DNA of 64,000 nt from Eledone cirrhosa (lineage: Eukaryota): the NCBI GenBank assembly GCA_964016885.1, contig OZ024743.1, forward strand, positions 199,392,001 to 199,456,000, written 5' to 3'. The notes under the pieces were generated by a model, which worked only from the letters and a program-made list of their open reading frames with translations, made no database searches and was not told the DNA's origin. Both the position numbers and the translations under genes were made by a program. Shown piece after piece: positions 1 through 64,000 of the stretch; position 1 is the stretch's first letter; each line of letters starts with the position of its first letter.

Positions 1-869
1 GTATTCAGTTATATTTTAGGCAGTGAATTGGCAGAATTGTTAGAATGTTGGCTAGAACGCTTAATGATATTTATTCCAGTACTTTGAGTTCAAAAGTCAC
101 AGAGGTCAAAATTGCATTTCGTTCTTTCAAAGTTGGTTAAAGACATACCGGTTTAGTATTGGGGTCAATTCTTTCTCTAAATCTCTTTCTCACATCCACT
201 CTCTCATTCTCCCATCCTTCTCTGGAATAAATCGGCAGTGTTCAGACCTGGAGATGTGATGGACTCTGCCAGGTTATAATATGTTACTATAACACAAGTA
301 ACATAAAATGTTACTATAACACAGCAACTACTAGTTAATGCATATATACATGTTTAACTCCAAATAAGCTCTGATTGAATAGATCTAAGATCAAAGATAT
401 TCCAGCCATGCTCCTATACCATCCTATTTTTGCCAGTTGCCATAGTGTAACCTAGATTATATTAGCCAATGGTGTCCTTTTATTAAGACAGGATGTGGTT
501 GAGGGAAATTTGGTTGCAACTATTAACAGATCAAGCAACTGTATAGAGGCTCATTTGTTAGTTTATTTCAATGATATGTTGTTGTTGTTGATCTCGGGCA
601 CACCTGATTGAGCAACTATACCAACTATGACTATCCAAACTATTTTATGGATCAGGGACTACCTAAAAATGATGGAGGGCGAAATGAAAGCCATTGGCAA
701 GATAAGGGGATGGAGACAATAGGAAAATATGGTTAAGTTTGTCAAGGGACCAGCAAGGACAGCCCCTGGTTTTGCAGAGAAGATAACCTTAAAAATGTTG
801 TGTTATGTTGTTGTACATTGTTTAGTTTCCTTCCTTTTTTTTAAAAAAAGATGGTAGGGTGTGATTTAA

Positions 870-1063
870 CCCTTGCTCTATATTTACTATTACATTTTCG
901 CAGTGAACACTTATCTCACATAATATCGAATCTATGAGATTTTGATACTATTTATTTTGAAAACAATACCTTAACATAAATATAAGTGGCCAGTTATGGC
1001 CAGTTTGAACAAAAAGAAATGAGAGAATTCTGGCTGGATACAGCTGGTTTAAATGCTAATGGG
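870..1063. mobile_element. piggyBac-type MITE (TTAA-CCC...GGG-TTAA), copy A
   Basis: Flanked by TTAA on both sides, begins CCC and ends aaatgctaatGGG; internal ttatctcacataatatcgaatctatgagattttg shared with four other copies. Confidence 0.75.
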
Positions 1064-1748
1064 TTAAAAAAGATTTCATTGAAACTCCTAGCAGATTGAG
1101 TGACACATACAAGTTTCTTCATTATTGGTGATATATGGTGGAGCTGTTGGTGAAGTTCAATGGAGGTGATAGTGTGAAAATGTATGAGATTTGTAGATTA
1201 TTGTTGGTATTTATCCCCAGTTCAAACTCATCAAGCAGAACTAAGATCAAGGGCTCTTTAGTCATGATTATCCCAGCCTCTCTCCAGATATACTGTATCT
1301 AAAAATATATTATCCAATGAGTCCTTCAGATTTTTAACTTCCAATATCCTGTACCCCATGAAACCACATTAGCAAGTTGTTCTTAAAGTATATAAAACAG
1401 TGCTATAACTACATCACTTTAAAACACCAAAGAATGTAGTTTACTGTAAATGTTTATAATGACCTGTGCACTAGTAGAAATGCTATAAACATTTAAATAA
1501 ACTAAGCATGTCAAAAAAATGCCATTACAGTATTTGTATGGCTTTTTACATTCTAAGTTCAAATCATGCTATGATCAACATTGCCTGTCATCCTTCTGCA
1601 GGTGATAAAATAAAGTAGCAGTCAAGTATTGAGGTTGATTTAATCAACTTTGCCCTTCTCCCATTTGTTGGCCTTGTGCCATCATCCCAGGATATTAAGT
1701 GTTTAGATATCACAGGGCATTAAGAGTTAAATCATCACACGATATTAT

Positions 1749-2159
1749 CCCTTTACCATTTACATTACTCTATATTTACTATTATATTTTTGTGGTAAAG
1801 GCTTTACCTCACATTATTATCTCATTGGCAGTATCGGTAGAGGGTCGGACGCCATGCTTTCCAGTATAGAGTTACGCCCCTTTACAGTCTGAGTTCAAAT
1901 CCCACGGACGTTAACTTTGCCTTTCATCCTTACAGGACCAATAAAATAAAGTACCAGTAATGCACTGGGATAACTGCTGGCCTTGTGCCAAAAGTAGAAA
2001 CAATTATTATCTCACATAATATCAAATCTATGAGATTTTGATGTTATCTATTTTGAGAACAATACCTTAACATAAATAAGAGCAGACGGTTATGGCCAGC
2101 TTGAACAGAAAGAGGGGAGAGAATTCTGACCAGATATGGCCAGTTTAAATACTATAGGG
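1749..2159. mobile_element. piggyBac-type MITE copy B, interrupted by a SINE
   Basis: ccctttaccatttaca...taaatactatagggTTAA; same internal sequence as copy A; SINE inserted at 1825-2010. Confidence 0.7.
1825..2010 (+). mobile_element. tRNA-derived SINE group A
   Basis: A-box-like TGGCAGTATCGGT, B-box GAGTTCAAATCCC, 3' hairpin ccagtaatgcactgg, tail gtagaaacaattatt; 12-bp TSD attattatctca (1813-1824 / 2003-2014). Confidence 0.9.
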
Positions 2160-2285
2160 TTAAGAGTTAAGACAAGTAGGGTCTAATTTGAGGGAGATTT
2201 CGTTAATTTACTACCAATAGGTGGTGATGGTATTAGTGATGGTGATACTTGTATTACTAGAAGATATTATTTTGGTGGTGGATGG

Positions 2286-2470
2286 ATGGATTGGCAGTAT
2301 CGGTAGAGGGTCGAACGCCATGCTTTCCAGCATAGTTACGTCCCTTTACGATCTGAGTTCAAATCCCGCCGATGTTGACTTTGCCTTTCATCCTTACAGG
2401 GTCGATAAAATAAAGTACCAGTAATGTACTGGGTATTTGCTGGCCTTGTGCCTAAAGTAGAAACAATTAT
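2286..2470 (+). mobile_element. SINE group A
   Basis: Same consensus; ~20-bp TSD attattttggtggtRgatgg (2266 / 2466). Confidence 0.9.
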
Positions 2471-2564
2471 TTTGGTGGTAGATGGTCACAGTGGGTGTCA
2501 GTAATAACAATAATAACAATGTTGGCAATGATGGTGATGGTCATGGGGATGTCAATATTAATGA

Positions 2565-3662
2565 TGTTGGTGGTGGTGGTGGTGGTGGTGGTGGTGGTGG
2601 TGGTGGTGGTGGTGGTCATGGTGGTAGTGGTGGTGGTGGTGGTGGTGGTGATGATGGTGGTGGTGGTGGTCATGGTGGTAGTGGTGGTGGTGGTGGTGGT
2701 GATGGTGGTGGTGGTGGTGGTGGTTATGGTGATAGTGGTGATGGTCATGGTGGTAGTGGTGATGGTCATGGTGGTAGTGGTGATGGCGATGGTGGTAGTG
2801 GTGATGGTCATGGTGGTAGTGGTGATGGCGATGGTGGTAGTGGTGATGGTCATGGTGGTGATGGTGATGGTGGTAGTGGTGATGGTCATGGTGGTAGTGG
2901 TGGTCATGGTGGTAGTGGTGACGGTGATGGTGGTGGTGATGGTGGTGGTGGCCATGGTGGTGGTGGTGATGGTGGTGGTGGTGGTGGTGGTGGTCATGGT
3001 GGTAGTGGTGATCGTCATGGTGGTAGTGGTGGTGGTCATGGTGGTAGTGGTGATGGTGGTGGTCATGGTGGTAGTGTTGATCGTCATGGTGGTAGTGGTG
3101 ATCGTCATGGTGGTAGTGGTGGTGGTCATGGTGGTAGTGGTGGTAGTGGTGATCGTCATGGTGGTGGTGGTGGTCATGGCGGTAGTGGTGATCGTCATGG
3201 TGGTAGTGGTGGTGGTCATGGTGGTGGTGGGGGTGGTCATGGCGGTAGTGGTGATCGTCATGGTGGTAGTGGTGGTGGTCATGGTGATGGTGGTGGTCAT
3301 GGTGGTAATGGTGATCATCATAGTGGTGGTGGTGGTGGTCATGGTGGTGGTGGTGGTCATGGTGGTAGTGGTGGTGGTGGTGGTCATGGTGGTAGTGGTC
3401 ATGGTGATCGTCATAGTGGTGGTGGTGGTCATGGTGGTAGTGGTGATGGTGGTGGTGGTCATGGTGGTAGTGGTGATCGTCGTAGTGGTGATGGTCATGG
3501 TGGTAATAGCAATAATGACAGTAATGATGATGATGTTAGCAAAAATGAATTTGAGGATAATAGTAGTGACATCGATGATGATGAAGACAATGTCGATGAT
3601 GATGAAGACAACGACGATGATGATGATGATGAAGACAACGATGATGATGATGGTGTCATGTG
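2565..3662. repeat. Compound (GGT)n microsatellite with GAT/CAT/AGT variants, grading into (GAT)n
   Basis: Pure triplet periodicity; higher-order units such as ggtggtagtggtgatcgtcat. Confidence 0.95.
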
Positions 3663-4074
3663 ATGGCGTGTGTCATTAGCTATAACACTATCTGTAAATG
3701 ACAACAAAATAACCTTATAATATTCAATAATCCTCAACAATTACAGCCTGAAATCCTATTTAGAATCAAAAAGAGGAGGAAATATCGAAATACTACACCT
3801 TAATGGCTCACTTGCTTATTAAAATATCTTCTCTCTATATTTTTCTAGGTATTTTTTTTGTTTTTTTGGCTGTTTTTGTTTTGTTTGTTTTTGTTTTATT
3901 TGTTTTCGTTTTGTTTGTTTTTGTTTTAGTTGTTTTTTTTTTTTTTTTTTTGTGGTTGTTATTTTTTTCTTTTAATTTCTGGAAGGGGGAGAATAAAATC
4001 AGGTCTACATCTTCAGATCTTCTGTCATTATATTTCATAATTGTCTCTATATCCTGACTGTTGAAATGTCTTTC

Positions 4075-4590
4075 TACATGGACATATGCACATACACATA
4101 CATACTTATACCAGCCAACACACTAACGCATGCACACAGAGGCATTCCAGCACACAGACGCACCAGCATACTAACACATGCATACACGCACATGTGCATA
4201 CACACACACTCACCAGCACACTGACATATGCACATACGCACACACACATACACCAGCACATACACACACACACCAGCACATACACATACACCAGCACACT
4301 AACACATGGACACACACACACACACACCAGCACACTAACACATGCGCGCACACACACACACACACACCAGCACATACACATACACCAGCATACTAACACA
4401 TGGACACACCACACACACACACCAGCACACAAACACATGGACACACACACACAACACACACACCAGCACACTGACACATGCACACACCAGCACACTAACA
4501 CATGCACACACACACCAGCACACGAACACATGGACAGACACACACAACACACACACCAACACACTAACACATGCACACACACACACCAAT
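4075..4590. repeat. (CA)n-derived minisatellite (unit ~cacaccagcacactaacacatg)
   Basis: Tandem degenerate units visible directly. Confidence 0.9.
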
Positions 4591-4856
4591 GGTCCCACAC
4601 TCAGCTGGAATTTAGGAGATACAGAGTTCTATTTCTTCTAGCAGGCACTGGTCCCATTTTTCCACCCAAAGGGATATTTTCCCTGATTTTCTAAACTATT
4701 ATATATAGCAATTGACTGTGTTACAATTATTTTCTGCATCTGGGATTCCTACATTTTCTACAAATATATATATAAGTGTATATATATGATGATGATTTCA
4801 TTGAATGAAACAGTTTGAGTCTTGTAGAAGCCATTTATATATATATATATATATGA

Positions 4857-4955
4857 AGAGATTCAGGACCCGATTACTGAGCTCCGGCTGTTTCAACAGC
4901 TAGATCTGAACTAAGTATTAGAATGGTGGGGTTCTAGCTGAACTTATCAAGGGGT
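4857..4955 (-). ncRNA. Degenerate hammerhead-like motif with long stem II
   Basis: Minus strand: TTGATAA-gtt-CAGCTAGA...TCTAGCTG-tt-GAAA-cagc; core mutated; 3' part homologous to both arms at 16870-16996. Confidence 0.4.
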
Positions 4956-5662
4956 ACAATCCATATATGGGCAAGCAGTCAAAGCAAAAAGGCAAAAAAA
5001 TCTAAGCAAAAAATCTTTAAAAGTTTCTTGTTTTTCTTGTTTTTCTCCAGGAGTGGTCAGTGATCTGGAGGGGGGGGGGTAACCTTAGATCAAATGGCTC
5101 ATTTAGTCCTGCTAAAAGTCATGTATATAGTTTATTACCATCTTGAGAGTGAGGTGGGTGGAGTTGAGGGCTATATTCATTTATAAATGCCCAAGTGCAT
5201 CCAGTTTAAAATAGTTTCACTGGATCCTTGGCTGTGACTAAAAGAGTTGGTGTCAGGAAAGCCATGAGACTATAAAACAAAAAATTGCCCCAATAAGTCC
5301 CATCCAGCCCATGTCAGCATAGAAAAGTTGATATGAAAACACTAATGATACAGTGTCTATCAACCAAATTCACCCTGTCAAAGTATCAGTCACTATTTTA
5401 ATAGGTTTGTGGTTGTGCCTGTTGTCAGTGGAGACTTCCAGCGTTCTTGTCCCCCGTATAACATCCCTAATCACTGCTAATGGTCAGAGTTGGCTACCTC
5501 CAAGAGTGATCCCCCATGAGTTAGAACGGTTGTTCTAGCGGGTCTCCCTTGCCATCCTCCAGGACAATGTCTGCTGAGACCACGAGGTAGACTAACCCTT
5601 AACCAGTGAGTAGTAAACATTAGATATTTGTTTTTATCATCAACAAATATTTATACTATGTG

Positions 5663-5995
5663 AAGGTGCATGGCTTAATGTTAGAGCATTGGGCTTGCAA
5701 TCGAAAGGTTGTGAGTTTTATTCTCGGACCGGGTGATGTGTTGTGTCCTTGAGCAAGACACTTTATTTCGCGTTACTCCAGTTTCCTGAGCTGTAGAAAT
5801 GAGTTGTGACGTCACTGGTGCCAAGCTGTATTGTACTTTACCTTTCCTTTGGACAACATCGGTGGCTTGGAGAGGGGAGACTGGTATTCATGGGCGACTG
5901 CTGGGCATCCAGAAACAACTTTACCTGGGCTTGTGCCTCAGAGGGAAACTTTCTAGGTGCAAATCCCATGGTCATTTGTGACCAAAGAGGGACTT
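5663..5995 (+). mobile_element. tRNA-headed CORE-like SINE group B, tail type 1
   Basis: Head ggtgcatggctta..gtgagtt; CORE-like tgtgtccttgagcaagacactt; unique 3' tail. Confidence 0.8.
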
Positions 5996-6261
5996 TGATA
6001 TGTATACTAGACCAATATTGAGATATTGATTGGGTACAGTCTATAGTAAAAGACACTTCTTAAAAATGTCCCACTGTGGGATAGAACTGACAGCCATGTG
6101 GTTGTGAGGTAAAATTCTTAACTACACAGCCATGCCTGCCCCATATGTGTGTGTGTGTGTGTGCATGTATATATGTGTGCTTGTATATGTGTATGTGTGT
6201 GCATGTGTGTAAATATATATATATATGTGTGTGTTTGTATATGTGTGTATATATATATGTT

Positions 6262-6445
6262 TCATCATCATCATCATTGTTTAACATTTATCTTCCACAC
6301 TAGCATGGGTTAGACGGGTTTGTCCCATTTAGAGGCAAGTTGGGTTGGGTGACCGTATCTCGCTCATATAGGACTGTTTCTGGCTGGTTTCTATGGCTGG
6401 ATGCCCTTCCTAACGCCAACCACATTTACAGTGTGGGCTGGATGT
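6262..6445 (-). mobile_element. RTE-type 3' end fragment with (GAT)n tail
   Basis: Matches the RTE 3' UTR at 39210-39400 (tagcatgggttagacggg; ctggatgcccttcctaac). Confidence 0.75.
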
Positions 6446-6509
6446 TTTATATATATATATATATAAAGTTAAATAAAAGTCAAATGATTAAAATTTAGCT
6501 TTGTTTATT

Positions 6510-6564
6510 ACTGCTATATATATTTCAGTGACAGCCATCTTTGGTTGTGACCTCTTCAGGCAGT
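6510..6564 (-). ncRNA. Minimal type-I hammerhead ribozyme (family H1)
   Basis: Minus: actgc-CTGAAGA-GGTCACAACCA aaga TGGCTGTCACT-GAAA-TATATA-TA-gcagt; within element 6467-6678. Confidence 0.8.
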
Positions 6565-6675
6565 TTGAATTAGTATGGTATAGACAAGTACATATGTTGT
6601 TTAGGTGTATGATATTGTCAATACTCTGATATGCCCAGTTCCTTGTTGGGTTGTTAATTCACTGAGGAACTGGAG

Positions 6676-6745
<70 letters not shown>

Positions 6746-6842
6746 TTAGGGTTTCCTGATGCTTTCCTTTGAATGGAACAGTTCTAGTCCTGTAGAAGCC
6801 ATTTCTATATTAAATGTGTGATATATATATATATATATATAT

Positions 6843-6881
6843 AGTCACTGAGGAGGTCACAGAATGTGTGTTGAAAGAGTT

Positions 6882-6887
<6 letters not shown>
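6843..6887 (+). ncRNA. Degenerate solo hammerhead (Penelope-related family H2) between (TA)n tracts
   Basis: agtca-CTGAGGA-ggtcaca gaa tgtgtgtt-GAAA-gagtta; stems partly decayed. Confidence 0.55.
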
Positions 6888-6927
<40 letters not shown>

Positions 6928-7094
6928 TTTGAGTATATGTATTTTGAGTATATGTTGGTTGTATAGCAACACCTCAGTATGCAAATTGGAGCACTCGAGA
7001 AAGTGCGCAAGTTGGTTCGGTTATTCCGGAGTAATGTAAAATAAAATAAAATAAAATAAATAAGTCAAATGTTTAAAATTTGGCATCGTTTATT

Positions 7095-7149
7095 ACTGCT
7101 ATATATATTTCGGTTACAGCCATCTTTGGCTGAGACCTCTTCAGGCAGT
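7095..7149 (-). ncRNA. Minimal type-I hammerhead ribozyme (H1), left arm of foldback 7037-7440
   Basis: Minus: actgc-CTGAAGA-GGTCTCAGCCA aaga TGGCTGTAACC-GAAA-TATATA-TA-gcagt; perfect 5-bp stem I, intact core, palindromic stem III. Confidence 0.88.
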
Positions 7150-7330
7150 CCGAATTAGTGTGGTAGAGACGAGTACACATGCTGTTGAGGTGTTTAACTT
7201 TGTCAATACTCTGATATGATTCCAGTTCCTCAGTGAAATAACAACCCAACCAGGAACTGGGCATATCAGAGTATTGACAAAGTTAAACACCTCAACAACA
7301 TGTGTACTCGTCTCTACCACACTAATTCGG

Positions 7331-7385
7331 ACTGCCTGAAGAGGTCACAGCCAAAGATGGCTGTAACCGAAATATATATAACAGT
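7331..7385 (+). ncRNA. Minimal type-I hammerhead ribozyme (H1), right arm of foldback 7037-7440
   Basis: actgc-CTGAAGA-GGTCACAGCCA aaga TGGCTGTAACC-GAAA-TATATA-TA-acagt; first stem I pair mismatched. Confidence 0.85.
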
Positions 7386-7440
7386 AACAAACGAAGCCAA
7401 ATTTAAACATTTGACTTATTTATTTTATTTTATTTTATTT

Positions 7441-7470
<30 letters not shown>

Positions 7471-7471
<1 letters not shown>

Positions 7472-7652
7472 TCGAAGCCCTTTTGTCAAATATGCTGTGA
7501 CCTCCTCAGTGACTAGGTTTTTATTTTGGGTCTCTCCTTTGTTCTGTCCTACACCATCTTGTTTTTGTGTGTAGGACAGAACAAAGGAGAGACCCAAAAT
7601 AAAAACCTAGTCACTGAGGAGGTCACAGAATGTTTGACAAAAGAGCTTCGAC
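7471..7652. mobile_element. Short head-to-head foldback of Penelope-related 3' ends with two hammerhead-like motifs (7471-7513 -, 7610-7652 +)
   Basis: gtca-CTGAGGA-GGTCA...TGAC-AAAA-GAGCTT-cgac (GAAA mutated to AAAA); taggacagaacaaa shared with the Penelope 3' UTR at 13261; (TA)n on both sides. Confidence 0.75.
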
Positions 7653-7653
7653 A

Positions 7654-7684
<31 letters not shown>

Positions 7685-7701
7685 TACATATATATATCTA
7701 T

Positions 7702-10700
7702 ATATTGTTATACTTTGGGAGGGTCATGTTGCCAATAAGAAACACACGCACCAGTTGCTTTCACTTCAATTTATTATAATAAATTTATAAATTTAGGAAT
7801 TTATAAATTTCTGGTTGGTTGGTTGGTTCCACAACCAGATAGTTGTTTATATATTGTCAAAGTTCTTTCGTCACACATTCTGTGACCTCTTCAGTGACTG
7901 GGGATTCTTTTCTTTGTTTTTGTGTCTCTCCTTTGTTCTGTCCTATGCCATTTTATTTCTGTGTGGGTGTCGTGTGCTCAGTCTGCGCATGCGCCACATC
8001 CGGGTGTCTGTGTGTGTTTATATTTGTTTATTTATATGTTTATTTACATGTTACCGGTTGGTTGTTTGTTCTGTGTGTGTGTGTGTTTTCATTTTGTCCT
8101 TAATTGTAAGTTGTGATGTTGCTGTTCCACTCATATTTTCTATTTAATTTTGGTTGTAATTCTTTTATGTTTATTGCCTCTGTGATTTGTCTAAACATTG
8201 CATCTTTTCTGTGTGTAGATTCTATTTTTATTTCTATGTTCTCTAATTTACCCTTATGTTCTATTTTAGCATGTTGGTAGAGTACAGATGATTCTTTACT
8301 ATCTTGAAGGTCTCGCCAGTGTTCATTTATCCGTTCCCCTACACTATGAGCTGTCTCACCTATGTACACTATATTTTTGTCTCTACATTGTCCTTCAGTA
8401 CATCTTATGCTATACACTACATTTCTAGTTTTACAGTTAATATGGGGGCTTATTTTACAGGTTATACATTTCTTATCTATACAGGGGGTCTTTGGAAAGG
8501 GTATGTCTTGCTAATAAGTGTTTTTTACGGAGGTACCTGCTCTTTCTACTATCTTAATATTGAGTTTATGTTTATCTAGGGCCCTTCTAAATTTGTAAGC
8601 TAATTCACCTCTAGGGGTTGTATCGATGAACATTACACTCTGGTATTTATTGCTATCATACCATGAGTTTATTCTATTAGCCTTATTCCTAGTTCTTTCT
8701 ATTCTATTCCAAAATTTGCTCCTATACAAGGGGCAGGTCCCATTTGTGTCATTATTTACCATTTTTTCCCATTTGGTTCTGGCTCCTCTATACACTCTGA
8801 TTCTATCTCTCTGATTGTAACCAGATAACTGCATACGGTGGATGAAGTCTTGTATGTGTCTCTCTAGTTCTTCGGGGTTGCACATGCGGGACACGTTTCT
8901 CATCACCCATACCAAATCCGTAATCAGTATGTTGATTTTGGTATGTTCCGAAACAGCCGAGTTTCGGTGGATCAGATGTTTGGAAGTCATGGGTTTGGCA
9001 TAATGGGAATGGAGGATTTGTTTTTTGTTATTAATGGTATCTAACCAGAGCTCTGTGTCTAGTACAGGTAATCGATGGTTGGGGTGTTTACTTGGGTAGT
9101 CTATAGTAACTCTAATAGTCTGGTGGATGGAGTTAGCTATTTGCTGGATGCTTTCCATTGTGTTTTTCTCTAGTTCCTGACTGTTCTCTAGTGGGGGTGT
9201 CTTAACTACGATGTTTATATCGTCAACGTAGCGGGAGTACATTATCAGGGTTAAGGGGTCTTCTAATTGTTCTTTAAGTTTAAGTTTAAGTCTACTGTCC
9301 CACCATACCTTGAATAAGTTAGCTATGTCGCCTGCAATGCTAACACCAATGGCTGCTCCTTCCTCTTGGGCATATTATTTTCCATTAAATTTGAACATAT
9401 GTTCCTTAAGGGTTAGTTTTATGCTGGCCCCTACCACATGTGCAATCATTTTCTTCAGTTCATCGTGGTTTTCGGGTGTCCGTATGGCTCTGGTCCACCC
9501 GTTCCATCTATCTGTGTGGGTTTTCTTGGCCATTGAGGTAATGGTAGGTGGTCTGCCTCTTGCTGGTCTTGTAGGGCACAGGTTGCTAAGGTCATATGTG
9601 TCTAGGTAATTATTACTATAGGTAAGTTTAAGTAGGAGTCCCAGCTCACTGGTATCAATCCCACGGAACTCAACATTGCTCTCACTGATCATTTCTACGC
9701 ATTTCTCCACAGCAAAATCCACGTCAATAGATGGATACAAGGACACAACATCCATACTACCTATTATGCAGTTTGTTAGGTCCCTAGATCGGGTACTCTC
9801 GCCGATTTTGCTGAGGAGGTCCTCCGTGCTGTCACATACATCTGGGGACATTTCAATGATGGGGCGTATGATCAGGGAGAATGAAGTAGGACAGTCTGTA
9901 GTTACTAGCAATGTTAGCCCCACAGACTGGCCGTGCTGGTGGTCCCGTGACAGGGTCACTGCCCGTTTTATGGTCTTTTCGAAGCCCATACAACGCCGGC
10001 ACTTCATTGTTCCAGGCCTGGAAGTTGTTGGCAGTCCTTTTGTTGGGCTGCATTATATTCGTCCACATCACCATATGAGCATTGAGGGCTTTTTCTCTAT
10101 CCTCTTGCTCCTGTGGTGGTACCTCTCTTGTGTTAGTGATGTGGGGTTGCATTGCCTGGATGTAGTTTGGCTGGCTGTCAACCGACATTCTGCCAGACTT
10201 GTCTGTTGGAAAGCATGCTATCTCTCCATTACGCGAGCGCTGCATGAGCTTACGCAAGCCATTTGCAGATTTTTCTCCCAGTTGCTGGGCCTCTATTCTA
10301 TTATGCTTCTTGCTATACTGTTCTATAATATTTCTAAGTTCGGATTTAGCTATACTAAATTGTGCTTCTGTTTGTTCATCGACCTGCGACGGCAATTGCG
10401 TGTGTCTGTTAAATGGTAAAGTCGTGGCGTGGACTCGTCGCAGGTCGAACGACTTATCGGAGGGATTATAAAAAGTAGAGTTCCAGGCTGCTGCTTTATG
10501 TGTACTAGTGCTATTGTTATTGTTAGTTGTGTTGTTTCTATTTCTATTTCTATTTCTATTTCCACCAACAGCCTCATGGTTGTTTCTATGTCTCTCATAA
10601 TTACTCCTGTCTCTTTCCACTGGCTCATTGTTATTATCTACTCTATTTTGTGTGTCTGTGTGTTCGTCTTGGTTATTTTCTTTGTCCATAGTCTCCCTTC

Positions 10701-11396
10701 TCCTTTTAATCCTATTACTTTCCCTTATTTCTGTGATTTCTGTGCTACTGTCATTACTTGTTTTCTGTGTCTGTGTGTTTGTTAAGATTGTGGTGAGGTG
10801 AGAGGCATTGAATGTGTGTGTGTTGTTGTTGTTGATGTGTGCTGTTGTTGATGTGTGTTGTTGTTGTTCTCTCCGTGTGTGTTATTATTGTTGTGTGTGT
10901 TGTTATTGTTGTTTGGTGTCTGCGTGTCTGTTGTTGTTTCTGGGTATGTTATTATTGTTGGTGTGTGTGTGTTGTTGTTATTGTTGTTTGTGTCTGTGTG
11001 TCTGTTGTTGTTGGGATGTGTGTTGTATATGTGTGTGCGTATATTGTTACTTTTGTTTTTGTTTTTGTTTTTGAGGTTCCAACGTAATTTTGTAAATGAT
11101 TTTTCTATTTCTGACAGACAACTAATCATATTTACCTTCTTGAATGTCGCAAATTTCGGTGGTAGAAGTAATACAGATAACTCATCGTCATCTATTGCCG
11201 TGTTGCCGTATATATTTGTGTTGTTGTTGTTGTTGAACTCATCTGTTAATGAGGTATCGGCCATATTTATACCGTCAATTTTGTCGGGATATCTATTGGT
11301 ATTCTCTACAGTATCCTGATTTAGTTTTATCTGCTTAAGCCACTTTAGTTTCTTGTTAAAGTGCTTATCACATTCTTGAGCAATGCACTGTTCTTC
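7702..11396 (-). mobile_element. Penelope-like retroelement, left arm (5'-truncated, frameshifted RT + GIY-YIG endonuclease)
   Basis: ORF pieces 10782-11264, 9853-10689, 9375-10007, 8511-9242, 8100-8417; motifs FPTDKSG, LYGLRKDHK, RPV, SMDVVSLYPSI, YSRYVDD, LPVLD, VYSIRC...VYIGET. Confidence 0.93.
7856..7898 (-). ncRNA. Minimal hammerhead in the Penelope pLTR (left arm)
   Basis: Minus: gtca-CTGAAGA-G-GTCACA gaatg TGTGAC-GAAA-GAAC-TT-tgac. Confidence 0.8.
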
Positions 11397-13549
11397 AGCA
11401 GAATCGGCGAGAGTAACCGATCTAGGGACCTAACAAACTGCATAATAGGTAGTATGGATGTTGTGTCCCTGTATCCATCTATTGACGTGGATTTTGCTGT
11501 GGAGAAATGCGTAGAAATGATCAGTGAGAGCAATGTTGAGTTCCGTGGGATTGATACCAGTGAGCTGGTCTCCTACTTAAACTTACCTATAGTAATAATT
11601 ACCTAGACACATATGACCTTAGCAACCTGTGCCCTACAAGACCAGCAAGAGGCAGACCACCTACCATTACCTCAATGGCCAAGAAAACCCACACAGATAG
11701 ATGGAACGGGTGGACCAGAGCCATACGGACACCCGAAAACCACGATGAACTGAAGAAAATGATTGCACATGTGGTAGGGGCCAGCATAAAACTAACCCTT
11801 AAGGAACATATGTTCAAATTTAATGGAAAATAATATGCCCAAGAGGAAGGAGCAGCCATTGGTGTTAGCATTGCAGGCGACATAGCTAACTTATTCAAGG
11901 TATGGTGGGACAGTAGACTTAAACTTAAACTTAAAGAACAATTAGAAGACCCCTTAACCCTGATAATGTACTCCCGCTACGTTGACGATATAAACATCGT
12001 AGTTAAGACACCCCCACTAGAGAACAGTCAGGAACTAGAGAAAAACACAATGGAAAGCATCCAGCAAATAGCTAACTCCATCCACCAGACTATTAGAGTT
12101 ACTATAGACTACCCAAGTAAACACCCCAACCATCGATTACCTGTACTAGACACAGAGCTCTGGTTAGATACCATTAATAACAAAAAACAAATCCTCCATT
12201 CCCATTATGCCAAACCCATGACTTCCAAACATCTGATCCACCGAAACTCGGCTGTTTCGGAACATACCAAAATCAACATACTGATTACGGATTTGGTACG
12301 GGTGATGAGAAACGTGTCCCGCATGTGCAACCCCGAAGAACTAGAGAGACACATACAACACTTCATCCACCGTATGCAGTTATCTGGTTACAATCAGAGA
12401 GATAGAATCAGAGTGTATAGAGGAGCCAGAACCAAATGGGAAAAAATGGTAAATAATGACACAAATGGGACCTGCCCCTTGTATAGGAGCAAATTTTGGA
12501 ATAGAATAGAAAGAACTAGGAATAAGGCTAATAGAATAAACTCATGGTATGATAGCAATAAATACCAGAGTGTAATGTTCATCGATACAACCCCTAGAGG
12601 TGAATTAGCTTACAAATTTAGAAGGGCCCTAGATAAACATAAACTCAATATTAAGATAGTAGAAAGAGCAGGTACCTCCGTAAAAAACACTTATTAGCAA
12701 GACATACCCTTTCCAAAGACCCCCTGTATAGATAAGAAATGCATAACCTGTAAAATAAGCCCCCACATTAACTGTAAAACTAGAAATGTAGTGTATAGCA
12801 TAAGATGTACTGAAGGACAATGTAGAGACAAAAATATAGTGTACATAGGTGAGACAGCTCATAGTGTAGGGGAACGGATAAATGAACACTGGCGAGACCT
12901 TCAAGATAGTAAAGAATCATCTGTACTCTACCAACATGCTAAAATAGAACATAAGGGTAAATTAGAGAACATAGAAATAAAAATAGAATCTACACACAGA
13001 AAAGATGCAATGTTTAGACAAATCACAGAGGCAATAAACATAAAAGAATTACAACCAAAATTAAATAGAAAATATGAGTGGAACAGCAACATCACAACTT
13101 ACAATTAAGGACAAAATGAAAACACACACACACAGAACAAACAACCAACCGGTAACATATAAATAAACAAATAAATAAACAAATATAAACACATACAGAC
13201 ACCCGGATGTGGCGCATGCGCAGACTGAGCACACAACACACACACAGAAACAAAATGGCGTAGGACAGAACAAAAGAGAGGCACAGAAACAAAGAAAGGA
13301 ATCCCCAGTCACTGAAGAGGTCACAGAGTGTGTGACGAAAGAACTATGACTATATATAAACAACTATCTGGTTGTGGAACCAACCAACCAACCAGATTTA
13401 TAAATTTATAAATTTATTATAATAAATTGAAGTGAAAGCAACTGGTGCGTGTGTTTCTTATTGGCAACATGACCCTCCCAAAGTATAACAATATCGGTTT
13501 CAACACACGATTTCAGATAAAGAATCTTGCTAAACAAATTCAGAAACGA
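11396..13549 (+). mobile_element. Penelope-like retroelement, right arm (RT core + GIY-YIG + pLTR)
   Basis: ORF pieces 11361-11606, 11966-12697, 12791-13108 nearly identical to the left arm; Cys-rich linker PCIDKKCITC...NC before GIY-YIG (Neptune-like, inference). Confidence 0.93.
13307..13351 (+). ncRNA. Minimal hammerhead in the Penelope pLTR (right arm)
   Basis: agtca-CTGAAGA-G-GTCACA gagtg TGTGAC-GAAA-GAAC-TA-tgact; intact core and 5-bp stem I. Confidence 0.85.
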
Positions 13550-13861
13550 TATATATATATATATTGTCGAAGCTCTTTTGTCAAACATTCTGTATATATA
13601 TATATGTATATGTATATATACACACATAATATATAAACTTATGTATCACTTCTACATCCATAAAGTAAAAAAATATATATAAAGATATAGGTGAGGTCAT
13701 ATTGACTGAGTATATAAAAAAGAAACATTTTAAAACTTACAAAAATACCAACAAAATTTGTCCCAGTGCTTTTAATTTAATGATTTCGAATACGGAGTTA
13801 AGTATTGTAAATGAGTTTCTATTCGTTTTCATTATCAGGAATCTAATTAATACCGAGAATG

Positions 13862-13889
13862 ATTTTGTTGTTGCTGCTGGTGCTGCTGA

Positions 13890-13921
<32 letters not shown>

Positions 13922-14123
13922 TTTCTGCTGCTGCTAGTACTACTACTACCACTACTACTACTACTACTACTACTATTACTGGTGCTGCCGCTGCTGCTAC
14001 TGCTGCTACTACTACTACTACCACTACTACTTCTACTACTACCGCCACTACCACTATTTCTTCTACCACCACTACCACTACTACTTCTACTACTACCACT
14101 TTTACTACTAATAGTAATAATAA
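13862..14123. repeat. Compound (CTA)n/(GCT)n/(CCA)n microsatellite
   Basis: Direct triplet repeats. Confidence 0.9.
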
Positions 14124-14314
14124 TAATTGCTTCTACTTTAGGCACAAGGCCAGCAATTACCCAGTGTATTACTGGTACTTTATTTCATCGACCCCGTAAG
14201 GATGAAAGGCAAAGTTAACCTCGGCGGGATTTGAACTCAGAATGGCAAGGGCCGTAACTCTATGCGTCAAAGCATGACATCCAACCCTCTACCAATACTG
14301 CCAATCCACCGCCC
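14124..14314 (-). mobile_element. SINE group A, full length
   Basis: Reverse complement of consensus; (AAT)n on both sides. Confidence 0.9.
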
Positions 14315-15195
14315 TTAGTAATAATAATAATGATAATAATAGTGATGAGAAGAAATTTTGTTGTTGTTGTCCTTCTTAAAATTATTATTGTGCTGGTGAT
14401 AACAACTATAATAATGTATACTTATTTAGAAGTTTAGCAAAATATATCTTCTTTCATTAAAAAAAAAATGAATTCATCTAAAGTTATTAATCTTTTATTT
14501 AAACGAGAGAGTTTACGAGCCAATACCGTGCTAGTGGAACCTTAGAATATAACATCTGATGTTTTAATGAACATAGTAATTACCACTTCAGCAGATGCTA
14601 TGTAGTTCTGGTAATTATTATAGACTTTAATTCTAAATGTCAACTTTTAAATTCTATAGATTATTGGCTTTAAATTGAAAACATATGTGATTAATTCAAC
14701 ATTTTTTCTTCTGAGTCTCCAAGAAAAATGGCTTCATAGCATTTCTACATTTCTTGTTTTACTTCTTAAAATGCTAATGACATATTTTCATTTTCTGTTT
14801 CATCAGCAGATTTTTTTTCTATTCTTTTAGTGCTTTCAACAGTTAACTGGGCTCCACCTTTAAGTCAATCCTATCAAGCCCAGTACTTATTTACATTTTG
14901 TATCTGTTATAGCAAACTGGTAAATTAGATTTTTTAATACAAAATGATACTCATACACAAGCACATGCACACACACATACATGCATACACACACAGATAT
15001 ATATATGTGTGTATATATGTGGTTGTGTATATCTGTGTATAGGAAGGGCATCCAGCTGTAGAAACCAAGCCAAAATCAGTTCTGTGTGAGTGAAACCACA
15101 TCCTCCATCCTGATCTCTCACAAAGAGCCATGCTAGCATGGAAAATGGACGTTAAACGATGATATATATATGTATATATATATATGTATATAAAG

Positions 15196-15261
<66 letters not shown>

Positions 15262-16869
15262 AGAGAGAGAGAGATTTGAAAAAAGGAAAAGAATGACTTC
15301 ACTTGTAGTTGGTGTTCTAAACAATTTAATTTTACAATTACAATTTGGCTATGTAGATCTAGTAAGTCCTTTGTTAACTTTGGTGGTAAGTGTTTTCTTA
15401 AAAATCCTGTTTAACTTTCTGGAGAACTTTCAAGGTAGAAAAAGATGACAAGCATGTGAGAACAGGAAAATGGACCAAAACTCTTAAATACACAACTAAA
15501 TTTCTCGCTTCTTCATTTCTTTATATTAGGCATGGCTATTTCTTTGATTGCAGCAGAACCCTGTTATCAATGTTACTAAGATTTTTGTTTTAGTTTAGTT
15601 TCTCTGAGGTTTTTTGATTCTAGGTTTTGTTTTCATGTCTGGAATTTCTTCTCTGAATCACTAAATCATCCACAGATTGCTCTGTAGATATTAAGCTTAT
15701 AGGAGTTCCCAAGGGCAGTCAGGCTTTAGACTGCTTTGTTATGGCCTTAATAAATAAGAGTGGACTGACAAGCAAGCCCTCAATAACACCTATCGGTCTA
15801 TTGAATTCCTCACTAAACTTATTGACTACTCTCATTTTGTTGGCTGCACCTCTATATATAGCTTGCACTGCTCACACATCATAATTGTTTTATATTCACT
15901 TTCCATATTGATGTGAGTTTGACAAATCATTATGATCATGGTTAGAGTTCACAGAGTAAATAGCACTCTTAAGTCTTTTTGGAGACTGGATAACCTCTTT
16001 AGTGATGGTGCCAGAGCACTGTAAAGTATTTAATCAAACAGAGACAAATGTAGGTTAAAAGGTGTTCAGTAAATGTGTCAAGGACATGAAAACCTTTCTA
16101 GTGCTGATGCTATAATAAAATGAAACCAGTATACTCTGTAAATGGGGTGGCTTTTAGGAAGGGCATTAAATCCTAGAAACCATGCCAAAATTTTAATATA
16201 CACACAGATAATTATAATTATGTGTATATTATTGTTGTTTAGCCATACATCGATGTAGCAGACCTATGATCAAAGGTCTTCCACATCCATCTTGTCTATA
16301 TTATGACATACTTTATATAAGACTACATCATGCAATGACTTACTTTAATTATTGGTATATTTTGATGAGGGAATTCTGGCTGCTATTTCTTGTAGATTGA
16401 ATGACAACATAAAAGCTTCTTTATTGACTTCATTGTATGTAAGTATTACATTATTTCTCAATGTCCTGTAATTAATTTAGCAGAAAATAGTTAAAAACGT
16501 GTTAGTTACTTCAAATGGTAATGTATTATTATGTTTACTAGTGGACTGGTTTTTATGAAAGAAATCTTCAATCTTTAATGTGATGCAGTCATAGTGGTGT
16601 TTTGTATTTTTCAAGAATGTCTTGCTAATGTGGTTTCATATGGAGCAGGATGCTAAAAGTTTAAAAAGCTTATTTAGTTATAGTTTGACATTAAGAATTT
16701 TCATAAACACTTTCTACACAGAATCTATTTTAAATATTATGTTAAACAGTTTTCGTTTTCTTTTTAACATAGACAAATTTGAATTGAAAAGAATTAGAGA
16801 AAGAACTGATGATGATAATGATATATAGCAGGGAAAGTAGATGTTAAAACGACATTGATAATATATATA

Positions 16870-16996
16870 TATATATTAGAAAAAGTTAGGGCCCAATGGC
16901 TGAGCACTTGCCGTTTTGACAGCTATTTCCAGTGTCTGGAACTAGCTGTCAAAACAGTAAGAGCTCATCATTGGGCCCTGACTCTCTCTAATATAT
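16870..16996. repeat. ~125-bp imperfect palindrome at a (TA)n tract
   Basis: atatattaga..ttagggcccaatgg...ttccag TGT ctggaa...cattgggccctga..tctaatatat. Confidence 0.9.
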
Positions 16997-17372
16997 CTTT
17001 CTTTATTTGCCACAGGGGCATACAAAAATGGGACATTACAAGACGTGATGGCGGGGGTTTTACATAAAAATAACTTTAACATTAATAAATGACAATAAAC
17101 TATATATAATAAAATAACAATTGAAATCCCCAATAGGGGGGAACGTTACTGCAAGTATGTTTCACACCCCATGAATAGAACAACCCTCAACAAAAGGAAC
17201 ACGTTTCGTAGGTGTTCACGTCTTCCCTCTGTTTACCTTCCTCAACCTACAGATTTATATACAGAGAAGGCCCATTCACTCGAGCCATTTTTGCCACATT
17301 CACCCACCTTTCAGCGAATTTACTGGGGTGTAGCACCTCTCTCTTCACTCTCACCTTCCTTCTGAAGTGATT
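16996..17372 (-). mobile_element. Tx1/L1-clade LINE 3' fragment (third family)
   Basis: Minus translation RKVRVKREVLHPSKFAERWVNVAKMARVNGPSLYINL* matches the ORF2 C-termini ending at 26226 and 50205; 3' end cccctgtggcaaataaagaaag. Confidence 0.85.
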
Positions 17373-17647
17373 GTTAAACTATGGTCTAACTAGTTTAATA
17401 CTGGTTTAATCCATATACACACACACGCACATATATATATATAAATGTAAGTATGCATACATACACACATATATATATAGACACACACATATATATATAT
17501 ATATACATACATATATACATATGTGTGGATGGGTTAAATTGAATATTAGTAATAATATTCACTTCGTTTGTAAACAAACGGCCCGATTAAAGCTGCGCTG
17601 TGCCTATGACAAATTGTCATCCGTTTGTTCAACACTGGCATTGAGGA

Positions 17648-17690
17648 ACAATCAACATGTTTCTGGGTCATTACCCTTCATCAGGACTGT
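17648..17690 (-). ncRNA. Minimal type-I hammerhead (family H3), left arm of foldback ~17550-17870
   Basis: Minus: acagtc-CTGATGA-a-GGGT aatg ACCC-a-GAAA-CATG-TT-gattgt; palindromic ACATGT stem III. Confidence 0.85.
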
Positions 17691-17730
17691 ATAACTCTGC
17701 CAATATTTTCAACCGTTCAACAGATTGGCA

Positions 17731-17785
17731 GGGGAATACAGTCCTGATGAAAGGTAATGACCCAGAAACATGTTAATTGTTCCCC
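17731..17785 (+). ncRNA. Minimal type-I hammerhead (H3), right arm
   Basis: ggggaatacagtc-CTGATGA-aaggtaatgaccca-GAAA-CATG-TT-aattgttcccc. Confidence 0.78.
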
Positions 17786-17916
17786 AATGCCAGTGTTGAA
17801 CAAACGGATGATGATTTGTCATCAGCATAGCTTTAACTGGGCCGTTTTTTCACAAACGAATCAAATATTATTATTATTTATATTCGATATAACCCATATA
17901 TACATATATATATGTA

Positions 17917-17954
<38 letters not shown>

Positions 17955-17958
<4 letters not shown>

Positions 17959-18612
17959 CAAAATTAAATTAAATTAAGGGAGTCATATCCGAGACATGCG
18001 CCCTATCCACCATAGAATAAACTCAAAGATTCCAATGAATAGATCTGACCATTTTATATCAACTAGAAATTGATTGACATATATATATATATATATTTTA
18101 AATAAACACGTGAAACAATCACAGGGGATAATTTGTAAAGTGTGTAACCACACACAGCTAGGTAGGTAACTAATTAAAGTTTAACTAGAACTTCAAATAT
18201 TACCTTTTAAAAATGATTAATCTTCCTTGTATATATTTCATTAAAGAAATATATTTCACCATTAATCCGTAAAGTCACAGTAGTCAAATCCTGGATCTTC
18301 AGCAAGGGAGAAGATTTAACTATCTGTGTTTACACATCAAATGCAAATCTGCGAATGACCCGTCGCACGTGCTACATTTTTAAAAACTACACACATCGTG
18401 CCAGCATCATCCGAGTGGCATGAATAGGGTTATCGACAGGTAGAAATAGCAGCTGAGTCCTTTCAACTGAGTTAGTTCTACAATTAAGGGGTGGTGTATA
18501 TATCCAAAATTAAATTAAATTAAGGGAGTCATGTCCGAGACATGCGGCATATCCACCGTAGAATAAGCTCAAAGATTCCAATGAATAGATCCGAGCATTT
18601 TATATCAACTAG
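17955..18612. repeat. Unclassified element bounded by ~110-bp direct repeats (17955-18066 and 18499-18612)
   Basis: atccaaaattaaattaaattaagggagtcat...ttttatatcaactag occurs twice; (TA)n flanks. Confidence 0.75.
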
Positions 18613-19417
18613 TTGATATATATATATATAGTGGTAGAACGCAGGAAGGTAATATCTGTAGTGGTAGAGCACTCAGTCCATGGGACATAATCATGGCAAG
18701 AGTGTACGCATTTCTTCTAACTTTAAATTTATACCTAATTGTGTATGGTTGACAGTATATTTAGTCGATTTCTACATGCTGTTGAAATGTTGGGTAAATA
18801 TTCTATTGCGGTCGGCCGCGAAGAGGCTGCTTTCGTTTATTTATCAAATATTTCTTCATAGGAGCCTTTATTCTTATCGCCTGGTCTAATTGATTTTTTA
18901 TGTGGTTAATTATGCTAATTGGGAGAGGAAATAGTGTATATATTTTATCAAATGATTCTATGGACATAATTTAAGTGTAACCACTTATATATATATATAT
19001 ATATATACATATATATGTGCATGTGTGTGTATATCTATATATATATATATATGTGTGTATGTGTGTGTATGTGTGTACATTTGCATACTTACATTTATGT
19101 ATCAGCTGTGCTAGGGCGAGAAATAAAATTCTAATTTTATATATATATATATTAAAGGTATGTGTTCCTACATGTAATTAATACACATAGGGACATAGGT
19201 ATAGTCTGACCGTATGCCAGTGTGGTTCAATGGCAAGTTAATAAATTAACAAGCCAGAACATATAAAATCAAGGGAGTGTAAACACAGAAACTATCTTAA
19301 AAAATATAAAAAATATAAATTCCAAAAAATTCACTGTACTTACTATATGTGCCCTTACCACGGTTTCAGATCCCAAACAAATAGAAAATCCAAGCAGATT
19401 TCCTTATGTATATATAT

Positions 19418-19764
19418 GGAGGCACATGGCTTAGTGGTTAGAGCATTGGGCTTGCAATCGAAAGGTTGTGAGTTCAATTCTCAGACCGGGTGATGTGTTG
19501 TTTCCTTGAGTAAGACACTTTATTTCACATTGCTCCAGTTTACTCAGCTGTAGAAATGAGATGATAGGACTGGGGTCCATATCAGTCCACTTCAAAGTGA
19601 TCGTCGAGGTGCCACGGCAAAAAAAGCACCCAGCACTCACTGTAAATGATGTTGGTGTTAGGAAGGGCATCCAGCTGTAGAAATCAAGCCAGAATCAGTT
19701 CCCGTCCCACTCTTGCAAGCAGGGAAAAGCGGGCGTAAAATGAAATGATGAATGATGATGATGA

Positions 19765-19768
<4 letters not shown>
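19418..19768 (+). mobile_element. CORE-like SINE group B with RTE-derived tail
   Basis: tRNA head TGGCTTAGTGG / GAGTTCAATTC, CORE-like segment, 3' end matches the RTE LINE end at 53945-53987, (GAT)n tail. Confidence 0.9.
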
Positions 19769-19845
<77 letters not shown>

Positions 19846-20820
19846 GAGAAAGTGAGGGAGAGATAATATAATCATGAGTAAAGAAAAAGAGAGATTTGAG
19901 ATTAATATTTCTGACAAAATGTATTTTATGAATTCAATGATGTGAAAGAATTAAGAATTATTATAATATGATGGAGAAAGTGTTTTCTTTTTTTCTTTAA
20001 TTGGGCTGTTAATAAGCAAAATTGACTAGACTGTTTATCATTTCTGAGAATAGTATGCTTAACTAGATTAACTTAAACAGTTTTAACAAATTGACTGTAA
20101 TGTAAATTGGAATATTTGTTAATCATATTGATAAAGTCGGTGTTTTAATAAACTTTCTTTAAACCTTACTAAGGCCCTACATAAGCAATCTTACGAAATT
20201 ATCATGTAATACAAGCAAATTTATACAGTTGAATGCTTTTTTGTAACGCTTATGTTTTTAGTGTTGTTGTTGTTGTTTAGTTCTTATTTAGTGTTTGCTT
20301 CACTGTTAAACCATTTAAAGTTAGAAAGAAGAAAGAAAGAAGTTTAACAAATTATTAGTATGACTAAATTCTGTCGATTGGTTTGCTGTTCTAGTAGTAA
20401 TAGGAGAAATTATCATTATTATTATTATTATTTTTATTTTCTTTCATTATTGTTTCTGAGATATATGCCGAGTGTCTTCCTGACGCCTAGGAAAAATAAA
20501 TTGACAGTGTGCATTGGTAAGCCAGTTAATACAGCACATTGATTATAATAAAAAAAGAACAGTTATTATTATTATCATTATTATTATTATTCGTAGCCGC
20601 ACATGTGTGAAGACAGACAAGTCTGCGGGGGAAACGGTTCGTAGCTTTAAGCTGTTTTAAAGTGTCTTTTTTTTGTATTTTCTTGTCATTAACAAAACTT
20701 AAGGTACACATCTTGATTTAAAGAGAGGGATACCTCTCAATATTCGGGCTTTAAGCCCGAATATTCAGATTTATTTTTAAAATCTTCGAAAAAAAATCGC
20801 TTCCCCACCAAAAGAAAATT

Positions 20821-22801
20821 ATGGAAATTTTCGACCTTGAAACGGTAAAAAACTTGCTGGTCAAAAGTTTAAAGGCAGCCACTGCAGATTTCACCACGAC
20901 TACGACGGCTACAGTCATGCCTGTCATCCACTCTACTGAATGTGAAGGCAAAACTAAAAAGCTACCATCACAATCTTCTGGCATAGCAGCAGTATCATCT
21001 GAAAACGACATCACCACCACCGCCACCACCACCACCACCACAACAACAACAACTCAGAGCAATAACGTCAAAAACACCGACAGCTTCATTGTAAACAAGG
21101 ATGGCGGTGGCAACAGCAAGAATGACAACAACAACAATAAGAGCATCAGAAACACCACATTTGCTGCAGCAGCAGCAGCAAAAACAAAGCGCTTATTGGA
21201 ATATCGATATTGATATTAGCGATAAAGACGAACAGTTAGCCAAAGCGTGGAGGCTAATTAAACGGGTGAAGTCCTGGGCAAACCTGACCATCCCGGATGA
21301 GGCAATAGCGGCCATGCAAAGGAGGACAGTGCTCTTTCGATGTATTTCGGTGCAGACACGAAAAGTGGAACTTGCGAGCCAAGCAGAGGTAGAGGCTGCA
21401 TTGGAGTACATCGGAAGTAACATAGAGTACAAAGCAAGAGGAAAACAGTTCGGTACCATCTCGGTACTGTTCAAATCCGAGGCCCTCGCTATTAAGCTCT
21501 CGGTGATCCCCTGCAGAACGGAACGCATTATCATGCATCCGTCCTATATGGGTAAAAGGACAGTGAAGGTACGCATTCCCAGCATCCCACCAGGAATTAA
21601 CATATGGTGGCTGCTGGGATGCGTAATCGAGGAGGGGACAGACACCACCCTCCTGGACATCAAAAGGACAGAGAGAGAAGACTGGTCCGGAATGGATTTG
21701 GAGATTCTTCTCCAAATGAAACCGGAGGATATAAATAACATCCCAGATTTTGCCCGCCTGCAGGACGGGACAACAATCCAACTAATGATTGACGGAAGAA
21801 GGCCACGCTGCTTCGTTTGCGGGGAAGCCACCCATCTTCAAGCCTTCTGCCCTCAGCGCAAAAATGCAGGGGGTCGCAAACCTCCTTTGTTGCCAATGCT
21901 AGTGTCAGCACGGAAAGCTGCACCACCACCACCACCAAAAACAACATCAACAAAAACACGGACACCAACATCAAAAGCAGCCGGATCACCACCAACACCA
22001 AAACCAATCCAAGGAGAAAACGAGGAAAGCTCTCCCACTCCCCCTACCCCCCCAACTATATACATAGACAAAAAAAAAATAAACGGACACACAGACACAG
22101 AGACACTCACAGACACAGACCCTTTGTCTTCCAGCAGCGAAGATGAAGGAAAACCCAAAAGTGCAAAAAAACAGAGAAAACTCACACAAAAAAAAAAGCC
22201 CCTACAAAACACAAAAACACACACAACAAAAAATACAGACACCACTAACGCAGACACTTCCCCAATAACATCAGCACCATCAGCAACATCGACACCACCT
22301 CCACAATCCCCGAAACACAAACAACCTAAACAAACACAAGTACAAATAAACACACAAATACCTGAAATTGCAGACACCACACCTACAACAAACATAGACA
22401 TACCCGAAACAACACCACCAAAACCATCGCCACCACCTTCACCAAAACGAAAACAAATAAAACCACACCAACAAAATGTTAAAAACTTCGTGCTTGTCAG
22501 AAGGGCCAACGATAAACTGATGGCCCTCTTAGCGCGAAGCGAGGACATTCAAACAGAGAGGGAGATTTTTGAAATGAGCACATTTTGCGTGCCAGAAGAT
22601 TTGCTTCTGGTCCGAATGTCACTCAATTCTTTCAAAGAAATTCGAGAGAGCTTTCCTCAAGACGTGGGAAACCCGAATGTGAAACCCACATCAAGACTTT
22701 TAAAGGGGTTCCCAAAAGAAACCCCACCAACCATGGAGGTCGAACCACCTGACCTTCACAAGACCCGGGAGGTAAGTAAACCTTCCCTCTCTCTCTCTTA
22801 G
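20821..22801 (+). pseudogene. Tx1 ORF1 (gag-like, CCHC knuckle), frameshift near 21200
   Basis: ORFs 20821-21213 and 21101-22801; CFVCGEATHLQAFC; Pro/Thr-rich tail; homologous to 44564-46729. Confidence 0.8.
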
Positions 22802-22810
22802 CTTACCAAT

Positions 22811-25800
22811 ATGGCCATATTAAGAGTAGGAAGTTTAAATGTTCGCGGCCTGGGGTCACCCTGGAAGCAGGGTCGCCTGCTCAACGACCTCCGGTCGCTG
22901 GAAATGGATGTGATTGCCGTAAGCGAGACCAGAATTTCCGACACGCGTGCACTAACCCCCATTTTCGACGACTATCAGATCTTTGCATCTGTTAGCAGGC
23001 CGGGAATGGGGGGTGGGGTGGCAGTGCTGTTTAGGAAAGGACTGGATCTCGAGGTAAGGTCGATCTTCCGGGACCCGGATGGTAAGTTGGTGGTCTTGGA
23101 TGTGAGCAGTAGCGAAGGTGGTGCCTTTAGACTGCTGGCCGCCTACGCCCCTACAGGGGCCGGACGACCTGACTTCTTTAGGCGCCTGGAGACCTTTCTG
23201 GGTACGTCTCGCCCTTTACTGTTAGCGGGGGACTGGAATGGCATCTTAGACGCACGCTGGGATTGTGTGGGAGTAGCCGATAGGAGCGGGGGGTGCAAAA
23301 GCCTCAAGCACCTACTCAGCCAGTTCCAACTGTCTGACAGGTATCGACTAGATTTCCCCAATGTGCCAGTATGGACATGGACCAACCGAATGGGGTCATC
23401 TAGATCGTATATAGACAGAATCTTCATTAGGAAAATAGATAGAAATAGTGTGGGCTGTCCACTTTTTAAAACGGTCGCCTATTCAGATCACAAATTTGTG
23501 ATCTGTACGGTCGACCTAAATAAAACGCGTAGGTTAGGACCGGGTTACTGGAAGCTGAACATGTCATTTCCGGCACGTAAGACTTACAGGGACCGAGTCA
23601 ATAAGTTAGTTAAGCAAAAGTTGACAGGGGGGATCATCAACAACAGATGGTGGGGGGCTCTCAAAAGAGAGATTAGAGTAACTTCGATAGAGTTCAGCAA
23701 AGAACTAGCGTTAGAGAAAAATAGAAAGGAGGGAGAGCTTGTAGATAAGTTAGATGAGGCTATTTGTAGTGGCATCGCAACTGACGTGCTAGCTGCGAGA
23801 ATGGCATTAGACCATTTCTTCAATGCCAAACACGAAGGTTGCATTGTCAGAGCTAAGGCGCGTGCGCTGAGAAACGAGGGAACTAAAGCTGTTCGATGGG
23901 CCCGCGTGGCGGAGGCGCAGCGTGGTAATAAAACCACAATTCGGTCTTTGGCGGACCGAGACGGACACGAGATAAGCGATTCCAAGCGGATGTGTGAGGC
24001 CTTTCGCCAGCACTTTGCTCGGTTGTTCGGGGAGAGTGGCGGGTCAGAGAGAGCAGCGGATTTCAGTCCCTACCTTGACGGCTTGCCGCGCATCTCGACG
24101 GTCGACGCTGAGCGCTGCGAAAGGCCGATTACTTCAGCCGAAATTCAGGACGCCCTTGTCGGCTGCATGAGGCGCAAGTCACCAGGCTTGGATGGCCTGC
24201 CCTACGAGCTTTACGTAAATATGCCAGACTTGTTCTCCGAACTCCTTGAAGCACTCTACTGTAACTGGCAGCAGAATGGGAGTATTCCCAGTTCTGTGAG
24301 CAGGGGAGTGGTGACGCTGATAAGGAAAGACGAGAACAAGAGGGATACATTAGACAACTTCAGGCCCATAACTCTGCTCAACACAGAGTTTAAGATTTTG
24401 GCCAAGGTGTTAGCAAAGAGATTGGCGCTTGTCGTCGAGGATTTGGTTGGGGAGGCGCAAACTTGCGCAATCCCAGCCAGGTCCATACACGACAATCTCC
24501 ACCTCATGCGATACATCATAGAGAGGGTAGGGTGTAAACCTGGCTTCGGTGGGGCACTGATCAATTTAGATCAATCGAAAGCATTCGATAGGGTCGACCA
24601 TCGGTATCTGGAGTTTGTCCTCAAAGCAGCTGGCTTCGGCCCTGTCTTTAGAAGCTGGATCGTTGCAATGCACAGCGGCACACGCTCGGTGGTCAAAGTT
24701 AATGGCCACCTCTCGATCGGCTCTCCCGATCGGTCCGTCAAGGGTGCCCTCTCTCTTCCCTTCTGTACGTATTGACTCTCGAGCCTTTACTGCGGAAGCT
24801 GGAGCTGTTGCAGGGCATCCCCCTCGAACCGGGACGTGGAAAGGCGATGTCGGCTTATGCGGACGACATCACCGTGATGGTGTCGAACACCTCAGAAATC
24901 GAGGTGGTCGGCACCTTATTGAAAGAATATGAAACGTTGACAGGAGCCAAACTTAATCCGGAAAAGTCGGTGGGCTTGCAGCTCGGAACCTTGAGAGGCA
25001 AGCCCATGCCGTCCAACAGCGTCGTGGGGCGCTGGACGGACGGACCAGTAAAGTTGCTCGGGGTTTGGTTCGGACCAGACCTCCAGGTGGAAAAGAATTG
25101 GGACGAGGTAACGAGCAGAGTAGCCAGTCTCACCCAAAAATGCGCTGGGAGGAAGCTATCACTGAAAGGTCGCGCGGAGGTGGCGAATGCGTACATCGCG
25201 TCCGTCATCTATTACCGCCTAACCGTCGTGCCTTGCCCCCGTCCGCGCCTCGTCAAGTTGGAACAGCTCCTCTTCAAATTCTTGTGGAGGGGACAAGTTC
25301 CGTTGGTGAGGCGGTCCATCTGCTGCCAGCACCCTCTACACAGAGGGCTGGGCATGCCGTGGCTAATGATGTGCAGACATGCGTTGAGGCTGCGACATCT
25401 CCAGATATTCTGCCTCAATGGTGAACAGGTGTGGTTGCCGTTTATCAGACGGGCCTTTCCGCAGCTCATTTCTTTGACTGAGCTGCAGTCCTGGGTCAAG
25501 AAGAGACCGAGACTGGGTGACTGGCACCTGGAATGTTGCCAGGCACTCACTGCCCTCTACCAAGCGGGCAATGCGATCAGTGGAACTTCCACTCTCGAGT
25601 TTTATAGAGGATTAGTGGTGGGCAAGTGCGATGACGCACTCGGAGAAGCTTTGGGCCTCGACGAAGTCGAACTGACCAGTCTGTACCGGAGGACTTTTGA
25701 GCCGGGGACGATGGACAATTTCCAGAAATCCCTCGCTTGGCAGTGCTACCGGGGGGCACTGCCGGTTCGGGATAAACTCTACAGGCACGGAAGTGCTGTC

Positions 25801-26226
25801 AGACGGACATGCCCAAGATGCGCACAGAACGACGAAACCGTTCTGCACGCACTTGTCCAATGATCGTGCATTACTGACTTGTGGAGTTATGTCGAACAGC
25901 TACTGTCGCGTGTGGAACGAATCCAGTTATCGGCCGAGTCCATAGTGAAGATCGAGCCGCCACCTTCCTTAGGTCAGGAAGAGCAGGACATTTTCCTCTG
26001 TCTGGTGGCAGTTGCGAAAGAGATTATATGGTGGACCAGGTTGAAAGGACTAAAGACAGACACTTTTCTCTTCGGCCAATCCCTCATCAACTTCTTCAAG
26101 TTTCACCTGGAAAGGAGGGTGAGGGTGGAGAGAGAAGTGCTGCCCCCCAGTACATTTGCTAAAAGGTGGATGAATGTGGCAAGAATGGCTCGTGTGAATG
26201 GGCCTACTCTGACCATGCGCCTATAG
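22811..26226 (+). pseudogene. Tx1 ORF2 (APE endonuclease, reverse transcriptase, C-terminal Cys/His motif); frameshift ~24720 and stop at 25861
   Basis: SLNVRGL, SET, GDWN, IDRIF, SDH; KSPGLDGL, FRPITLLN, DQSKAFDRV, AYADD; CPRC..DETVLHAL. Confidence 0.93.
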
Positions 26227-26521
26227 GCTAGCTAACTTGAGGAGAGGGGTGCTCTCCTGGGTGCCCTAGAAGCGCAGGGTGGTTCAGGATTGGTGGGGTA
26301 CCCGAATCACCCCAGGGTCGTCCACCCCCTATCGGGGAATTTATTTTGTTATATTATGCATAGTTTATTTTATATTTTATATTTTCATTGTTAAATTAGT
26401 CTTGCCATTGTGCCTTTTTACTCGACCTTATTGTAAACCCCCACCGTCCCTGTCTTTGTATTGTCCCCTACATGTCGGCCCTTGTGGCTAATAAATGAAA
26501 TCATTATTATTATCATTATTA

Positions 26522-27165
26522 GGGTGGTGGATTGGCAGTATCAGTAGAGGGTCGGACGACATGCTGTGCAGCATAGTGTTACACCCCTTTATGATCTGAG
26601 TTCAAATCCCGCCGAGGTTAACTTTGCCTTTCATCCTTACAGGGTCAATAAAATAAAGTACCAGTAATGCACTGGGATAATTGCTGGCCTTGTGCCAATA
26701 GTAGAAATAATTATTATTATCATTATTAACATCGTTAAGGGCCGTGGATTGGCAGTATCTGTAGAGCATCGAACACAATGCTTTGCAGCATAGAGTTACG
26801 ACCCTTTATGTTCTGAGTTGACATCCTGCTGTGGTTAGCTTTGCCTTTTATCCTTACAGGATCGATAAAATAAAGTACCAGTCACACACTGGGGTCGATT
26901 TAATCGACTTTCCCCTCCCCCCAAAGTTTTGGCATTGTGCTTATATAAGAAACCATTATTATTATTAACATCATTAAGGGTGGTGGATTGGCAGTATCAG
27001 TAGAGCATCGAACACAATGCTTGTGGCAGCATAGAGTTACGGCCCTTTACGTTTTGAGTTCACATCCTGCTGCGGTTAGCTTTGCCTTTCATCCTTACGG
27101 AGTCAATAAAATAAAGCACCAGTAATGCACTGGGGTCGATTTAATCAACTTGCTCCCCTGCCAAA
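26522..27165 (+). mobile_element. Three tandem SINE group A copies (26522-26715, 26738-26965, 26978-27165) linked by (ATT)n
   Basis: Three successive ggattggcagtatc heads directly after the Tx1 tail. Confidence 0.9.
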
Positions 27166-27715
27166 AAATTGAGCATATTGTGAAATTTCTTATATTAGAG
27201 TGACAACTTTAATTTTTAATGTGATGCAGTAGCATTGATGCATTGGACTTGTCAAGCAGTACAGGGATTTAAGTGTTAAAACAATACTTAGAATCCATCT
27301 TTAAGGATCATGTTGTTAAACACCAAGGTATTCTCTTTACTCTGAATAAAACAGTTTAAAAAAATATATATATCTGAAAATTGTTTTAAAGCAGAGATGG
27401 ATAAAAGCATTGCACTTTCTTGCAATGAAATACACATGTACTGTGCAGTTCATTAAAAACATTCAAATAACCCAATATTTTCCAATTTCCTCCCAATCTT
27501 GTGGCACAACTGTAGGCCATATGTGGTATACAAATATTCTGCAGTACAGTGTCAGAAAACCTCTGTTGATTGATGAACACTTCTTTACAGATTGCTTTTA
27601 TTTTATTTAACTTTTGTCATTGCTGGTGCTGTTGTTTAACCTCAGAGCAATGCTGATCAAGCCGACCCATGATCAAAACCAATCCAGGCCTGTCCATCTA
27701 TTTATGTATAAAGGA

Positions 27716-27929
27716 ACGATTGACTTTCGTCAAATCGGACCGAGGAAACAATGTTTCCATTGGTCTTTCCAATTGCTAATACTATCTATTGGTTACAACT
27801 CTAGGTAGAAGGAGCAACGTGAAATAAAGTGTCTTGTTCAAGGACATAACGCATCACCCGGTTCTGAAATCGAACTCACAACCTCACGATTGCAAATCCA
27901 ATTCTCTAACCACTCAGCCACACACCTTC
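27716..27929 (-). mobile_element. SINE group B, tail type 2
   Basis: Reverse tRNA head and CORE-like segment; tail homologous to 31815-31915. Confidence 0.75.
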
Positions 27930-28370
27930 ACTATTTATGTATATTTCTGACTATATCGTCCAATATGTCTCTTACTCTTTTTTGGCTTTAATTTCTAACT
28001 TATTAAGTGAAAACATAATAGGCCGGCTAATCTATTTATGTATATTTATGAATACACCATTCAATATACCTACTGTAATTTCTGACTTATCCATTGAATA
28101 CATAAGGTTTTATCTTTGGCTCATTTAATCTGCTTTTGATTTCTTATTTTTATTTTTATGTTAATCTTGTTGTTTTGGAGGTATTTTATTTGATTGTTAC
28201 TGTTGTTGTTTGTGTTGTTTAGCTCCAACTTAGGCCTGGTCAAGTAGACCTAGAATTAAAGAACTATGAGCAACCTACTTTTATAATTTTGTTGTTTGCA
28301 TTCTTATTACATAAATATATTGTATATGGAACCATATACACGTTTAATACACAGTGTTAATGTTATTACT

Positions 28371-28760
28371 AAATAATTGTTTCTACTTTTGGCACAAGGC
28401 CAGCAATTACTCAGTGCATTACTGGTACCTTATTTTATCGACCCTGTAAGGATGAAAGGCAAAGTTAACCTTAGCGGAATTTGAACTCAGAATGGCAAGG
28501 GCCATAACTCTATGCATCAAAGCATGGCGTCCGACCATCTACCGATACTGCCAATCCACCGCCCTTACTACTAAATAATTGTTTCTGCTTTTGGCACAAG
28601 GCCAGCAATTATCCCAGTGCATTACTGGTACTTTATTTTATCGACCCTGTAAGGATGAAAGGCAAAGTTAACCTCGGCAGGATTTGAACTCAGATCAGAA
28701 AGGGGCGTAACTCTATGCTGCAAAGCCTGTTGTCCGACCCTCTACCGATACTGCCAAACC
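28371..28760 (-). mobile_element. Two tandem SINE group A copies (28371-28564, 28575-28760)
   Basis: Reverse consensus twice; repeated junction actaaataat. Confidence 0.9.
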
Positions 28761-28830
28761 CACTACTAAATAATACTTGTCCATCGTAGACTATATGTAA
28801 ATAAGCTTTCAAGGAAAATAGTTTGTTTAA

Positions 28831-29033
28831 CCCATTAGCATATAAACCATATCTGGCCAGGATTCTCTCACTTCTTTCTGTTCGAACCAGCCATAACTGT
28901 CCCCTCATACTGATGTTAAGGTATTGTTCTAAAAAAAATAATATAAAAATCTCATAGATTCGATATTATGTGAGATAAGTTATTTACTATGAAAATACAA
29001 TAGTAAATATGGAGTAATGTAAATGCTAAAAGT
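28831..29033. mobile_element. piggyBac-type MITE copy C
   Basis: TTAA-cccattagcat...atgctaaaagt-TTAA. Confidence 0.75.
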
Positions 29034-29264
29034 TTAAAAGATGTGTATTATCTACAATTCTCTCAGACTTCAATATCTCAGAGTAAGTATTACTGATGAG
29101 GGATAGAATTCATGAAATACATATATATAGACTTCTTACATGTGTACTGAGGTAGCTGTGATATATGTCAGTGCTTTTGTTCATTCTTATTGTTTTTGTT
29201 GTCAGATCATGTGACCACTGCCTATTCAACATAACTCACCTCATACTTTCCTATTACACCTTAA

Positions 29265-29428
29265 CCCTTTAGCATCTAAACCAGCTATAATCAGCTGCTC
29301 ATACTTATGTTAAGGTATTATTCTCAAAATAGATAATATCAAAATCTTGTAGATTCCATATTATGTGAGATAAAGTGTTTACTGTGAAAATACAATAGTA
29401 TATATAGAGTAATGTAAATGCTAAAGTG
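29265..29428. mobile_element. piggyBac-type MITE copy D
   Basis: TTAA-ccctttagcat...atgctaaagtg-TTAA. Confidence 0.75.
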
Positions 29429-30044
29429 TTAAACCCTGACCACTAAAACCTCAGCTCCTTCAGATCAACTAATTAGTAGATGTGTCAATTCTATATTAAC
29501 TACTATACTTGAAAATAATGTACTTCATCTTTGACCAATTGAGGTAGTTAAGCAGGTGACTATTACCATCTCATTAACCTTCAAATCCATCATAAACCAG
29601 AGCTGTTCTTCTACAGCTGCGCTACAATTGTATAGGCAAATGACACTGTTTGTAATAACACAAGGAAGTCACACTCAGTCAAAACCCGGGAGGTGTTTTT
29701 GCACTGTTGCAATGGCTTTAAGATGATCATTCAGTAAAAAACACTCAGTAAAGTGGTATTGTTGGTGCTACAATAAGATACATCCAGTACACTCTGAAAA
29801 ATGGTTGGCATCCAGCTGTTGAAAGCATACCAAATGTGAAAATGTATGAGCAAGATGAGATCTCTCTGACCAATCAGATTCGAAAGTTATAGGTGGTAGA
29901 GTCTTTCAATAGAAATATGCTAATGACAAGGTTAAAAAAAGGGAAAAGCACATTGAATGATATAGCCTTAGATATATAGGAAATGCAAAAAGATTGGCTG
30001 GTAAAACTTATAATGCTTTTGATAGGTCTGCTCACTGAGGTTTA

Positions 30045-30282
30045 AAAATGAAATAAAATGAGGAATGAAATGAAAAATGAAATTTACAGCTCACACCTAT
30101 GCAGGTGTAGCTAGCCTCCTATGAGAATGCACCACGTAAGGTTTCTCAACCATTTTAATAATAAGGGTCTTTATCCTATCATAAAAAGTAATGTGGAATG
30201 AAGCATCGTTCTTTAAAATGCAATGCACAGCTTTGTCCAGGAATCAAAACCACAATGCCTTAACCACTTGGCCACGTGCCTT
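30045..30282 (-). mobile_element. Old SINE group B-like copy with (TTTCA)n-ending tail
   Basis: Homologous to 52745-52997; decayed head taaccacttggccacgtgccttc. Confidence 0.55.
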
Positions 30283-30452
30283 CTTATTAAAGGTTAACCC
30301 AGGGTTAAATAATAACAACAACAACATCATCATCATCATCAGCTATATACATAATCCATTCACCTCCTCACCTTCCCCGTCATTCTTGATGTCTCACTGT
30401 TAGAGTTGATTGCTTAAGTGCAAGGCTCTCCACCAGTGGTCAGCTAGTCTAT

Positions 30453-30485
<33 letters not shown>

Positions 30486-31089
30486 ATACTACAATAATGA
30501 TAAACACACTAACTCACTTGACCAGAAACTACAAAGGCATTTAATGTTTGTGAAGAAGTAAAGGAGGAGAAGGAAGAGCAAGGGGTTGTTTGTGTTCAAA
30601 CAGTAATTGCAAGCGTTCCTCTTCAAGCATTTCCTGCCTGTGGGTAGCCAGTAGTAGCTCCTTATTCCATACGTGTGTGTTTATGTATTTATGTATTTTT
30701 GTGTGTGCATGTTGTAAAGCATTTTTCTCTGTCTGTCTGTGTGTGTTTATATATGTTTTTGTGTCTTTCTGTGTTTGTGTGCATTTGTGTGTCTCTATAT
30801 TTGTAATTGTGTTTGTGTGTTCCGAGTATTGTATGTTTGTGGATGCATATGTATGCAGTTGTGTGTGAGACTCTCGTTTGTGTGAGTACAGACACATATA
30901 TAGATGTAAGCCTGTGGATTTGTGTATGTATTTATGTTTGTTATTTTTTAAAGTATCTGAATAAGCATGTTTATCTATCTTTGATTCTGTGTGTATGTGT
31001 CTGCATATAGTTATGTATAAGAAAGTCTGTGAATGTATGTATACATTTATGTCTGTATATGTGTGTATTTGTGTCTTGTATAAACGGTG

Positions 31090-31206
<117 letters not shown>

Positions 31207-31504
31207 ATATATATATATATATATATGGAATAGAATGGAACAAAATTTCATTTCTCACTCTTAGTACGGCACTTACTTAAATGTAAGTATGCATGCATGT
31301 ATACGTACATACATATATGTATACAGACGTACAGTAGTATGTATATATATACATACATGCACACATATATATATGCACGTATCGGTTTACCAAACATTTA
31401 TTATAATGCTTGGTTTGTTTGTTTGTAAACAAACAAACAGCCCGAATTACGCCGTACAGTGTTTAGGCAACCACGTCACCTTTTTGTTCAACACTGACAC
31501 AGGA

Positions 31505-31547
31505 ACCATGTACTAGTTTCAAGCTTATTAGCTATTGTCAGCATCGT
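31505..31547 (-). ncRNA. Degenerate hammerhead (H3-related) in element ~31400-31663
   Basis: Minus: acgatg-CTGACAA-t-AGCT aata AGCT-t-GAAA-CTAG-TA-catggt; flanks homologous to 17560-17730. Confidence 0.6.
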
Positions 31548-31667
31548 ATACCTTCCTGCCAGATGGTTGAACGTCTGAATGTATATACTTTCCTTACGCA
31601 TATTAACAGCTGAGCAGCCTAATTTGCATATCGAGTGAGTTCAGTCGGCCGGGCACACCGAAAATAT

Positions 31668-31700
<33 letters not shown>

Positions 31701-31711
31701 AATATATATAT

Positions 31712-31912
31712 GCGTGGCGTAGTGGTAATTCGCAATCTTGAGGTTGTGAGTTCGATTCCTGGAGTGAGCAATGTGTTATGTCCTTGAGCAAGACACTTCA
31801 TTTCACATTGCTCCTACTATCTGGAGTTGTGACTGATAGAGAGTATTAGCAATTGGAAAAACCAATGGAAACATTGTTTCCTCGGTCCGATTTGATGAAA
31901 GTCAATCGACTG

Positions 31913-31915
<3 letters not shown>
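31712..31915 (+). mobile_element. SINE group B, tail type 2
   Basis: TGGCGTAGTGG, GAGTTCGATTCC, tgtccttgagcaagacactt. Confidence 0.8.
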
Positions 31916-31954
<39 letters not shown>

Positions 31955-32009
31955 ATATGTAGATATATATATATATATATGATATGTTATATGTGTATAT
32001 ATATATATA

Positions 32010-33003
32010 TGTAAGATGTATGGTAGGTCGTATGTGAATCGCGATGATCACGTCTGACCTACCAAATATGTGACGGTAGCTAGTTAAGCTCTATGCATAT
32101 ACGCAGAGCAGAAATATTAGTGAAAAAGAACAAAGGAACAATTATGACATCATAACAAGTTTATTGCCGACAGCCGTTTCGTCCGACCACATGGTGGGAC
32201 TTTTCAAGGCATACAACATGTGACTGTAAGATCATTATCTACATCAACGTATCACTCAAGGCTAGCAGTTTGAAATTGTGGTATACATCAGCAGTTCGGC
32301 TTGTATAGTTGGGGTCTATATTCTAAGGGGGCTCTTTTATATTAGCTGTCGGGGTCAGGGATTGAAGGTTAAAAATTAGATAATATATAATTTACGCGTT
32401 AACAGTAAACTAAAAGACTTGGGGTCCCATAGAAGCACCTTAAAAAATCCCTCAATAAGTGCATAAAGCTTACAGGCTCCAATAAACCTACTATACTAGA
32501 AGAAATTAAGAGGCTAATAAAATAAAAAATAAAAATATAAAGTTTCCCTAAATTTCTGACCTACCAAATATGTGACGGTAGCTAGTTAAGCTCTATGCGT
32601 ATACGCAGAGCAGTATTTATATTTTTATTTTTTATTTTATTAGCCTCTTAATTTCTTCTAGTTTAGTAGGTTTATTGGAGCCGGTAAGCTTTATGCACTT
32701 ATTGAGGGATTTTTTTAAGGTGCTTCTATGGGACCCCAAGTCTTTTAGTTTACTGTTAACGCGTAAATTATATATTATCTAATTTTTAACCTTCAATCCC
32801 TGACCCCGACAGCTAATATAAAAGAGCCCCCTTAGAATATAGACCCCAACTATACAAGCCGAACTGCTGATGTATACCACAATTTCAAACTGCTAGCCTT
32901 GAGTGATACGTTGATGTAGATAATGATCTTACAGTCACATGTTGTATGCCTTGAAAAGTCCCACCATGTGGTCGGACGAAAACGGCTGTCGGCAATAAAC
33001 TTG

Positions 33004-33004
<1 letters not shown>
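32010..33004. mobile_element. Non-coding head-to-head foldback element (arms 32153-32540 / 32615-33004) with hammerhead-like motifs (32165-32211 -, 32947-32994 +)
   Basis: Near-perfect ~390-bp inverted repeat; tgcc-TTGAAAA-GTCC...GGAC-GAAA-CGGCTG-TC-ggca (first core segment mutated); (TA)n flanks. Confidence 0.8.
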
Positions 33005-33072
<68 letters not shown>

Positions 33073-33089
33073 ATGATATATAACCACAC

Positions 33090-34893
33090 GTGCAGTAGCA
33101 TCATTGTCAACTGTGCTACAAAGGTAAAGGCGATGCACTAGATAGAGGAAACTATAGAGGTATAAAGTTGATGGACCAGGTTATGAAAGTAACAGAAAGA
33201 GTTATAGCACAGTTGATTAGGGACCGGGTGAAAATAGACGAGATGCAATTTGGGTTTGTACCAGGAAGAGGCACCACTGATGCCTTCTTCCTTGTGAGGC
33301 AGTTACAGGAAAAGTACCTAGCTAAAAGTAAGCCACTCTACTTGGCATTTGTCGACCTTGAGAAAGCCTTTGACAGAGTTCCACGTGCTGTAATCTGGTG
33401 GGCTCTTAGAAAACTAGGAGTAGATGAATGGCTTGTGAAAGCGGTACAACCCATGTATAGGAGAGCAGTCAGCAAAGTTAGGATTAGCAATGAGTATAGC
33501 GAGGAATTTAGCATACAGGTTGGGGTCCACCAGGGCTCTGTTCTTAGCCCCCTCCTGTTCATCATAGTCCTGCAGGCAATAACGGAGGAGTTTAAGACCG
33601 GATGCCCATGGGAACTCCTGTATGCTGATGACCTCGCACTCATAGCTGAATCTATGGTAGAACTAGAGAATAAATTCCAAACTTGGAAGCAGGGACTAGA
33701 AAGAAAGGGTCTCAAAGTCAACATGACAAAGACTAAGGTCCTTGTAAGTAGACGAGAAAACAGAACCCAGATCCCCTCAGGGAAATGGCCTTGCTCAGTA
33801 TGTAGGAAAGGTGTAGGTAGGAACTCCATTCTCTGCCCCAAATGCAAACAATGGGTACACAAGAGATGTAGCGGGATCTCAGGAAGCTCAATTAAAAATG
33901 TAGGCTTCACATGCAGCAAACAGCCACAGGAAACAAGTACCACCAATCTCTAGGCGGGCTCTGTAGAAACAGTAGACAGCTTCTGCTACCCAGGTGACTG
34001 AATTAGCAGTGGAGGTGGGTGTTCAGAAAGTACAATAACTAGGGTATAAACGGGATGGAAGAAGTTTAGGGAACTACTAACACTGCTAGCTGCAAAAGGC
34101 TTCTCCCTCAGAATGAAAGGCAGACTGTATGATGCGCGTATCCGAACAGCAATGTTACATGGTAGTGAGACCTGGGCGTGAGACCATGGTAGTGAGACCA
34201 TGGTAGTGAGACCTGGGCGCTGAAGGTGGAAGACACGTAGATTAGAGAGAAACGAAGCCTGCATGCTCTGATGGATGTGTAACAGTAATATACGTGAACG
34301 ACAAAGCATAAATGAATTGAGAGAGAGACTGAGCATAAGAGGAATCAAATGCTGTGTGCAGGAGAGGCGGTTGCGCTGGTATGGACATGTGATGCGTATG
34401 AAGGATGACAGCTGCATAAAAAGGTGCAGAGCACTAGAAGTCGATGGAAACCGCGGAGTGGGGAGACCCAAGATGACCTGGGATGAGGTGATAAAAGCCG
34501 ACCTTACCCAATTAGATCTTTCAAAGGCGATGACATATGACCATGACCTCTGGCGTCACACAGTAATACAGAGTACCCGACCTCCCATGGGTACAAGCTG
34601 AAGCATATAGACAATATGCCCCCACACCCCCCACCGCAAGGTGGTCGTGGAGGTGCTACGGCAAAAAAGCACCCAGCCCACACTGTAAAGTTGACGTGTA
34701 GGCGCCACGAAAAGCACCCAGCACTCACTGTAAATGAGGTTGGTGTTAGGAAGGGCATCCAGCTGTAGAAATCAAGCCAAATCAGTTCCTGTATGAGCAA
34801 GGCATGGTCAGCCGACCAGACATTGTCCACAACAGGACAACCCGTCTAACCCATGCTAGCGTGGAAGAACGGACGTAAAACGGTGATGATGAT
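33090..34893 (+). mobile_element. 5'-truncated decayed RTE-clade LINE (family R1)
   Basis: ORF 33168-33953 with DLEKAFD, GVHQGSVLSP, LYADD; stops and indels downstream; very similar to 39210-41010; (GAT)n tail. Confidence 0.93.
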
Positions 34894-35724
34894 ATATGAT
34901 ATGTTATGTGTGTGTATATATATATATACATATATGATATATATAAGTGTGTAAATATGTCTGTGGATATGTGTAAGTGAATGTGTATGTGTATTTAACT
35001 GTTTTTGAGTATATGCATATATGTGTGTACACACATATACATATATTCATGTGTGTGTGTATGTCTGTGTATATATATATCTGTATGCATATGTTTGTAT
35101 GTATATGTTATGTATATGTCTGTGTATATATGTCTGTGTGCATATGTCTGTGTGCATATGCCTGTGTATATGTCTGTGTATATGTTTGTGTATATATATG
35201 TCTGTGTGCATATGCCTGTGTATATATATAAGTATGTATATGTCTGTGTATATATATCTGTGTGCATATGCCTGTGTATATATATAAGTATGTATATGTC
35301 TGTGTATATATGTCTGTGTGCATATGCCTGTGTATATGTCTGTGTGTATATATAAGTATGTATACGTCTGTGTATATATATGTCTGTGTGCATATATTGA
35401 TATGTGTGTCCATGTTGCCTGCTGTAATGATATGGACTGTTTAAGGAAATCTCTAGTGTTGCCACCTCCTTTTTGTCAATATTGGTGCCGCCACCACAGC
35501 TTTCTTGCCCAGCTTCTCATCTCAATTGAATCAAGTACTTCCGCACAACTCTTAACATTCAAAGCTAGGAAATAGACTCAAAACAAACATCTTGATACAT
35601 GTATGTGTGTGTGTGCATGTATGTATGTGTGCATATGTATATGTATGCATATACATATGTATATACAATATACACACATACATGTGTGTATACACACGCA
35701 CACACACATCCACACACCCACACA

Positions 35725-35782
<58 letters not shown>

Positions 35783-35849
35783 GTGGTTATAGTGGAGTAT
35801 TCCACTATTACTTTTGGTAAGGTGAGAGAAGTTCTATGCATATGAATAC

Positions 35850-35936
<87 letters not shown>

Positions 35937-36010
35937 CATATAAATATATAAATATATACATATAAATATATACATATAAATATATACATATACATGTATA
36001 TATATATATT

Positions 36011-36082
<72 letters not shown>
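34894..36082. repeat. (TA)n/(TG)n compound microsatellite with a tgtgtgcatatgcctgtgtata minisatellite
   Basis: Direct observation; includes short unique islands. Confidence 0.85.
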
Positions 36083-36089
<7 letters not shown>

Positions 36090-36780
36090 ATACTTGGGTG
36101 GGTCATATTTGTGTAATATTGCCAGAATTAATAACAGAACACACTCACTGTTTGGTTGGTTTTCACTTTTCGCTTCTGTGTCTTTTATATCGGTAATCTA
36201 ATTTATTCGGTCCTCAATGTTGCCATTGACTGACCAACGGTCAAAAATAATACAGATACAATATAGACACAAACACATATATATATAGTTTATCAAAGTT
36301 CTTTCGTTGCACATCTGCAACATCGTCAGTGGTGCTATTGTTTCCTCCCGTTACATTGTATTTTCTACACCATCTTTATTTAGTCTGTTTATATATTTAT
36401 TTATTTGTTTATTTTATTTTGACCCAGCAGATAGGCAAATCAGAGAGGCCAGTGAAATAGAACTTAGAAGGCCAAGGCTAAACAAAAAGAATGAATGGAA
36501 TAACAACAACACCCAAACAAACAACACTGACCTAAGAGAAGTATAAATAAATAAATAGATAAATAAATAAATAAATAGATAAATAAATAAATAAATACAT
36601 ACACAAGCACAATAACAACAAACACATATAAACACACACTAGTAAAGATAGAATACATTAACCAATACACAGTCACCCTATCACGAACACACATCAAACA
36701 AAACACTATACACACACGCAAACGTATGCGCAAAGAAGACAAAATAAAATAAACAAATAAATAAATATATAAACAGACAA
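36083..36780. mobile_element. Penelope-like head-to-head remnant: left arm - (36083-36420, pLTR with hammerhead), right arm + (36421-36780, GIY-YIG C-terminus + 3' UTR)
   Basis: + strand RQIREASEIELRRPRLNKKNEWN resembles RQITEAINIKELQPKLNRKYEWN; 36381-36420 is inverted at 36741-36780; left end atgacccacccaagtataacaata matches the Penelope end at 7702. Confidence 0.8.
36292..36333 (-). ncRNA. Minimal hammerhead (Penelope pLTR type)
   Basis: Minus: acca-CTGACGA-T-GTTGCA gatg TGCAAC-GAAA-GAAC-TT-tgat; intact core, weak stem I. Confidence 0.75.
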
Positions 36781-36799
36781 TCCCTTGCTGAACATTTTG

Positions 36800-37517
36800 G
36801 CCAATAAATGGAACAAGATGTGTTGTAACAAGATTGCATGAGAACTTGATTGAAGCAACCATTATATTCGGGGCTTACAAAGATCAAGCTCTTCTCATTC
36901 CGAGGATTCAACTTATACCAAGCGATAGCGAGTTGCCTTTTACATTTAAGAGGCTGCAGTTCCCAGTGAGGCCATGTTTTGCCATGAACATCAATAAGAG
37001 TCAAGGTCAAACTTTTAAAACTATTGGTATAGATCTGACAAACCCATGTTTCAGTCATGGCATGTTTTATGTGGCTGTTTCAAGGACGGGAACTTCAAAA
37101 GATCTCTAGATTTTAGCCAATCAAGAAATGTTGTTTACCCTGAAGTTCTTCATTAGGACAAATTATGGAATATATTTTCATGTATTTATTATGTTGAAAA
37201 ATAAATATTTAAACTTTGAATTTCTAATTTGAAAATAATGTTTTACACAAAAATAAAATTATCAAGTTTTGAATTGATATTTTGAATAAAATTATTTACA
37301 AGAAACAAAATAAGAATAAGATTTAATAATGTAATTTTGATATTACATTTGATATTGTTTGATATTATTTTCCTATTTTTGATGCATTACATTTTACATT
37401 GAGTAATATTGAAATGCAGAGTTTTTCTCCATAAAATATATCACTGATTTAAAATCAATCATCATTTTCTTTTTAAAAAAATGTGTGAAATGCAGCAAGG
37501 TGCGGGTAATTCGGCTA

Positions 37518-37518
<1 letters not shown>
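36800..37518 (+). mobile_element. Helitron 3' fragment (PIF1-like helicase C-terminus and CTAG terminus)
   Basis: NGTRCVV...PRIQLIPS..LPFTFKRLQFPVRPCFAMNINKSQGQT...CFSHGMFYVAVSR; ends gcagcaaggtgcgggtaattcggCTAG|T. Confidence 0.88.
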
Positions 37519-37565
<47 letters not shown>

Positions 37566-38002
37566 TAGCCGAATTACCCGCACCTTGCTGCATTTCACAC
37601 ATTTTTTTGTTGGATGAAGAAGTACCAAAAGTTCTCAGTGAAAGGAAGCTATAGTATAAGGTAATTGAGGAGAATCTGAGCTGAAAGGATGAGAGCTGAT
37701 CTCCAAAATGAGTACAGAAGCTCTGCTGGAAAAGACATGTCTGAACCATGTAAGCATCGAAAATATATATATATATATATATATATATAATGTAATTACA
37801 GAATCTTACTCAATGTTATTCTTATATAATGTAATTACAGAATCTTACTCAATGTTATTCTTATATATATATATATATATTTTTTTTTTTTAGTATATGT
37901 TGGTTGTTTACCTGCACCTCAGTATGCAGATTGGAGCACTCGACGAAGTATTTTATATATATATACGTGTGTATACGTATATATATATATACATGTGTAT
38001 AC

Positions 38003-38037
<35 letters not shown>

Positions 38038-39161
38038 CCTTTTATGTCCATTTTTCGATGCTTACATGGTTCAGACATGTCTTTTCCAGCAGAGCTTCTG
38101 TACTCATTTTGGAGATCAGCTCTCATCCTTTCAGCTCAGATTCTCCTCAATTACCTTATACTATAGCTTCCTTTCACTGAGAACTTTTGGTACTTCTTCA
38201 TCCAACAATCACCATCCATTATACATCACATGTCTGTACCAATGCTGTCTTCTCTCTTGCACACAAAATCTGAGAAAACATATCCACTGATGACTATTAT
38301 TTAAAACTAAAAGTTCCGAATGCAATAACATGTTTTAATTTTATATACATATTGTTTGAGTTTCTGATCTTTTAAAATGATAGTGTTGCAATGCTTTCAA
38401 CTACTATGAAATTCAATTTACATATCCTAATTTTGTTTTTAGTTTAGAAAGTCATAGCAATGAACGTGTTGTTGTTTTTTATCCTTGTCATCAAAGGTCT
38501 TCACACCAGCAACCACTTTGCATAGTATACTGGCTGCATTTTATTGTAGCACCAGCACTAGGAAGTTTGTTGGCCACATAAGTGACTGACGAGCTTTCTC
38601 TATCTTATGAAGGGGTGGGTGAAAAAGTATGGGGATGTAATCCTATCCACTAAAATTTCTCTGCATCAAATGTCCATACAATAACAGTCTTCTCTCTTGC
38701 ACACTACACCAGATTCCTGTTGTACATATTTTTTTCTCTCAGCTCTTTTGTGTTATGTATTTCATGCACACTAACATTACACATACATCAGAACATATTG
38801 CTTCATTCTTAGTAGAGTGCACAGGTCCTCTGTAGTCATGGTCTACAGCTCACTGACATGTAGCATTACTGTGCACATACCAGCATCATACTATCTGCTC
38901 TTCAAGCTGAGATATATTCTTCTTGTATATACACACATTCAAACACAGGTGTGCATACACACAAACACGCACGCATGTATATACACACACAAATATACAT
39001 TTATACATATACATATTTGACTTTATATGCATGCATTTGTGTGTGTATATATGTGTATATATGTGCAATGCATAAAATCTATTTGCACATATGTGTATGC
39101 ACAAACCTATATATATATATAAGTATACATATATATTCATATGTATATATATATTTATATG

Positions 39162-39209
<48 letters not shown>

Positions 39210-39212
<3 letters not shown>

Positions 39213-42200
39213 TCATCATCATCATCATCACCGTTTTACGTCCGTTCTTCCACGCTAGCATGGGTTAGACGGGTTGTCCTGTTGTGGGCAGTGTCTGGTC
39301 GGCTGACCATGCCTTGCTCATACAGGAACTGATCTGGCTTGATTTCTACAGCTGGATGCCCTTCCTAACACCAACCTCATTTACAGTGAGTGCTGGGTGC
39401 TTTTTCGTGGCGCCTACACGTCCACTTTACAGTGTGGGCTGGGTGCTTTTTTTGCCGTGGCACCTCCACGACCACCTTGCGGTGGGGGGGGGGGGGGCAT
39501 ATTGTTTATATGCTTCAGCATGTACCCATGGGAGGTCGGGTACCCTGTATTACTGCGTGACGCCAGAAGTCACGGTCGTGTGTCATTGACTTTGGGAGGT
39601 GTAGTTGGGTAAGGTCGGCTTTTATCACCTCATCCCAAGTCATCTTGGGTCTCCCCACTCCGCGGTTTCCATCAACTTCTAGTGCTCTGCACCTTTTTAT
39701 GCAGCTGTCATCCTTCATACGCATCACATGTCCATACCAGCGTAACCGCCTCTCCTGCACGCAGCATTTGATTCCTCTTATGCTCAGTCTCTCTCTCAAT
39801 TCATTTATGCTTTGTCGTTCACGTATATTACTGTTACACATCCATCGGAGCATGCAGGCTTCGTTTCTCTCTAATCTACGTAAGTCTTCCACCTTCAGCG
39901 CCCAGGTCTCACTACCATGCAACATCGCTGTTCGGATACACGCATCATACAGTCTGCCTTTCATTCTGAGGGAGAAGCCTTTTGCAGCTAGCAGTGGTAG
40001 TAGTTCCCTAAACTTCTTCCATCCCGTTCTTACCCTAGTTATTGTACTTTCTGAGCACCCACCTCCGTTGCTAATTCGGTCACCTAGGTAGCAGAAGCTG
40101 TCTACTGTTTCTACAGGGCCCTCCCAGAGATTGGTGGTACTTGTTTCCTGTGGCTGTTTGCTTGCTGTTTCAGCACAGCTGCTGCATGTGAATCCTACAT
40201 TCTTAATTAAGCTTCCTGAGATCCCGCTACATCTCTTGTGTACCCATTGTTTGCATTTGGGGCAAAGAATGGAGTTCCTACCTACACCTTTCCTACATAC
40301 TGAGCAAGGCCATTTCCCTGAGGGGATCTGGGTTCTGTTTTCTCGTCTACTTATAAGGACCTTAGTCTTTGTCATGTTGACTTTGAGGCCCTTTCTCTCT
40401 AGTCCCTGCTTCCAGGTTTGGAATTTATTCTCTAGTTCTACCATAGATTCAGCTATGAGTGCGAGGTCATCAGCATACAGGAGTTCCCATGGGCATCCGG
40501 TCTTAAACTCCTCCGTTATTGCCTGCAGGACTATGATGAACAGGAGAGGGCTAAGAACAGAGCCCTGGTGGACCCCAACCTGTACGCTAAATTCCTCGCT
40601 ATACTCATTGCCAATCCTAACTTTGCTGACTGCTCCCCTATACATGGCTTGTACCGCTTTCACAAGCCATTCATCTACTCCTAGTTTTCTAAGAGCCCAC
40701 CAGATTACTGCACGTGGAACTCTGTCAAAGGCTTTCTCAAGGTCGACAAATGCCAAGTAGAGTGGCTTACTTTTAGCTAGGTACTTTTCCTGTAATTGCC
40801 TCACAAGGAAGAGCGCATCAGTGGTGCCTTTCCCTGGAACAAACCCAAATTGCATCTCGTCTATATTCACCCGGTCCCTAATCAGCTGTGCTATAACTCT
40901 TTCTGTTACTTTCATGACCTGGTCCATCAACTTTATACCTCTATAGTTTCCTCTATCTAGTGCATCGCCTTTACCTTTGTAGCAGTTGACAATGATGCTA
41001 CTGCACCAATCTTTTGGTATGGCCCCCTCTAGTATTACCTGGTTAACGATACGTGTGGTTATAGTGTGACCTACAGACCCAGATGCCTTCAGCATCTCGG
41101 CAGCTATACCCGATGGACCGGTTGCCTTCCCTATCTTCATATCTCTGATTGCCTTACTTACTACGCTGCCGCTGACTTGTACTGCTGGTCCCTCTATAGG
41201 GTCTACGTGGGGTAGGGTCTCTTCTTCCCATGCATTCTCCTCATTTAGTAATCTATCATAATGACTCTTCCATGCATCTTTCTTCTCAGCACTTGTGAGG
41301 GCAAGCTCACCTTTATCATTCCGGATACACTTCTCTCCAATGACATCACAACTATCTCTGACACACTGCCTCGCAATCTTGAATACCTCCTGTTTCTGGT
41401 CCTCACGTTGTAAAACATGCTTGAATTTTCTATCCTCTGCTTCCCTCCTAGCTAAGTATACTTGTCGCCTAGCTTCCCTCTTGGTCTCTATGTAATGTAC
41501 CCTGCTCCCCCCGTTCTTCCATTCTTTCCATGCCTGTCTCTTGGCCTTGACTGCTTCATCTACCTTATTGTTCCACCACCAAGTCACTCTCCTCCTGCTT
41601 GAGGTCTTACTCCAGCCACAAACCTCATCCGTCGCCTCTAGTAAGTTATTTTTTAGGAACTCCCAGTTCTCTTCTACGTTAAATGTCTCTATCTGTTCTT
41701 CTTTACTGTCGTAGGCGTTGAGTAAAATATCTTTAAATCTGTTACTGGTTGAGGGGACTTTCAGCTTCCAGATCTTTCTTCTCCAGGTTGGCCTCTGTTT
41801 CAGGGCTCGCCTAGTTCTGACCGTGAGGTCGCTGACAACTAAGCTATGTTGGGATGTACATTCCTCACTAGGGAAGGCTTTTGTGTTTACGACCGTCCAT
41901 CTGTCACGTCCTCTGATGAGGATAAAATCTAACTGACTAGAGTGCTCCCCTGATCTATAGGTGATCAGGTGGTTGTCGGGTTTTTTAAAGTTTGTGTTAC
42001 ATATCGACATGTCATTGGCGTCGCAGAATTCTAGAAGTCTGAATCCTTCCTCATTCCTTGTGCCAACTCCATGGCCTCCATGTACTCTATTGAAGCCGTC
42101 GCAGTGTTTACCTACGTGTCCGTTAAAATCTCCTGCAATGATTAGGAAGTCCTTGTCGTCTGTTAGAGCAGTAGTGTGTATTAGGGACTCGTAAAACCTA

Positions 42201-42553
42201 TCCTTAAGTTCGTCTGGCAGCCCCGATTGGGGTGCGTAAGCTGATATTATTGTGGTAATTGTCTTATTCAGGACTAGTCTGAGTTTAATGATTCTTGCAT
42301 TTACCCTGTACACTGAGATTACTTTATCTACCCACTTGTCAGCTAATAGTATACCTACACCACCCATCCCATCGTCATTTCCCACCCAGAAAAATTTGTA
42401 GCACTGGCTTTTTCCTACAAGGACTCTAGCAGACCCTCCTCTCCATCTAGTCTCTTGCACACAGCATACATCAACTTCCTTTCGCTCTAGCATTTCTACG
42501 ATTTCTCCTGCTCTTCCTTTCATTGAGCCTACATTGATGGTACCAACTCGGAG
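39210..42553 (-). mobile_element. RTE-clade LINE (family R1) with uninterrupted ORF
   Basis: Single APE-RT ORF, ~300-bp 3' UTR, (GAT)n tail, (TA)n both sides. Confidence 0.96.
39515..42523 (-). CDS. RTE polyprotein: APE endonuclease + reverse transcriptase + PHD-type zinc finger (1002 aa; frame open ~10 codons further upstream, [10 protein letters not shown])
   Basis: VQETRW, SAYAPQ, GDFNGHVG, LDFIL; NYRGIKL, FVDLEKAFD, GVHQGSVLSP, LYADD, FCYLG; RRLRWYGHVMR. Confidence 0.93.
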   Translation of the reverse strand: MKGRAGEIVEMLERKEVDVCCVQETRWRGGSARVLVGKSQCYKFFWVGNDDGMGGVGILLADKWVDKVISVYRVNARIIKLRLVLNKTITTIISAYAPQSGLPDELKDRFYESLIHTTALTDDKDFLIIAGDFNGHVGKHCDGFNRVHGGHGVGTRNEEGFRLLEFCDANDMSICNTNFKKPDNHLITYRSGEHSSQLDFILIRGRDRWTVVNTKAFPSEECTSQHSLVVSDLTVRTRRALKQRPTWRRKIWKLKVPSTSNRFKDILLNAYDSKEEQIETFNVEENWEFLKNNLLEATDEVCGWSKTSSRRRVTWWWNNKVDEAVKAKRQAWKEWKNGGSRVHYIETKREARRQVYLARREAEDRKFKHVLQREDQKQEVFKIARQCVRDSCDVIGEKCIRNDKGELALTSAEKKDAWKSHYDRLLNEENAWEEETLPHVDPIEGPAVQVSGSVVSKAIRDMKIGKATGPSGIAAEMLKASGSVGHTITTRIVNQVILEGAIPKDWCSSIIVNCYKGKGDALDRGNYRGIKLMDQVMKVTERVIAQLIRDRVNIDEMQFGFVPGKGTTDALFLVRQLQEKYLAKSKPLYLAFVDLEKAFDRVPRAVIWWALRKLGVDEWLVKAVQAMYRGAVSKVRIGNEYSEEFSVQVGVHQGSVLSPLLFIIVLQAITEEFKTGCPWELLYADDLALIAESMVELENKFQTWKQGLERKGLKVNMTKTKVLISRRENRTQIPSGKWPCSVCRKGVGRNSILCPKCKQWVHKRCSGISGSLIKNVGFTCSSCAETASKQPQETSTTNLWEGPVETVDSFCYLGDRISNGGGCSESTITRVRTGWKKFRELLPLLAAKGFSLRMKGRLYDACIRTAMLHGSETWALKVEDLRRLERNEACMLRWMCNSNIRERQSINELRERLSIRGIKCCVQERRLRWYGHVMRMKDDSCIKRCRALEVDGNRGVGRPKMTWDEVIKADLTQLHLPKSMTHDRDFWRHAVIQGTRPPMGTC

Positions 42554-42601
42554 TTATATATAAATGTATATGTATATATAAGTTTATGTATATATATATA
42601 A

Positions 42602-42663
<62 letters not shown>

Positions 42664-42699
42664 CTTATATATATATACCCGGTTAAATGGACGGTAAAT

Positions 42700-42740
<41 letters not shown>

Positions 42741-43345
42741 ATATAAATGTTCCAGTATGTATACAGTAACACTTTCATTGATACAAAGCATGTGTTTTAT
42801 ATTTTATGATGAAAAACAACAACCACAATTTATGAAAAAGGAAAGCCAACGTTTTTTTTCCTCCTTTCAAAAATGACAGTGATTATATAATAACTTGAAC
42901 TTAAAAAAATATTTAGAATATTTCACAGATTTAGAATGTGTGTCATCTTTAAGATGAAAGAAAATTTCATTTAAAACCCCCTTTCTAGTTATATTTATGT
43001 TTGTTTGTTGTTGTTTGTGTAGATTTAGTGTGTGTATGTATGCTAGGTTTTAACTTGCATTTTATATATTTTTAAAATATATATAGTATATAAATATATA
43101 GATAAAAACATAAGAAAACAAAGTTATCTTTTTTCCTTACCCATCATGCAATATTTTCACATAGTTCTCTTGTTTTTATGTGCTGTTAAGAATATTTACA
43201 CATTGAAATTCATTACAGTTTACCTTTTTTCAATGGACCTGTGTAGTTCAGTTGTAGCTAAACAACATTATATTTATATTCATTTATATTATTATTACAA
43301 TTGTTATCACCATTATATTATTGTTATTACTATAATCATCATCAC

Positions 43346-43402
<57 letters not shown>

Positions 43403-43403
43403 G

Positions 43404-43584
43404 CTGTGGATTGGCAGTATTGGTAGAGGGCCAGACACCATGCTTTGACATATAGAGGTATGGCCCTTGCCATTCTGAGTTCAAATCCTGCTGAGGTTAA
43501 CTTTGCCTTTCATCCTTACGGGGTCGATAACATAAAGTAGCAGTAATACACTGGATAATTGCTGGCCTTGCGACAAAAGTAGAA
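43404..43584 (+). mobile_element. SINE group A following (ATT)n
   Basis: Consensus match; tail replaced by a Tx1 fragment. Confidence 0.88.
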
Positions 43585-43585
43585 G

Positions 43586-44393
43586 CAGGCACTCACAGCC
43601 CTCGACCAGTTGGGCAATGTGATCGGTGGAAACTCCACCTTATATAGAGGATTAGTAGAGGGGAAGAGCAACGACGAAAATCAACTAGCCAATCTCTTTG
43701 GAAGAACTTTCGGGCCGGGGCCTATGGACAACTTCCAGAAATACCTGACCTGGCAGTGCTACCGAGGAGCTTTGCCAGTTCGGGATAAACTCTACAGGCA
43801 TGGAAGTACCATCAGCCAGGCATGTCCGAGATGCACGCAGGGCGACAAAACCGTCCTGCATGCACTCGTCCAGTGTCCGAGCATTGCTGACTTGTGGGTT
43901 TATGTCGAATACCTGCTGTCGTGTGTAGAATGGATCCGGCTATCAGCTGAGTCCATCGTGAGGATTGCCTCGTCCTCTTCCTTTAGCCAAGAAGGGCAGG
44001 CAGTTTTTATCAGTCTGGTAGCCATGGCGAAAGAGATAGTATGGTGGATGCATCTGAAAGGGCTGAAGACGAGCACTTACCTCTTTGGTGATGCCCTGAT
44101 TAACTTTTTCAAATTTCATTTGAAAAGGAAAATCAGGGTAGAGAGGGAAGTGCTCTCTTCCCAGCATTTTGTTGAAAGATGGGTGGCTTTTTTTAATGGG
44201 CTTTCTCCATGATGGCCCTCAGAAGTCTCCGCCCTATTGGGGAATTTTTCATTGTTTCTTTTTGTTACATCCTCTCTTTTTGTTTTTTTACATGGAGAAA
44301 TGCCCATTTGTACCATCCTGTATTGTCCTGTACTGTCCTGTACTGTCCTTAATGTCTTACTTTGTGTAAACCCTTGTGGTTAATAAAGAAAGC
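43586..44393 (+). mobile_element. 5'-truncated Tx1 LINE fragment (same family as copy 2)
   Basis: ORF 43610-44212 matches 49520-50150 with internal deletions; same 3' end; (ATT)n tail. Confidence 0.9.
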
Positions 44394-44420
44394 ATTATTA
44401 TTATTATTATTATTATTATT

Positions 44421-47400
44421 GAATGCTTTGGTTGACGGAGGCTCGGCTCTGTAAGGTATTGTAAATTTTGACCACTATAACAATTGTAAATTGTTTAAAA
44501 CTTTAACCAACTTGTAGACAAAAACACCCTCCTCCTCGTGAGAGGCGTCTTTCTGCCCGTTATTTGGCCCTTCGGGGTCAAATAACCGCTTATTGGGGTT
44601 TGTGCCCAATATTTATTTTAAACAAAAAAAACAACTTGGCTACGAAAAAGAATTTCCATAGATCACTCCCACTCATTCCGTCTTCTTCTTCATCATCAAT
44701 CGTCACTACAGCAGAGAGAAGATTGTCTCTCTCCCTCCTTTCTCTAAATGTGTCTCTCTCCCTCCCTTCTCTTTCGCAAGCGACGCCAGAAAAGAAAAAT
44801 CACGTGCAAAGCGTGAAAGATTTCTCCACGACGACAACGACGAAAAAGGTGTGCGGGAAATACGAAAACCCATTTCATTCGTCTGACGTCAGGAATAATA
44901 GCAATAGCAGCCGTAATAACAGCAGCAGCAGCAACAGTGACAAGGAAAACAACAGTAGCAGCCGCAACAGCATCAGCAGCAGCATAAACAACAACAGCAT
45001 TAGCAGCAACAGCAACAGTAGCAACAACAACAACAACCACAGCAACAGCGGCGGCGGCAGTAGTCGTAGTACCTGCAGCAACAACAAAAGTAACAGCAGC
45101 TCTGACGACAACGACAACAACAACAACAGCAGCAAAGAAAAACCAATCTCGTTTGCAGGAATCGCAAAGAACCTGGAAACCATCCTCATAACAAATGAGG
45201 AATTAGAGGAAGCGAAGAAGATCGTGACGAAAACCGGACACCGAGCAATCTGCAAGGCAGCCGAACATTTTTTCGAAACCCAACAGCACTGTACGGTCAC
45301 GTACCGTACAGTAAGCACAAAATCCCGTAGGGTTGAAAGAGCCACAGAGGCTCAAATACAAAAAGCCTTAGGGTCTGTGTGGCAGTGGAAAACGCACATC
45401 ACCCGAGGCAAGAAATATGCCACCGTAGACGAGCTTTTTGCCACACCCCAGGAGGCAAAGGCTCAATCCTTAGTGACCCTAAGGAGCGAGGAAATGGTGT
45501 TGGTGCCCTCCTACTGCGGGCAAAAAATTGTGAGGGTCAAACTGACCCACGTCCCCCCCGGGATGGCCCCTTCTTGGCTGGCCGCGTCTGTCCTCGTCGG
45601 AATTGAGGACAAAACAAATGTACTGCAAGTATAGAAAAAAGTAAGAGAAGATTGGGTCGGCATCTCCATTGAGATGTTAATCCAAACCAACCAGGAGTGC
45701 ATCGAAACTATCCCGGATATGATAGACTTCGATAACGGCACTCAACTACCCATAAGTGTTGAGGGCAAACGCCCGAAATGCTTTCGCTGTGGATCGAAGA
45801 CTCACCTCAGGGCCTTCTGCAACGAGAAGACCCTGAGAAAGGAGAAAACCCCCCTCCTTCCGAAACCGACTCCACGGCTATCAGCAACAGGACAAGCGGC
45901 AACCAGGAACGATAGGTCCGTGGCACCCATACCCACGCCACGGAAATCAAAAACAGCAGCAGCAGTGGAAGTATTAACAACAACAACAGTAATACCAAAT
46001 GCAGCTGCAACAGAGACTCCAGTGCAAACATCACCAACAACAACAAGTGAAAGAGTGGAGCTGGTACCCCTCCCCGACTTCACAGAATCAGACATGGAGT
46101 GTGAGGTGGGAGAGGGATGGCAAAAGGTCGTAAGAAGGCACAAACGCAGAAGCAGCGCATCGTCGCCTTCGAAAAGGGAGGAAAGAAATGAAAAAAGGGT
46201 AAAGGCTACTGCAAAGAGACTCACAGCAGCAACACCACCAACACCATCACCACCCACACTACCACCAACATCACCACCGGCGACAACCCCACCGCCAACA
46301 ACAACACCTTCAACACCACCACCACAAGCACCAACATCGCAAACACACCAACAAAACACACACACCCAGCAACAACGACAAGAAAATAGCAGAACCACAC
46401 CCCACCCCCAGAAAAACAAATGCACGGCAATAAATACACACAACAAGAAACTAATGACTTACATAATTGAACACACAGACATTTCACAACACGACTACAT
46501 AATACCAGCACCAATCAAAACGCCAACTAACATAAGACTGCTAAAAATAGCACAGAAACAATACACAAACATTAAAACGAAATTCCCCAACGCAGTTGGT
46601 GATTTCAGAGACCTAGGAGGGACTCTCAACCGAAGGGTATATTCGGACATACTCATAGAAGAGCCGACGACCAGCCGAAGGGACGATTCAACGGTCCCTT
46701 CACCAGACGATCAAGTGAAAAGGGATTGAAAAACCATCCTTCCTCTACGAAAAGTACGGTAAGTGGTGTTTCCCATCTTTTCCACTCTATTTTAAACATG
46801 ACCTCACTCAGAATAGGCAGCATAAATGCGCGTGGCTTGGGGTCGTCATGGAAGCAGGGTCACCTGCTCAACGACTTCAGGTCACTAAACATAGATGTAG
46901 TGGCCATCAGCGAGACCAGAATCTCCGAAGCACGGGCCTTCACACCGATCTTCGGCGGCTACGATATGTACGCATCTCCCAGCCGTCCTGGATCGGGGGG
47001 TGGAGTTGCTGTGCTTTTTCGGAGAGGTTTGGATCTCGCCATACGGGCCATCTTCCTGGACCCAGAGAGTAAGTTGGTGGTGCTGGACGTGACCAGCGGA
47101 GACGGGAAAGCTTTCAGGCTAGTGGCCGTCTATGCTGCGACAGGAGCAGGGCAGCTTGATTTCTTCCGGCGTCTGGAGACCTTTCTTGGAACGTCCCGCT
47201 CTTTAGTGTTAGTGGGCGACTGGAACGGGATCTTAGATGCACGCTGGGGCTGTGTGGGATTAGCGGATAGGGGTGGAGGGTGCAAGAGCCTCGCCAACCT
47301 GCTCAGGCATTTTTAACTGTCTGACAGGTACCGATTGGATTTCCCGAATGTGCCAATGTGGACTTGGACAAATCGCATAGGGTCATCCAGATCATATCTA

Positions 47401-50400
47401 GATAGAGTATTTTGTAGGGAAATACATAGTTCTAGCATAGGCTGTCCACAATTCAAGATAGTGAGCTACACGGACCACAAATTCGTGATCTGTGTGCTTG
47501 ACTTAGATAGGCTTCATAGACGAGGACCCGGCTACTGGAAGCTAAACACGTCCTTACCAGCGCGCAAGGCCTACAGAGACGGGATTAGCGAACTAGTTAA
47601 GCGGGCGTTGACGGGGGCCATCGCCAACAACAAGTGGTGGTTTGCTCTAAAAAGAGCGATTAGAATAGAATCGATTAGCTTTAGTAAGGCTTTAGCAATA
47701 GAGAAAATTAGAGCAGAGGGAGAACTAGTTAGAAAATTAGACGAGGCGCTTAGCAAAGGCATTGCGACCGACGTGCTTGCGGCGAAATTGGCGCTTGACC
47801 AATTCTTCAATGCAAACACGAAGGCTGCGTTGTCAGAGCTAGGGTGCGTGCTCTCAGACACGAGGGGACGAAAGCCGTTCAATGGGCCCGAGTGGCGGAT
47901 GCGCGTCGTGGCAACAAAGCCACGATCCAGTCTTTGGTGGACCACGACGGGCGCATGCTTCTCGATCCCGGGCAAATGTGTGAAGCTTTTCAGCGACACT
48001 TCGCTCAGCTGTTCGGGGGCAGAGGTGGGCCGCGTCGAGGGATGGACTTTAGTGTCTACTTCGACGGACTGCCGCGGCTCTCGGCTACTGAGGCGGAGTG
48101 TTGCGAAAAGCCGATAACAGCCGCTGAAGTAAGGGAGGCAATGACTGGCTGCACAAGGGGTAAATCGCCTGGTTTGGATGGTCTGCCCTATGAACTTTAC
48201 GTACTGATGCCAGACTTGTTCGGAGGCCTCTTGGCGGACGTCTACTGCAATTGGCAACAGAACGGGAGAATTCCCAGTTCTGTGAGCCGAGGAGCGGTGG
48301 CAGTGCTGAGAAAGGATCCGAACAAGGGGAATAACATAGATAATTTCCGGCCCATAACTCTGCTAAACACAGAGTTCAAGATTTTGGCCAAGGTGATAGC
48401 AAAGAGGTTGGCGCTTGTCGTTGGTGGTCTGGTGGGAGAGGCGCAGACATGCGCCATTCACGACAGATCCATCCACGACAACCTCCACCTCATGCGATAC
48501 ATCGTAGAGAGGGTAGCTAGGGAACCTGGCACGGGTGGGTCCTTGATCAATTTAGATCAGTCGAAAGCTTTCGATAGGGTCGACCATCGTTATCTGGCGG
48601 CAGTCCTGAGGGCGGCTGGCTTTGGGGCCGTCTTCAGAGGCTGGATCGCTGCCATGCACAGCGACATCTGCTCTGTGGTGAGAGTGAACGGTCACCTTTC
48701 GGATCCGTTCAACATCATGCGCTCGGTCCGCCAAGGATATCCCCTATCGTCCCTCTTGTACGTATTGACTCTCGAGCCATTACTGCACAAACTGGAGACG
48801 TTGAGGGGCGTCCCGCGCGAACTAGGATGCGGAAGATCCGTGTCAGCATATGCGGACGATGTCACAGTAGTGGTGTCGAACGCCAAACACATCGAGGCGA
48901 TCGGCTCTACACTAAGAGAATACGAAGCAATGATCAACCAGGAAAAGTCAGTGGGCCTGCAGCTCGGCACCTGGAGAGGCATGTCCATGCCGTCCAACAG
49001 CGTCGTCGTCGCGCTGGACGGACGGACCGGTTAAATTCCTAGGGGTCTGGTTCGGTCCGGACCTCCAGACGGACAAAAACTGGGACGAGGTGACGAGCAG
49101 CGTGGCCACTCTCACCCAGAAATGGTTGGAGAGGAAGCTATCCCTGAAAGGTCGAGCGGAGGTGGCTAACGCGTACATCGCGTCCGTCATCTACTACCGC
49201 CTGACCGTCGTACCTTGTCCTAAGCCCCGCCTGACTGCGCTGGAGCGTTTGCTCTTTCGCTTCTTGTGGAAGGGACGCGCTCCGATGGTCAGGCGGTCCA
49301 TCTGCTGTTAACACCCGCTACGTGGAGGGCTGGGCATGCCGTGGCTGATGATGCGCAGACACGCGCTCAGGCTACGACATCTCCACCTCTTCCTCGACGG
49401 TGATCAGGTGTGGCCGCCGTTTGCTAGACACGTTTTTCCCCAGCTCGTCTCCTTGACGGAGCTGCAGTCCTGGGTCAAGCGAAAACCGAGAGGGAGCGCT
49501 TGGAGACTGGAATGTCTTCAGGCGCTCACAGCCCTCGACCAATCGGGCAATGTGATCGGTGGAAACTCCACCTTGGCGTTCTATAGGGGATTAGTGGAGG
49601 GGAAGAGCGACGACGTACTTGGAGAAACTCTAGGCGTCGACGAAAATCAACTAGCCAATCTCTTCGGAAGGACTTTCGGGCCGGGGCCTATGGACAACTT
49701 CCAGAAATCCCTGGCCTGGCAGTGCTGCCGGGGTGCTTTGCCAGTTCGGGATAAACTTTACAGGCATGGAGGTGCCGTCAGCCGGGCATGTCCGAGATGC
49801 GCACAGGGCGACGAAACCGTCCTGCACGCACTCGTCCAGTGTCCGAGCATTGCTGACTTGTGGGTTTATGTCGAACACCTGCTGTCACGTGTAGGACGGA
49901 TCCAGCTATCAGCTGAGTCCATCGTGAGGATTGCCCCGCCCTCTTCCTTTAGCCGGGAAGGGCAGGCAGTTTTTATCTGTCTGGTGGCCATGGCGAAAGT
50001 GATAGTATGGTGGACACGTTTGAAAGGGCTGAAGACGAGCACTTACATCTTCGGTGATGCCCTGATTAACTTTTTCAAATTTCATCTGAAAAGGAAAATC
50101 AGGGTAGAGAGGGAAGTGCTCTCTTCCCAGCATTTTGTTGAAAGATGGGTGAGAGAAGCAAGTATGGCCCGAATGAATGGGCCTTCTCTGAGTATGTGTT
50201 TGTAAATTAAAGGTGGAAAACTGGTGGAGGGCACTTGCCCTGGTGGTCAGGGCCACTGTGGTCTTTTAATGGGCTTTCTCCACATATGTCCCTCGGAAGT
50301 CTCCCCCCTATTGGGGAATTTTTCCTTGTTATTTTATTTCATCCTCTGTTTTTTTTACATGCAGAAATGCCTATTTGTACCGTCCTGTATTGTCCTGTAC

Positions 50401-50448
50401 TGTCCTTAATGTCTACTTTATGTAAACCCTTGTGGTTAATAAAGAAAA

Positions 50449-50449
<1 letters not shown>
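44421..50449 (+). mobile_element. Near full-length Tx1/L1-clade LINE (copy 2), decayed
   Basis: ORF1 44564-46729 (stop at 45632; CFRCGSKTHLRAFC); ORF2 46798-50205 with stops (47314, 49309) and frameshifts; (ATT)n both flanks. Confidence 0.92.
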
Positions 50450-50497
<48 letters not shown>

Positions 50498-50504
50498 TAT
50501 ATTA

Positions 50505-50945
50505 AGTGGATTGGCAGTATCAGTAGAACATCGGACATTATGTTTTGTGGCATATAATTACATCCCTTTACATTCTGAGTTCAAATCCTGTCAAGGTTAG
50601 CTTTGCCTTTCATCCTTACAGGGTCGATAAAATAAAGTACCAGTAACACACTGGGATCGATTTAATCTACATTTCCCTCCCCCAAAGTTGTTGGCCTTGT
50701 GCCTAAATCAGAAATCATTATTATGAGTAATAAATCACTGGGATAATTGCTGGCCTCGTGCCAAAAGTAGAAACAATTATTATTATTATTATTATTGGTT
50801 GAAAGGCAGAGGTTAGCTCTGTCTTTCGTCCTTATGGGCTCAATAAAATAAAGCACCAGTATGTAGAGGGGTCGAGTTAATCGACTTGCCCTTCCATTCA
50901 AATTGCTGGCCTTTTGCCTAAAGTAGAAACAATTATTATTATTAT
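50505..50945 (+). mobile_element. SINE group A cluster (full copy 50505-50723 plus two 3' fragments)
   Basis: Consensus matches separated by (ATT)n. Confidence 0.85.
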
Positions 50946-50946
50946 T

Positions 50947-51281
50947 GGAGGCACATGGCTTAGTGGTTAGTGCATTGGCCTTGCAATCGAAAGGTTGTGA
51001 GTTCACTTCTCAGACCGGGCGATGTGTTGTTTCCTTGAGCAAGGCACTTTATTTCACATTGCTCCAGTTTACTCAGCTGTAGAAATGAGATGATAGGGAC
51101 TGGGGTCCCTATCATTCCACTGCAAAGTGGCCGTGGAGGTGCCACGGCAAAAAAGCACCCAGCACTCACTGTAAATGAGGTTGGTGTTAGGAAGGGCATC
51201 CAGCTGTAGAAATCAAGCCAGAATCAGTTCCCGTCCCACCCTTGCAAGCAGGGAAAAGTGGACGTAAAATGAAATGAATGA
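50947..51281 (+). mobile_element. CORE-like SINE group B with RTE-derived tail
   Basis: Closely matches 19418-19768. Confidence 0.9.
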
Positions 51282-52417
51282 AAATTGGTGAAAATAGCTA
51301 GCTTGTCAAGACTGAATGGGCCCACCCTGAATTATATTTTACTAAGCAGGAGAAAAGAAACCAGGAGTGGGTTTTTTTACTGCCCTTGATACAACAGAAT
51401 AATCTGGGGCTTTCATATGGGGTCTTCCTTGAAAATATTCTAAGGTGTCATTCTTTGCCATTGGGGAACTTTAGTTATTTGGCTGTTATTTTACATATAT
51501 GTGTAGGCATACTTTTACAATCAGTGCACAGAATAAATTAATGTATGCACATGTTGGATAAAATCTAATTGTTTCTACTTTAGGCACAATGCCAGCAATT
51601 AACCAGTGCATTACTGGTACTGTTGGATAAAATATAATAACAAAAAATTATACTTTTACATTTTGTGTGCACATACATTTTTGCCATAAAACAATTGCAT
51701 AAGTTTTTTTTATCACATTCACTATGAAAATATTAAAGAAAATATATTTAACAATATTTTGTGTATAATAAAACATTGACTTTTCGTAAATATTAATATG
51801 GCCGGAAAAAGTAGTTAGCTAGACTTATTGTAATTACTGTATAAATTGCATTTATAATGTTCACATTTTAAGTTAAGTTAATTTGAATGTGATCTTTGTG
51901 CTCTACTGGTGTAGATCATAAAACTACACCAGAAGTCAAGTCAATATTATAGAGATTAAAGGATAATGTTTGTTTGTCTGTTTGTGTGTTTTTTTCAAGA
52001 AACATTGCATATTATACATGAATGTAGAGTGAAAGTATTTATACTCCAGGCTCAGCTGGCTTTGGCTGGCAGCACCTGAAATGGACCTTTCTCTATCCAG
52101 GGTTATAGACTTTGAAATGTTAGGTTCGTTTTTTGCATATGTTAAGAAGGGAAGAGAGCTTGGGTGCAAGACTAGAAATCTTACCTCCATTAATCAAAAT
52201 TACCACAGAAATGTCAAACAGATACATGGCATGAGAGCAAAAAGAACTAAGAATAAGAAGACTGTTTGTTGTTAATTAAGATTCTGATAATTTACTTTAC
52301 AAAATGTTCAATAATAAGACCTTCCTTTCTTTCGTGTCTTATGAAAATAGTTTTTGTATATTTTAAAATGTAGAATCCTTAATAGGCTCTGTCCCTTAAG
52401 TATTAACTCTGAGTTTC

Positions 52418-52457
52418 TCAGAGTTCTTTTGTCGCACAACTGTGACATCATCAGTGA
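52418..52457 (-). ncRNA. Degenerate hammerhead (Penelope pLTR type)
   Basis: Minus: tca-CTGATGA-T-GTCACA gttg TGCGAC-AAAA-GAAC-TC-tga; GAAA mutated to AAAA at a CpG. Confidence 0.6.
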
Positions 52458-52744
52458 TGTTGTTATGTTTCCTCCTGTTGTATTCCTGTAATGTTTTCTT
52501 TATATTGTAAATATTTAAGGAGCCTATTGTCTTGTTATCAAAACATTCTATTATTGATGTTGAGCTCCAGGTACACTCTTATTAAGAAGATATATCAAAG
52601 TTATTACTGCCATGTCTAGACTCCATTGTCATTCCTATTTTTAAAGATAAGATGGAGAGTATAGAGAATTGACAAAGGCAACATGAAACAGTCAACAATG
52701 GGAGGAAGATGGTGGAAAACTTGAAAATGGTTTATGATCAAGAA

Positions 52745-52997
52745 AATGAAATGAGAAAATGAAATGAAAAAAATGAAACAAAATTGACAGCTAACACCTG
52801 TGCTGGTTTAGCAGGCCTCCTGTGAAGTTGCATCGCATGGGAGGGTTTTCACTTGTTTTAATGATAAGGGCCACAAATGTATCATGAAAATGAATGAGAA
52901 ATGAAGTGTCTTGCTCAGGAATACATTGTGCCACCCATTGCAGGAATCAAACTCAAGATCTTTTGGTATTAGATCTAACACTAACCACGAGGCTATG
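52745..52997 (-). mobile_element. Old SINE group B-like copy with (TTTCA)n-ending tail
   Basis: aagtgtcttgctcagga CORE-like segment; tail homologous to 30045-30190. Confidence 0.6.
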
Positions 52998-53464
52998 CAT
53001 ATTCACAGAATGACAAATAAGATGGATAGAGGATTTTAAATTTTAGGGTCCAAACCATGCCGGCATGGAAAAGCCAACGTAAATGCGATGATGATGATGA
53101 TGATGATTGTCTCTAGTCTATGGAACTTTATTGATCGAGGGTGTGATATGAGCGAGATTTGGTGGTAATTTCTATTAGGGGGGAATAACTATAGATATAC
53201 TTTCTCATTTGTTCAATATCCAAATATTTTATTTTAGAATCATGATTGTTGTTAGAGAAATGGTTTTATGATATATCTAATTTTGATTTTATCGGCTTTT
53301 GTAAATAAAAAAGAAAATAACAATAAGGATATGCATGTGTCTATGTATATACTCATATATGTATGTGTATACGTTTGTATATATATATATGAATGTATGT
53401 ATATATATATATATATATATATATAAAGTACAGAACAATCAAAACTATGTTAAATACATTTTAT

Positions 53465-53511
53465 TGCTGACAATTGTTTCTTCCAAACAGCCGTTTGGAA
53501 TCATCAGAACA
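53465..53511 (-). ncRNA. Minimal type-I hammerhead ribozyme (family H5), fully intact
   Basis: Minus: tgtt-CTGATGA-TTCCAAAC ggct GTTTGGAA-GAAA-CAATTG-TC-agca; perfect 8-bp stem II, GUC site, palindromic stem III; inverted partial copy at 53611-53670. Confidence 0.9.
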
Positions 53512-53910
53512 TTGGCAAAGCTTAAACATTAAATTCCTATTCTACAGAACAATCATAAAGATATGTTGATATTGTTACTATCAATAGTGTCATATTCAAA
53601 GAGAGTGAAGTTGGAAGAAACGATTGTCAGCAATAAAATGTATTAAACATAGTTTTGATTGTTCTATACTGTATACTCTTGCTCTGTAAGACATCTGATG
53701 TATTTACAATGAGCTATTTTTCATACTGGTAATAAGGTGTTAAAAAATAAAAAATACTGACCTTTCCTGTTTATAATTATATATAGTTTATATATAAGTA
53801 TAAATAATATTATTATTATATATATATATATATATATGTGTGTATGTTTATATATATATATGTGTGTGTATGTATATACATAGGTGTGTGTGTGTGTGTG
53901 TGTCTGTCTG

Positions 53911-56900
53911 TCATCATCATCATCATCATCATCACCATCATCATCAATTTACGTCCGCTTTTCCCTGCTTGCAAGGGTGGGACGGGTCTTATTCAGCATC
54001 TCTCCACTCGTCATGGTCCCTCGTCATCTCCACCGTGAGCTTCAATGATCTGAGGTCTGTTCTCACCACCTCCGCCCATGTTTTTCGTGGTCTACCTCTA
54101 CCATGTCTTCCTTCAACTGGCAATTCCTGGCACTTCTTCACCCATCGGTCATCCTCCATGCGCATCACATGTCCATACCACCTCAGTCTCCTCTCCCGTA
54201 CACTACATTCTATCCCTCTCAGACACAGTTTCTCTCTCAACACATTTAAGCTGGGTCGTTCACGCACATTTACACTGCACATCCAACGGAGCATGCTTGC
54301 CTCATTTCTCTCCAGCCGTCGCATATCTTCTGCGGTAGCTGCCCATGTCTCCCTACCATGCAGCATCGCGTTCCTCACACAGGCATCATCCAACCGGCCT
54401 TTCGTACGTAGGGAGAAACCCTTCTTCATCAACAGAGGAAGCAGCTCCCTATACTTCTTCCAACCCGTCCTTATTCTAGATACTATGGCCTCGGAACACC
54501 CTCCTCCCATGCTAATCTGATCTCCTAGGTACCGGAAGCTATCCACCACTTCTATAGCGCCCTCCTGCATTTGAAAAATGTGTCTATCAACGCGACTTCT
54601 ACTGTCTAATTTCCCTGTACATCTACTGCATACATATTTCTCCCTACCTGTTAGTTTGCCTGCTATCCCGCTACATCTCTTGTGTACCCAGGATCTGTAT
54701 TGTGTGCATTTTATAGAATTTATGCCAGTTCCTTTTCTGCATATCGAACATGGCCATTTCACTGGTGGAATCAGGGTTTTGCCCTCTTTTCTACTCATCA
54801 ACACTTTTGTCTTAGCTAGATTCACTCTCAGTCCTCTTGCTTCCAACTGCTGTTTCCATAGCCAGAATTTATTCTCTAGCTCCTCTACTGATTCTGCTAT
54901 AAGAACCAGATCGTCAGCATAGAGAAGTTCCCATGGACAGCCAGTCTTAAACTCCTCTGTTATGGCTTGGAGGACTATAATGAACAAGAGCGGGCTGAGG
55001 ACCGAACCCTGATGTACTCCTACTTGTATCTGGAATTCCTCACTAAACTCCATTCCTACCCTGACTTTACTGAGAGTACCTCTGTACAAAGTTTGCACTG
55101 TCCTCACAAGCCATTCCTCAACACTTAGCTTCCTTAGGGACCACCAGATTACAGATTGAGGTACCCTATCAAAGGCCTTCTTTAGGTCAACAAAAGCTAA
55201 GTATAGTGGCTTATTCTTCTCTAAGAACCTCTCTTGCAATTGTCTCACCAAGAAGAGGGCATCTGTTGTTCTCTTCCCAGGCACAAAACCAAACTGCATC
55301 TCATCTAGTTTGACCCTTTCTCTAATTAGTTGTGCTAAAATCCTTTCTGCCACTTTCATAACCTGATCTATCAGTTTTGTACCCCTATAATTGCTCCTCT
55401 CCAAAGCATCCCCTTTACCTTTATAGCAATTTATGAGAATACTGCTGCACCAGTCTTTGCGTATGGCACCACCATATATAGCGTGATTGATGATGCGTGC
55501 AACCAGTTTAGTGCCTACGTCCCCTGATGCCTTCAGCATCTCAGCAACTATTCCCGATGGTCCGGCAGCCTTACGATTTTTCATTTCCCTAATCGCCTCT
55601 TGGACCCTATATTCGTCAATCTCAATAGCTGGTCCCTCTGTCGGATCTACCAAGGGTAATTTCTCTCTCTCCCATTTGTTCTCCACATTCATCAGTCTCT
55701 CATAATAACATTTCCAGGCCTCCTTTTTCTGATCATTCGTGACACTAAGTACACTGGCATCATTTATCTCCAACAACATCCTGATTTGCATTGACACACT
55801 GCCTTGCAATGTGGAACACCGCACGCCTCTGATCTTCCCGTCGCAGAACATTGGTAAACCTCCTACTCTCTGCCTCCCTGCGTGCTAAGTACACCTGACG
55901 TCTAGCTTCTCTCTTAGTGGCTGTATATTCTTCCCTACTCCCCCCCCCCCTTTTTACAAGCCTTTCATGCTAGTCTTTTGTCTCTAATAGCCTTATCTAC
56001 TGTGCTGTTCCACCACCAGGTCACTCTCTGTCTGGTTGGAGCTCTGCTGCAGCCACAAGTTTCATCAGTAGCCTGCAGCAAGTTGTCACATAGGAAATTC
56101 CAGTTATTATCTATGTCATACGTCTCTAAATCGTCTTCTTTTTCGTCATATACATCTTGAAGGGCTTTCTTAAATTTGTATTTTAGTGAAAGGTCTTTTC
56201 GCTTCCAGACCTTTCTTCTCCACACCTTCCTATATGTCTCATTCCATCTCTTGCTTACTGAGATATCACTAACAACTAACCTATGCTGTGGGGTACATTC
56301 TTCCCCAGGGTATGCCTTGGTATTAGACACTATCTGCCTGTCCCGCTGCCTAACTAGTAAAAAGTCAATCTGGCTTATGTGCTCACCAGATTTGTAGGTT
56401 ATTAGGGGATTGGCAGGTTTCTGGAAGTTTGTGTTGCAAATAGTCAATGTACCTGCATCACAAAATTCAAGAAGTCTCACTCCTTCTTCATTTCTTGAAC
56501 CGTAACCGTGCCCAACATGTACCCCAGTGTAACCATCCTGGAGCTGTCCAACATGACCTTTGCTAGCATAACGATGTCTCCGTCCTCTGTCATTGCGGTT
56601 GTTTGCAAAAGTTGCTCATAAAAGCAGTCTTTCTCATCTTTGCCTAGGCCTGCTTGGGGAGCATAGGCCGAGATGATTGTCAGTAGTCTCCTACCTACAA
56701 CTAATCTAAACTTAATTATTCGATTACTAACTCGAACTACCTCTATTGTCTTATTGATCCATTTCTCAGCCAGGAAAATGCTTACTCCCCCTAACCCATC
56801 ATCCTTACCTACCCAGAATAGCTTATAGCTAAGACGTTTGCCTACGACTAGTCTCGCAGAGGCACCTCTCCATCTCAGCTCTTGCACGCAGCACACATCC

Positions 56901-56926
56901 ACCTGCCTTCTCTCCAGCAGATCTAC
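53911..56926 (-). mobile_element. Decayed RTE-clade LINE (family R2)
   Basis: ORF pieces 56477-57037, 55965-56480, 53989-55851 with APE, RT (LYADD) and PHD-like motifs; short 3' UTR and (GAT)n tail. Confidence 0.93.
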
Positions 56927-57930
56927 CTCTGAGAGTGTCAACATTAAGTGTTGCAACTCTTCATATTTAAGAGATGCAACGTCTTCATATTTTGTTGTTG
57001 TTCCTATTTGTTGCTGTGCTGATAAGCGTTTTGGCATTGATACACTGGTTGGATGCCCTTCCTAACACCAGCGCCACTTTACAGCATGGACTGGGTGCTT
57101 TTATTTGTGCCACCAGCACTAGAGAGGATGTCTTACTAGACTCAAGGGCCCTCTCTACCTCTCCATTTTACAGCATGGTCATAAAAAAAACCCCAAAAAA
57201 CAAACCTTATTGACACGACGCACACACACACACTCACACACCAACACTCATGCATACAAACCACAACCACACACACGCCACTCACATACCAACACTCATT
57301 CATGCATACAATCACACACACCACTCACAAACACACATATATATATATATATTACCGACAGTACTGATACAAATACAAAATCAAAATCAAAATCAAAATC
57401 AAAATCAATATCATGTCAACTGTTAACCTTTCCCAGTCCAGTTCAGCTTGTATATATGTGTGTGTATAAATATGCATGCATGTACGTGTTTTTATAATTT
57501 AAGATTTTTTTCAAAATTCAAGCTAGTAACAAAGAAAATGATGAGAGAACTTTCTTTAAATGCATGAATGCATGAATGTATGAATGTATGTATAGGCATG
57601 TATGTATATGATTTATATAAAGGAATTAATATAGAAATGTTAATGTTTTCTTTGTGTTGTTGTTTTATATATATACTACATGTAGGGACATATCAAGAAA
57701 ATGAATGAAATTATCATTATTGTTGTTATTATATATTGAGTTGTCATTGTTTTATAAGAGATTTTTGTTCAAGTGTTTATTTAGTGATATGTATATTTCA
57801 TTGAATTATCTAACTGTTTACAATACTGTACCTCATTTCTACACTTTCATAATTCAACTTTTGTGGAAAATTAATGATTTACAGTTTCAAGATAAATATA
57901 TATTGTATGCATGTATTCATACATACATAA

Positions 57931-57989
<59 letters not shown>

Positions 57990-58055
57990 TATATTTGTTT
58001 GTGTATATATATATATGTATATATATATATTTGTATGTATATATATATTTGTATG

Positions 58056-58120
<65 letters not shown>

Positions 58121-58124
58121 ATAA

Positions 58125-58233
58125 TAATAATTGTTTCTACTTTAGGCACAAGGCCAGCAAATACCCAGTGCATTACTGGTACTTTATTTTATCGACCCCG
58201 TAAGGATGAAAGGCAAAGTCAACCTCGGCGGGA
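58125..58233 (-). mobile_element. 5'-truncated SINE group A
   Basis: Reverse consensus, (AAT)n both sides. Confidence 0.88.
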
Positions 58234-58236
58234 TTA

Positions 58237-58283
<47 letters not shown>

Positions 58284-58285
<2 letters not shown>

Positions 58286-58326
58286 TTTCTTTATTAACCA
58301 CAAGGGTTTACATAAAGTAGACATTA
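58284..58326 (-). mobile_element. ~45-bp 3' terminus of the Tx1 copy-2 family with (ATT)n tail
   Basis: Reverse complement of taatgtctactttatgtaaacccttgtggttaataaagaaa (50407-50447). Confidence 0.85.
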
Positions 58327-58565
58327 CATAATAATAAATTTGAAGACTAAAATCCAAAGAGAGCTCGATAAGGATAAATATATATTAAATATATAAGAAC
58401 CGTAGAGCAAATATTTATTAAAATAACAGATTAAAGTTTAAGCAAAGAATCGCTGCTTTCACCCTTAACGGGATGTTCTGAAACTAACAAAGTCAATCTG
58501 TGAACGCAGAAGTGAATATTTCAAAAAACGTTGCAGCCGGAGGAAGACGATACTTTGGTTCGTGG

Positions 58566-58833
58566 AAACGTTCCCTGGCAAAGAACGGGAAAAAACGAAT
58601 ATAATACGTCATTATTTGGAGCAGTGAAAAACAATTGCACGCAAAGACAAAACCACGTAAATGGTAGAGCAGAAGTCGTAGACTAATATTCTATTAGGTG
58701 GTTCATAGAGACGTTCTTTGGCAATGAACGAGAAAAACGAAGATAATACGTCATATGTGGAGCGTGAAGAACAATTGCATGCAAAGACAAAACCACGTAA
58801 ATGGTATAGCTGAAGTCGTAGACTAAAATTCTA
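58566..58833. repeat. Diverged direct duplication (~125-bp units at 58566 and 58709)
   Basis: acaattgcaYgcaaagacaaaaccacgtaaatggta..gaagtcgtagactaa occurs twice. Confidence 0.8.
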
Positions 58834-60608
58834 ACTAGGAAACCGAATGATTCTCGGCTTCAGAGTTAAGAATAAAGTAAATAAAATACAGAGGTAATTG
58901 AAATTAAATAAATACACGCATCCATATACGTACATACACAAACATATGTGAAAACAATGTTCCCTCCTATTGTATTGTATTGTTTTGTAATGTTTACGCC
59001 ATTTTAATTTTATTTATTTATTTATTTATTTTTGTCTCCATCTCTGCGGATGCGTTTGCGCGTGTGTATAATGTTATATATATATATCATCATCACCACC
59101 GTCTTACGTCCATTTTTCCACACTAGCATGGGTTAGATGAGTTGTCCTGATGTGGGTTGTCAGGTGACCATGTCTTGCTCATACAGAACTGATTTGGGCT
59201 TGATTTCTACAGTTGGCTGCCCTTCCTAATGCCATATATATAAATACAGGCATCTACATCATACATACATTACTAGCAAGGAAAATGGACATTAAATGAT
59301 GATGATGATGATATATATATGTATGTATATTATGTTCATACATATATAATATGTGTACACAGGGCTGTGTATTAATAAATATTGAAGAATATCTAATATA
59401 TATTCATACAGAAGAAGATTTAGTGCTGCTCTTTATTTTAATATTTAGATTTCTATAGACCCTTTCTTTCAGATACTAAATTCCTTCTCTTATAATACTC
59501 TGAAATTCTTTTGCAATTGGAGCTGCTAGAATGTTTGCTTCCAGAGAAAATAACAAGAAGCACCTAACCTTAAGTTCAAGTGGTGCTTCACGTTAAAACC
59601 AGTATCTCCATTGTCGCTTTTATTCTCCTAGACACTGATTTTTCATTTTGCACATTGGCTTCATTCCAGTTGGTTGACTGTCAAATGTGCAGTAGTTTTC
59701 ACTATATAATGCAGCATAGTGCATGTACTCAAATATATTGACACCTCACTGCAACTGTTAATGATTCTCAGAAATAAATATAACGATGATCAATGCTAAG
59801 TGTTAAAGTTCACTTGTTTTCTTTACTATATTACCTTTCTTCTTGTCTCTCTTTTTCTTCAACATATTTAATATTCATTTCCTTGTTGTTCATGTTCTAT
59901 ATCTCTATAGCCAAACTATATAGATTCTGTTGTCATTCTTGTTGTTGTTGTTTAGCTCCATACCAGTCCTGATTGGAAGAACTATGATCAAAAGCATTCC
60001 TAGCGTAACCATAGCCATCAGTGTTTTTATCAGGGAGGTCTATATTGCCAATGTTTTCTTCCACTTTTAACCCCTTTTGATACACAAATGCTTGAAACAG
60101 TCTTGAGATCTACAATACAATGCTGTTTATTTTAAAGTATTTATATTTATCTACATGCATTCCTGATGTAACTATCCAGTGTTTGAATCAGGGAGGTCTA
60201 TATTAACAATATGTTCTTCCACATTTAACACTTTTAATACACAAACACTTGAAACCATCTTTAGATCTGCAATACAAAGTTGTTTATTTCATAATATTTT
60301 TATTTATCTGAAACGTTTCCATAATGTTTTTATGTAAGAATCTTAAAATTATGCTTAAAATACTAACTTAATGAGAAAGATTGTTGCATTACTTAAGTCC
60401 TACAAAATTATTGATTATGGTAATGAAAAGGTTTAAGACAGTATGGTGTAATTAGCAGGTTATTTAGCTGCTGTTTCTAGCATAATAAATCCTTTGTACT
60501 TAGAGCAATATTTATTTTTGTTGTTAGAAATCCAACCAAAAAAAGTAATTAAAGGTAACAAAATGGTATTGTGACACCTTGTAATCATTATTAATGAGTG
60601 TCAGGATG

Positions 60609-60827
60609 ATTATACCACCCATCACCATATTGTCTACAATCTACTACCATCCTGACACTCATTAATTGTTTCTACTTTTGGCACAAGGCCAGCAAATACC
60701 CAGTACATTACTAATAAAGTACCAGTAATGTACTGGGTATTTGCTGGCCTTGTGCCAAAAGTAGAAACAATTAATGAGTGTCAGGATGGTAGTAGATTGT
60801 AGACAATATGGTGATGGATGGTATAAT
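60609..60827. repeat. Near-perfect ~105-bp-arm palindrome centred on a SINE-A 3' fragment
   Basis: 60609-60712 is the reverse complement of 60724-60827. Confidence 0.92.
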
Positions 60828-61001
60828 TGGTAGAGTGGCAAACAAGATTGTGGTGGAGGATAGAATTAGTAGTTAATATTCTTGGTTCATATCCTGACCT
60901 TTATCCCTCTATGGTTAATAATAAGTAATCATCATATACTGGAGTTAACTGAATCATTTTAACTCTTTATAAAAGTATTTGGCTTTGAGCTTATATTTTA
61001 A

Positions 61002-61275
61002 CCCTTTAGTATTTACATTACTCTACATATACAATTGTATTTTCATGGTAAATTCTTTATCTCACATAATGTCAAATTTATGAGAATTCTTTCACCTCTT
61101 TCTGTTCAAACTTGCCATAACTAGCCACTCATACTGACATTAAGTTATTATTCTCAAATTAGTTAACATCACAATCTCATAGATTCGATATTATGTGAGA
61201 TGATTATGTAAGATAAAGCCTTTACCACAAAAATACAATAGTATATATATATAGAGCAATGTAAATGCTAAAGGA
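61002..61275. mobile_element. piggyBac-type MITE copy E (rearranged, same end type at both termini)
   Basis: TTAA-ccctttagtatttacatt...aatgtaaatgctaaagga-TTAA. Confidence 0.7.
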
Positions 61276-61978
61276 TTAAACCTAGTATGCCTAGCTGTAA
61301 GTAGAAACTGTAATTTACCACCATAATCAGGAATAGCAGCAACAGGAGCACCATTGTAAAAACAAAAGGAGTTGCTTATCTTACAGTATTGAGTTCATCT
61401 CAACTACTATTCTGTGTTCAGAGATATTATACAGAAAGAGAAACTGTTTGTAGTAACAATAAGAAAATACAGCTCATGCTTATGTAGGTTTTCATGTCTC
61501 TTATATAGTTGAACCCCAGGTGTTTATTGATTTTTTAATGATGGAGGGCTCAGTCATATAAAAAGCAACATGAAATTGAGTTTCTTGCTCAAAAACACAA
61601 TATGCCAAACTACCCAGGATCCAACTCACAAACTTAGGGTCATGAGTCTGACACACTAACCAGTAAGCCATATACTTTTTCAATAGCCTTAGATTACACA
61701 CCTTCCCATTCATCGTGCTATTTCATCTGATCTGGGGCCATGGTTCTGTGATGCACAATTGCTATTCACACATGAAACTGATCACATAAACAGGACACAG
61801 GAATTCCCTACCACTATTGTCATGTGGATATCTTACTTCTGAGAGTAAATGCTAAAGGATTAAATCTAGTATGCCTAGCTGTAAGTAGAAACTGTAATTT
61901 AGCACCATAAGCAGGAATAGCAGCAACAGGAGCACCATTGTAAAAACAAAAGGAGTTGCTTATCTTACAGTATTGAGT
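61259..61978. repeat. ~135-bp direct duplication (61261-61396 and 61846-61978)
   Basis: gtaaatgctaaaggattaaa...gcttatcttacagtattgagt occurs twice. Confidence 0.85.
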
Positions 61979-63239
61979 CCACCAGATATAATATATAGCT
62001 AAACATACATTGTTATATAACCAGAACTACATTATCCACTATGTCATTCCCCATTTTAAGAGAAAAAGGTGTGGATTGAAGTAAATTTGGTTGCTATTTC
62101 TAACAGGTTTGAATAACACACAGATGATCATTAGTTGGCTTGTAACTTGATATTGAATAAATTATGCAAAGAGAGTCTCAAACTCATAGTTTTCTAACAA
62201 AATTTTCTCAGTAGCTATATCTGGAAATAATAGAACTATGAATTCAAGTTGACTACTGATTTAAAGTTATTGAGATACATTCATCCAATGATATCTAGAA
62301 TTTATAGAAAGTTCTGGTTTAGAATCAACATAATTTTTATTAGTTGAGTCGTCAGGCCATGATTTTTGATACCTATAATGAAATCTTAAAGGGGTTTTAT
62401 AGCATCTCTTTCTAAATAGTGTGTTTATAAAATGAAATAAGTTGTTGCAAAATGAAAATCTTTAAAAGAAAAGATGCGAATGAAAGATTGATTAAAGTGA
62501 TTCAAAATGCAAGATGATAATTTCAGTGAATAGATTTTACAGTAGGTAAAAATAAAAGAAGCAGAGAAGAAAAATTGAAAGACATCGAAAAACGGTGTAT
62601 TCGCAGAGAGAAAATGATTTAAATAATCATATTATCTCCATCTTTTAACTCATTTTCATCAAAATTTTGTTGAATTTATTCCTGATGTATATCATTGAAA
62701 CAAATACTACGTAAAGAATATGTAACCTCAAAGAGTTTTCACTGTTTTAGATGTATGATTCTATGCTAAGATAAGCATGAAAATGTAAAAGGCTGCTAAA
62801 AGAGATGAACAACACAAAGAAGACTGGATACAGTTGTGTTACTACATTCTTTGCTGGCAATTAAAAAAGAATTAATGTGGATTGTCATCCTACTCCAGAT
62901 ATTTTTAACTGTTAGGCTTCAATGATTTCCTACAATTAAATAAGATGACTTAAAGATAAGAATCAAGAAAGAAGTCTTTTCTACTCTACTGGTTTTTGTT
63001 TCTTCTGGCACTTCTTTATATCTTCATTTTCATTTTGAACACATTTTAATAACTTAAATATGTACATGCATATATATATGCATATACACACATACATACA
63101 TATGTATATATATAAATATATAAATGTTTCTATGTGTTATCGATGTATATAAAATGATTTGTGTGTATATATGAATATATACATATATATATTTATATAA
63201 TATATACATATATATACACATATATATTATATATATATA

Positions 63240-63311
<72 letters not shown>

Positions 63312-63920
63312 TGTGTACTCACTTATGTATATATATATATATATATATATGTTTATCTGTGTGTGTATGTGTATACACGAATGTGTGTATTTGTGTGTGA
63401 GCACACCTGCTTGCAAACATTTATGCATGCATATACACATAAATAAATACATATATACATACATACACACAATAGATACAGTTAGATCGATGTAGTCAAA
63501 TATGGTTAGATGCATGTATGCATGTATAGAATAGATAGACAAATGAATGAAATGAAAACGAACTTTTTTTTTTAAACAAGATTGTGTGTTGAATTCTAAA
63601 TGAGGAAGTGTATGATATCATTCTGAAAGTTTTAATCATTTTTCTATCAACGAAAAACCACAAAACTAACCAAAAATCAAAGACAAGAAAACAAGGAAAG
63701 GAAGAGAACAGAGGTGGGTTTCAACATTCCAAACAGAGTGCAATTTTATTTGAAATATAAGAATATTCAATTTGTATAATGAGCGCTTAGAATTTGATTT
63801 TGAATAAAGATAACAGCATTTCTTACAAGCTGAGTATGTCTAGGATATTCGAAATTACACACACACACACACACACACTCTCACAAACATATAAATACAT
63901 ACATACACATACATACATAT

Positions 63921-63978
<58 letters not shown>

Positions 63979-64000
63979 CTCATAAATGACATGAGTGTGC

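Follow-up and report, generated by a model that had tools for sequence, protein, structure and literature searches.

Within the window (the whole 64,000-nt stretch of DNA analysed), a (TA)n tract is almost certainly the target of a canonical, endonuclease-bearing Penelope-like element (PLE) insertion, in which two head-to-head, 5'-truncated copies meet at a 6-nt microhomology joint, one arm stopping at the tail-less start site of the family and the other at its tail site (Table 1). The 1.76-kb ORF bodies of both arms descend from one already dead molecule, and the outer pLTR parts have separate histories, diverging by 7% versus 0.4% in the body. The best explanation, in which we place middling confidence, is that the ORF body of this insertion was copied from arm to arm at the DNA level.

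Table 1. Features of the inverted PLE pair and its flanks (positions in the window).
Feature	Position	Strand	Evidence
Left flank: interrupted 47-nt (TA) tract and a small palindrome belonging to a related pLTR family	7441..7701	.	alignment
Left-arm end, tail-less, in (TA)n	7702	-	alignment
Left arm, shared part: RT-EN body, 3' UTR/pLTR, ORF-start stub	7702..9817	-	alignment, translation, homologues
Spacer: left-only 5' continuation of the element, N/T-rich low-complexity linker	9818..11394	-	tblastn, public reads
Junction microhomology TCAGCA	11395..11400	.	6/6 with left-arm 9814-9809; 8/9 over 11392-11400
Right arm: 5'-truncated inside RT, through EN and pLTR to the tail-less end point	11402..13494	+	alignment
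Shared in-frame TAA; two adjacent letters unlike nearly all family reads	11831..11833 (left copy 9375-9377)	+	translation, public reads
Shared +1 A (12682), resulting TAG (12695-97), probable compensating -1 near 12722	12682..12724	+	reads, frame scores
Divergent pLTR island: 14 substitutions in 13159-13351, 10 nt absent from right arm at 13396-13401	13159..13401 (left ~8047-7796)	+	alignment
Hammerhead-like core CTGA-N-GA / 6-bp stem / GAAA	13312..13340 (left copy from 7894, -)	+	motif scan, fold
ATG-started open frame, 26 codons; last 54 nt (13495-13548) = tail, right arm only	13469..13548	+	translation, public reads
(TA) tract plus 30 nt, matching left flank 7669-7625 exactly in inverted orientation	13549..13593	+	45/45

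The inverted arms align over 9817..7702 (-) on the left and 11392..13494 (+) on the right; tail included, the right arm as a whole spans approximately 11395 to 13548 (+), and its ORF ends at 13108. The left arm was predicted to carry ~1.6 kb of extra 5' sequence and the right arm to reach further 3', and both points hold: 9818-11391 occurs in the left arm only and is element sequence according to tblastn and family read depth, and alignment leaves 54 nt to the right arm only. An inverted, 5'-truncated copy lies at the 5' end, as in endonuclease-bearing (EN+) PLEs. No direct 3' UTR copy, i.e. no direct upstream pLTR (partial tandem), precedes the ORF, an expected variant since both arms are 5'-truncated. 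Non-nested arms with a one-sided tail correspond to the already described normal form of PLE insertions, as the inverted 5'-truncated copy, the one-sided 30-40-bp tail and the (TA)n bias are reported in the sections of PMC8557442 and PMC3846280 drawn on here.

The body encodes a PLE-type reverse transcriptase with a YVDD motif and 120 protein homologues at E<=0.001, the best being a PLE-like predicted protein of Octopus vulgaris (P0002; 66% identity over 87% of the element protein P0001), which represents another family or species; the host of the window is probably an octopod. P0001 itself gives no Pfam match at E<=0.01; RVT_1 lies below the cut-off in P0002 (E 0.004), and both RVT_1 and GIY-YIG lie above it in the distant homologue P0117. 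The region 8103-8510 matches PF01541 with 21.8 bits (E 2.3e-4), slightly under the cut-off of 22.6, and, at the C terminus, a GIY-YIG endonuclease of the CCHH type is recognisable from a pair of Cys located between the two halves of its core and from His residues further on. The RT-EN linker carries the CX2-5CxxC motif of Neptune/Nematis as C463-X4-C468-X2-C471, nearly invariant in 14 sequences. Going by motifs, the element resembles the Neptune/Nematis-type C-terminal EN+ PLEs, as presented in the parts of Craig et al. (2021, PMC8557442) used here, in RT followed by GIY-YIG, the CX4CxxC linker, a DK-x-G motif, the inverted 5'-truncated copy at the 5' end, the one-sided tail and the (TA)n target, but its tail is 54 nt long versus 30-40 and the direct upstream pLTR is missing. 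In comparison with the Adineta vaga Penelope families (Arkhipova et al., 2013, PMC3846280, in part), it shares head-to-head inverted structures, an optional tail on one pLTR, microhomology junctions, dead copies and N-rich coding inserts, whereas its inverted arm is 2.1 kb long with most of the ORF, and its N-rich stretch precedes the RT core.

Family alleles were read from four public runs (X1, X2, X4 and X20) out of 22 listed, which hold at most 61% of the words of the stretch, have zero depth in the right flank and do not reveal siblings within this genome. Of 527 letter rows, the comparison covers 40, all falling outside the pLTR island; for indels it covers 12 rows out of 42, and for loose ends 24 out of 3402. 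Family read depth is present in every bin of the spacer; by tblastn, all four homologues tested match 11396-11079 and/or 10485-9844, and the strand-switch joint from 9818 to 11395 occurs in 8 X1 contigs. The spacer has a frameshift at ~9881 and still falls ~130 codons short of the N-terminus of the homologues.

The extra 3' segment could have proved foreign to the family, yet it belongs to it: the tail is carried by X4 contig 24 (13417-13564) and by 2513 X20 molecules, which end at 13540. The tail as captured host DNA is rejected on the same family reads. They cover an optional tail that continues the ORF start in an open 26-codon frame, although its likeness to the N-terminus of homologues is weak (one of four tested, P0125, E 0.29, 29 of 2000 shuffles as good). 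Among the loose ends listed, the left end (equivalent to 13494) recurs as an end running into TA in 161 X2 and 2 X4 contigs. Both 3' ends therefore recur in other copies, compatible with two separate priming sites. The proposal that both enter (TA)n via an AT microhomology is borne out for the left end (ATAT) and, the next bases of the family falling outside the rows listed, stays a proposal for the right end. In the consulted part of Frangieh et al. (2024, PMC11167929), a tail is what lies between two sites within the ORF start at which the RT begins. The Poseidon PAc element of Anolis treated there likewise ends 3' at two recurring points within the ORF start, the tail lying between them, and has an AT-rich target and a hammerhead-like motif in the pLTR. 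It differs in that priming is reported to show no homology to the cut DNA, versus the 4-nt ATAT overlap with the target at our left end, and in that its hammerhead-like motif spans the ATG, versus ~130 nt before it here. This candidate core has, in both arms, one extra base before the 6-bp stem and no Rfam hammerhead match at E<=1; Rfam gave 31 matches at E<=1 in all, none at the gathering score, mostly miRNA models on hairpins.

Both arms carry the same premature stop, as originally predicted, together with the same TAG (8513-11 in the left arm). Family reads mostly lack both lesions (TAA and +1 A). Letters other than the TAA allele account for 139055/139063 of the depth in X1 and for 849/872 and 385/400 reads in X20; non-family letters at 11831 reach at most 23/872 and 15/400 (X20), 8/139063 depth (X1) and 0/116699 (X2), in runs where the locus itself is not shown to be present. 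The TAA is private to this pair, with next to no siblings in the public runs examined. As it is common to both arms yet almost never found in family reads, the ORF bodies come from one dead molecule. The +1 A is left out by the family in 644/816 X20 reads, 105698/212131 of X1 depth and 116.8/116.8 of X4 depth. It seems to be cancelled ~40 nt downstream, since the +1 frame scores better against 13 homologues (20.5 vs 12.2) and a loose end lies at 12722 in 4 X1 contigs (among the loose ends listed). The presumed frameshift before the endonuclease is thus the same TAG in both arms with no net shift: the frame past the TAG equals that before it and is colinear with homologues. Programmed read-through or a variant code is rejected likewise, given that family reads differ at the TAA letters and use the other frame at the TAG. 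Private changes per arm were also foreseen, and alignment confirms a complex lesion at 11568-69 in the right arm, where the absent base is carried by 12831/13039 of X1 depth; a CpG-type change at 12299 is a plausible private mutation.

The divergence between the arms is uneven, a feature absent from the original prediction. Apart from 11394 and 11401, set aside from the 23 aligned substitutions as junction bases of the spacer, the arms differ at 7/1757 positions in 11402-13158, 14/193 in 13159-13351 and 0/143 in 13352-13494 (ORF vs UTR, Fisher p=1.4e-6; none of 20000 shuffles reaches 14 substitutions in 200 nt). The 7% of the island is about twice the 1.8-3.5% separating this copy from the four X4 contigs that resemble it most (records 17, 18, 21 and 22), the contigs compared being 148-528 nt long and in ORF/spacer, and the other four listed differing by 1.2, 7.3, 8.1 and 9.5%. 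The substitution-free 143 nt among 14 UTR substitutions has p of about 0.02, or 0.15 counting indels. Polarised with the neighbouring mini-element, the right arm has more derived island changes than the left (6:3, p=0.51; at most 8:2, p=0.11), which leans towards a patch from a third copy in the left arm. An origin of the island by A-to-I editing is not supported (of its 14 changes, 5 have A in the left and G in the right arm, 3 the reverse). The inverted identity of the arms also continues for 45 nt beyond the element, into the flanks, another feature the original prediction did not contain; the (TA) tract is 47 nt long and interrupted on the left versus 15 nt on the right. At 4.4% divergence, the chance that the 30-nt flank copy would show no difference is about 0.26, and the copy could stem from a TA palindrome that was already there or from a short insertion of its own.

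Under the favoured explanation, the ORF body would have been copied as DNA from one arm into the other after the lesions arose, either by fold-back synthesis from the junction microhomology with re-annealing in the pLTR of the other arm, or by a long conversion tract between the arms; the two 3' ends would stem from ordinary PLE priming at two sites. The contrast between body and island, the inverted flank identity, the other (TA)n inverted duplications and the few TAA siblings count for it; the 0/143 terminal substitutions, the more derived island of the right arm, the limited public runs and the other possible origins of the flank copy count against it. A conversion tract of 1.7 kb is long, and a second short homogenising event may be required for the terminal stretch. 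Such copying would need no defective master RNA, and would explain the 7% island and the inverted flank at least as well as RNA mobilised in trans; a single RNA read twice predicts neither. The claim that no copying from one arm into the other was possible holds for whole arms only; the 1.76-kb body could have been copied. Of the proposed two cDNAs from one defective source, the recurring 3' ends and the one defective origin marked by the private TAA stand, and the RNA acting in trans is the part not borne out.

Mobilisation in trans, once amended, is nonetheless a close rival, somewhat less probable. A dead copy would have been transcribed, a helper RT would have primed two cDNAs on it, at the tail site and at the tail-less site, from either side of a (TA)n break; these would have been joined at the microhomology, and ~240 nt of the left pLTR would have been patched with the sequence of a further family copy, through a template switch or through ectopic conversion at a later time. 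Both 3' ends recur within the family, the 0/143 terminal and 0/30 flank differences suit one young event, the island of the right arm is somewhat more derived and is missing family-type bases at 13396-13401, and donors abound, pLTR depth being at least 2.6 times that of the neighbouring ORF bins. A PLE protein that cleaves and extends both strands in vitro, with a predicted dimer (PMC11167929), and trans action of PLEs (PMC3846280; bioRxiv 10.64898/2026.07.22.740005) are reported in the portions of these sources used here. Yet, this model needs two extra events, one each for the island and the inverted flank, and shows no evident sibling with the TAA lesion in the public runs, in which the locus is not shown to be present. 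More speculatively, and with little probability in our estimate, the locus might record the second-strand step of PLE integration: one cDNA would fold back at the microhomology, be copied as DNA and be captured by a second short cDNA primed across the break on a different family RNA, the (TA)n fold-back also duplicating the flank as an 'inverted target duplication'. Steps after first-strand synthesis are left unvalidated in the consulted part of PMC11167929. If this were true, young head-to-head PLE pairs genome-wide should have identical bodies and pLTRs of different sub-families.

Still less probable is a whole-arm fold-back, in which a left copy, dead and with its tail, would have been duplicated as DNA up to and beyond its 3' end, so that the TA tract and 30 nt of flank were included, with the left 3' part later overwritten by a tail-less family copy. 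Its two events would account for the lesions common to both arms and the 45/45 flank as well as for the island, the lack of a tail on the left and the TA tract that is longer and interrupted there, and two further, similar perfect inverted duplications lie beside (TA)n in the window (37476-37608 and 37607-38208); but a foreign donor should differ in 13402-13494 too, where there are no substitutions, and head-to-head PLE pairs normally arise at integration. That a chimeric fold-back read or polishing created or homogenised the second arm is very improbable: no contig among those listed from the public runs spans the stretch, no raw reads of this genome lie behind the analysis, and PLE structures of this sort are described as difficult to assemble (PMC8557442, in part), but the arms end at two different recurring family points, are 7% apart in the island and carry plausible private mutations, and multi-copy polishing would presumably draw towards family letters, not a private stop.

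Taken singly, this locus represents a dead copy from a high-copy family, in an already described arrangement, and cannot alone decide between the two-cDNA, fold-back and later-conversion models, which mosaic arms (identical body, different pLTRs, one tail) counted genome-wide would separate. Pattern scans for related DNA gave no match in metagenome or viral contigs and one in genome contigs, a chance 19-mer; a related-locus search of metagenome contigs gave 54 pattern matches, none confirmed. Titles and abstract beginnings in the literature, with subscription papers and supplements outside this scope, held nothing on shared lesions or conversion between PLE arms. The small palindrome in the left flank is 76-81% like the main pLTR, and its own arms differ at 5/114 positions.

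When its two stops are translated as X, the left (-) arm reads as one 589-aa frame. That frame encodes the YVDD motif of an RT, a linker of the form CX4CxxC and a GIY-YIG domain (E 2.3e-4, slightly below the Pfam cut-off). At E<=0.001 it matches 120 homologues, of which the best is a 66% match from Octopus vulgaris, for which an excerpt of PMC13282606 reports recently active Penelope-like families. By the linker criterion in excerpts of PMC8557442, the element is a C-terminal-endonuclease Penelope-like element (PLE) of putative Neptune/Nematis type; its host is probably an octopod. It is a new dead member with an already known arrangement.

Reverse-complementing the left region and aligning it to the right pairs 9817..7702 (-) with 11392..13494 (+), and leaves 54 bases (13495-13548) on the right only. 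The extra 5' sequence that the original prediction gave the left arm is indeed element: four long homologues match 9818-11391 on the - strand (tblastn), every bin there has public-read depth, and in eight contigs of run X1, 9818 continues at 11395 on the other strand, so other copies pass directly from this spacer to the RT. Even the left copy is ~130 N-terminal codons short, thus both arms are 5'-truncated. The junction shows 6 nt of microhomology (11395-11400 = 9814-9809). Within the spacer, ~200 low-complexity N/T-rich codons (10474-11078, -; N 21-30%) have family-read coverage and face 16-59 aa in three long homologues; N-rich inserts in the Penelope ORFs of Adineta are similar, but the codons here precede the RT core.

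Both arm ends are standard PLE end points. At 13494, equal to the left end at 7702, 161 X2 and two X4 contigs leave into TA. The right extension is family sequence, as the original prediction required, since an X4 contig runs from 13417 to 13564 and 13540 is the end point of 2513 X20 molecules. It is the optional PLE tail described in excerpts of PMC8557442 and PMC3846280 and given as a 34-bp repeat in part of PMC2377424; part of PMC11167929 accounts for it as the sequence lying between two sites where the RT starts. It prolongs an ATG frame opened at 13469 (26 codons), which is weakly like the N-terminus of one of four homologues tested, P0125 (29/2000 shuffles). As such tails are known and the window has three further small head-to-head palindromes, the non-nested layout is ordinary.

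The body (11402-13158) has one dead origin. As predicted, both arms carry the same premature stop, TAA at 11831/9377, and also TAG at 12695/8513. Family reads nearly always have other letters at 11831-32 (139055/139063 of summed X1 depth, all of X2, 849/872 and 385/400 X20 reads), so that the TAA is private, though common to both arms. Near-fixed differences from the family at 11772, 12262, 12287 and 12382 are absent from the left/right difference list and hence shared. The predicted common frameshift before the endonuclease exists, as an A at 12682 that is missing in 644/816 X20 reads, in the whole X4 depth and in roughly half the depth of X1 and X2, but is cancelled: the +1 frame beats the original against homologues across 11 codons (20.5 vs 12.2; TYPF motif), after which the original frame resumes, and a compensating change probably sits near 12722.

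The original prediction overlooked uneven arm divergence and inverted flank identity. With two junction bases excluded, the 21 substitutions divide as 7/1757 nt in the body, 14/193 nt in a pLTR island (13159-13351) and 0/143 nt in 13352-13494, where the right arm also lacks 10 nt at 13396-13401; none of 20000 shuffles, run on all 23 substitutions, placed 14 within 200 nt. One RNA copied twice predicts even divergence, so the island has a different history, and part of the pLTR has separate origins in the two arms. Beyond the right TA tract, 30 nt repeat the left flank exactly in inverted orientation (45/45 counting TA). The window has comparable perfect inverted duplications at 37476-37608 and 37607-38208, so the flank copy may be an independent trait of (TA)n here.

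We favour, at roughly even confidence, doubling of the body by DNA-level copying from one arm to the other. The 7% divergence of the island is about twice the distance between this copy and four X4 contigs (1.8-3.5%; the other four listed lie at 1.2, 7.3, 8.1 and 9.5%), inverted identity continues beyond the element end, and the TAA stop has no evident sibling in the runs. Against such copying, the last 143 nt show no substitution (p about 0.02; 0.15 with indels counted), the right island is slightly, not significantly, more derived (6:3), and the runs, which share at most 61% of window words and have zero depth in the right flank, may not include this locus. Two cDNAs mobilised in trans, as originally proposed, would need an added third-copy patch for the island and seem a somewhat weaker candidate; whole-arm fold-back with a later overwrite is improbable, and an artefact very improbable. 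Among the papers listed, judged by title and abstract opening and leaving aside subscription papers and supplements, none dealt with lesions shared by the arms of a PLE or with conversion between them. The mosaic pattern merits a genome-wide count.

Short PLE-like pieces cluster in TA tracts at 6448-7682. At 37476-37608, perfect 45-bp inverted arms, a single-copy pair within the window, directly flank (TA)n. The neighbouring 156-bp perfect inverted duplication at 37607-38208, absent elsewhere in the window, encloses a tandem duplication of 39 nt, several TA tracts and a 61-nt piece with 87% similarity to 6950-7004, and is possibly an inverted target duplication. A likely further PLE pLTR pair at 32152-33007 has 390-bp inverted arms (2 substitutions, 74-nt spacer), (TA)n at its right end only and, by eye, a hammerhead-like motif close to the ends. 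A LINE-like set (33114-34893, 39221-42553, 53989-56615) comprises an ORF, an inverted partial copy ~95-97% identical and a diverged relative.

Further repeat features of the window
Feature	Position	Strand	Remarks
Third PLE-like copy	6448-6681		
PLE-like stub	6842-6888		47 nt
Palindrome	7034-7445		7 substitutions in 194
Palindrome	7441-7682		5 substitutions in 114
Two long two-ORF LINE-like elements	21095-25863 and 44507-50205		stops and frameshifts interrupt both
LINE-like endonuclease-RT ORF	39515-42553	-	1012 aa
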